Positions 1 through 32,000 of a stretch of DNA of 32,000 nucleotides are shown piece after piece. Under the pieces are notes generated by a model. It did no database searches, was not told the origin of the DNA, and saw only the letters and a list, made by a program, of their open reading frames with translations. Positions within the stretch are counted from its first letter, which is position 1. The number at the start of each line of letters is the position of its first letter. Origin of the DNA: Sinorhizobium meliloti (GTDB lineage Bacteria > Pseudomonadota > Alphaproteobacteria > Rhizobiales > Rhizobiaceae); contig NZ_JAGIOS010000002.1 in assembly GCF_017876815.1 (NCBI RefSeq), positions 1,380,001 through 1,412,000 of the forward strand, in the 5' to 3' direction. Position numbers and translations under genes: made by a program.

Positions 1-344
1 CGCTTGAACCGCCTGTCAACGTGATACCGTTCTCGACTTGGGAGATATCGTTGCGCAGGAAGGTCCCGCTGCCGAGGATAGCCGAGTTGCTGTCACCGGA
101 GGAGCCTGGCCCTACGATATCGCTGTCCTGGATGGTGAAGTTGTTCGCGCCCTCGGCATCGACGCCCCAAGTCGAATCAAACGTGATCTCACTGTTTTTG
201 ATCACCACATCGTCAGCCATGACACGGAGGGGTCCGTTGATGATCATGCCATCGATCACGGTCCCGTTCTCTGTAATGGTCATCGGTCCGGTGTATTCTG
301 TCAGAGTTGTGCCGGCCGGAACGCCCGTATTCGTTGCATTAGGA
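1..344. repeat. Copy A of a 344-bp direct repeat (344 is a minimum, as it is cut by the window edge)
   Basis: Base-by-base comparison with 1672..2015 (offset 1671) finds one mismatch, T331 versus C2002. The ORF track also shows identical peptides for 21.. and 1692.. in two frames. Sequences diverge completely from 345 / 2016 onward. Confidence 0.95.
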
Positions 345-361
345 TATGTTGTTATTGTCAC
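1..361 (-). CDS. Right-handed parallel beta-helix protein, paralog A (5' part only; gene runs off the left window edge)
   Basis: The minus-strand frame is open from the window edge. It reads ...TITTYPNATNTGVPAGTTLTEYTGPMTITENGTVIDGMIINGPLRVMADDVVIKNSEITFDSTWGVDAEGANNFTIQDSDIVGPGSSGDSNSAILGSG..., which differs by one residue from the matching part of the 1295..2167 product. There is no in-frame ATG after the upstream stop (488-490). Candidate starts are GTG at 361 (preceded by GAGAAAGAAAGG) or GTG at 418. Confidence 0.6.
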   Translation of the reverse strand, partial: MTITTYPNATNTGVPAGTTLTEYTGPMTITENGTVIDGMIINGPLRVMADDVVIKNSEITFDSTWGVDAEGANNFTIQDSDIVGPGSSGDSNSAILGSGTFLRNDISQVENGITLTGGSS

Positions 362-1294
362 TTTCGAAGTACCTTTCTTTCTCGCCCCTACCCCTAAACT
401 GATTGGTGCTTGAAGCACCTTTGTGCGAGTTCGGCTAATACCTTCTTGATACGCCGAAAGCGGCTCTAGAGACGAAAAATGGCGCGTCTAGGGCAACAAT
501 AATTAACCATCTCCATGAGATAGGACCGTTTCGGATGCCACATTTCGGCCACAAGCCCGAATGGGATATATTAAATATGACTAATTATTTTAATGAAATT
601 AGTGCCATGTGTGCTGGTGGCGCACGTGCCGATGAGCACAAAAAGAAGCGTGGGCGAGAGGGTTGGTCACGCTTTTGTTGTGGACAAATAAAAAATTTTT
701 CTTCGCCAGGTCGATGATTTGGCAGTCCGGGAGCGATGTAACTGACGGATTGCCGCTCTCTCCGGCATGGGCGGGGAAGATCCGCGTGCCACGGCGGGCG
801 ACCTTATAGAGACAAACAAAGCCAAGGTCGTTTCAATGATCTCCTCGATCCGCACGAGGTGGCTCGGAAGGGAGCCGCGATTGGCTGTAGGGGTTTGGAG
901 TGTTGTCTGCTCGAAGGCGCCCGCCAATCATCTGCAATTGCCGAGCTACGCCATGCGGTTGGACACGACCAGGAGACAGATGGCACGCTTATTTAGGCCG
1001 GGAGATTCCACATGGCGAGCCATGCGCCGGGCAAACGGCTAGAGATCAACTTAGTGCCATCGGAAGTTTCCAATAGAGGAAGTCGTGGTTACCGCATCAG
1101 TGCAACAAGAACGGCGCGGCCGTTGGACAAGCCGCTCCGGAAAGCTTTTTTGACTACTGTACCGCGGGAAATTCGGATCCTCTGCCATTATCCAGATTGC
1201 CGACTAGGCAACGCTAGTGATTTGACATGCAATTGCGGATCTGCGGCAAATTTGGACGGATTGATCGTCGTCCAATCCGGAACGTCTCCGCCGC

Positions 1295-2167
1295 TTATCT
1301 CACCCGGTGAGGTCCCGCCGGAAGCTCGGTGTTGCCTGAAATTGTGGGGGAGGCGTTGTCTACTGAGTAGTAGCCGTACCCCCCCATCGAAAGGTGGTTG
1401 TCGGTGATGGAAACGTTCGTAATCGGACCGCCATTAGCTCTGCCGTCTACGTAGATGTCATACCCGGGAGTTCCGCCCAGAAAATTGTTGGTTACATTGA
1501 CGTCATTAATTGCCCCAAAATCGTTCTTGATGAACACAGCCGACGTGTCGCGCGCGAGGATGGTATTACCCTCGATCAGAACGCCGTCCTGGCCACCCTG
1601 CACCGAAATGCCGTCATAGTGCGGATCGGAAGCGCTGTCTTCGAGATCGTGGATGTAGTTCCCCTTCACCGCGCTTGAACCGCCTGTCAACGTGATACCG
1701 TTCTCGACTTGGGAGATATCGTTGCGCAGGAAGGTCCCGCTGCCGAGGATAGCCGAGTTGCTGTCACCGGAGGAGCCTGGCCCTACGATATCGCTGTCCT
1801 GGATGGTGAAGTTGTTCGCGCCCTCGGCATCGACGCCCCAAGTCGAATCAAACGTGATCTCACTGTTTTTGATCACCACATCGTCAGCCATGACACGGAG
1901 GGGTCCGTTGATGATCATGCCATCGATCACGGTCCCGTTCTCTGTAATGGTCATCGGTCCGGTGTATTCTGTCAGAGTTGTGCCGGCCGGAACGCCCGTA
2001 TCCGTTGCATTAGGAAAGGTGCTTGCCATCGCTAGCATCCCTTTCTCCCCACCCGCGAGGAGTTGGGGTGATATAGCGTTTGTCCTGGGATCTACAACGC
2101 CAGCTAAATAAGTGAGCGCTACCAGGGTATTGACTAATACGGTCACTGGCGCCTTCCGAATCAACAA
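1295..2167 (-). CDS. Right-handed parallel beta-helix repeat protein, paralog B (pectate-lyase-fold; candidate polysaccharide depolymerase or modifying enzyme)
   Basis: 290-codon ORF with periodic beta-helix-type repeats (VIKNSEITF, FTIQDSDIVG, FLRNDISQVENGITL, VKGNYIHDL, VLIEGNTILA, VFIKNDFG, VNVTNNFLGG, VSITDNHLS). The start is ambiguous. TTG 2167 has no SD. GTG 2146 follows GGAAGG and gives a hydrophobic N-terminus, TVLVNTLVALTYLAGVV. ATG 2038 follows GGGGAGAAAGGG and gives no signal peptide. Confidence 0.75.
   Translation of the reverse strand: MLIRKAPVTVLVNTLVALTYLAGVVDPRTNAISPQLLAGGEKGMLAMASTFPNATDTGVPAGTTLTEYTGPMTITENGTVIDGMIINGPLRVMADDVVIKNSEITFDSTWGVDAEGANNFTIQDSDIVGPGSSGDSNSAILGSGTFLRNDISQVENGITLTGGSSAVKGNYIHDLEDSASDPHYDGISVQGGQDGVLIEGNTILARDTSAVFIKNDFGAINDVNVTNNFLGGTPGYDIYVDGRANGGPITNVSITDNHLSMGGYGYYSVDNASPTISGNTELPAGPHRVR
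1672..2015. repeat. Copy B of the 344-bp direct repeat
   Basis: See copy A. This copy lies inside the 1295..2167 coding region. Confidence 0.95.
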
Positions 2168-2304
2168 AATTCAAAGACTATGTCCGTCCTGCCATAGGCA
2201 CGCCGAAATAACCTAGGTTGGGACGACCGCTCGATCTCGCGGATAAGCGGAGCTACTTCGATCGCTTCGGAACGCGTGCCGTATACAATCAGGACCTTGT
2301 GCAT
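2161..2304 (-). pseudogene. Stub of a UDP-N-acetylglucosamine 2-epimerase (WecB/MnaA/WbpI-like) gene; only about 30 N-terminal codons are recognisable
   Basis: MHKVLIVYGTRSEAIEVAPLIREIERS matches the conserved WecB N-terminus (K-V-L-x-V-F-GTRPEAIKMAPL). AAGGGA lies 6 nt upstream of ATG 2304. Similarity is lost after about residue 30 and the frame stops at 2161, whereas full-length enzymes are about 360-380 aa. Confidence 0.6.
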
Positions 2305-2374
2305 GCCGGATCCCTTTTCGTTTCCCTTGGTCTGCATCAACGTCGGCACGATGGGAGGCGCGGCCGCCGGCGCT

Positions 2375-3169
2375 TCAATAGCCGTACTTTTCTGGGCTGA
2401 ATCGGCACTTGTTCAAGACGACGCCGAGCACGTTGGTCCTCTCGGAGAGTTCCTGCTCGCAGACATCGACTTCATCCAGGGTGCTTTGCTCGGCTGCCGC
2501 GACGAGGATTGCGCAATCCACGTGGGGAAGGAATGCCAAGACGTCGTCATTGGAAAGCATAGGCGGCATGTCAAACAGGATGACGTGCGGACTCATCCGT
2601 TGACGCATTTCTTCAAGTACTCTCACCGTCTCGCGGCTTTGCAGAAGCTCCGCCGAAAACGATACCGTTTGCTTGTTGGCGCCGATCGCGAGATTGTTGC
2701 CATGACGCAGAAAGACATCGCTAATGTCGATCTCCCCCATTAAGAATCTCGCAAGGGGTTGGGGAGCCTCGATGCCGAGCGTGTTGGCGAGCTGCGGACG
2801 TTTAAGGTCGAGGTCGACCAAAATTGTGCGGCATTCTTTCTGATTGGCAAGACTGAAGGCCAGGTTCAGCGCTACAACAGTCTTGCCGCAGCCGGCCGTT
2901 GGAGACGTGATCCCAACGGTGGTCCAATTGTGCTGCGTTAACTCCTGCAGCAGCTTTGTTCGGATTATATCAAACGCCGCATGCGCCGGGTTCGGCCGGC
3001 TGGTAGTGGTGACAATACGATTGAGGGCAAGGCGTCGCGCATCGGTTCGCAATGGCGGCAACCGCTCCCAAATGGTTTCGGTTCCGGCACGCGGGCATGC
3101 GAGAAGCGTCTGCTCGCCCAGCAGTTCCGGCCTGGGAAGCTCCCGCTGGGATGCATCGTAATGTTCCAT
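2375..3169 (-). CDS. Stand-alone BY-kinase-like P-loop ATPase (CpsD/CapB/ExoP C-terminal-domain family)
   Basis: 264 aa. Walker A-like GITSPTAGCGKT, Walker A' ILVDLDLKRP and Walker B VILFDMPP are present. The C-terminus ends ...SPEKYGY, with only two Tyr. It lies immediately downstream of the chain-length-determinant gene on the same strand. Confidence 0.8.
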   Translation of the reverse strand: MEHYDASQRELPRPELLGEQTLLACPRAGTETIWERLPPLRTDARRLALNRIVTTTSRPNPAHAAFDIIRTKLLQELTQHNWTTVGITSPTAGCGKTVVALNLAFSLANQKECRTILVDLDLKRPQLANTLGIEAPQPLARFLMGEIDISDVFLRHGNNLAIGANKQTVSFSAELLQSRETVRVLEEMRQRMSPHVILFDMPPMLSNDDVLAFLPHVDCAILVAAAEQSTLDEVDVCEQELSERTNVLGVVLNKCRFSPEKYGY

Positions 3170-3217
3170 GTGTCACGCCTCTAAATCACATAGGGGGCTA
3201 ACCCGACGTTTCCGCCG

Positions 3218-4774
3218 CTAACCCATTGCGGCAAGCCACCCAAAGGCACTCTGGGCCATAACCGAGAGCGGCAAATAAAGGTAATGAATAGCAGTCAACA
3301 ATGCCGGAACAGCTGCTGCGGGAAGCACCGCTGCCACGGTCCTTCTGATGGCGAAGCGATTCTCCTCAGCCGTCGAAATATACGGGATGGTGGCAATCGG
3401 CTTGTGGCCAAGCATGCTCGCGAGCTCAACGGGTCTCCGAATCGTTCCGTTGAGAAACTCGAGCAAGGCGACGAACGCCACGGCAAGACCCACCCCACCG
3501 ACTGCGCCCATCAGCGCGATGCGAAAACGTTTTGGCGTCTCTGGAGACTCAGGAGGAGTCGCGCGTTCAAGGATGGAGAAGCGGCCCCCGTCGGACCGTT
3601 TCTCGATCTTTTCGCCCATCAATGCCTCCGCGCGCCTGGCGATTGCTGTATTGTATTGCGTCTGCAGATTGGCGCGGTTCCGCTCAAAGGAATTCAGAAC
3701 GGTTTCGCTGGCGGGGGTGGCAGTTATTGACTTCGTCAGAGCGCCAATGCTTTCCGTTATGGCAGCCCTCTCTCGCGCGATCGCTCGCAAGCGCTCGTCG
3801 ATGTAAGAAACCTGGAGGTCGAACGTGGAATGCCTCTTCTTCTTGCTCGATGCTTGGGCTTCCTGTGCTTGTCGACCTTGAAGTGTTTCCTGCAATGACG
3901 TGATCCGCCTGCGCAGTGCCAGGATGTTGGGGCTCGTTTCCGAAAAGATTGCAAGCTGATCGGCGAGCGCGCGGTTGAGCTGCAGGAGCATTTGCTGCTC
4001 CGGTGTCGCAGCTTCGCCATCGGGCAACTGGCCCGTCAACGCGTAACTTTCGGCCAGACTGCTCCGCTTACCGAGCAAATCGGATTCTTCGCGCTCCAGG
4101 GAGATCAGCCTCTCCTGACGGCTCGTTTGCTGGTTACGCCGAAACTCGAGACTGTCAGGCAGAGTGTCTGAGTTCTCGTTCTTGAACTTGAGAATTTCGG
4201 CTTCGATAAGGTTTAAATCCAAACCGAGCCTTGCGACCTCTTGATTGAAGAATTGCACTGTCTCGGCGGCGCGGCCGGTTCGCTGCTGCTGTTGCTTGAA
4301 CAAGATTAGGTCGACGAGTTCGTTGGCTACCTCTGCCGCCAGCACCGGCTCGGCTGCCGCGAATGCGACGCTGAACACCGAAGCGGTCGGCCCGCCATCG
4401 GGTGCACCCAATACGATCTCCTCGAAGGTGATGCGGGAGCGCATGTCGTTGACGATATCCTCGTCAGCCGGAGGCTCCTTGCTCGGCGCGTAGATTTCCA
4501 GTTTATCAGCCAGCTTGAGAAGATCGTTGCGTGTCGTGATCTCTTGCCGAATGATCTGCAATTGCTGAACAGCCTGTATCGCCACCGTGGATCGCGCAAG
4601 GTCCGCGGGGATCTGGGGTGCCTCCACCAGTATCTTAGCGCTCGCACGATAAACGGGCGGCAGTACGAATGCTACGGCCACGGCAATCGCCAAAACCGCG
4701 GCAGTTATCGCCGCCAGATAGGGCGATCTTCTCATGAGAATCGAAGTGTAGAAACGCACATCCGCGCCATTCAT
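3218..4774 (-). CDS. Polysaccharide co-polymerase / chain-length determinant (GumC/Wzz/ExoP N-terminal-domain family)
   Basis: 518 aa. The N-terminal TM (YLAAITAAVLAIAVAVAFVL) is followed by PPVYRASAKILVE, a Wzz motif. A long coiled-coil periplasmic region follows. The second TM (ALMGAVGGVGLAVAFVALLEFL) is followed by NGTIRRPVELASMLGHKPIATIPY, the linker that precedes the kinase domain in fused ExoP/Wzc proteins. Confidence 0.85.
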   Translation of the reverse strand: MNGADVRFYTSILMRRSPYLAAITAAVLAIAVAVAFVLPPVYRASAKILVEAPQIPADLARSTVAIQAVQQLQIIRQEITTRNDLLKLADKLEIYAPSKEPPADEDIVNDMRSRITFEEIVLGAPDGGPTASVFSVAFAAAEPVLAAEVANELVDLILFKQQQQRTGRAAETVQFFNQEVARLGLDLNLIEAEILKFKNENSDTLPDSLEFRRNQQTSRQERLISLEREESDLLGKRSSLAESYALTGQLPDGEAATPEQQMLLQLNRALADQLAIFSETSPNILALRRRITSLQETLQGRQAQEAQASSKKKRHSTFDLQVSYIDERLRAIARERAAITESIGALTKSITATPASETVLNSFERNRANLQTQYNTAIARRAEALMGEKIEKRSDGGRFSILERATPPESPETPKRFRIALMGAVGGVGLAVAFVALLEFLNGTIRRPVELASMLGHKPIATIPYISTAEENRFAIRRTVAAVLPAAAVPALLTAIHYLYLPLSVMAQSAFGWLAAMG

Positions 4775-5273
4775 CTTGAACAGACCTGAAATTGAAAAAT
4801 CGACCCTCTTCGCCTGATGCCCATTCTCAAGCCCTTGTGACTGCTGGGGTAGATCGTAATTGGTGGAGGGTCCTGCACCGCTCTTTGCCGGAGCTAGTTC
4901 TTTTGGCTAGGCAGGATGCCATCGTCATGCACCGGCTTCTGAGAGAGCCGACTGCTTTAGACATCGGCGTGACGTGCGCAGATGTGGCCGTCGAGCCGGT
5001 CTAGCCAATGGAGGGCGAATTGGCAGCCGCATCCCTCGAAAGGTGGAAGGACCGTGCCTCACGACTAAGTCGAATGAGGAAATGATCCGGTAAGGCTTAG
5101 CCGAAGCTCCTCCAAGTTTGAGAAGGCTCGAAACCTTCCAATCTTCGTGGGCGCGACCATGCTCTTCATTGGGGACCTGCGTCAGTCAGCATGTGCAGAA
5201 GCGGCGATGGTAGCCGTCGCTCGATGCAAAGAGTCCTCCTTGGTACGTCTTCGCTATCCGGGCGAGATTTTCA

Positions 5274-6204
5274 ATGCCTTCCATTCATGCTCCAGCGCAG
5301 CTGAGCGTCGTCATTCGTCATTCCGCACCTTCAACAAGCCCGACAATCTACTCTAGTGGCTGGCTGCGCTCGACGCACGGCGAGGAGAAGGCGTCCCATG
5401 CGACATCATCGTGGTGGACAATGACTCGTTCGAAGAACCCGGTGGCTGTGTGCTCACAAGTTGAAGGCGTCCGCCTGGAGCGCGAGCCCAATCCCGGGCC
5501 AGACCCGGCGCGCAATCGCGGCGCGTTGGTGGCCAAGGCGGAACTGCTCACTTTTGTCGATGCCGACTGCGTGGTCCAGTCAAGCTGGCCTCCATCTCAT
5601 GGACAGCTCCCCGATGTTGATCTGATCGCTGGAGGCATTTGAATTCTGATGACCGACCGGATCGGCCGGCCGCAAATCGAAGCCTTATGAAAGTATCTAT
5701 AGCTATCGCACCCGTCTTTTTGTCGAACGCCAAGGTTTCGCCGCAACCGGGGACATTGCAGTCCGCAGGCGCGTGTTGCGGGCGGTCGGCCCCACGGCGG
5801 AATTTCGACGATGGAAGACACGGATTGGGGGATGCGCGCGACGGCGCAAAGGCTATCGGTTGGTCTGTTTCCCCGGGGCCAAAGTAATAACGTCTTCATG
5901 CAAATCCTTCGGCGAGTTGGCACAGCGATGGGACCGACATGTCGCCCACGAATTTCGCAAACTCGGGACAGACTGGATGGCCAGGCTTCAATGGCTGATC
6001 ACATCCGCCCTCGTCGGCGCGTCGCCCCTCTGTGGGGCTCTGACCATCCTGCGCACGGATCGGCTGTCAGGTCTCCACAACCGATTGCTCGCCCTCAAAT
6101 GCCTCACGCGGGTGCGTCTCTATCGCGCCAGTTTGATGTTTTGCCTGGCACTTCATAGAGACACTGCAAGATTGTTCGGTACCCGGAAAATGCGGAAGTC
6201 CTGA
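5274..6204 (+). pseudogene. Family 2 glycosyltransferase pseudogene (several frameshifts and at least one in-frame stop)
   Basis: GT2 motifs are spread across all three frames. MPSIHAPAQLSVVI is in frame 0. FNKPDNLL-TAG-WLAALDARRGEGVPCDIIVVDNDS is in frame 2. VRLEREPNPGPDPARNRGALVAKAELLTFVDADC is in frame 0. YESIYSYRTRLFVERQGFAATGDIAVRRRVLRAVGP is in frame 1. EDTDWGMRA is in frame 0. KGYRLVCFPGAKV...FGELAQRWDRHVAHEF is in frame 1. A 7-bp tandem duplication, cgtcatt-cgtcatt (5309-5322), sits directly after the SVVI codons. Confidence 0.8.
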
Positions 6205-6429
6205 AGTCGATATCTAGCCTATTTAGGTCTTTCGATCTAGATCGAATTGTATAACATGAGTGTATTGAAGATCGTAGTCTATATTTTCTAATATTGCGCT
6301 CGGCGCAGGGAGACCGTGTTAGCGTGTATTACAATTACTTTTCTTTCAATCGATAGAAGTTCCGGCACGAATATAGGCGTGCAACGGGCGATGCCACCCC
6401 CTGCGCTTGTTGGCGGTTTTACCGCCTCC

Positions 6430-7125
6430 ATGGAGGGGCCCATGTCGCAAAATTCCAAACAACAATTGCACCGCATCGCCACAACTGGCGTATATGGCGG
6501 CGCGTCCACAACGTCGCGGCCGGTCTATGCCACATCGGTCAAACGCAGTTTCGATCTGTTGGTCACAACGGTGCTGGCGCCCTTTGCGCTGGCGATCGTT
6601 GGCATCCTCGCTCTGCTTATCTGCCTCGATGGTGGAAACGTCCTCTATTGCCAGCAGCGTCTCGGGAAGAACGGGAAGACCTTCAAGCTCTGGAAGCTTC
6701 GAACCATGGTGCCAAATGGGGATGAGCAACTGCGGGCATATCTCGAGGCAAACCCCGATGCCCGAACGGAGTGGGACAGCAACCAAAAACTGCGGGACGA
6801 CCCGCGCATCACCCACGTCGGGAAGTATCTGCGCAAGTATTCCTTCGACGAATTGCCGCAGCTTTGGAACGTATTTGTTGGTGATATGAGCCTCGTGGGT
6901 CCACGACCGATGATGCCGGACCAGCGGCAGTACTATCCTGGGACGGCTTATTTCACCATGCGTCCCGGAATAACGGGGCTCTGGCAGATCAGTGAACGCA
7001 ACGACTGCACATTTGCAGAGCGGGCGGTCCATGATAACCGCTATGCCGGAATCATGTCGTTCAGCCTGGATCTGTGGATCCTCTCGAAGACACCTGCTGT
7101 GGTGCTTCAGGGAACAGGCGTGTAA
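6430..7125 (+). CDS. Undecaprenyl-phosphate sugar phosphotransferase (bacterial sugar transferase, ExoY/PssA/WbaP C-terminal-domain family); priming enzyme
   Basis: KRSFDLLV..., one TM, then KFRTM-like LWKLRTM, DDPRIT, FDELPQLWNVFVGDMSLVGPRP and RPGITGLWQISERND. The maximal ORF starts at 6316. Likely starts are ATG 6430 or ATG 6442, the latter preceded by GGAGGGG. Confidence 0.9.
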   Translation: MEGPMSQNSKQQLHRIATTGVYGGASTTSRPVYATSVKRSFDLLVTTVLAPFALAIVGILALLICLDGGNVLYCQQRLGKNGKTFKLWKLRTMVPNGDEQLRAYLEANPDARTEWDSNQKLRDDPRITHVGKYLRKYSFDELPQLWNVFVGDMSLVGPRPMMPDQRQYYPGTAYFTMRPGITGLWQISERNDCTFAERAVHDNRYAGIMSFSLDLWILSKTPAVVLQGTGV

Positions 7126-7196
7126 GCGGCATTTTACCTCTGCGGACGGCGGTGACTATCGGAGTTGGCGTAGTCAGTTTGTCGGGCGCTGATGGT

Positions 7197-7223
7197 TGGG
7201 CAATATCCTCCATATGCCCATTT
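7197..7223. terminator. Candidate hairpin between convergent genes
   Basis: TGGGCA (7197-7202) pairs with TGCCCA (7215-7220), with 3 further A-T pairs after a one-base bulge, followed by TTT. It lies between the stops at 7125 (+) and 7242 (-). The stem is short and the U-tract weak. Confidence 0.25.
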
Positions 7224-7241
7224 GCGTTCGAATGACGAAAT

Positions 7242-9452
7242 TCACTCGGCAGGATTTGCATCGGCGGTTTGGCTGTGGCCATACGACACACCATATGTGC
7301 CGCTCTCGACAGGAAAGATTGCGTACACGGCGCCCTTAATGGTCTCGGTCTTGTAGTCCACTGGCATTCCGCCGCGGGTGATCCCCGAAATCTCGATCCC
7401 TCCACTTCTTGCCGGGACCATTCCGCGAAGCATCTTTCCGGTTCTCGGGTCGGCGAAAGCGTCAAAGGTGAGGACGCTACCGCTCCAGGCGATATGCGCG
7501 AAATGGGAATTGTTGCGGCCGTCCGTCCAGTCAAGCAACTGCCGCGCCGAAACCAGGGGGACACCGCGGGCTTTTGCCGCAGCCGTCAACTGCCTGTCGA
7601 AATCGTCAGTGAAATCGTAATGGGTCCCGAATGCGCCATAGTAGCCTTCAGGCCCAAGCGCCCGGTCGAGTAGCGCCTCGATGGCCGACGGAAAGCTCAT
7701 TCCGCTCTCGTTCACCAGATGCGTGGGCAACTGGTAAACGTCAATCATAGTCCCATCAAGATCGGCAAAACGCATTGGCAGGCCGGACCCGGTCATGAAA
7801 CCGGGACGGTCCTTTATCCATGAGGGGGGCCAGTGGTAGTAGTTCAGGTCCATACGAACGCCGTACCGTGCCTCCACCTTCGGCGTGCCAGCCCATTCGC
7901 TCCACGGCAAGCAATGCGTGCGGCTTCCCGTCTGGGCAGGCAAGTCGCGATATTTGGCGCGGAAGTCGTGAAGCTCGCGGCTGAAGATCCCGGAAAATTC
8001 CGGCGGCTCGACATTTTTGCACCCGGTGTTGACGTGCACACCGATATCGAAGCCCGCTGCGGCATAGGCGCGGGCTTCCTCCGCCGTCAAACCGGACGTC
8101 GTGTACATCCAGGAGGTCGCGCGATAACATTCCCAGTCGACGAGTGAGCACCCCCTGGGCTCATTTGCCTTGAGCTCATCGAATGTTTTCCGGCTTCCCT
8201 TTCTGGTCCCATGATCGTCGCCCGTCATCACCAGAACCGCCTTGTGGCCTTTAGGGAAGTACCACAGTCTCGGCAGCGGCGCCTTGCCCTCAAGCATAAG
8301 GTTCATCAAGTTGACGAGCAGCCGCTGCTGCTCGTCAACCACCGGAATGGCGACTCGGTCAAGGTCATTCCAGTCGGGATGCTCATCACCCTTCTTGGCG
8401 CCAAAAAACAGATCAGTAGGCCGGATGACCGGACTTCCGTCACGCTCATCTCCGACCCAAGCGGGATTGCCCTGGCGCGTGTACACGATGGACCGGGCGA
8501 GATCATAGCTGAACGTCGCCGCTTGGCCTCCGGCTTCGCCAATCTGACGAAGCGTAATAGCCGGATAGAGCGTCGCGCTCGAAGCATCGCGGTAGAGTCG
8601 GGCGATCTCGGTCACACCTTCACTCCGCGTGTATAAATCCGCCGCGCCGTGGAACTGGATGGTCTTACTTGTGATGCCGCGCCCGGGATCCACCGCCGTG
8701 TCGATCAGTAGGTAACCGTCGTTCATTGATGCGCCGCGGTACTTCAGTCCCAGAAGCAGCGCCAGCTTCTTGTCGGGGCGCATGCTGATCAGATCGCCAC
8801 CTCTTTGGACCCAGCTCGAAAACATCGCCGCTTGTGCCTCGCTGAGCCGCATCTCACCCAGGATGGCGAGACTGAAGCGGTCGAGCAGTTGGTCGGTAAC
8901 CTGCGAAAGCTCGATGGACTCAAACGAGCCAATGCCTTCAGTTCGCAGAATCTCGCTGTAATATTTGGTGAAAGGCTGGCTCGCGGAGGCAATGATCAGT
9001 ATTTGGCCTCCGTAGCCTTGTTCAAGATCACGCCTCGTCGTGAATGACCAACGGCGGCTGAGCGTCAGAGGGTTGCCGGCGTTGTCGCGCGCGTCCACGG
9101 CAACGGCCGCCATATATTTGGTAGAGATCGCCAGTGGTATGGCGGGCGAAAGCACCACGGAGCGGTTCCGCTCGTCGTAAATGGCACTCGCCTCGACCGT
9201 TACGTTCGCCGCTGACAGCCAGAATGAATTTATCCTGACGCTAGCAGAATCTATTCCATCGCCAAAGGTCACCATGATTGCGGCATCGGGATCTACATCC
9301 CTGCTATCCGCCGAGGGGGCAACCCAGGAAACAACGGGGGGCGCATAATCCCCCGAGGGGAACCAAGCAAACATCGCACCTAAAATCGTCGCCCAGATCA
9401 GTACCAGGCCTTTGGACAATTTCTTGCCTCCCCAACTCGACAATGCCGGCAT
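7242..9452 (-). CDS. Membrane-anchored or exported multidomain protein: Ig-like (SbsA/Big_5-type) domain, central alpha/beta domain, C-terminal polysaccharide-deacetylase-like domain
   Basis: 736 aa. The N-terminal hydrophobic anchor is GLVLIWATILGAMFAWF. The Ig-like segment runs VVSWVAPSADSRDVDPDAAIMVTFGDGIDSAS...WSFTT. The C-terminal half has HKAVLVMTGDDHG (compare the CE4 TFDDG motif), GFDIGVHVNTG and RTHCLPWS. No other family was confidently recognised. Confidence 0.7.
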   Translation of the reverse strand: MPALSSWGGKKLSKGLVLIWATILGAMFAWFPSGDYAPPVVSWVAPSADSRDVDPDAAIMVTFGDGIDSASVRINSFWLSAANVTVEASAIYDERNRSVVLSPAIPLAISTKYMAAVAVDARDNAGNPLTLSRRWSFTTRRDLEQGYGGQILIIASASQPFTKYYSEILRTEGIGSFESIELSQVTDQLLDRFSLAILGEMRLSEAQAAMFSSWVQRGGDLISMRPDKKLALLLGLKYRGASMNDGYLLIDTAVDPGRGITSKTIQFHGAADLYTRSEGVTEIARLYRDASSATLYPAITLRQIGEAGGQAATFSYDLARSIVYTRQGNPAWVGDERDGSPVIRPTDLFFGAKKGDEHPDWNDLDRVAIPVVDEQQRLLVNLMNLMLEGKAPLPRLWYFPKGHKAVLVMTGDDHGTRKGSRKTFDELKANEPRGCSLVDWECYRATSWMYTTSGLTAEEARAYAAAGFDIGVHVNTGCKNVEPPEFSGIFSRELHDFRAKYRDLPAQTGSRTHCLPWSEWAGTPKVEARYGVRMDLNYYHWPPSWIKDRPGFMTGSGLPMRFADLDGTMIDVYQLPTHLVNESGMSFPSAIEALLDRALGPEGYYGAFGTHYDFTDDFDRQLTAAAKARGVPLVSARQLLDWTDGRNNSHFAHIAWSGSVLTFDAFADPRTGKMLRGMVPARSGGIEISGITRGGMPVDYKTETIKGAVYAIFPVESGTYGVSYGHSQTADANPAE

Positions 9453-9699
9453 CGGCGTCTTCGGCTATGGGGTTATAAAAACCAGTTTCTCGGCTGCCGA
9501 ATGCAGTCGATGCTTGAAAACTTTACTTATACAGCGGCTGTTCCTCCGGGACACTGCATCTTTCGGGGGACCGGACTCTCGATCATCCACCGACAGAGGA
9601 AAACACTTATACGTGGGGGATCGCCGGCATAATTGCTGAAAGTGGGATCATCCATTTGGCGTACATTCTGCCGGTGGTGGGCGAGAAGCTGTCGTCCAC

Positions 9700-10270
9700 C
9701 ATCGCTGGCATCCTTATTTCGGTCGTCGTCTGCGGCTGCACTACAGCGAGAACCGACCTGATGCGCGAATGCTGGCAGGGACCCCCGAAACTTCGATCTC
9801 CGGGCGTCGCGTCACGCGGGAGCTGACGATGCTCCTCGAAGCGGGGCAAGCCGGGCATCATCGTCTCTGACCACGGCACGAAATGGACTTCGAACGCGAC
9901 CCTCGCCTGGTCAAAGGATCACAAGGTCGAGTGGCACTATATCGCGCCGACAAAGTCGATGCAGAACGGCTATGTCTAATCCTTCAACGGGTGAATGCGC
10001 GACGAGCTGTTGAACGATAGCCTGTTCTCGGGCTCGGCCACGCTCGCAGCGCCATTCGCTATTTGGTCAACGATTACAATACTTTCCGACCGCACTGGTC
10101 GTTTAGATACTAGATCCCGGCAGCCTATGCCGGGACCATCACCGCAACCGGCTCCAACGCTGCGCAAGATGAGGGCTACGCGTTTCCGCCGGTTGCTCCC
10201 GCCGCGACAATTGGCGTATTCGAAAACCGAGGCTCTAATCGCCGTTTGATGAAAGTTCAGGGGCAGGTCA
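9700..10270 (+). mobile_element. Truncated, degraded IS3-family element (3' part of the OrfB transposase and the right end only)
   Basis: The reading spans frames and stops: [74 protein letters not shown]...ARSAIRYLVNDYNTFRPHWSFRY*IPAAYAG. This matches the IS3-family DDE C-terminal region (SDNGxEF, PGKPxQNGxxESFNGRxRDE, YNxxRPHS). The right end, read inward, is TGACCTGCCCCTGAA (10270-10256), consistent with TG...CA IS3 termini. The left boundary is approximate. The N-terminal transposase and OrfA are absent. Confidence 0.75.
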
Positions 10271-10349
10271 CCGCAGCAGCGAGATCTATGGGGTTTATCT
10301 GACTACCGCCGATCGAAAGGTCATGCGGATACACGAGCAGTCGCAACGC
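10271..10349 (-). pseudogene. N-terminal stub of a GT4-type glycosyltransferase, cut by the IS3 end
   Basis: (TTG)RLLVYPHDLSIGGSQINPIDLAAA matches the typical GT4 N-terminus (short beta strand, GG, then LA). The reading frame runs directly into the IS terminal repeat at 10270 and stops at 10257. Confidence 0.5.
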
Positions 10350-10693
10350 TGATATTTCCCTTGATGTCCCGCGAAAGCCGCGCTCCGCAATTCCGCCACG
10401 TGGCACAGTAGATGGTGCATCAGAACACTGCCGGCCGTGCCTCTCCTTGCTAGTCCTAACTTTGGCGGAATGGCGGCCCCACCAATGCAAAGTAGGACAG
10501 TGGTTTGGCTCCTTAATACTAGGTAAGGAGATACGTCTTTTGGCGCGCTCAGTACTGAATTCTCTTTCGTTTACTCTGAGATTGAAAAGTATTCTCTTGT
10601 TGAAAGAGACATTGCCAGGCGAACAGGAACCTCGGTGGCCATGCCGGTCGTGGTTTCAAATCAACAAAAACAACTCAACGGGAACTTTGCAGC

Positions 10694-11194
10694 ATGATTG
10701 CGTCCGATGTCACGCTGCATGACGGTGTAGTCATCTATCACCCGGAGCTCGTAAACCTCTATGGTTGTATAGTAGAAGCCGGCACGCGGATCGGAACCTT
10801 CGTGGAAATCCAGAAGAAGGCCGCGGTTGGAAAAAATTGCAAGATCTCCAGCCATTCCTTCATCTGCGAGGGAGTGACGCTCGAAGAGGGCGTCTTCATT
10901 GGTCACGGGGTCATGTTCACTAACGATCTTTTCCCGCGCGCGGTGAATGCGGACGGAGGACTTCAGTCGGAGAGCGATTGGGTTGTTGTCCCGACGTTGG
11001 TCAAGTGTCGCGCCTCTATCGGCAGCAACGCCACTATTCTCGCGGGCGTGACGATCGGAGAGGCCGCGCAAGTCGGCGCCGGAGCGGTGGTGACCAGGGA
11101 TGTACCGGATTACGCGATCGTTGCCGGCGTACCGGCCAGGGTCATCGGACGCGTCAGGGACAATGAAATCGAGACTTGTTCCCTAGGGGGATGA
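10694..11194 (+). CDS. Left-handed beta-helix (hexapeptide) sugar N-acetyltransferase, WbpD/WlbB/QdtC-like
   Basis: 166 aa with hexapeptide repeats (RIGTFVEIQKKAAVGKNCKISSHSFICEGVTLEEGVFIGHGVMFTND ... IGSNATILAGVTIGEAAQVGAGAVVTRDVPDYAIVAGVPARVIG). It is first in a coupled trio with an oxidoreductase and an aminotransferase. Confidence 0.85.
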   Translation: MIASDVTLHDGVVIYHPELVNLYGCIVEAGTRIGTFVEIQKKAAVGKNCKISSHSFICEGVTLEEGVFIGHGVMFTNDLFPRAVNADGGLQSESDWVVVPTLVKCRASIGSNATILAGVTIGEAAQVGAGAVVTRDVPDYAIVAGVPARVIGRVRDNEIETCSLGG

Positions 11195-12234
11195 AAATGA
11201 TCGGTGTTGCAGTCGTGGGCTACGGTTATTGGGGACCAAACCTCGTCCGCAATCTATGGGAAATGCCGGGAGCGCGCCTGGTCTGCGTGTGCGACCTGCG
11301 CAAGGATCGGCTCGACGGCGTCCGGAGTCGCTACCCGGCCGTTGAGATCACGGACGAGTTTGAAGAGGTCCTGCGGGATCCGCGGATAGACGCCGTCGCG
11401 ATTGCGACACCCGCTCATACGCACTTCAAACTGACGATGCAAGCGCTGCTGGCCGGCAAGCATGTGTTGGTCGAAAAGCCGATGGCGTCCACATCGGATG
11501 AAGCGCGCCGCATGGTAGAGGAGGCGGCGCGCCGCCGCCTCGTGCTTGCCGTCGACCACACCTTCGTACACACCGGCGCCGTGCGCAAGATGCGTGAGCT
11601 CGTCGAGAACGGGCTTGGGGACGTCTACTACTACGACTCTGTTCGCGTAAATCTAGGTCTCTTCCAGCACGACGTCAGCGTCATCTGGGACCTCGCGGTG
11701 CACGATCTGTCGATTATGGATTACGTGCTCCCCGAGCGACCGGTTGCCGTTTCTGCGACCGGCATGAGCCATGTTGCCGGCGAGCCTGCGAACATCGCCT
11801 ATCTCAATCTTTTCTTCGAGAGCAAGTTGATCGCTCATGTCCACGTCAACTGGCTCGCCCCCGTGAAGGTGCGGCGGACCCTTATCGGTGGCAGCAGCAA
11901 GATGATCCTCTACGATGATCTCGAGCCGAGCGAAAAGATCAAGGTGTATGACAGGGGCATCACGTTGAACGGCTGCCCTCAGAAGAATGGTGAAAAGGTC
12001 TATCAAATGCTGGTCGGCTATCGCACCGGCGATATGTATGCCCCCCACCTCGATCTCGCAGAAGCGCTCGGCATCGAACTGCGCCAGTTCGTAGGCTGTA
12101 TAGAGCGCAACGAAGTCCCCGTCGCTGACGGAAATGCCGGCCTGCGCGTGGTGAGGATCCTGGAAGCCGCAACGCAATCGCTCGCCGAGCGTGGGCGAGT
12201 CGTCGAGCTCGAACAGGTGAGGCGCATCGCATGA
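11191..12234 (+). CDS. Gfo/Idh/MocA-family NAD-dependent sugar oxidoreductase (WbpB/WlbA/GnnA-like)
   Basis: N-terminal Rossmann motif IGVAVVGYGYWGPNLVRN, plus EKPMA and the typical C-terminal alpha/beta domain. ATGA overlaps the upstream stop. An alternative start is ATG 11197, 6 nt after GGGGG. Confidence 0.88.
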   Translation: MKMIGVAVVGYGYWGPNLVRNLWEMPGARLVCVCDLRKDRLDGVRSRYPAVEITDEFEEVLRDPRIDAVAIATPAHTHFKLTMQALLAGKHVLVEKPMASTSDEARRMVEEAARRRLVLAVDHTFVHTGAVRKMRELVENGLGDVYYYDSVRVNLGLFQHDVSVIWDLAVHDLSIMDYVLPERPVAVSATGMSHVAGEPANIAYLNLFFESKLIAHVHVNWLAPVKVRRTLIGGSSKMILYDDLEPSEKIKVYDRGITLNGCPQKNGEKVYQMLVGYRTGDMYAPHLDLAEALGIELRQFVGCIERNEVPVADGNAGLRVVRILEAATQSLAERGRVVELEQVRRIA

Positions 12235-13337
12235 TCCCCTTTCTCGACCTAAAGGCGCAATATGCATCGATTAAGGGAGACATCGATGCGGCGGTGATGC
12301 GCGTGCTCGCTTCAGCGGAATACGTGCTGGGAGAAGAGGTCGCACAGCTCGAACGGGAATTCGCGGAATATTGCGGCACGCGGCACGCGGTCGCCGTCAA
12401 CACGGGCACAAGTGCCCTCCATCTGGCTCTGCTGGCGCTTGGCGTAGGCCCCGGCGATGAAGTCATCACCGTACCCTTCACGTTCGTCGCCACGGTGTCG
12501 GCGATCTGTTATACCGGCGCGCAGCCGGTCTTCGTCGATGTTGAGCCGGTGACGCTAACCATGGACGCTACAAAGCTCGAAGCCGCGATCACGTCCCGAA
12601 CGAAGGCGATCATGCCCGTCCATCTTTACGGGCAGATGGCCGACATGAACGCGATCAAGGCTATTGCCGACCGTCTGGGCGTGCCCATTATCGAGGATGC
12701 ATGTCAGGCTCACGGCGCCGAATACGAGGGCCGTCGCGCCGGAAGCATCGGGGTATTGGGCTGTTTCAGTTTCTATCCGGGAAAGAACCTCGGCGCCTGC
12801 GGCGAAGGCGGTATTGTCGTCACCAGCAATGACAGTCACGCGCGCACCGTACGCATGCTACGCGACTGGGGACAGGAACGCCGGTACCATCACGTGCTCA
12901 AGGGCTTCAACTACCGGATGGACGGCATTCAAGGTGCTATCCTGCGTGTAAAACTGAGGCATCTCAACAACTGGACGCAATCGCGCCGCGCCCATGCAGC
13001 CCGCTATTCCGCGCTGCTGGCTGGATCGAACGATGTGAGAGCGCCCTTAGAGGCTGCCGACCGGCGCCACGTCTACCACATTTATGCGATCCGGTGCCGG
13101 GATCGCGAATACTTGCAAAGGGCGCTGGCTATTCAGGGCATCCAATTCGGTTTGCACTATCCCATTCCGGTGCATCTGCAGAAAGCGCATGCTGACCTCG
13201 GCTACACCCCTGGAGATTTTCCGAGATCGGAGTCTGCGGCCCGCTCGGTACTATCGCTGCCCATCTACCCGGAAATGACCACGAGGCAGATCGAAGAGGT
13301 TGCGTCGGCGGTGGAGCAGGAGGCCCATGTCCATTGA
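12231..13337 (+). CDS. DegT/DnrJ/EryC1/StrS-family PLP-dependent sugar aminotransferase (WbpE/WlbC-like)
   Basis: 368 aa with IPFLDLKAQY..., GTSALHLALLALGVGPGDEVITVPFTFVAT, IIEDACQAHGAEY and SFYPGKNLGA (PLP Lys context). ATGA overlaps the upstream gene. Confidence 0.92.
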   Translation: MIPFLDLKAQYASIKGDIDAAVMRVLASAEYVLGEEVAQLEREFAEYCGTRHAVAVNTGTSALHLALLALGVGPGDEVITVPFTFVATVSAICYTGAQPVFVDVEPVTLTMDATKLEAAITSRTKAIMPVHLYGQMADMNAIKAIADRLGVPIIEDACQAHGAEYEGRRAGSIGVLGCFSFYPGKNLGACGEGGIVVTSNDSHARTVRMLRDWGQERRYHHVLKGFNYRMDGIQGAILRVKLRHLNNWTQSRRAHAARYSALLAGSNDVRAPLEAADRRHVYHIYAIRCRDREYLQRALAIQGIQFGLHYPIPVHLQKAHADLGYTPGDFPRSESAARSVLSLPIYPEMTTRQIEEVASAVEQEAHVH

Positions 13338-14031
13338 ACGCCCCGCGACTTGCCGAGTTGTTCCGGCGGTGCATGGCCGCCGTGAAGCCGTCGGCGACCC
13401 TCCGTACCAAATGGAACTGGTCAAGGAGCTCAGACGGGCCTACGGCCCCGGCGGGCTGGTTGAGCTTTACGGTCGCTTCTCGACGGGCGACGGCTTCACC
13501 GACGCTCTGATGCGCAAGGTGATCTGGCAGAGCGCCGCGAGGCGTTGCGGGAGCGGTCTGCAGGTGGGCAGCGGAGCCGGCTTCAAACATCCGGAGACCT
13601 TCGAGATCGGCGACGGCGTGTTCATCGGCGCGCAGGCCTATGTGCAGGGCCGCTACGACGGGAAATGTTTGATCGGCGACAATGTTTGGATCGGGCCGCA
13701 GGCATATCTCGACGCGCGCGAGCTCGTCATTGAGGAATTCGTTGGATGGGGGCCGGGCGCCAAAATTCTCGGATCCAGCCACACCGGCATCCCTGCCGAC
13801 GTGCCGATCATCCGAACCGACCTAGAAATCAAGCCCGTCTACATCGGCGCATGGGCCGATATCGGGACGAACGCCACCATCCTGCCCGGTGTCACGATCG
13901 GCAAAGGGGCGCTCGTGGGGGCCGGCGCCGTCGTCGTCTCTGACGTTGCGGCTTTTTCCGTCGTTGCGGGGGTGCCCGCGAAATTCCTGCGCTGGCGGGG
14001 GGATTCTGATCCGTCGCCGGCGAAACGATGA
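13327..14031 (+). CDS. Hexapeptide-repeat (LbH) acyl/acetyltransferase
   Basis: C-terminal hexapeptide repeats (IGAWADIGTNATILPGVTIGKGALVGAGAVVVSDVAAFSVVAGVPAKFL). The maximal ORF starts at 13300. ATG 13327 is preceded by AGGAGG and overlaps the upstream stop by 11 nt. Confidence 0.8.
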   Translation: MSIERPATCRVVPAVHGRREAVGDPPYQMELVKELRRAYGPGGLVELYGRFSTGDGFTDALMRKVIWQSAARRCGSGLQVGSGAGFKHPETFEIGDGVFIGAQAYVQGRYDGKCLIGDNVWIGPQAYLDARELVIEEFVGWGPGAKILGSSHTGIPADVPIIRTDLEIKPVYIGAWADIGTNATILPGVTIGKGALVGAGAVVVSDVAAFSVVAGVPAKFLRWRGDSDPSPAKR

Positions 14032-14046
14032 GCAACGGGGGCCTTG

Positions 14047-15021
14047 ATGAGAAACAAACGAGTACTGATCACGGGCGGGGCCGGCCTCATAGGTTCGCAC
14101 ATTGCCGATGTCGTCGCTCGCGAAGAGCCTCAGGAGATCCTGATCCTCGACAATTTTGTTCGCGGCAGGCGGGAAAACCTCCATCAGGCAGCGAGCACAG
14201 GGCGGGTGAGGATCATTGAAGGCGACATCCGGGATCGGGCTCTTCTGGCGAGAGTGATGGACGGCGTCGACGTCGTGTTCCACCAGGCGGCCATTCGCAT
14301 CACCCAATGCGCCGAGGAGCCAAGGCTTGCCTTCGACGTGCTGGCCGGGGGCACCTTCGATGTTCTCGAAGCGGCGATCAAGGCAAGCGTGTCGAAGGTG
14401 GTGGCCGCTTCCTCGGCCTCCGTGTTGGGCTTGGCCGAGAGCTTCCCGACGACCGAGGATCATCACCCCTACAATAACAGGACCATTTACGGCGCCGCCA
14501 AGGTTTTCAACGAGGGGCTGCTCCGCAGCTTCACTGAGATGTACGGCCTCAACTATGTCGCGCTCCGCTACTTCAACGTCTATGGGCCGCGCATGGATGT
14601 CCACGGCGTCTATACGGAGGTGCTGATCCGCTGGATGGAGCGCATTGCGGCCGGACGCCCGCCGATTATCCTGGGCGACGGCACTCAGACCCTGGACTTC
14701 GTGCATGTCCGCGATATTGCACGAGCCAATCTTCTGGCGGCGAAATCCGGTGTCACGGACGAGGTGTTCAACGTCGCTAGCGGTACGGAGACAAGCCTCA
14801 AGGATCTTGCTCAACTGCTCGCCCGCATTATGGGCTCATCGATCGAGCCTCAGTATGAGCCGGCGCGGAAGGTGAACGCGGTCACGCGCCGGCTGGCCGA
14901 CATGCGCAAAGCGGAACGGCTTCTGGGCTTCAAGACCGAGATTTCGCTCGAGGAGGGCCTGCGCGAGCTCATCGGGTGGTGGCGGCGCGAGCGCGCCTCG
15001 GCAGGGGGAGAGGCGGCATGA
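14047..15021 (+). CDS. NAD-dependent epimerase/dehydratase (extended SDR family)
   Basis: Contains VLITGGAGLIGSH (Rossmann), ASSASV...YGAAK (S/YxxxK catalytic set) and GDGTQTLDFVHVRDIA. ATG 14047 lies 6 nt after GGGGG. The track start at 14044 is TTG. Confidence 0.9.
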   Translation: MRNKRVLITGGAGLIGSHIADVVAREEPQEILILDNFVRGRRENLHQAASTGRVRIIEGDIRDRALLARVMDGVDVVFHQAAIRITQCAEEPRLAFDVLAGGTFDVLEAAIKASVSKVVAASSASVLGLAESFPTTEDHHPYNNRTIYGAAKVFNEGLLRSFTEMYGLNYVALRYFNVYGPRMDVHGVYTEVLIRWMERIAAGRPPIILGDGTQTLDFVHVRDIARANLLAAKSGVTDEVFNVASGTETSLKDLAQLLARIMGSSIEPQYEPARKVNAVTRRLADMRKAERLLGFKTEISLEEGLRELIGWWRRERASAGGEAA

Positions 15022-16211
15022 GGCATGCATCGCACCAGCTTCCGGTCGCCAAGCCCGTGCTCGATGAGCGGGAGGTGGAGGCCGTCCGACGCGTTGTCCT
15101 TTCGGGTTGGGTCACTCAGGGCCCCGAAGTAGCGGCGTTCGAAAGCGAATTCGCCGACTTCGTCGGCGCGCCGCACGCCTGCGCCGTTTCGAACTGCACA
15201 AACGCGCTTCACCTCGCCTTGAAGTGCGTGGGTGTCGGCGCCGGAGACGAAGTCATCACGGTCAGTCACTCCTTCATCGCGACGGCGAATGCCATCCGTT
15301 ACTGCGACGCGCTACCGGTTTTCGTCGACATAGAAACGAGCGGCTACAATATGGATCCCGATCTGGTCGAGGCAGCAATCACGCCCCGCACAAAGGCAAT
15401 CCTGTGCGTGCACCAGCTCGGCATGCCTTGCGACCTTCGCCGCGTTGTCGAGATCGCTAAACGGCATGCCATTCCGGTGATAGAGGATGCCGCCTGCGCC
15501 GCCGGAAGCGAGATCCTATGGCAAGGCCAATGGGAAAGAATAGGCAAGCCGCACGGCGACATCGCATGTTTCTCGTTCCACCCTCGCAAGGTCGTAACCA
15601 CCGGCGACGGCGGCATGCTGACGACTGCGAACGTCGAGCACGATCGAAAGTTCAGGCTTTGGCGCCAGCATAGCATGAGCGTTCCGGACACCGTCCGACA
15701 TGGCGCGAGACAGGTGATCTACGAGGGCTATGCGGAGCTCGGCTACAATTACCGCATGACAGACTTACAGGCGGCGATTGGACGTGAGCAGTTGAAGAGA
15801 CTTGGTGCGCTTGTTTCGCGGCGAAGGGAACTGGCGGAACAATATACGGAGCGCCTTTCCCCGGTTGCGGGGCTGCAGACGCCGGGCGAGCCCGCCTGGG
15901 CCAGGAGCAACTGGCAGAGTTATTGCGTGGGACTGTCCGAGTGGATTGACCAGCGCGAGACCATGCAGGCGCTGCTGGATTGCGGCATTTCGTCCCGCCG
16001 CGGCGTCATGAACATCCATCTGGAGAAGGCCTATGTTGGAAGCGAAACGCATAGAGCTGCCACGAGCCTCACACGAAGCGTCGTTGCGCAACAGACATCG
16101 GTGATCCTGCCCCTCTTTGCGCAGATGTCAAACGCCGATGTGGCGCTAGCAGTCGACACTCTTTTATCCATCATCGCTGTCGCCTCGCCAACAGCCTTGC
16201 AGGCGCTCTGA
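15018..16211 (+). CDS. Second DegT/DnrJ/EryC1/StrS-family sugar aminotransferase
   Basis: Contains PVAKPVLDEREVEAVRRVVLSGWVTQGPEVAAFE, NCTNALHLALKCVGVGAGDEVITVSHSFIATAN, VIEDAACAAGSE and SFHPRKVVTTGDGG. ATGA overlaps the SDR stop, and GGGGGAGAGG lies upstream. Confidence 0.9.
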   Translation: MRHASHQLPVAKPVLDEREVEAVRRVVLSGWVTQGPEVAAFESEFADFVGAPHACAVSNCTNALHLALKCVGVGAGDEVITVSHSFIATANAIRYCDALPVFVDIETSGYNMDPDLVEAAITPRTKAILCVHQLGMPCDLRRVVEIAKRHAIPVIEDAACAAGSEILWQGQWERIGKPHGDIACFSFHPRKVVTTGDGGMLTTANVEHDRKFRLWRQHSMSVPDTVRHGARQVIYEGYAELGYNYRMTDLQAAIGREQLKRLGALVSRRRELAEQYTERLSPVAGLQTPGEPAWARSNWQSYCVGLSEWIDQRETMQALLDCGISSRRGVMNIHLEKAYVGSETHRAATSLTRSVVAQQTSVILPLFAQMSNADVALAVDTLLSIIAVASPTALQAL

Positions 16212-16237
16212 CGATATTGCCCATTTGCGGGCGCGGC

Positions 16238-17746
16238 TCATGCCGAGCGTGAAAACCAGCCCTTTAGTGCCGCGGGCAGTGACGCGATAGGCACGAGTTC
16301 GGTGAGCACCCGAAGAGAGTAGACCCCGCTCAACGCGGTCATGAGGAGGCCGAATACAGTTGCCGGCCAGAGCGGCAAAAGGGCGAGGGCGCCAAAGACG
16401 AGCGCGGATGCGGGGAAAAAGATCAGTCCGAGCCTGCGATTTTGATCCGACCAGCGAAAGCCCGAGAGCCGCCGTACGATGATGTAGATCAGCAGGCTAT
16501 GCCAGATATAGAGCCCGAAGAAGGCAGCGCCGGCACCCACCGTCCCAAAGGCTTCGACCAGGAGCCAGGCGAGCCCGATATGTGCCGTGGTCGCCGCAAC
16601 CTCTGCCCAGAAGAAGGCGGCCTTTGCGCCCTTGGCGAGCACGATGAAGCCCATCGGCCATGAGATGATCCGTAGCATCATTCCGAGGCAGATCCAGCGG
16701 ACGAGGTCCACCGCGTCATAGAACTCGGGCGAATAGAGGACCCTTACGACCAAGGGAGCGGCGGTCAGCGTCGCGATCAAGCCCGGACCAGCAAGGAGGA
16801 TACTGATTTCCGCCTGTTCGTTGACAAGCCGATTGCACTCGGCGTTATTCTTGGCGATCGCCGTCAAGCGTGGGTAGAAATCGGTTCCCATTGCCTGCAG
16901 GATGAAACCGGCATAGAGGCCGCCAAGCGTCCACGCGGCCTGGTAGAGACCCGCAGCGGCAATACCTTCTGCTTTGAGGACGATGATGCGGACCGCATAC
17001 GCCGCGCCGAGCGTCAGGAACCCGCTGATCATGAAGATGGCGCCCAGCTTTAGGAGAGCAGAGACTTCCCGCCGAACGTTTAGCGTTGATATTGCGCTGA
17101 CGCTTATGCGTATCTTCCTGCCGTACCACCAACTGGTCGCGAGTGCTGCCGCGGCGACGGCGACAAGAGAAACGACGATCCCGGACGTGCCAAGGACGTA
17201 TATCAGCGGAATGCTGATCACCGTGCTGAAGAAGGCGCCAAAAACATTGATGCGGGCGAGGCTCACGATGTCTCGCATGCCCTGAATCAATGCGATTTGG
17301 CCGTCAGCCAGCAGCCGAAAGAGGATGGACGCCGAGAGCAGGACGATGCCGGCGGCGTAGCTGTGGTCGCCGAAGGTGAAGTTCGCAACCGGAAGGGCGA
17401 GCGCTGCGAGAAGCAGCGCACCCAGCAAACCCAACACGACTGACGTCCGTCGAAGAACGGTCGCCGTGCGGGCAACTCTCTCGGCGTCACCGCTGCCGAC
17501 TGCTTCAGCGATCTGGCGCACGCCACTCGCCTGTATCCCAAGGCCGGCGATCGCATAGGCGATATCGGCGATCGAGCTGTAAAGGCCCATTAGCCCGACA
17601 CCCGCCGGGCCGAGGAGTATCGCTATCGCCTTGTTGCGAATGATGGCAAACAGCACCGTTATCACAGACGAGCCGCCGATCAGCGCCGTGGCCTTGAGGA
17701 TCTGGGTGTAACTTCGTTCACCCTCGGAGTTTGCGCGCGGTTTCAT
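16238..17746 (-). CDS. wzx: Polysaccharide flippase, Wzx-type (MOP/PST family)
   Basis: About 500 aa and very hydrophobic, with multiple TM segments. The typical N-terminus is ILKATALIGGSSVITVLFAIIRNKAIAILLGPAGVGLMGLY. The track ORF extends to 17950, but that extension overlaps rfbD and is Pro/Ser/Ala-rich. ATG 17746 is taken as the start, which overlaps the rfbD 3' end by 29 nt. Confidence 0.8.
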   Translation of the reverse strand: MKPRANSEGERSYTQILKATALIGGSSVITVLFAIIRNKAIAILLGPAGVGLMGLYSSIADIAYAIAGLGIQASGVRQIAEAVGSGDAERVARTATVLRRTSVVLGLLGALLLAALALPVANFTFGDHSYAAGIVLLSASILFRLLADGQIALIQGMRDIVSLARINVFGAFFSTVISIPLIYVLGTSGIVVSLVAVAAAALATSWWYGRKIRISVSAISTLNVRREVSALLKLGAIFMISGFLTLGAAYAVRIIVLKAEGIAAAGLYQAAWTLGGLYAGFILQAMGTDFYPRLTAIAKNNAECNRLVNEQAEISILLAGPGLIATLTAAPLVVRVLYSPEFYDAVDLVRWICLGMMLRIISWPMGFIVLAKGAKAAFFWAEVAATTAHIGLAWLLVEAFGTVGAGAAFFGLYIWHSLLIYIIVRRLSGFRWSDQNRRLGLIFFPASALVFGALALLPLWPATVFGLLMTALSGVYSLRVLTELVPIASLPAALKGWFSRSA

Positions 17747-18647
17747 AGACCTCACTCGCGTCCACTGCTGCGCGGCCGGGCGCGAGGATGCGCGCGACGA
17801 CCGTTTCGGTGCTTGTTTGCCAGTCAGGCAGACGCCAGCCGAATGTGCCGGCGAACTTGTTGGTGCAAAGGCGCGAGTCCCGGGGGCGCCGGGCTTTCGT
17901 TGGGTAATCGGCGGTGGCGATATCGTCCACAATAGCGGAAGGTCCGCCATGGTGCCGGCTTACGGCCAGGACGTGGCGTGCGAAGCCGGACCAGTTACTC
18001 TCGCCCGTTCCCGTGAGATGGTAGGTGCCGAAGCGATCCTGCCTCGGCTGCGTCGCGATCAGGAGGATCGCAGCTGCAACATCCAGCGCCGACGTCGGGT
18101 TACCGTACTGGTCCGAAACGACCGACAGCCGTTCCTGCGCTGAGGCGAGCCTCAGCATCGTCTTCACGAAGTTGGTGCCAAAGGGGCTGTAGACCCAGCT
18201 TGTCCGCAAGATGATGTGACGCGCTGTAATGCTTGCAACCGCTTCTTCCCCTGCGAGCTTGGTGGCGCCGTAGACGGTGCGCGGCCCCGTTTCGTCGTCT
18301 TCCCGGCGTGGTGTGCGGTCGTCACCGGAAAAGACGTAGTCGCTCGACAGATGGATGACCGGTATATCGAGCGATGCCGCGGCTTCCGCGACACAGGCGG
18401 CCCCCGTGACATTGACGGCACGCGCCAATGCTGGCTCGTCTTCGGCGCGATCGACCGAGGTATAGGCGGCCGCAGAGATGACGATGTCGGGTCTTGCTGC
18501 AATGATGGCTTCCCGCATTGGTATCGGTCTCGTGAGATCGAATTCGGGGCGGCCGATGGCAAACAACTCAACGTCGCGTGATCCCGCCGCGACCTCCCTC
18601 AGGCTGGTGACGAGTTGGCCGGTCGTGCCCGTGGCGAGCACTCTCAT
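17718..18647 (-). CDS. rfbD: dTDP-4-dehydrorhamnose reductase
   Basis: Starts [16 protein letters not shown], followed by the SDR-like fold and STDYVF-like SSDYVF. ATGA overlaps the rfbB stop (start 18647). It is the last gene of an rfbACBD run. Confidence 0.9.
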
Positions 18648-19711
18648 CGCCCGGCCACCGCTCTGCCGAGCCGCTCGCCGCGATAGTTCCGTTCGCGGAT
18701 CGGCCGCCACCACCAGCTATTGGCCAGATACCAGTCGATCGTTCGCGACAATCCCGTCTCGAAGCTTTCCAACGGTTTCCAGCCAAGTTCGCGTTCGATC
18801 TTGGAGGTATCCATGGCATAGCGTTGGTCGTGGCCCGGTCGATCGTCGACAAACGCGACAAGGTCGCGATAGCTTCGGCAGCTTCGCTGCGGCTGCTTTT
18901 GATCGAGAATATCGCAGATCGTCTGGACGACCGCGAGGTTGGAGCGCTCGGAGCCTCCACCGATATTGTAGCTCTCGCCGGTTACGCCGTTCGTCGCGAC
19001 CAGATCCAGAGCGCGTGCGTGGTCGTCAACATAAAGCCAGTCGCGAATATTGGTGCCGTTGCCGTAGACCGGCAGCGGCCTTTCCTCCAGGGCATTCAGA
19101 ATGATCAAAGGCACCAGCTTTTCCGGAAAGTGAAACGGGCCATAGTTATTGGAACAATTGGTAATGACGACGGGCAGGCCAAAGGTGTGATGCCAGGCGC
19201 GAACAAGGTGATCAGATGCAGCCTTTGAGGCGGAATAGGGCGAGGATGGAGCATAGGGCGTCTCCTCGCGGAAACTGTTGTCATCAAGGGAAAGATCGCC
19301 GAACACTTCGTCAGTTGAAACATGGTGGAAGCGGAACCGTTCGGCTGCCGTTGCCGGTAGGCTGCGCCAATATTTCGTTGCCGCCTGGAGCAGCCTGAAC
19401 GTGCCAACGATGTTTGTCTCGATGAACGTGCCAGGTCCGTCAATCGACCGGTCCACATGTGTTTCCGCGGCAAGATGCATAATGCGGTCGATACGCTCCG
19501 CAGCAAGGACATCGGCCGCAGCTGCCTCGTCGCAAATGTCGCCCCGGACGAACCGGTAGTTCGGCAAGGCCTCGATTTGCCTGAGCGATGCCGGATTGCC
19601 GGCATAGGTGAGCTTGTCGAGGTTGATGACACGATTGCCTGGATCGGCCACAAGGTATCGGCAGAGCGCGGAGCCAATGAAACCGGCGCCGCCGGTGACG
19701 AGGATGTTCAT
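18644..19711 (-). CDS. rfbB: dTDP-glucose 4,6-dehydratase
   Basis: Contains [58 protein letters not shown] and [14 protein letters not shown]. Confidence 0.95.
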
Positions 19712-20292
19712 AGCCGGGCCCCCTCCACCGGGAAGTTGAACAGTTCGGCTTGCCCCAGCGGCGGAGCCGCCGCGTCCTTGCCAGACAGCTGGAATTCGGC
19801 AACTGGCAGTGGCCAGGCGATTGCGATCTCGGGATCGTCAAAACGGATCGATCTATCGTAAGCTGGTGAATATGGGTTGGTGACCTTGTAGATCACCTCC
19901 GTGTTCGGTTCGAGCGTCAGGAAGCCGTGCGAAAAACCCTTTGGGATCAGGATTTGGTTCCACTTGCGAGCGGAAACCTCGGCCGCGACCCATTGCGCGA
20001 AGGTTGGCGAGCCACGGCGTATGTCCACTGCGACGTCGAAGATGGCGCCTCTTATCACCCTGACCAGCTTGTCCTGCGCGTAGGGTGAGAGTTGGTGGTG
20101 AAGTCCGCGCAGGACGCCTTTCGCGGCCGAGAAGGAATGATTGTCCTGAACGAAGTGCAACGCGATCCCGGCTTCGGCTAATTTGCGCTCGTTCCAAGTT
20201 TCAGAGAAGAAGCCACGTTCGTCCTCGATCCTGCCCGGCAGGATCTCCAGGACCCCGTCGAGGCCAAGCGATCTGATGACGACGAGGCTCAT
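19708..20292 (-). CDS. rfbC: dTDP-4-dehydrorhamnose 3,5-epimerase
   Basis: Contains [64 protein letters not shown] and [13 protein letters not shown] overlaps occur at both ends. Confidence 0.95.
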
Positions 20293-21167
20293 CCGGCATG
20301 TTCCTCTACCAGCCGGCGGAGGTAGGAGGCGTAGGCCGTCCTGCCGAGCACGCCGGCCCGTCGCAACACGTCTTCGGGGCCAAGCCAGCCCATATCGAGC
20401 GCGATTTCTTCTGGGCAGGCTATCTGGACACCCTGACGGCGTTCGACGGTTCGCACGAAAGAGGAGGCGTCATGCAGACTGTCATAGGTGCCTGTATCGA
20501 GCCACGCATAGCCTCGTCCGAGCTGGCAGACATGCAGCCGATCCTGCTCCAGATAGAAGTTGTTGACCGTGGTGATCTCGAGTTCACCTCGCGCGGAAGG
20601 TCCGACCGACGCAGCGATGTCGACCACATCCTTGTCGTAAAAATAGAGGCCCGTGACCGCCCAGTTGGATTTTGGCCGCGCCGGCTTTTCCTCGATGGTC
20701 ACTGCCTTGCCCGTCCGCTGGTCGAAGGTGACGACGCCGTAGCGCTCCGGATCGTCGACGCGATAGGCAAAAACGGAGGCGCCAGTCTCTCGGGAAGCCG
20801 CCTGCCTGCAGACGTTCGGCAGACCGTTGCCGAAAAAGATGTTGTCGCCGAGTATCATTGCGACATTGCCGCTACCGATGAAATCGCGGCCAATGATGAA
20901 AGCCTCGGCAAGCCCATTGGGGTGCGGCTGTGCGGCATAGGAAAGGCTAAGCCCGAAGACGGAGCCGTCGCCAAGAAGGGCCTCGAAGCAAGGCAGGTCC
21001 CGCGGGGTGGATATAATGAGAATGTCCCGGATACCCGTCAGCATCAACACGCTCAATGGATAATAGACCATCGGCTTGTCATAGATCGGCAGAATCTGCT
21101 TCGAGACCGCGATTGTTAGCGGGTAAAGCCGCGTGCCACTTCCGCCCGCCAATATTATGCCCTTCAT
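20289..21167 (-). CDS. rfbA: Glucose-1-phosphate thymidylyltransferase
   Basis: Contains [51 protein letters not shown] and [16 protein letters not shown] lies 5 nt upstream of the ATG. Confidence 0.95.
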
Positions 21168-21254
21168 CCACGCCTCCCCCTGTCGCTGTCCTATCGCCGG
21201 CCTGTCGTGGGCGTTGTATGGCGCGCGAAATCACGTATGCGCTGGCGAGGTTAT

Positions 21255-22568
21255 TCATTGACTGGCCCGCTCTAGCTCTGGCACGGTCGGACCTACACTT
21301 TCCAGATGCGCCGACGGTTCGACGGCGCGCTGCTGAACCTGCCGCACGACACTGACAACGTCGCCGGGCATCAAGTCCGTTGCTTCGGACGCTGGAAATT
21401 CGGTGGCCTTGCCGTTCACCCGTCTCGTGATGGAATAGGTGGGGGAGGGGCCTTCGGCTGTAGGACCTCCGATGGTTCTAGTCTCGAGAGCCTCGAGCAG
21501 CAGCCTTTCCGTGGTTTCTCGCTTTAGCTTCAACTGGTCCACCTTTTCCTGCTCTGATTGAAGCGCGGCTGCTACTTCCGACTTATGCCTATCATTGAGA
21601 CCCTCGAGATTGCGCGTGGCCTCACTGATATTCTGGCGCGCTCTCATAATGGCGGTGACCAGATCGAGGCGATCGGCGCGGTAGCCTGCAAGTGCCCGCT
21701 CCAGCTCCGATTGACGCGACGCCACGGCCACGCCCTTTTCGACCAGGCTTTTGACGCCTCCCAGTTCCTTTTCGGCTGCTTTGATGCTTGCTTCGGCGCC
21801 TTTCATCTTTACGCCGAGCACGTCGATTTCTTGGTTGTAGAGATCGCGCAGTTCAGAGAGGGACTTCGACTGCCGCTCCAGCGCCTTCAGTCGCGCCGCA
21901 AAGATGACAGTCTCTTGCTCGCGTGCCACGGCGCCAAGTGCTCCATCAATGGCCAAAGAGTCAGAGAAGCTGATCTCTGTGGCACCCGACAGCTCGGCCT
22001 TGAGGCGCGATATCCGGGCATTGCTCCGCAAAAGGGAGTCGCGGATGGTTCGTAGTCCACCCGTCAGAGTTATTTCGGCTTCCGATGATTGTTTGTCGGC
22101 GTCGCGGAAATAGCCGCCGCTCTTCGCCAGTGACTGCAGAACCGTAAGCCCAGGGCGAAACTTGTACTCTCCCGGCGCCGCAACGTCTCCTACGACATAT
22201 ACCGGTGGGTATTCGAGGACCTCGACAACTGCTTCCGGCGCTTCAACGAGCCCGATCTTGGCCTGTAGGCGTCGTGAGATTTCGACAGCAAGTTGTCCTC
22301 TGTCGAGATTGTGCACAGCAAAGGTACCAATGACGGGCAGCGAAATATCACCGGCCTCAGACACGACGTACTCGCCGCCGAGGGCCCATTGCGAATATTC
22401 GCCTCTCGTGGGCATCCACTGTACAATCTTCAGGCGAATTTTGGTTTGAGGAGCAATCTCTGGGGCGCCGGCCACCGCCGGCGTCAACGCGCCGCTGACA
22501 AGGGCGAGTGCAGCCGCAAGGAAAACACTTCGAAGGGAGCTACGGTTAGCACGGTGGGATACGTTCAT
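21255..22568 (-). CDS. Periplasmic polysaccharide export protein, ExoF-like (Poly_export/SLBB N-terminal part plus a long coiled-coil)
   Basis: The signal peptide is MNVSHRANRSSLRSVFLAAALALVSGALTPAVAG. Poly_export-like sequence reads GEYVVSEAGDISLPVIGTFAVHNLDRGQLAVEISRRL, and SLBB-like sequence reads VYVVGDVAAPGEYKFRPGLTVLQSLAKSGG. About 200 aa of heptad-rich sequence follow. The C-terminus has DLMPGDVVSV. Start ATG 22568 lies 5 nt after GGAG; the track start at 22601 is unsupported by an SD. Confidence 0.8.
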   Translation of the reverse strand: MNVSHRANRSSLRSVFLAAALALVSGALTPAVAGAPEIAPQTKIRLKIVQWMPTRGEYSQWALGGEYVVSEAGDISLPVIGTFAVHNLDRGQLAVEISRRLQAKIGLVEAPEAVVEVLEYPPVYVVGDVAAPGEYKFRPGLTVLQSLAKSGGYFRDADKQSSEAEITLTGGLRTIRDSLLRSNARISRLKAELSGATEISFSDSLAIDGALGAVAREQETVIFAARLKALERQSKSLSELRDLYNQEIDVLGVKMKGAEASIKAAEKELGGVKSLVEKGVAVASRQSELERALAGYRADRLDLVTAIMRARQNISEATRNLEGLNDRHKSEVAAALQSEQEKVDQLKLKRETTERLLLEALETRTIGGPTAEGPSPTYSITRRVNGKATEFPASEATDLMPGDVVSVVRQVQQRAVEPSAHLESVGPTVPELERASQ

Positions 22569-22736
22569 TATTTCTCCAACCAGCATAGTCATTCGCCGCA
22601 CACCCGAAGGGAGAGGGGCGCGTCTCGATCGACAAGATCGTCCGCAATCGCAATATGCGTAGGTCCGCGATAGGTTTATGGCTACTTCAAGTGTGAAGGT
22701 TTTGAATAAATTGGAAAGTGGATCGAAGACGGTATC

Positions 22737-22758
22737 GCTTCATCAATATTGATGAAGC
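22737..22758. promoter_or_regulatory. Perfect 22-bp palindrome GCTTCATCAATATTGATGAAGC (candidate operator)
   Basis: The left half, GCTTCATCAAT, is the exact reverse complement of the right half, ATTGATGAAGC. It sits in an AT-rich patch of the 490-bp divergent intergenic region between the exoF-like/rfb/wzx operon start (22568) and the first LuxR-type gene (23058). Confidence 0.5.
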
Positions 22759-23057
22759 AAGGGGACGGCAGGTCCATTCGAAATCAAGCGGTATATCGAT
22801 CGCTCGACTTGACCAACATAAGAACGAGCCCGGCGTCGCAAAGCCGAGCGAGTGTTCGGCCAGTCTCATTCGATCGAGGATGATAGCCGTGTTTATCTAG
22901 TTCGATCGGATGAGGTGGGGCGAACATACTCCGTCGATGCCTGCCCTTCTATGTATACCTCAATCCTTTTGCGCCGTCGTCATCACGCATGGCGAAGGCT
23001 AGAGTCGTCAGCTGTGATCCATAAAGCCGGTCCGTTGTTTGGAGCTCCGGGGAAGGG

Positions 23058-23801
23058 ATGTGCTTGATGAGCAGGCGTGACTATGACAATGCGACGGTCG
23101 GGAGAGTCGCAGCCGCAAAAAATGAGCGGAGGCCCCGACGCGTCATTCTCATCATAAGCAAAACCGGCATAATTTCAGAGAGATTGATCAGTGCTCTCGA
23201 GCGGGAATTCTCTTGGGTGCTTGTCGAAGAGGTTGAGCAGGTTGCCGCGGCGTGCAATGTCTTTGCCCATCCTGTATCGCTCATCCTTGTCGACCCTGGG
23301 ATGATCGACGAAGCCGATGAAAGATACATCGAACTGCTGCGTTTGCACCCAGACGCGCTTGCGGCGGCGATCGAGCCTAATGACGAGAACCTAACTGCAT
23401 CGTTCCTCAAGCTCACCCGTTCGCCGTTGGTACACAGTGTCCTCCCGATGAATCTAAGGCTCGATACATGGTTGTCCGTCATCGGGTTGATGCTTTGCGG
23501 CGGCGACTATCTTCCGCCTGCGCTAATTCTTGACGCAAGAAGGAACGGTCATGCTCCCGGCGGCGGCGCCAAACTGCCTGGCGCACCGATCAACGGGACG
23601 GGTGTCTCGGAGCTGACGGCTCGGGAGCTGCAGATTCTCGAGATGGTTTCCCGCGGTCTGCAAAACAAGCTGATTGCCGCCGAATTCCGTTTATCCGAGC
23701 ACACAGTAAAGATTCATCTGCACAACATTATAACGAAGCTCGGCGCCCACAACAGAACGGAGGCAGTCGCAAGATTTCGCAGCTTGCAAGAACGCCTTTG
23801 A
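23058..23801 (+). CDS. LuxR/FixJ-type HTH regulator with an unorthodox receiver-like N-terminal domain (paralog 1)
   Basis: The C-terminal LuxR HTH is LTARELQILEMVSRGLQNKLIAAEFRLSEHTVKIHLHNIITKLGAHNRTEAV. The receiver-like domain has VILIISK (acidic pair absent) and LILVDPGM (Asp retained). An alternative start is ATG 23067. Confidence 0.85.
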   Translation: MCLMSRRDYDNATVGRVAAAKNERRPRRVILIISKTGIISERLISALEREFSWVLVEEVEQVAAACNVFAHPVSLILVDPGMIDEADERYIELLRLHPDALAAAIEPNDENLTASFLKLTRSPLVHSVLPMNLRLDTWLSVIGLMLCGGDYLPPALILDARRNGHAPGGGAKLPGAPINGTGVSELTARELQILEMVSRGLQNKLIAAEFRLSEHTVKIHLHNIITKLGAHNRTEAVARFRSLQERL

Positions 23802-24573
23802 TCACAGGCGGTCTACGTCACGCCGGCAGGCCCTGGTGATTTACACCACCAAATGGCGCGCGTTTACATGGAGCCTTACGACACGACGCGCTCATTCGTC
23901 GTTGCTAGGGGGAAAGCAGCCCTGCAGGCGACAGGGCTCGGCGCCGCTGTTGGTCATGTCCTTTGGCCGGTCGCGTCTCAGGCCTTCGCCGCGAGCTGAC
24001 ATCGATCGAGGGAGCGGCTCATGACGGGGGTTTCACCGCCCCCGCGTCGAGCGCCGACAGATCGACGGTAGGAGCACTCCTGGTGGCGGGAATAATGCTT
24101 AGAACGCTGACGGGGGCCGTCTCCAGTACCGTCCTGTGGGCGCGGCGACATCATCCGCCGACACCTATGCCACTCCCGATGAGTTCGCCCGGCTCGATAT
24201 CGGCTAGACCGCTCTCAAGCTCATCTGCTTTCTGGCGCGAGCGAAACAGGTTTGAGGCACGTCCGACACCTTGGCGTTCGTTGCCGTCATCCTACATAAG
24301 GTGAATGGCCCGACAAATCGGCTACCTCAAAGGTAGTGGCACTCTCTCATTTCGCTAATTGCAAAGTGCTGGCGGTATCACGTAATCCGAAGGATGACAT
24401 GAGCGAACGTCCGGTGCTTATCGGCCGGCCGCAGTCTAGAAACTATTGTATACTGCTTAATTTTAAGTCGTAAACTCACGGGAACTTTCTTTAAAGAAGA
24501 GTTTTTGTTTAATACAGCTTCGGCGGGATCGTTCCCATCCTCCCTCAACTCTTAAGGAGTTGTCTGAGTAGCC

Positions 24574-25371
24574 ATGACGAAAGGGAGTTCGGCAATGGCT
24601 TCTTTTACACCGAAATTGGAGAACGAGCTGCCATTCGCGCAGGACCAGCACCGCGTAACCAACCCGTTACAGTCAGGCAAGGAAGCGGAACAGCAGCCAC
24701 TTGCAAAGAAGGACAAACGGTGTCTGCTCATCTTTGATGACAGGGCGCTAGGCCGCGAATGTCTGGCGAGGACTCTGGTCGATCACGGCCTCAGGATGGA
24801 AGTCGCTGCTTTCGGCTCGTTCGACGAATGGCAGGAGACAAAGGGCAGCTATCCCGACGTCGGAGCCGTCCTCGTCAATATCGGCGCGCGCAAAGTAGGG
24901 GATGTGACGGCAGACATTTCCAAGCTCGCCTCTCAGTTTAACCCCGCCCCCGTTGTCGTCCTCTCGGACAGCGATGACATCGCCCAGATCCTGCAGGTCC
25001 TCGAAAGCGGGGCACAGGGATATATTCCCGCATCTGTCGGCGTGGATGTGTGCATCGAAGCGATCGCCTTGGCGATGGCAGGCGGCGTCTTTGTGCCGGG
25101 AAGCAGTCTTCTGGCGGCGCGCCACCTGATCGAGGCAGAGAAGCGGGAGACTTCGCCGCTGGCGGGAATGTTCACACTCCGTCAAGCGGAGGTGGTCGAG
25201 GCGTTACGAAGAGGCAAGGCAAACAAGATCATCGGCTATGAACTCAATCTCCGCGAGAGCACGGTCAAGGTTCATGTTCGCAACATCATGAAGAAAATGA
25301 AGGCCACGAACCGGACGGAGGTCGCTTGCAAACTCAATGAGCTGTTTTCAGGCGATGCACGTGGCTCCTGA
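24574..25371 (+). CDS. LuxR/FixJ-type HTH regulator with a pseudo-receiver domain (paralog 2)
   Basis: The HTH is FTLRQAEVVEALRRGKANKIIGYELNLRESTVKVHVRNIMKKMKATNRTEV. The receiver-like domain has LLIFDD and then AVLVNIG, with Asn where the phospho-acceptor Asp is expected. An alternative start is ATG 24595, 7 nt after AAGGGAG. Confidence 0.85.
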   Translation: MTKGSSAMASFTPKLENELPFAQDQHRVTNPLQSGKEAEQQPLAKKDKRCLLIFDDRALGRECLARTLVDHGLRMEVAAFGSFDEWQETKGSYPDVGAVLVNIGARKVGDVTADISKLASQFNPAPVVVLSDSDDIAQILQVLESGAQGYIPASVGVDVCIEAIALAMAGGVFVPGSSLLAARHLIEAEKRETSPLAGMFTLRQAEVVEALRRGKANKIIGYELNLRESTVKVHVRNIMKKMKATNRTEVACKLNELFSGDARGS

Positions 25372-25402
25372 GGCCGGACTGCCGTGGCTCCTGAGGCCGG
25401 AC
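25361..25402 (+). repeat. 19-bp direct repeat GTGGCTCCTGAGGCCGGAC, two copies separated by 4 bp, duplicating the stop codon of paralog 2
   Basis: Copies at 25361-25379 and 25384-25402 are identical. The TGA stop (25369-25371) lies inside copy 1 and recurs in copy 2. Confidence 0.9.
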
Positions 25403-25797
25403 GGCTCCGCCACTTTTTCAGCCGAGTCGGAGCGGGAAATCAGCCGAATCCAGACATTAACGAAGATCAGCGCCCTTGTCTTGGAGGGAACGATGAGTAT
25501 ACCGAGTTAGCTCAAACGGCTTATATCGCCAAAAGTGTAATGTAATAATCGAGTTTAATCATAATGTTTAAATAGTTTCATCTAGATCGGTTCTATGATA
25601 TCCTTCATTCTTAGAATCTCCTGACAGGGACATTAATTGGCGGCCGCTTAGCGCCCTCTTTATTTCTTCTAGTTGCAGGCGACCCGTTGCGGTCGCCTCA
25701 AAAATGCATTTGTGAAACGGTGAGGTGAACCTTCGTTCAGCCGCCCCTCTCGTTTTTATTTGCGCCCGAGTAGTGGCGTGGCGGGGAGATTTCAACC

Positions 25798-26586
25798 ATG
25801 AATTCAGTGGCTCTTTCTTACAACAATACGGCGCTTCATGCTTTGGGCGCATCCTCTCCCGATGAGGCGACCAATGGAGCCCGTGACAACACGGTAGCCG
25901 GTTCGGCGCTGCTCCTGTTGGACAATCGGACGCTCGACAGAGAATGCCTGGCCGAATGCCTCGTTTTGCACGGCCTCGGCATCGAGGTCCTAGCCTTCGG
26001 ATCGGTTGGCGAATGGCGGAAGAACAAGGATCTTCATCCGCCCGTCGCGGCAATCCTCTTGAACATCGGAGGCAGAAAAGTCACCGATCCCAGCAATGCC
26101 TCAGAAATAACCGATCTCGTGACGGAGTTTGGCCCCACGCCGGTCGTGGTCCTGTCTGATTTGGACGAACTGGCACAAATCCTAAAGGCATTGGAGTGCG
26201 GCGTCAGGGGCTATATTCCATCATCGATCGGCTTCGATATCTGCGTGCAAGCAGTCAACCTGGCGCGAGCCGGTGGGACATTCGTCCCTGCGAGCAGTAT
26301 CCTCTCCACTCGACAGATCACGGTGGCTGCTGGGGAGGTGCCTCGGCCGCTAGGGGGGATGTTTACTCAGAGGCAGGAAGAAGTCATCCGGGCGCTAAGG
26401 CGCGGCAAGGCAAACAAGATCATTGCCTATGAGCTCAATCTGCGTGAGAGCACCGTAAAGGTCCATATCCGCAATATCATGCAAAAGCTGAAGGCGACGA
26501 ACAGGACCGAGGTGGCTTACAAGCTTGGCGATATGTTCCCCGCCGAGATTGGAGAGTTGGAGAAACCAGGACTGCCTCAACCGTGA
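25798..26586 (+). CDS. LuxR/FixJ-type HTH regulator with a pseudo-receiver domain (paralog 3)
   Basis: The HTH is FTQRQEEVIRALRRGKANKIIAYELNLRESTVKVHIRNIMQKLKATNRTEV. The receiver-like domain has LLLLDN and then AILLNIG (Asn at the acceptor position). By eye it is about 60 percent identical to paralog 2 over the receiver-like domain and HTH. Confidence 0.85.
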   Translation: MNSVALSYNNTALHALGASSPDEATNGARDNTVAGSALLLLDNRTLDRECLAECLVLHGLGIEVLAFGSVGEWRKNKDLHPPVAAILLNIGGRKVTDPSNASEITDLVTEFGPTPVVVLSDLDELAQILKALECGVRGYIPSSIGFDICVQAVNLARAGGTFVPASSILSTRQITVAAGEVPRPLGGMFTQRQEEVIRALRRGKANKIIAYELNLRESTVKVHIRNIMQKLKATNRTEVAYKLGDMFPAEIGELEKPGLPQP

Positions 26587-26934
26587 GCTTCTTGATCATT
26601 CCAGCAAATGACGGTGAGGGGGATTGTGCAGGTGAATTTCGCTCGTTTCGAGCCGGCGCAAGCACATGAGCCGGGCTCTCGATTCCGTAATCCTACAAGT
26701 TTTCCTATGAAGACGAGCGCGTTGATAGGCGCAACTGGTTCGGGAACATGATGCGCGTTGGTGGTTGGGGCTCCGCCGCGAAGGCGCCCCACGTTGACCC
26801 TGATGCCTGTGCTGCAGGCGCCCCGGCCAGGGACGTTCGATCTGGCCCCTGTCGCCCGTGGCTTAACTTCCCAGTCGCGCTTGACATAAGCTCAGCGACG
26901 ATCGTTCAAGGCGCTTCCTTCCCGACTGAATACC

Positions 26935-27777
26935 TTAGCTCAAGAGATCGCCTGCGCGTGCCGCCACGCGCACATAGACGTCCTCCAGGGGTGAACGTGG
27001 CGCGACGAGTTGATGCGTTGCAAGTCGCAAAAGCGCGTTCAGATGCTCCCTGCCGCCATAGCCAACGGTTTTGGCGAAGGGCTTCATCGAAGTGTGCTCA
27101 CCGACGGGGTAAAGCTGCGCGTACTCCGCGCCGTTCGTGAACTCCTCATAATTGGAGCCCTCGACACGGAAAGTCTCGACCGGGACACCCTCTGCTAAGA
27201 CCGCTTCATGGGTCGCGAGCACGATCTGATAGTATTCGAGCACATCCGAGTCGCCGGGCAGCGCCGGGTCAATCGACGTTCCGTTAACGAGATCACTCGG
27301 CCTGATAAAAACGCCGTCGATGTACAGTGCGTGACCGGAGGAAAGATAGAGGTCTTTGCGGGGCGTTTGCTCGTCAAGGGCGAAACGGCGGATGCGGATT
27401 GGCACCACGCTCTCGCTCCACGTGGATGACGCACGCCGGTAGACGTGGCGACCTATCCATTTGACCGGCAGCAATTCGCCGCGGACCGTCTTGACGAGAT
27501 CGCCTATTCGGAGGTCTTCGATCGCCGTCTCGCCCTTGGACGTGAGGATTGCCGTGCCGCGTAGCAGGCACAGTGGGCCGCCTTTGCCAATGCCGTCGCG
27601 ACCACGGCCAAGGCCTAGATCAATACCCCGCTTTCCGGCCTCCTTGGCGGCCGCTGATGACGTCACGGTAGCGGAGAACGCGGCGAAGGCGGCTAGTCTG
27701 GCTCCCGCCGCGGCCGCCAAGCCGATGAAATGTCTTCGCGCCGTATTCGTGGGTGAGCTTCCTTGACCGTCGGGCAT
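26935..27777 (-). CDS. Tat-signal Hint-domain protein (Hedgehog/intein-like, Hint_2 type), function unknown
   Basis: 280 aa. The twin-arginine motif TARRHFIGLAAAAG is followed by a hydrophobic region and SSAAA. A Gly/Lys/Arg-rich linker follows. The Hint N-terminal block is CLLRGTAILTSKGETAIEDLRIGDLVKT, and later blocks are PVKWIGRH, PIRIRRFAL, LYLSSGHALYIDG, VLATHEAVLAEGVPVETF. AGGAG lies 9 nt upstream of the ATG. Confidence 0.8.
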   Translation of the reverse strand: MPDGQGSSPTNTARRHFIGLAAAAGARLAAFAAFSATVTSSAAAKEAGKRGIDLGLGRGRDGIGKGGPLCLLRGTAILTSKGETAIEDLRIGDLVKTVRGELLPVKWIGRHVYRRASSTWSESVVPIRIRRFALDEQTPRKDLYLSSGHALYIDGVFIRPSDLVNGTSIDPALPGDSDVLEYYQIVLATHEAVLAEGVPVETFRVEGSNYEEFTNGAEYAQLYPVGEHTSMKPFAKTVGYGGREHLNALLRLATHQLVAPRSPLEDVYVRVAARAGDLLS

Positions 27778-28229
27778 ATCTCCATGCTCCTAATTCGAGG
27801 CGTCCCTTCCCTGATGCTATTCTATGCTCCCGGCGCTCTTGGCGAGAATACGCCAATTCGGCAACCGCAGAGCCAAAAAGGAGGATGGATGGTACTTTTG
27901 GAGGAGCCAAGGTTTACGGTCGCCGGTCACTGCAGTAAAAAGTCCTATCGCGGCCTTTTCTGCTGTCTCGAGGTTTCGTCCATGCGAGCCGAGTCCGTGT
28001 CAATGCAGAGATCCGGTACTTTTATCCACATGACAGCAATGTCCAGTGGTGACGTTTTTCCGACATCGGCCGTCAAGAGCGATGGCGTTTGAGCACGATG
28101 CGCGACCGCTGTGGCCGTTCATGGTGGCTCCACTCTGATGGCGAAATCAAAGTGCGTTAGAAGTGCCGTCCGAGCGAGCAATCCTCTCTTTGCACCAGTG
28201 CGGGCTTTTTGAGCGGGAGATGGTGCACC

Positions 28230-28810
28230 CGAACACATGCGGTTTTTCGAGCGCTATTTCATGGTGGTCGGTGCTACGGAGCGCAACTCACAATCAAGGG
28301 CAAGCGACGCCCTCGTACATCAATGCATCGCCTTCGGCATGTATCCGGTCTCTGTACGCGCAGGGTACGGCTCCTGTGGCTCTCGCTCGAGAGAAGGCGG
28401 AAGCGATTGGGCAGCTTGTTCGGGGCGAGGATCCGCGCGCCGGTCGCGTTTCAATCACGCCGAAGACGTTCAAGGATTGCATGGATGGTCTTCTGAACTG
28501 CCTGCTTCCGCACTGGCGGGAAAGGCCCAAGACAGCCGACAGGCTGCGCTCGCCCATACGGTCAGTGATCGACGACGCAATCGCTCACGAATGGGACACG
28601 GCTGGCAATCCGGCTTGCTGGAAGGGCCGCTTGGAGAAAGTGATCCTACGCCGTCAGAAACTTCAGCGCGGGCATCACGCTGCGCTCGCGTATCCGTATG
28701 AAAGATATAGAAGGCCGCTCGATGGCCGCCTTCTATTGGGAACCGCGGACGTTCCACCTCGCGATGATCGCCGGGACTGCTCCGACTTTAATACCGCCAC
28801 CTCGGTTCGC
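28230..28810 (+). pseudogene. Degraded P4-type tyrosine integrase, N-terminal half (frameshifted)
   Basis: Pieces lie in three frames. IKGKRRP, FGMYPVSV and TAPVALAREKAEAIGQLVRGEDPRA match the DUF4102-type arm-binding region (GKRR...LG.YP.VSLA.AR..A...L...G.DP). TFKDCMDG...HWRERPKTADRLRSPIRSVIDDAIAHEWDTAGNPACWKGRLEKVILRRQKLQRGHHAALAY matches the SAM-like core-binding region (...NPA.W.G.L...L....K....HHAALPY). Confidence 0.6.
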
Positions 28811-28979
28811 GCTTGACGTTGTGAAGCAACTCGGAAGCCGTGGCGAAATCGCCGAAGAGGCTGGTCAAACGCTTCTCCTCCTCTTGGGGCAGGCGTTGTC
28901 GTCGGCAAAAAACGTGTATATTCCATACCTTAGAAGAAATTTTCTTGGAAAATTTGTCGGCTTCAACTCGTTCTACCAT
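28788..28979 (-). CDS. Hypothetical small protein (63 aa) in an AT-rich spacer
   Basis: ATG 28979 is preceded by GGGAGGAG with a 4-nt spacer. Local GC is lower than the surroundings. No family was recognised, and the ORF overlaps integrase-remnant sequence on the other strand. Confidence 0.25.
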   Translation of the reverse strand: MVERVEADKFSKKISSKVWNIHVFCRRQRLPQEEEKRLTSLFGDFATASELLHNVKREPRWRY

Positions 28980-29329
28980 CTTGCTCCTCCCAAAGCGAAG
29001 GAGGGTAGACTATGATACTAAAGTCTAATTAAGCAAGAAATAAACTAAGTAATACTTATTGCCTGGCGCCCTCCTCCTCTCGCGACGGCGATCCTGCGGC
29101 CGGCACTTAGCAATGGTTGAGCTGGCCGCTTTTTTCCGATTCAACATGAGTGAGGGACCGCAAAAAAAAATGTGATGCCGCTCAGAGAGATACGCCGCCG
29201 GCTATCGAGGCTCGGGCCGCCGGAAGGTCGTTGTTTGCTTGCAGAGGGCACGTGTCGCGCGTCCACCCTTGAAGGTCGCGTCGCCATACCGCACGCTTTC
29301 GTCCACCGGGACTGATCCCGCGTCGACCG

Positions 29330-29575
29330 GAGCGGGCCCTCAGCGGCAACCTCGATGCTGCGCTCGGGGGCCACACCCGAAGCTTTTGGCACGGCGCTGC
29401 GTCACCGTTCGCTCGATATGCCACACAAGGACGCCAAGGTCGATGTAGCGATGCTTGCTGGACCAGATTGCTCAGCACAGGCCGGGAGAGCTGCCATGCG
29501 GCGCCAGCTCTTCGCCGATCATGCGGCGCGGCACCCTGGCGCCATGCCCGTCAGAACCTCTACCCGCCCGTAAGT
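29330..29575 (+). pseudogene. Possible C-terminal remnant of the same or another P4-type integrase
   Basis: Across frames I read GHTRSFWHGAAS (compare HGFRSxFRDWAAE), VDVAMLA (compare ...ALAH) and AMRRQLFADHAARH (compare RRxLMxxWAxY), then a stop at 29573. The similarity is short and is spliced across frames by eye. Confidence 0.3.
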
Positions 29576-29795
29576 TCACTCCTGGCTACGTCGCCAATTA
29601 CGAAACTAGCGACGTAAATTCTCACCACGGGCAGGCTGCTTCACCGGAAGTTACCCTGGCCGGCATCGCCATCCGTGCCGTTGATGATCCTGCGTGCGCT
29701 TACATAGTTAGCCTTGTCGCCGTCGATGTAGTAGGCGATTTTCTTGCCGGTAAACCATCCCTTTGGCGGCCAAGACAATTGCAGGATAGGGTCGG

Positions 29796-32000
29796 CTAGC
29801 GCAGGAGCTTTTTGAACAGGCTCTCCATCGGACTGTCCACCTCTTCACCGGGCATCTCAGTTCCGGCTCCCGGTTGCTCGGCGGTTGCAGGCTCCTCGTT
29901 CGCCGGCATTTCCACAGCCGCCTTGTCGGGATTGGGCGCTGGATCTCCCCCAATTATCTCCTCGATCGAGAGTTGCTGTTCTCCTTGTTGGGACGCCTTG
30001 TCTTTTAGTGCCTTGTCCAAGGTGCCGCCGAGCAGATCCTTGACCGAGGCGCCCGCACCGCCTCCGTTAAGGAGGTCGCCGATCGGCAACTTGTCGATCG
30101 GCAGTCCGAAATCCTTGAGCTTTGCCAATGCGGCATCGGGGTTCTTCAGCAAGTCCGAAAGGTCCGGATAGATGCGGGGTGCGGCGAAGCTGCCTTCGAC
30201 CACGACGGGGACGCCGATGCCATCGGTGGAGATCTCGGCGCCCTGGCCCTGGAGAGAAGCGACGAGCCGGGGCTCGAGCCGGAAGTTCAAAGTGCTCTGC
30301 GCGAGGTCTGCCGCGCCGTTCCCGATCATGCGGATCAGTGGACCGACAAGTTTAAGGTCTTCGGTGCGCGCGACGCCGCCCTCAATGGCAAAGGATGCCG
30401 CAAGCTCGGTGAATGTCGTCGCTTTGCTGCCGTCCTGCTTGAAGCCTGACGACATCAGGCTCACGAGATTATTGTAGACATCGGCGATGTCGATGCCGCG
30501 AATGGCACCATCGGAAAAGGCCACGTCCGCGGTGCCCTGCAGTGACTTCGCAAGCGTCCTGCTCGTGGCGCCCGCACCCGTTACGTCGAACCGGGCTTTC
30601 AATGCACCCTCGAGATATTTGAAGCCCGCCATGTCCGTCAAAAGCGGTGCGGCCGACGCTCCGGAGATGGAGGCCTGAAGGTCGATCGAGGGCTCGGCCT
30701 GGGAGCCGTCGGCCTTAAGGCTCGCGACGACATGGCCGCCATAGAAGGGGCTTTCGGGCAGCGTCAGGCTTGCGACGCCATCGGAGACGACGAGACTGGT
30801 GGCAACCGGTCCGGCAAAGACCTTGCCGTAGCCGAGTTTTTTGGCATTGAGCTGGACGGTTGCATCGATCGACCGAAGCGAAGAGAGATCCAGCGGAACG
30901 TCGGCGGGTTCCGCCCCCTTCGACGCCTTTGCCTGCGGAGCCGGGGATTGCGCCCCGGCAAGCCGCGCAAGGTCCAGTTCGTCGAAGTTCAGCGCGGTCT
31001 TGATCTTCAGCGGTGTCGTGAATTCGACGGAGCCGCTGCCCGCACCTTCGACGCCGTTGACGGATATGCTCGCCTTTTGAAAGGAAACACCCGTCGCGCC
31101 CGCATCGACATGCCCGTTGAACGCCAGCGGACCGATGCTCTCAGCACCGCTCTGCCCGAGGGCGGCAAGGAAAGCAGAAAGGTCGGCGGTGGAAAAACCG
31201 AGTTTTCCCGCATAGGTCCCCGACAGAGCAGCTTTGCCGTCGAGCGACAGGTTTGTGTCGGACATCTTCACCTGAAGCTTGAAGGGCATTCCCTCAGTGG
31301 AGAGATTGCCGGTGAGAATCGTATCGGCGGCGGGGATTTGCAGATCGACATCGACCGGTTTGTTGCGCCAGTCCAGGCGGCCGGCCACGCGCACCGGCTT
31401 CGCGAGGCTTTCAATCCGGGCCGTGATCTTCTTCGCCTTCACCTCGCGCATCGTCTCATCGGCAATGCCCGGCAGGGTATAGGCCGCATCGCGCAGGCCG
31501 ATCGTTCCCGTGAGATCGGCCGTCTTTCTGACGGCTTCCGCATCTAGGCCGCGAAAGGCGAAGCCGGCGTCGATCGTCAATGCTCCCGAAAGCGGGACGG
31601 TTTGGCCGGCGAGGGCTGAGAGCTTCGCGATGTTGAGCCCGGTGCTTGCGAGGCGGCCCCGGAAGACCGGGTCTTCGGCCGTGACGTCGGTCGCGACGCT
31701 CGCGGCAACGCTGCCAGCGTCGATCCCCAGATGCCCGAGCTTAGCCGTCAGTTTTCCGTCCTTGAGTGCGGCCGAAAAGGAAACGTCCGACGCTGAAATT
31801 TCGCTAAGGGTCAAAGCGGCCGCGTTGATGCTCATATCGGCGTCGAAGCCGGCCAGAAACTGCAAATTCGCCGGCTTGGCCGTGTCCGCGGCCGGCGCTC
31901 CCGACTGCGACGTTTGCGGCGTGGCATCCATGAACGGCGTCAGGTCGAGCCGGTCGGCTTCGAGGTCTACAAGAAAGCGCGCGCGCTCCCCGGGGACGAA
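29796..32000 (-). CDS. AsmA-family outer-membrane biogenesis protein (C-terminal 730+ aa; the gene continues past the right window edge)
   Basis: The frame is open to the window end; residues upstream of the track Met read ...RFLVDLEADRLDLTPF-MDA. The sequence is long, Ala/Gly/Leu/Asp-rich and low in hydrophobic segments, with repeated ...L.G.L.....G.. patterns typical of AsmA-like beta-rich repeats. The C-terminal tail is acidic and Pro-rich. Confidence 0.6.
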   Translation of the reverse strand, partial: FVPGERARFLVDLEADRLDLTPFMDATPQTSQSGAPAADTAKPANLQFLAGFDADMSINAAALTLSEISASDVSFSAALKDGKLTAKLGHLGIDAGSVAASVATDVTAEDPVFRGRLASTGLNIAKLSALAGQTVPLSGALTIDAGFAFRGLDAEAVRKTADLTGTIGLRDAAYTLPGIADETMREVKAKKITARIESLAKPVRVAGRLDWRNKPVDVDLQIPAADTILTGNLSTEGMPFKLQVKMSDTNLSLDGKAALSGTYAGKLGFSTADLSAFLAALGQSGAESIGPLAFNGHVDAGATGVSFQKASISVNGVEGAGSGSVEFTTPLKIKTALNFDELDLARLAGAQSPAPQAKASKGAEPADVPLDLSSLRSIDATVQLNAKKLGYGKVFAGPVATSLVVSDGVASLTLPESPFYGGHVVASLKADGSQAEPSIDLQASISGASAAPLLTDMAGFKYLEGALKARFDVTGAGATSRTLAKSLQGTADVAFSDGAIRGIDIADVYNNLVSLMSSGFKQDGSKATTFTELAASFAIEGGVARTEDLKLVGPLIRMIGNGAADLAQSTLNFRLEPRLVASLQGQGAEISTDGIGVPVVVEGSFAAPRIYPDLSDLLKNPDAALAKLKDFGLPIDKLPIGDLLNGGGAGASVKDLLGGTLDKALKDKASQQGEQQLSIEEIIGGDPAPNPDKAAVEMPANEEPATAEQPGAGTEMPGEEVDSPMESLFKKLLR

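Follow-up and report, generated by a model that had tools for sequence, protein, structure and literature searches.

The 32-kb window analyzed here is a stretch of megaplasmid pSymB of Sinorhizobium meliloti, of the SM11/Rm41 type, and carries three intact open reading frames on one strand, whose products we call p1, p2 and p3. The first (23058..23801, +; 247 amino acids) encodes a regulator with a pseudo-receiver of what we term family 1 and a GerE/LuxR helix-turn-helix (HTH) domain; conserved upstream alignments and public annotation favor a start at 23067, giving 244 amino acids. The second (24574..25371, +; a 265-amino-acid ORF) encodes a pseudo-receiver and GerE/LuxR HTH regulator of family 2/3. 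The same two lines of evidence place its likely start at 24595 (258 amino acids), with the ribosome-binding site AAGGGGA. For the third, which is the second family-2/3 member (25798..26586, +; 262 amino acids), the start at 25798 is supported. Divergent from p1 runs the presumed target operon (16238..22601, −), coding for a Poly_export/SLBB export protein, rmlA, rmlC, rmlB, rmlD and a Wzx-type flippase, and beyond it lies a six-gene amino-sugar operon (10694..16211, +) for an acyltransferase, a Gfo/Idh/MocA oxidoreductase, a DegT protein, another acyltransferase, an epimerase and a second DegT protein.

Three same-strand genes with a receiver-like N-terminal domain and a LuxR-type HTH are confirmed, as the preliminary description of this DNA had stated. 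The GerE domain (PF00196) scores 69.9, 58.5 and 62.7 bits in p1, p2 and p3, against a gathering threshold of 23.5, while Response_reg (PF00072) stays below threshold in p2 (20.4 versus 30.2 bits) and has no Pfam match in p1 or p3. The models of p1 and p2 each show a (beta-alpha)5 receiver followed by a four-helix HTH domain, with pLDDT values of 79 (core, about 90) and 88 (core, about 97), respectively; for p3, the fold is taken from its 60% identity to p2. The best Foldseek matches of both models are regulators of the NarL/FixJ type, LiaR, FixJ, VraR, RcsB, ChrA and VpsT being among them, and the HTH halves match the DNA-binding domains of NarL, DosR, VraR and others. An acyl-homoserine lactone (AHL)-type LuxR quorum-sensing receptor was rejected, since the N-terminal domains fold as receivers and the autoinducer-binding domain PF03472 has no Pfam match in any of the three proteins at E ≤ 1. 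The genes had also been called paralogous, which is apt for p2 and p3. In contrast, p1 is only a distant relative: by BLAST, its identity to p2 and p3 is 31% to 34% and confined to the C-terminal half, and homology over the full length becomes visible only by profile comparison (hhalign probability between the two families, 99.8%; E value, 8e-30). Both families have IP-x and GG-x-[YF]-x-P motifs around alpha5.

Alignment to NarL (phmmer to 1a04; MAFFT) confirmed every residue assignment made before: N102 of p2 and N89 of p3 take the place of the phospho-acceptor D59, and only p1 retains an aspartate (D79) at the end of beta3. The conserved lysine is replaced by methionine in p1 (M131), alanine in p2 (A153) and serine in p3 (S142), and the Thr/Ser position is occupied by E106, S131 and S120, respectively. 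The acidic pair reads D55 D56 in p2, which is atypical in its own family, where the second position is mostly Gly or Ser; it reads D42 N43 in p3 and is replaced by S34 K35 in p1. Y150 is a further site residue of p2. Compared with a canonical receiver, the three proteins thus have the fold, but the acceptor aspartate is found in p1 alone and the full acidic pair in p2 alone, p1 has lost the Thr/Ser, and all three fall short at the Lys position and at the Pfam threshold. Each of them is therefore a pseudo-receiver, in which the fold persists although one or more of the five catalytic residues are gone. Judged by their sequences, p2 and p3 are strictly aspartate-less, and p1 is a pseudo-receiver that still has its aspartate; even with that residue retained, phosphorylation of p1 appears unlikely. 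The view that all three lack a complete phospho-acceptor site, differently in each family, is thereby upheld.

These departures are a property of the families rather than of this locus. Among 120 close relatives in family 2/3, which is large, the acceptor position holds Asn in 117, Ser in 2 and Asp in 1, and among 127 distant representatives, it is Cys, Ser or Asn and never Asp. The conserved lysine occurs in none of the 120 close or 127 distant sequences, whereas the first position of the acidic pair is Asp in 119 of the 120; a Tyr or Phe is conserved three residues before the lysine position. In family 1, D79 is kept in 111 of 116 members and the LPM motif is invariant, but the first pair position is acidic in none of the 116, the second is Asp in only 7, and no member has Lys at the conserved position. 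Conserved polar and aromatic residues of this family are D79, H97, R126, D136, W138, S140, R143 and Y151. The S. meliloti p1 carries R126H and R143G, replacing two arginines that are nearly invariant across the family, so its function may be altered. The two are sister families, widespread in Rhizobiaceae and Phyllobacteriaceae, and dN/dS values against a 90%-identical strain are 0.15 to 0.29. Both are ancient, conserved and under purifying selection, so that the earlier characterization of the receiver domains as crippled, in the sense of decay, is not supported.

The intergenic regions differ in what they hold. The divergent spacer between the export operon and p1 (22569..23057), presumably a shared control region, is kept in 44 to 45 species loci. 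It contains a 22-bp perfect palindrome, GCTTCATCAATATTGATGAAGC (22737..22758), which lies 169 bp upstream of the annotated start of the export gene, occurs once in the window against a chance expectation of 0, and may serve the export operon as an operator or as part of its promoter. About 29 of 44 syntenic loci retain its half GCTTCATCAATATTG, which p1-type loci without the cluster lack. This half tracks the polysaccharide operon and not the p1 gene; a different regulator might bind there, or the half could belong to a promoter. The conserved block CCTTTTGCGCCGTCG (22965..22981, +), which precedes the family-1 gene by 90 to 250 bp in 29 loci, 6 of them without the polysaccharide cluster, is a cis element that accompanies family-1 genes. 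The spacers before p2 and p3 had been described as long and AT rich. Their lengths hold (772 and 426 bp), but their AT richness does so only in part. At 57% GC, the p1-p2 spacer differs little from the window as a whole (mean, 58.6%) and drops to 44% to 50% only in its last 270 bp or so; the p2-p3 spacer (25372..25797, +) has 50% GC, with a trough of 32% at 25500-25599, and its last 130 bp or so are conserved with the region upstream of the p3-like gene of S. meliloti 1021. Nor can the p1-p2 spacer be wholly regulatory, as positions 23981..24236 (+) hold what is left of the 5′ end of an emrB-like major facilitator superfamily (MFS) transporter gene, a relic to which the spacer owes much of its length; its first 450 bp or so have no counterpart in other Sinorhizobium species. 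An alignment of six Sinorhizobium/Ensifer loci delimits a conserved block upstream of p2 orthologs (24295..24400, +), within which a sigma-70-like TTGCAA-N17-CGTAAT, not called by a generic promoter scan, is a putative promoter of p2 itself. No common motif was found across the upstream regions of p1, p2 and p3.

Synteny gives strong backing to the link between these regulators and the polysaccharide locus. The export-rml-wzx operon is divergent from a p1-type gene in 45 of 80 species, while more distant family-1 genes adjoin a different operon, for two Pfam-less proteins and an ABC exporter. On the family-2/3 side, a regulator gene is divergent from an operon homologous to the amino-sugar operon in Rhizobium johnstonii (pRL9) and R. 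etli CIAT652 (pC), the single p3-like gene of S. meliloti 1021, the closest relative of p3, resides in another polysaccharide cluster, and the genes from Mesorhizobium and from three arbitrarily chosen members likewise sit within polysaccharide or sugar-nucleotide clusters. This was the case in every context inspected except for the S. fredii-type triplets, which do not adjoin the cluster, so that targets may lie in trans. The p1→p2 tandem recurs, with a spacer of 440 to 780 bp, in S. fredii, S. shofinae, S. glycinis, Ensifer sp. BR816 and S. fredii USDA205; in the first four, the gene that follows the p1-type gene is the ortholog of p2. In the literature, we found no description of the consistent residence of both families in polysaccharide clusters of Hyphomicrobiales. 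The earlier remark that no kinase was in view is borne out: neither HisKA nor HATPase_c was detected among the 20 large ORFs scanned in the window, and nine annotated related loci contained no kinase domains.

Taken together, the fold, the site residues and their conservation throughout both families, the purifying selection, the synteny and the absence of kinases point to p1, p2 and p3 as kinase-independent NarL/FixJ-type regulators with pseudo-receiver N-terminal domains that control surface-polysaccharide operons, an explanation that we consider probable, with appreciable room for doubt. We infer that p1 most likely binds the divergent spacer of about 490 bp as a dimer, through its GerE HTH domain, and in this way most likely governs the export-rml-wzx operon, and probably its own expression too. 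The characterized Asp-less NarL-type SecR proteins act in such a manner: they dimerize constitutively and work at their own promoter as well as at those of their targets (PMC13199381). In this scheme, p2 would be the conserved downstream companion of p1 in Sinorhizobium, with an upstream control region of its own, and p3 would be an extra family-2/3 copy whose nearest relative may, by like logic, regulate another polysaccharide cluster in strain 1021. Activity would presumably be set not by phosphotransfer but by protein amount or by a ligand or partner at the conserved pocket, for which Asp-Asn-Ser/Ala in p2 and p3, and Asp79 with His97, Arg126 and Trp138 in the p1 family, are the candidates.

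How far the three genes belong together is where other explanations come in. Possibly, although we are inclined to doubt it, p1 alone belongs to the polysaccharide locus, with p2 and p3 serving other loci and this part of pSymB being a strain-variable mosaic. Of 46 Sinorhizobium plasmid records, only about 26 carry the triplet, and 1021, 2011 and BL225C lack it; the nearest relative of p3, in its different cluster in 1021, coexists with the triplet in strain ml21, and a p2-like gene (70% identity) is found near yet another cluster. A mosaic would also fit the transporter remnant that separates p1 from p2, the integrase fragment at 28163-28816 and the insertion of IS66 seen in one strain. Such an arrangement would nonetheless leave the conservation of p1-p2 adjacency across species unaccounted for, and the amino-sugar operon homolog of Rhizobium pairs with a family-2/3 rather than a family-1 gene, which ties family 2/3 to the same type of cluster. 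At the other extreme, the three could form a heteromeric or hierarchical module, with putative mixed dimers of p1 and p2 and/or p3, or with one regulator driving the next, such that the polysaccharide operons would fire only with several regulators present. The tandem recurring in five Sinorhizobium/Ensifer species with p2 orthologs downstream, the full-length homologous scaffold of both families and the separate conserved upstream regions of p1, p2 and p3 are compatible with such a module, and BldM/WhiI sets a precedent for a heterodimer of atypical NarL-type regulators (PMC12632262). Yet the p1-type gene has no family-2/3 gene within 10 kb in 68 of 80 species, and family-2/3 genes are frequently solitary, from which it follows that a heteromer is not obligatory for either family; the lack of a motif common to the three upstream regions also speaks against such a module. 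We therefore regard the module as unlikely.

The remaining alternatives concern how activity would be set. Ligand-sensing pseudo-receivers, in which the pocket binds c-di-GMP, a sugar-nucleotide or a metabolite and so switches dimerization or DNA binding, would account for the strong conservation of the former active-site polar residues in family 2/3 and of the eight polar and aromatic residues in family 1, for VpsT and the CsgD regulatory domain being among the best fold matches of p1, and would agree with ligand binding documented for other pseudo-receivers (PMC12632262). The same conservation might just as well reflect fold stability or a dimer interface, and none of p1, p2 and p3 has W[FLM][TS]R, the motif of VpsT; we give this possibility little weight. 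Far less credible is that the three are normal orphan response regulators whose kinase is encoded in another part of the genome and phosphorylates them. The aspartate of p1 at the end of beta3 would suit it, as would three features retained by p2 and p3, namely the first residue of the acidic pair, a Ser at the Thr/Ser position and the tyrosine of the Y-T pair, but p2, p3 and their family lack the acceptor aspartate, all three proteins lack the lysine, p1 also lacks the metal-binding acidic residues and the Thr/Ser, and no inspected locus contains a kinase.

Our preferred explanation, that of kinase-independent regulators of surface polysaccharide, has close counterparts in known systems. RcsA and RcsB form a LuxR-HTH heterodimer that controls enterobacterial capsular polysaccharide genes, RcsB being a true phospho-acceptor with a kinase relay. 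In this pair, as in the BldM-WhiI heterodimer of Streptomyces (PMC12632262), at least one of the LuxR-HTH partners is not phosphorylatable. Compared with both pairs, the present case offers co-location data only, and the site of RcsB is complete whereas those of p1, p2 and p3 are not. VpsT of Vibrio cholerae and CsgD of Escherichia coli and Salmonella, both of which rank high in the fold searches with p1 and p2, combine a receiver-like domain with a LuxR HTH, need no cognate kinase and are master regulators of matrix polysaccharide and biofilm genes. Their sequence similarity to our proteins is confined to the HTH, and VpsT senses c-di-GMP through W[FLM][TS]R, a motif located where the helix that follows alpha5 begins. 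A regular-expression search for this motif finds none in p2 and p3, and in p1 it gives only WLSV at 138-141, within alpha5 and without the Arg; assignment to the VpsT type of c-di-GMP sensor was thus rejected.

SecR1 and SecR2 of Aminobacter sp. NyZ550, from the same bacterial order as the host of p1, p2 and p3, are atypical NarL/FixJ regulators, two paralogs of a single strain, with no phospho-Asp, no kinase and no phosphorylation in vitro, and the pathway genes that they bind neighbor their own (PMC13199381). Compared by description only, they are tied to serine-cycle genes and have an Arg-filled pocket (R32, R81), whereas p1, p2 and p3 have polysaccharide neighbors and Asp/Asn or Ser-Lys/Asp pockets, and membership in the SecR type was rejected on these grounds. 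The best match to the receiver halves in both sequence and fold is 2qsj, a LuxR-family receiver of Silicibacter pomeroyi from structural genomics (TM score to p2, 0.84), which shares the G[YF]IP-x-S and G-x-[IF]-[FV]-[LV]-P motifs. Unlike family 2/3, it keeps the lysine (GFIPKS) and so looks like a canonical relative from which that family departed. The best fit is the class of Asp-less or pseudo-receiver NarL/FixJ regulators, with which our proteins have in common an incomplete quintet, a GerE/LuxR HTH and no partner kinase. Reviews of pseudo-receivers (PMC4395418, PMC12632262) include one from 2025 in which a first acidic residue kept, a second lost and D/T/K partly lost make up the typical pattern. 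Neither of our families is among the named examples of the class, none of the curated family models captures them, and our search found no characterized homolog of either. Two families that are themselves unnamed and uncharacterized accordingly belong to a known kind, that of the pseudo-receiver NarL/FixJ regulators exemplified by VpsT, CsgD, BldM/WhiI and SecR, and the triplet provides a solid yet unsurprising example of it.

The three open reading frames were confirmed on the forward strand at 23058 to 23801 (p1), 24574 to 25371 (p2) and 25798 to 26586 (p3), as the preliminary description had placed them, and each encoded protein carries a GerE/LuxR-type helix-turn-helix (HTH) well over the Pfam threshold. 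The Pfam receiver domain was weakly detected in p2 and was not detected in p1 or p3. AlphaFold2 monomer models built on the family alignments gave a confident (beta-alpha)5 domain and a four-helix HTH for both p2 (pLDDT 88) and p1 (pLDDT 79, with a core of about 90), and the best structural matches of the two models were regulators of the NarL/FixJ class. The top matches were LiaR, FixJ, VraR and RcsB for p2, and ChrA, VpsT and spr1814, along with CsgD, RitR and AmiR, for p1. A search against NCBIfam gave nothing beyond partial matches, far below threshold, to NarL, MadR, ErdR, EpsA, CsgD and similar models. We also ruled out an identity as AHL receptors, as none of the three proteins has an autoinducer-binding domain. 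A tandem 23-bp duplication at 25360 to 25405 (two copies of CGTGGCTCCTGAGGCCGGAC[T/G]GC) spans the p2 stop codon and may have reshaped the p2 C terminus.

Alignments that included NarL upheld the residue assignments originally read from the sequence, with N102 of p2 and N89 of p3 at the position of the NarL phospho-acceptor D59, where p1 has D79. The acidic pair after beta1 is S34 K35 in p1, D55 D56 in p2 and D42 N43 in p3; the Thr/Ser after beta4 corresponds to E106, S131 and S120, and the Lys after beta5 to M131, A153 and S142, respectively. The accompanying claim that no kinase is in view also held, since none of the window's 20 large open reading frames contains a histidine kinase domain. 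Likewise, no histidine kinase was seen at the related loci of strain 1021, Rhizobium johnstonii pRL9 and R. etli CIAT652 pC or at those of three arbitrarily picked members of the p2/p3-type family (family 2/3).

These substitutions are family traits. Among 1.8 billion cluster representatives searched, 399 were related to p2 at E<1e-30. In 127 full-length representatives, no sequence has Asp in the acceptor column, which holds Cys (36), Ser (35) or Asn (24), and none has Lys in the Lys column, which holds Thr (79), Ser or Ala; the first acidic position is Asp or Glu in 108. The 120 closest representatives, all from Rhizobiaceae or Phyllobacteriaceae, have Asp as the first acidic residue in 119 cases and Pro before the former Lys position in every case. 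For the p1-type proteins (family 1), 787 matches were found, of which 116 were aligned. D79 is retained in 111 of these, the acidic pair begins with Thr, Ala or Ser and continues with a mostly non-acidic residue (Asp in 7 of 116), and Leu-Pro-Met is invariant at the Lys site. The S. meliloti p1 itself departs from its family at 4 of 80 conserved columns, the family median being 1, and has His126 and Gly143 where the family has Arg in 114/116 and 109/116 sequences; judged from the sequence, these deviations may reflect an altered function of this ortholog.

Profile-profile comparison showed that families 1 and 2/3 are homologous across both domains (99.8%, E 8e-30), and the alignment sets D79 of p1 opposite N102 of p2. 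This full-length homology indicates that they descend as sister lineages within a single pseudo-receiver clade, each having lost different parts of the phosphorylation site. Their canonical relative is probably of the PDB 2qsj type, which has GFIPKS where p2 has GYIPAS. The three genes had been called paralogs, a term that fits p2 and p3, which share 60% identity, but not p1, which is merely a distant relative. They had also been called crippled, which is the wrong word: p1, p2 and p3 are intact in divergent strains and show dN/dS values of 0.20, 0.29 and 0.15, respectively, against a 90%-identical allele. Intact reading frames and these dN/dS values exclude a pseudogene reading; the proteins are functional, though of another kind.

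The window is a surface-polysaccharide cluster. It includes a Wzz/BY-kinase pair with a priming sugar transferase, a six-gene amino-sugar operon (10694 to 16211, forward strand) and a minus-strand operon for Wzx, rmlD, rmlB, rmlC, rmlA and a Poly_export/SLBB protein (16238 to 22568), beyond whose Poly_export/SLBB end p1, p2 and p3 follow on the forward strand. Downstream of p3 lie, in order, a Hint-domain (intein-like) gene (26935 to 27777), a phage-type integrase fragment (28163 to 28816) and an AsmA-family gene; the first two, just 3' of p3, are consistent with a strain-variable, mosaic character of this part of pSymB. The 4.4-kb regulator region aligns over its full length with the pSymB chromid of S. 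meliloti SM11 and related strains (99.4 to 99.5% identity) and of Rm41 (96.8% identity). The p1-p3 locus is carried by about 26 of 46 Sinorhizobium plasmid records, and strains 1021, 2011 and BL225C have solely a p3-like gene, at another site and with 78% nucleotide identity. In CP050512 an IS66 element is inserted inside the regulator region. In ml21 pSymB (L092, 150 to 1462) the export gene adjoining p1 is annotated in two pieces, a 540-nt gene and a 675-nt "hypothetical", and p1, p2 and p3 are intact. Two stretches inside the cluster, 4775 to 6315 and 9453 to 10693 (1.5 and 1.2 kb), contain no open reading frame of at least 150 codons, and the Rhizobium position equivalent to the latter is occupied by a family-2/3 regulator. 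By tblastn, the window, including this gap, holds no extra copies or relics of p1 to p3, and an Rfam scan of the whole window found no RNA families.

Synteny gives good support, in the case of p1, to the proposal that the three genes regulate this polysaccharide; for p2 and p3 the proposal is plausible. When neighbors were scored at 80 species-level loci encoding a p1-type protein, 45 had an export-protein homolog about 500 bp upstream on the opposite strand, followed in those 45 by the same rml, wzx, DegT and acyltransferase genes. The arrangement spans Sinorhizobium, Ensifer, Mycoplana, Pararhizobium, Rhizobium and Mesorhizobium, strong guilt by association for p1 as the cluster's own regulator. 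Distant family-1 genes of Mesorhizobium and Aminobacter (L057, 2498 to 9367; L072, 2715 to 9266) are divergent from another conserved operon, encoding two Pfam-less proteins (about 615 and 681 aa) and a fused ABC exporter. Only about 12 of these 80 loci have a family-2/3 gene at a distance of 10 kb or less from the p1-type gene. The p1-type gene stands between two such genes, at a site apart from the cluster, in S. fredii, S. shofinae, S. glycinis and Ensifer sp. BR816, and the tree identifies the downstream one as the p2 ortholog (67 to 69% identity).

About a dozen loci were inspected for the context of family-2/3 genes. The strain 1021 gene with which p3 clusters in the tree neighbors GT4 glycosyltransferase, Poly_export, PGM/PMM and mannose-1-P guanylyltransferase genes. 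A family-2/3 gene and the homolog of the 10694 to 16211 operon are divergently arranged on both R. johnstonii pRL9 and R. etli CIAT652 pC, and the three arbitrarily picked members adjoin flippase/GT4 genes or dTDP-sugar genes. A Crp/FNR-type regulator gene lies directly upstream of the 1021 gene (L002, 10803 to 12710; pSymB about 716.5 to 718.4 kb), and another lies near a family-1/family-2/3 pair in Mesorhizobium sp. L-8-10 (L005, 14731 to 15462); it is possibly a recurring third regulator of such clusters.

The divergent spacer between the export gene and p1 contains a 22-bp perfect palindrome, GCTTCATCAATATTGATGAAGC (22737 to 22758), unique in the window, and in a census of perfect palindromes in 44 spacers the GCTTCA...TGAAGC element alone stood out. 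Its left half, GCTTCATCAATATTG, is shared by about 29 of the 44 syntenic loci examined in other genera and is missing from p1-type loci without the polysaccharide cluster, so that it is part of the control region of the polysaccharide operon. The palindrome may be bound by p1; because its right half is not conserved outside S. meliloti and Ensifer, we stop short of calling the element a proven dimer operator. Nearer to p1, the block CCTTTTGCGCCGTCG(CG) (22965 to 22981), preceded by TCGTTCnTTTGGATGA and followed by GGCTAgaGT, recurs in 29 loci at about 90 to 250 bp upstream of the family-1 gene, whatever the neighbors of that gene, and is a candidate promoter, operator or leader. A related string, TTTGCGCC, occurs 45 bp upstream of p3.

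The p2 and p3 upstream regions have conserved blocks of their own, which argues for separate transcription units. A repeat search for a motif common to the three upstream regions gave only short, chance-level matches, and a generic scan for sigma-70 promoters and terminators over 22400 to 27000 gave nothing exceeding shuffled expectation. The upstream spacers had been described as AT-rich, but that between p1 and p2 has 57% GC overall. Its first ~450 bp (65 to 68% GC) are S. meliloti specific, with no counterpart in other Sinorhizobium species, and the spacer includes a relic of about 250 bp (23981 to 24236) derived from the 5' part of a gene for an emrB-like MFS transporter, with 72 to 75% nucleotide identity to an intact emrA/emrB-like pair at 1.50 Mb of 1021 pSymB and to other rhizobial replicons.

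In the best-supported reading, p1, p2 and p3 would be dimeric transcription factors of the GerE type that work without a kinase and are dedicated to operons for surface polysaccharides, controlled presumably through their own expression or by a ligand or partner acting at the conserved former active site. The preliminary description had favored a heteromer or hierarchy of the three, which is compatible with the conserved p1→p2 pair. RcsA/RcsB provide a precedent for such heteromers, as do BldM/WhiI (described in PMC12632262). Yet in both families the majority of members are found without the other family, so a heteromer cannot be general. A broader proposal unites the two families as a kinase-free surface-glycan regulatory system widespread in Hyphomicrobiales, whose former pocket (Asp-Asn-Ser/Ala in p2/p3; Asp79/His97/Arg126/Trp138 in the p1 family) would be re-used to sense a pathway metabolite or partner protein, the adjacent p1 and p2 of Sinorhizobium forming a mixed dimer or cascade as a coincidence detector for polysaccharide production; we regard it as improbable.

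The surface polysaccharides of rhizobia determine how sensitive these bacteria are to phages, how well they survive stress and which hosts they can use, and no regulators are known for the many strain-specific polysaccharide clusters of pSymB. As a cluster-linked regulator with a conserved divergent control region, p1 offers a handle on how they are regulated, and the large p2/p3 sister family serves as a marker of polysaccharide clusters in Rhizobium, Sinorhizobium and Mesorhizobium. The contrast between a p2/p3 family with Asn in place of the phospho-Asp (117 of the 120 closest representatives) and a p1 family that keeps the Asp but has lost its surroundings gives two sizeable, cleanly defined families as material for how pseudo-receivers are switched, of use in pseudo-receiver research and in annotating rhizobial polysaccharide clusters.

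No named homolog in Sinorhizobium or Rhizobium was found in the literature, and curated family models, source annotation and papers gave no name for proteins of either family, the names of cluster members all being generic. The two families are uncharacterized, but they are of a well-documented type: pseudo-receivers occur commonly, and the residue pattern described as typical of them matches p1 to p3 (PMC12632262; PMC4395418). SecR1 and SecR2 of Aminobacter, from the same bacterial order, are Asp-less NarL-type constitutive dimers that bind their own and neighboring promoters and show no phosphorylation in vitro (PMC13199381). Kinase-independent NarL-type regulators are well documented, and our results overturn nothing and hold no surprise for the specialist. 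A reading based on a VpsT-like c-di-GMP motif was rejected, as the motif is absent from p1 to p3; VpsT and CsgD are their functional analogues, for matrix polysaccharides.

What the first reader, a model, noticed from the sequence alone, without database searches (positions are those of the whole stretch)
26935..27777. Minimal Tat-exported Hint-domain protein whose only upstream cargo is a short Gly/Lys/Arg-rich peptide
The ORF has three parts. A twin-arginine signal (TARRHFIGLAAAAG...SSAAA) comes first. It is followed by about 25 residues, KEAGKRGIDLGLGRGRDGIGKGGPL. A Hint/intein-like module then begins with its nucleophilic Cys (CLLRGTAILTSKGETAIEDLRIGDLV...). In Hedgehog proteins and bacterial intein-like domains, that Cys makes a thioester at the preceding peptide bond and releases or transfers the N-terminal polypeptide. 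Here that polypeptide would be only a short basic, Gly-rich peptide delivered to the periplasm. That makes a processed or ligated peptide product plausible, for example one attached to an envelope or polysaccharide acceptor. Tat export would imply the domain folds before transport. No partner gene is evident. The gene sits alone between the regulator trio and an integrase scar, next to a surface-polysaccharide locus. Hint_2-type proteins are common in alphaproteobacteria, but to my knowledge they have no assigned function.
Basis: partly seen in the sequence, partly recalled or inferred. Interest (0 to 1): 0.7.

Follow-up and report, generated by a model that had tools for sequence, protein, structure and literature searches.

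The report
Tat-exported minimal Hint-domain protein family
This is a real gene on a Sinorhizobium meliloti megaplasmid for an exported, probably self-cleaving intein-like (Hint) protein that carries almost no cargo; it belongs to a large, unstudied family in rhizobia, and what its self-cleavage achieves is unknown.

Summary
The ORF at 26935-27777 (minus strand, 280 aa) has a twin-arginine signal and a 25-residue Gly/Lys/Arg-rich spacer. A Pfam Hint_2 domain (E 3.5e-35) follows, starting at Cys70, the protein's only cysteine.

- The protein belongs to a family of at least 478 genomic copies in Hyphomicrobiales. All inspected copies share this architecture.
- The "cargo" peptide is the least conserved part. 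It is 10-94 residues long, low-complexity, and not always basic.
- A 76-residue helical C-terminal tail is conserved together with the Hint domain.

Cys70, the block B Ser/Thr-x-x-His motif and the block F His are invariant in 103 homologues. The intein C-terminal His-Asn is replaced by Glu-Thr/Ser, so only N-terminal (Hedgehog-like) chemistry is possible.

No neighbouring gene or gene function is conserved. The adjacent polysaccharide locus is therefore probably incidental. Ten distant Hint_2 proteins that I sampled carry 125-730 residue N-terminal regions and no RR signal.

Best reading: a Tat-exported Hint_2 protein, probably of the B-type bacterial intein-like kind, that cuts off a disposable spacer. 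The selected unit is Hint plus tail. A Hedgehog-like peptide-adduct reaction is not excluded. No cleavage or export step was demonstrated here.

The parts
26935..27777 (-). Whole ORF, 280 codons plus stop: a Hint domain-containing protein.
   Evidence: ORF list. Same CDS annotated in CP140944.1. dN/dS 0.24-0.30 against orthologues.
27787..27791 (-). AGGAG Shine-Dalgarno-like motif, 9 nt upstream of the ATG.
   Evidence: Read directly from the sequence. This is a consensus match only.
27646..27777 (-). Predicted twin-arginine signal peptide, residues 1-44. It has an n-region, the RR motif, an Ala-rich h-region, and an A-A-A signal-peptidase-like site at residues 42-44.
   Evidence: Hydropathy and A-x-A statistics. 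A family profile aligns with the NosZ Tat signal. Family members give weak hits to PF10399 (18 of 103) and PF10518 (7 of 103). AlphaFold helix at 15-32 with low confidence.
27721..27741 (-). Twin-arginine motif A-R-R-H-F-I-G, residues 13-19.
   Evidence: Across 103 homologues: R14 in 101, R15 in 102, H16 in 101, F17 in 97.
27571..27645 (-). Low-complexity Gly/Lys/Arg-rich spacer (the N-extein), residues 45-69, KEAGKRGIDLGLGRGRDGIGKGGPL.
   Evidence: pLDDT below 50. Hypervariable in length and sequence across the family. dN is 3-5 times that of Hint plus tail.
27568..27570 (-). Codon of Cys70: the only Cys in the protein and the predicted N-S acyl-shift nucleophile (intein block A, position 1).
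   Evidence: Present in 103 of 103 sequences. Aligns with Cys1 of the PI-SceI intein and with the mutated Cys1 of the C. thermocellum BIL structure 2lwy. Corresponds to Pfam model position 2.
27166..27570 (-). Hint_2 domain, residues 70-204.
   Evidence: Pfam PF13403, E 3.5e-35. AlphaFold pLDDT 93-98. Foldseek matches BIL2 6tmm, inteins, BIL 2lwy and Vint 8r2c, with E from 1e-6 to 3e-4.
27331..27342 (-). Block B motif S146-S-G-H149 (the intein T-x-x-H equivalent).
   Evidence: Position 146 is S in 96 and T in 7 sequences. H149 is present in 103 of 103.
27172..27177 (-). E201-T202. By motif spacing these sit where inteins have their C-terminal His-Asn.
   Evidence: E201 in 102 of 103. Position 202 is T in 71 and S in 32. 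The next residue is F, L, C or Y. The mapping to intein blocks F and G is by eye against the intein consensus, which I recalled from memory.
26938..27165 (-). Conserved, mostly helical C-terminal tail, residues 205-280.
   Evidence: N215 and A235 are invariant. E211, F213, E218, L222, Y223 and R274 are kept in at least 93% of sequences, and H245 in 89%. Predicted helices at 209-212, 216-222, 242-254 and 263-279, with pLDDT 94 falling to 58 then rising to 77. A tail-only search finds it only behind Hint_2 domains of this family. Its first helix motif is recognisable in distant Hint_2 proteins.

Best explanation
The gene encodes a member of a large Hyphomicrobiales family of small exported Hint_2 proteins, probably of the B-type bacterial intein-like kind.

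Proposed course of events; only the sequence features were shown here, and every step is inferred:
1. The precursor folds in the cytoplasm and is exported by the Tat pathway through its invariant RR-H-F motif.
2. Signal peptidase I probably cuts after Ala44.
3. In the periplasm, Cys70 attacks the Leu69-Cys70 peptide bond (an N-S acyl shift), assisted by the block B Ser/Thr-x-x-His motif.
4. The resulting thioester is resolved by water or another nucleophile. This separates the disordered 25-residue spacer from the Hint-plus-tail module.

The intein C-terminal His-Asn is replaced by Glu-Thr/Ser, so neither splicing nor Asn-driven C-terminal cleavage can occur. The chemistry is N-side only, as in Hedgehog.

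The unit under selection is the Hint domain together with its conserved helical tail. The Gly-rich segment behaves as a disposable spacer or propeptide, not as a sequence-specific cargo. The biological role of the mature module remains unknown.
For: Domain and fold:
- Hint_2 match at 122 bits.
- Confident AlphaFold Hint fold.
- Best structural matches are BIL and intein structures.

Catalytic residues:
- Invariant in 103 homologues: C70, H149 and H190. S/T146 is also kept in all.
- C70 is the only Cys in the window protein.
- C70 aligns with intein and BIL Cys1.
- Position 201-202 is E-[TS] instead of H-N.

Tat signal:
- RRHF is kept in at least 97 of 103 sequences.
- A strict A-x-A site occurs in 64 of 82 sequences.
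- Sub-threshold hits to two Tat-signal models, and an alignment to the NosZ Tat signal.

Spacer as disposable element:
- pLDDT below 50.
- Length 10-94 residues, about 32% Gly, 6% hydrophobic residues.
- Net charge from -8 to +8.
- dN of 0.38 against 0.07-0.12 for Hint and tail.

Tail co-conserved with Hint:
-.
- A search of 1.84 billion representatives found it nowhere else.

Gene context:
- Stand-alone gene. No neighbour cluster occurs in more than 8 of 83 loci.
- No Pfam family occurs in more than 6 of 121 or 6 of 146 flanking proteins.

Chemistry precedent:
- B-type BIL domains are reported to cleave their N- or C-termini and to lack the intein C-terminal motif (review PMC7765530).
Against: - No cleavage, export or localisation was observed. 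Every step is inferred from sequence.
- The curated Tat-signal models (PF10518, TIGR01409) do not hit the window protein itself.
- Tat exports folded proteins. A Hint domain that is active in the cytoplasm would cut itself off its own signal peptide before export. Cleavage must therefore be slow or conditional, and nothing here shows how.
- If signal peptidase already frees the protein, it is unclear why selection keeps an autoprocessing site intact merely to discard a spacer. That argues the reaction product or the thioester matters in some way this model does not name.
- That Pfam Hint_2 equals the 'B-type BIL' of Amitai et al. 2003 rests on my memory of that paper, which is not in the held library.
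Confidence: 0.6

Rival explanations
1. Hedgehog-like or BUBL-like peptide transfer. The spacer peptide is the product. The thioester at its C-terminus is attacked by a specific nucleophile, such as a lipid, a sugar or an amine of peptidoglycan or a protein. The conserved tail recruits that nucleophile, acting like the Hedgehog sterol/adduct-recognition region. The result is a C-terminally modified or anchored cationic Gly-rich peptide. This is essentially the first reader's idea.
For: - The layout (signal, N-terminal piece, Hint, then a roughly 75-residue conserved helical tail) parallels the Hog domain, which is Hint plus SRR/ARR (PMC2362128).
- The C-terminal Asn is absent, as in Hog.
- The best structural match, Tetrahymena BIL2, transfers its N-terminal flank onto lysine amines without ATP (PMC8616854).
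- About half of the family's peptides begin with a G-x-x-W-W-K-like motif, and 71% carry a net charge of at least +2.
- The catalytic residues are kept even though signal peptidase could already release the protein.
Against: - The peptide is hypervariable in length, sequence and even charge sign.
- The window protein and its closest relatives lack the W-W motif.
- No transferase, transporter, immunity or acceptor-pathway gene is conserved nearby.
- The tail has no detectable homology to any Pfam family.
- The Hog-type Hint model PF01079 is hit weakly by only 4 of 103 members.
Confidence: 0.17
2. Non-processing Hint module. The Hint fold is used as a structural or binding domain in the periplasm. 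The protein stays intact after signal peptide removal, and the Gly-rich segment is only a flexible tether.
For: - The spacer looks like a generic disordered linker.
- Export as a folded protein by Tat is easiest to reconcile with an uncleaved junction.
- No product or partner is evident.
Against: - Exactly the residues needed for the N-S acyl shift are invariant in 103 sequences that are otherwise 41-77% identical to the window protein. These are Cys70 at domain position 1, S/T-x-x-H, and the block F His.
- They also persist in Hint_2 proteins only about 30% identical.
Confidence: 0.13
3. Self-release from a signal anchor, or Ntn-type activation. In the first version, the Tat signal is not removed and anchors the precursor in the inner membrane as in Rieske proteins; Hint cleavage is then the release step. 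In the second version, cleavage exposes Cys70 as a new N-terminal residue that is itself the functional group of the mature Hint-plus-tail protein.
For: - 18 of 103 family members weakly match the Rieske Tat-signal model PF10399, best E 3.5e-4.
- 22% lack a strict A-x-A site.
- The conservation pattern (variable propeptide, conserved mature part) is what a propeptide model predicts.
Against: - 78% have a canonical A-x-A site at the expected distance.
- The h-region is only moderately hydrophobic and contains a conserved Arg.
- I know of no precedent for a catalytic role of a processed Hint domain.
Confidence: 0.08
4. Polymorphic-toxin-type cassette. The Hint domain releases the C-terminal 76 residues as a small toxin or effector, as proposed for pretoxin-HINT domains.
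For: The Hint domain is followed by a short C-terminal module. BIL domains occur in MafB and CdiA-type toxins (papers listed).
Against: - The tail is conserved, not polymorphic.
- No conserved downstream immunity-like gene exists.
- PT-HINT PF07591 is hit by only 3 of 103 members, at E of 0.11 or worse.
- There is no C-terminal Asn for C-side cleavage.
- No PADLOC hit.
Confidence: 0.02

Closest known systems
B-type bacterial intein-like (BIL) domains / Pfam Hint_2 proteins of Rhodobacterales and Acetobacteraceae (Amitai et al. 2003 and Dassa et al. 2004, as reviewed in PMC7765530)
   Same: - Same Pfam family.
- Cys at domain position 1, block B His and block F His are conserved.
- No intein-type C-terminal His-Asn.
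- The N-terminal flank is hypervariable.
- The Hint domain lies near the C-terminus and is followed by a short tail whose first helix motif is shared.
   Different: Ten sampled distant members carry N-terminal regions of 125-730 residues with no RR signal or obvious signal peptide. Here the N-terminal region is reduced to a Tat signal plus a 10-94 residue low-complexity spacer. The distal two-thirds of the tail is family-specific.
Hedgehog/Hog autoprocessing domain (Hint plus sterol/adduct recognition region), including 'Hog only' and 'Short-hog' nematode proteins (PMC2362128)
   Same: - The precursor carries a signal peptide.
- An N-terminal piece is followed by a Hint domain that starts with Cys.
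- A further conserved region of about 70 residues follows.
- There is no C-terminal Asn, so chemistry is N-side thioester only.
- Variants with little or no N-terminal domain exist.
   Different: - Not homologous at family level: PF01079 is hit weakly by only 4 of 103 members.
- Export is by bacterial Tat, not through the ER.
- No evidence of a sterol or any other adduct.
- The tail shows no detectable similarity to the SRR.
Tetrahymena thermophila BUBL BIL2 domain (PDB 6tmm/6y75)
   Same: It is the best structural match to the predicted Hint domain, E 1e-6. It is a Hint domain whose thioester passes its N-terminal flank to an amine (PMC8616854).
   Different: - Sequence identity is 12-14%.
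- BIL2 keeps the C-terminal Asn (mutated N143A in the crystal).
- BIL2 is flanked by ubiquitin-like domains.
- BIL2 is eukaryotic and cytosolic.
A-type BIL domain of Clostridium thermocellum (PDB 2lwy)
   Same: Block A aligns, and it is the top hit of the family-profile search of PDB sequences, E 0.022. The structure also matches, E 1.3e-4. Both occur in secreted bacterial proteins.
   Different: A-type domains keep the His-Asn C-terminus and can splice or cleave at the C-side (PMC7765530). This family cannot.

Membership tests
Pfam Hint_2 (PF13403) | Score above the curated gathering threshold over most of the model. | tested here: met
   122 bits against a cut-off of 28.4, model positions 2-144 of 147. 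All 103 aligned homologues also match.
Pfam Hint_2 (PF13403) | Hint (Hedgehog/intein) fold. | tested here: met
   AlphaFold pLDDT 93-98 over residues 70 to about 230. Foldseek gives 24 PDB matches at E of 1e-3 or better, all BIL, intein or Vint domains. This rests on a predicted structure, not a solved one.
B-type bacterial intein-like domain | Intein blocks A, B and F are present: Cys1, T/S-x-x-H, and the block F His. | tested here: met
   C70, H149 and H190 are invariant. Position 146 is S or T in 103 of 103 sequences. C70 aligns to intein and BIL Cys1.
B-type bacterial intein-like domain | Lacks the intein C-terminal His-Asn motif and a nucleophilic +1 residue (PMC7765530). | tested here: met
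   E201-[T/S]202 followed by F, L, C or Y. The positional mapping to block G is by motif spacing against the intein consensus, recalled from memory.
B-type bacterial intein-like domain | Sits in a hypervariable region of a non-conserved, usually extracellular, protein. | tested here: met
   The N-terminal flank is hypervariable and evolves faster, including at silent sites. An export signal is present. However, the rest of the protein is conserved.
B-type bacterial intein-like domain | Autocatalytic cleavage at the N- or C-terminus of the domain. | not testable with these tools
   Requires expression of wild type and C70A, then immunoblot or mass spectrometry.
B-type bacterial intein-like domain | Identity of Pfam Hint_2 with the B-type BIL sequences of Amitai et al. 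2003 (Rhodobacter sphaeroides and R. capsulatus). | not tested
   The primary papers are not in the held library. The equivalence rests on my memory plus the shared Rhodobacterales distribution.
Tat (twin-arginine) substrate | Consensus S/T-R-R-x-F-L-K at the boundary of the n- and h-regions. | tested here: met
   A-R-R-H-F-I-G. Across 103 homologues: R14 in 101, R15 in 102, H16 in 101, F17 in 97. The Lys of the consensus is replaced by Gly.
Tat (twin-arginine) substrate | Recognition by curated Tat-signal profiles (Pfam PF10518, NCBIfam TIGR01409). | tested here: inconclusive
   No hit for the window protein at E up to 1. In the family, 7 of 103 hit PF10518 (best E 0.016) and 18 of 103 hit the Rieske Tat-signal model PF10399 (best E 3.5e-4). 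All are below the curated thresholds. The family profile aligns to the NosZ Tat signal at E 0.75.
Tat (twin-arginine) substrate | Weakly hydrophobic h-region followed by a signal peptidase I site. | tested here: met
   Mean hydropathy about 1.3 over residues 16-42. A strict A-x-A site lies 22-38 residues after the RR in 64 of 82 sequences.
Tat (twin-arginine) substrate | Export depends on TatABC and on the RR pair. | not testable with these tools
   Needs a tatC mutant or RR-to-KK variants. TatP and SignalP are not available here.
Hedgehog Hog domain | Match to the Hog-type Hint model (PF01079) and an SRR/ARR homologous region. | tested here: not met
   PF01079 is hit by 4 of 103 members, at E of 0.009 or worse, and not by the window protein. 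The tail matches no Pfam family. The resemblance is architectural only.
Intein | C-terminal Asn (or Gln/Asp), a nucleophilic +1 residue, and insertion in a conserved host protein. | tested here: not met
   E-T/S followed by F or L. The flanks are a signal peptide with a low-complexity spacer and a family-specific tail, not a host protein.
Polymorphic toxin pretoxin-HINT cassette | PT-HINT domain, a variable C-terminal toxin, and an adjacent immunity gene. | tested here: not met
   PF07591 is hit by 3 of 103 members, at E of 0.11 or worse. The tail is conserved. No downstream gene is conserved.

The most novel reading that the evidence does not exclude
The family could be a bacterial counterpart of Hedgehog autoprocessing. 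Hint plus a tail acting as an adduct-recognition region would work in the periplasm. Together they would turn a genetically encoded, fast-evolving, mostly cationic Gly-rich peptide into a C-terminally esterified or amidated conjugate. The acceptor could be a lipid, a glycan, peptidoglycan or a protein amine. Alternatively the peptide could be cyclised through its own free N-terminus. Either way it would be a ribosomal peptide-modification route that needs no separate enzyme and no ATP.
Probability: 0.15. Interest if true: 0.85.

Novelty: new variant of a known kind. Interest (0 to 1): 0.45.

Why it matters
Hint domains are known as devices that cut or transfer the polypeptide in front of them: inteins, Hedgehog and bacterial intein-like domains all work this way. 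In this family almost nothing sits in front of the domain. The family is nevertheless large, under purifying selection, often present in several copies per genome, and keeps every residue needed for the first catalytic step. So either a very short, rapidly changing peptide is a useful product, or the Hint-plus-tail module has a role of its own after self-cleavage. Neither has been described.

The pairing with a Tat signal adds a second question: how does a self-cleaving domain that folds before export avoid cutting off its own address label? The family occurs in well-studied rhizobia (Sinorhizobium, Rhizobium, Mesorhizobium) and in Brucella/Ochrobactrum. The experiments are therefore simple, and the answer could reveal new periplasmic protein chemistry. 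The protein may equally prove to be a minor envelope component of little consequence.

Tried and rejected
Conserved gene partner:
- I clustered 1277 ORFs from 83 loci. I then ran Pfam censuses of 121 genes at position ±1 and 146 genes at positions ±2 and ±3.
- Nothing recurs in more than 8 loci or 6 proteins. Polysaccharide functions are not among the top 25 families.
- The polysaccharide-acceptor context was therefore dropped. Three of the first four loci I looked at did carry such genes within 6 kb, which is a warning against small samples.

Tail in other contexts:
- A phmmer search with residues 204-280 against 1.84 billion representatives gave 38 hits.
- All belong to this family, are fragments, or are two spurious repeat proteins.

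Sequence comparison with solved structures:
- The single sequence gave no hits.
- The family profile gave only block A and Tat-signal matches.

Residue mapping to an intein by hhalign:
The result was meaningless and was discarded.

Other library scans:
- NCBIfam, PADLOC and PHROGs gave nothing useful.

Wider Hint_2 architectures:
- A profile search returned only the same family.
- I sampled plasmid-borne relatives by tblastn instead.

Local sequence features:
- The promoter/terminator and tRNA scans found nothing. The tandem-repeat scan found one weak 9-nt array at 27671-27693 in the signal-peptide region and none in the spacer.

Literature:
- No paper on this family, or on a Tat plus Hint combination, was found.
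- One query was wasted on the unrelated human HINT2 gene.
- The primary BIL papers are not held.

Lipoprotein reading:
- Rejected. The residue before Cys70 is M, N, K or L rather than G, A or S, and Cys70 lies about 25 residues beyond the signal peptidase site.
Full report

The window carries a 280-codon ORF at 26935..27777 on the minus strand with an ATG start. An AGGAG motif lies 9 nt upstream of the start (sequence). The open frame begins only four codons before this ATG (L001), so no alternative upstream start exists. Any downstream start would remove a segment that is conserved at the protein level.

The window is 99.4% identical to a pSymB-type megaplasmid of Sinorhizobium meliloti. There the same 843-nt CDS is annotated 'Hint domain-containing protein'.

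- A-R-R-H-F-I-G at residues 13-19, followed by an Ala-rich stretch and AAA at residues 42-44.
- The 25 residues KEAGKRGIDLGLGRGRDGIGKGGPL.
- A Pfam Hint_2 match covering residues 70-204, at 122 bits against a cut-off of 28.4.

The surroundings are also as described. On one side lie an rfbABCD/polysaccharide export locus and three GerE/LuxR-type regulators. On the other lie an integrase fragment and an AsmA-family gene.

**2. The family**

A protein search returned 173 clusters, nearly all 260-305 residues long and covering 94-100% of the query. A scan of one genome per species found at least 478 encoded relatives. Almost all of the 80 loci kept are from Hyphomicrobiales:
- Sinorhizobium/Ensifer, Rhizobium, Pararhizobium and Phyllobacterium;
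- Mesorhizobium, Brucella/Ochrobactrum and Microvirga.

Several genomes carry two or three copies. In an alignment of 103 members, identity to the window protein is 41-77%.

The gene is under purifying selection. dN/dS is 0.24-0.30 against orthologues that differ by 4-20%.

**3. Anatomy and conservation**

Signal:
- R14, R15, H16 and F17 are present in 101, 102, 101 and 97 of 103 sequences.
- The following stretch is moderately hydrophobic, with a mean of about 1.3 on the Kyte-Doolittle scale. A strict A-x-A site lies at the expected distance in 64 of 82 sequences.
- The curated Tat-signal models do not hit the window protein.
- Within the family, 18 of 103 members weakly match the Rieske Tat-signal model and 7 of 103 match PF10518.
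- The family profile aligns with the Tat signal of nitrous-oxide reductase.
- I read this as a Tat signal that is very probably genuine but unproven.

Spacer:
- After the predicted peptidase site comes a segment of 10-94 residues, median 22.
- It is about 32% Gly, rich in Pro, Lys, Asn and Arg, and only 6% hydrophobic.
- It is often visibly repetitive, for example GNGNGN, KDKPKDKGPKDK and KVKVKV.
- Net charge ranges from -8 to +8, median +3, and 18% of copies are not positive.
- About half begin with a G-x-x-W-W-K-like motif. The window protein and its nearest relatives lack it.
- AlphaFold gives it pLDDT below 50.

Hint domain:
- C70 is invariant and is the only Cys in the window protein.
- Position 146 is Ser or Thr in every sequence, and H149 is invariant. 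This is the intein block B T-x-x-H motif.
- H190, A195 and G197 form a block F-like Y-x-I-x-L-x-x-H-E-x-x-L-A-E-G motif.
- In the profile search of PDB sequences, C70 aligns with Cys1 of the PI-SceI intein. It also aligns with the mutated Cys1 of the Clostridium thermocellum BIL structure.
- The predicted structure is very confident, with pLDDT 93-98.
- Its best PDB matches are all Hint domains. They include Tetrahymena BIL2, several inteins, the C. thermocellum BIL and a Vint domain.
- Five residues after the A-E-G motif, where inteins have His-Asn followed by a nucleophile, this family has Glu-Thr/Ser followed by Phe or Leu. That positional mapping uses the intein consensus from memory.
- Asn cyclisation, and hence splicing or canonical C-terminal cleavage, is therefore not available.

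Tail:
- Residues 205-280 are conserved with the Hint domain. N215 and A235 are invariant. E211, F213, E218, L222, Y223 and R274 are kept in at least 93% of sequences, and H245 in 89%.
- The tail is predicted to be mostly helical. Confidence is high for roughly residues 205-240 and lower beyond.
- A search with the tail alone over 1.84 billion representative proteins found it only behind Hint_2 domains of this family.
- Its first helix motif (F-x-N-x-x-E-Y/F-x-x-L-Y-P) is recognisable in distant Hint_2 proteins, for example AFDNYQEYLDLYG in Antarctobacter.

**4. Context**

No partner gene is conserved:
- Clustering 1277 neighbouring ORFs from 83 loci gave no cluster present near the Hint gene in more than 8 loci.
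- Among the 121 immediately flanking proteins, no Pfam family occurs more than 6 times.
- Among 146 proteins at positions ±2 and ±3, again none occurs more than 6 times.
- Polysaccharide families are not prominent in either census.

The neighbouring polysaccharide locus in this window is therefore most likely incidental. The region is accessory DNA, with GC of 54-58% against about 62% further on.

**5. How this differs from other Hint_2 proteins**

A tblastn search of plasmids found 214 records. They are mainly from Sinorhizobium, Acetobacter, Paracoccus, Phaeobacter and other Rhodobacterales. I read ten distant members. They have 125-730 residues in front of the Cys, no RR motif and no obvious signal peptide. 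The Hint_2 domain lies near the C-terminus and is followed by a tail.

The usual Hint_2 protein therefore carries a substantial N-terminal passenger. The family studied here has replaced that passenger with an export signal and a spacer.

**6. Mechanism**

Shown here: the sequence features, their conservation, the predicted fold, and the absence of conserved neighbours.

Known from the literature: bacterial intein-like domains cleave at their ends. The B type shares all intein motifs except the C-terminal one (PMC7765530). BIL domains lack the +1 nucleophile and give mainly cleavage products (PMC7664689).

Inferred:
- Tat export of the folded precursor.
- Signal peptidase cleavage after Ala44.
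- An N-S acyl shift at Leu69-Cys70.
- Resolution of the thioester, which frees the spacer and leaves Hint plus tail with an N-terminal Cys.

Selection acts on Hint plus tail and barely constrains the spacer. dN is 0.38 for the spacer against 0.07-0.12 for Hint and tail. I therefore take the spacer to be a disposable substrate or propeptide, not a bioactive cargo.

Two points remain unexplained:
- Why does a folded Hint domain not cut itself from its signal peptide before export?
- Why is the catalytic apparatus kept if signal peptidase can already release the protein?

Both suggest that the thioester or its product matters. This keeps the Hedgehog-like reading alive. The layout of Hint plus a conserved helical extension of about 75 residues mirrors Hog, which is Hint plus a sterol/adduct recognition region (PMC2362128). 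The closest structural match, BIL2, transfers its N-terminal flank onto lysine amines (PMC8616854).

**7. Comparison and novelty**

The protein is a member of Pfam Hint_2. With one caveat, that the equivalence of Hint_2 and B-type BIL rests on my memory, it is a B-type BIL domain protein. It is not an intein, not a Hog-family member and not a pretoxin-HINT cassette (membership table).

The conserved architecture (Tat signal, minimal low-complexity N-extein, family-specific tail) appears in no paper I could find. I rate it a new variant of a known kind.

Interest is moderate. The finding is well supported as an observation and poses a clear, testable puzzle. Nothing here shows unusual chemistry, and the ordinary outcome, a self-trimming periplasmic protein of unknown role, is the most likely one.

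Noticed in passing
window 27571-27777 (codons 1-69 of the Hint gene), compared with L091 and L005: Between S. meliloti and S. medicae or a Sinorhizobium MAG, synonymous divergence of the signal-plus-spacer part is 0.9-1.9. For Hint plus tail it is 0.36-0.52. blastn aligns S. medicae only over codons of about 64-277. The 5' module may have a separate, recombinant history, or the low-complexity alignment may inflate the figure.
   Followed up: partly
window 23058-23801, 24574-25371, 25798-26586 (+ strand): Three tandem GerE/LuxR-type regulators of 247-265 residues. Only the middle one gives even a weak, sub-threshold receiver-domain hit. RefSeq calls all three response regulators. They look like paralogues with degenerate receiver domains.
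   Followed up: no
window 28163-28816 (+ strand): An integrase remnant. Only part of the Phage_int_M central domain matches, just below the cut-off. There is no tRNA gene anywhere in the window. GC is 54-58% from about 22 to 29 kb and 62-63% beyond 30 kb. This is consistent with an old island boundary next to the Hint gene.
   Followed up: partly
P0154 (345 aa) and P0145 (359 aa): Both are family members with the same Tat signal, Hint and tail but longer N-exteins. P0154 has about 85 residues containing two D-x-D-x-D-G-like motifs (DRDGDGTID and DKDRNGIVD), reminiscent of calcium-binding loops. P0145 has a Gly/Asn-rich stretch of about 90 residues.
   Followed up: no
L086, L087, L088, L096 (Phaeobacter, Paracoccus, Antarctobacter, Ruegeria Hint_2 genes): Distant Hint_2 proteins without signal peptides often start with a similar N-terminus: M-P-T-Y-S-L, M-A-T-Y-S-L, M-P-T-T-Y-T-F or M-A-N-Y-S-Y. 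This might be a shared targeting or structural motif of their passenger regions.
   Followed up: no
loci flanking family members (alignment A3): RTX calcium-binding repeat proteins are among the most frequent immediate neighbours of the Hint genes, 6 of 121. In Acetobacter oryzoeni a 1077-residue Hint_2 protein follows an autotransporter heptosyltransferase gene. In Aliiroseovarius a Hint_2 protein of more than 1400 residues precedes an SpvB/TcaC-type gene.
   Followed up: no
S. meliloti pSymB-type records: Each S. meliloti replicon that carries this gene has a second matching place. Other S. meliloti strains have only a copy that is about 69% identical at the DNA level. So at least two paralogous lineages exist in the species, and the one in this window is strain-variable.
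   Followed up: no
window 7242-9452 (-) and 1295-2167 (-): Inside the polysaccharide locus lie a 736-residue protein with an N-terminal Big_5 Ig-like domain and a 290-residue right-handed beta-helix protein. They could be a surface protein and a glycan-modifying or depolymerase-like enzyme.
   Followed up: no
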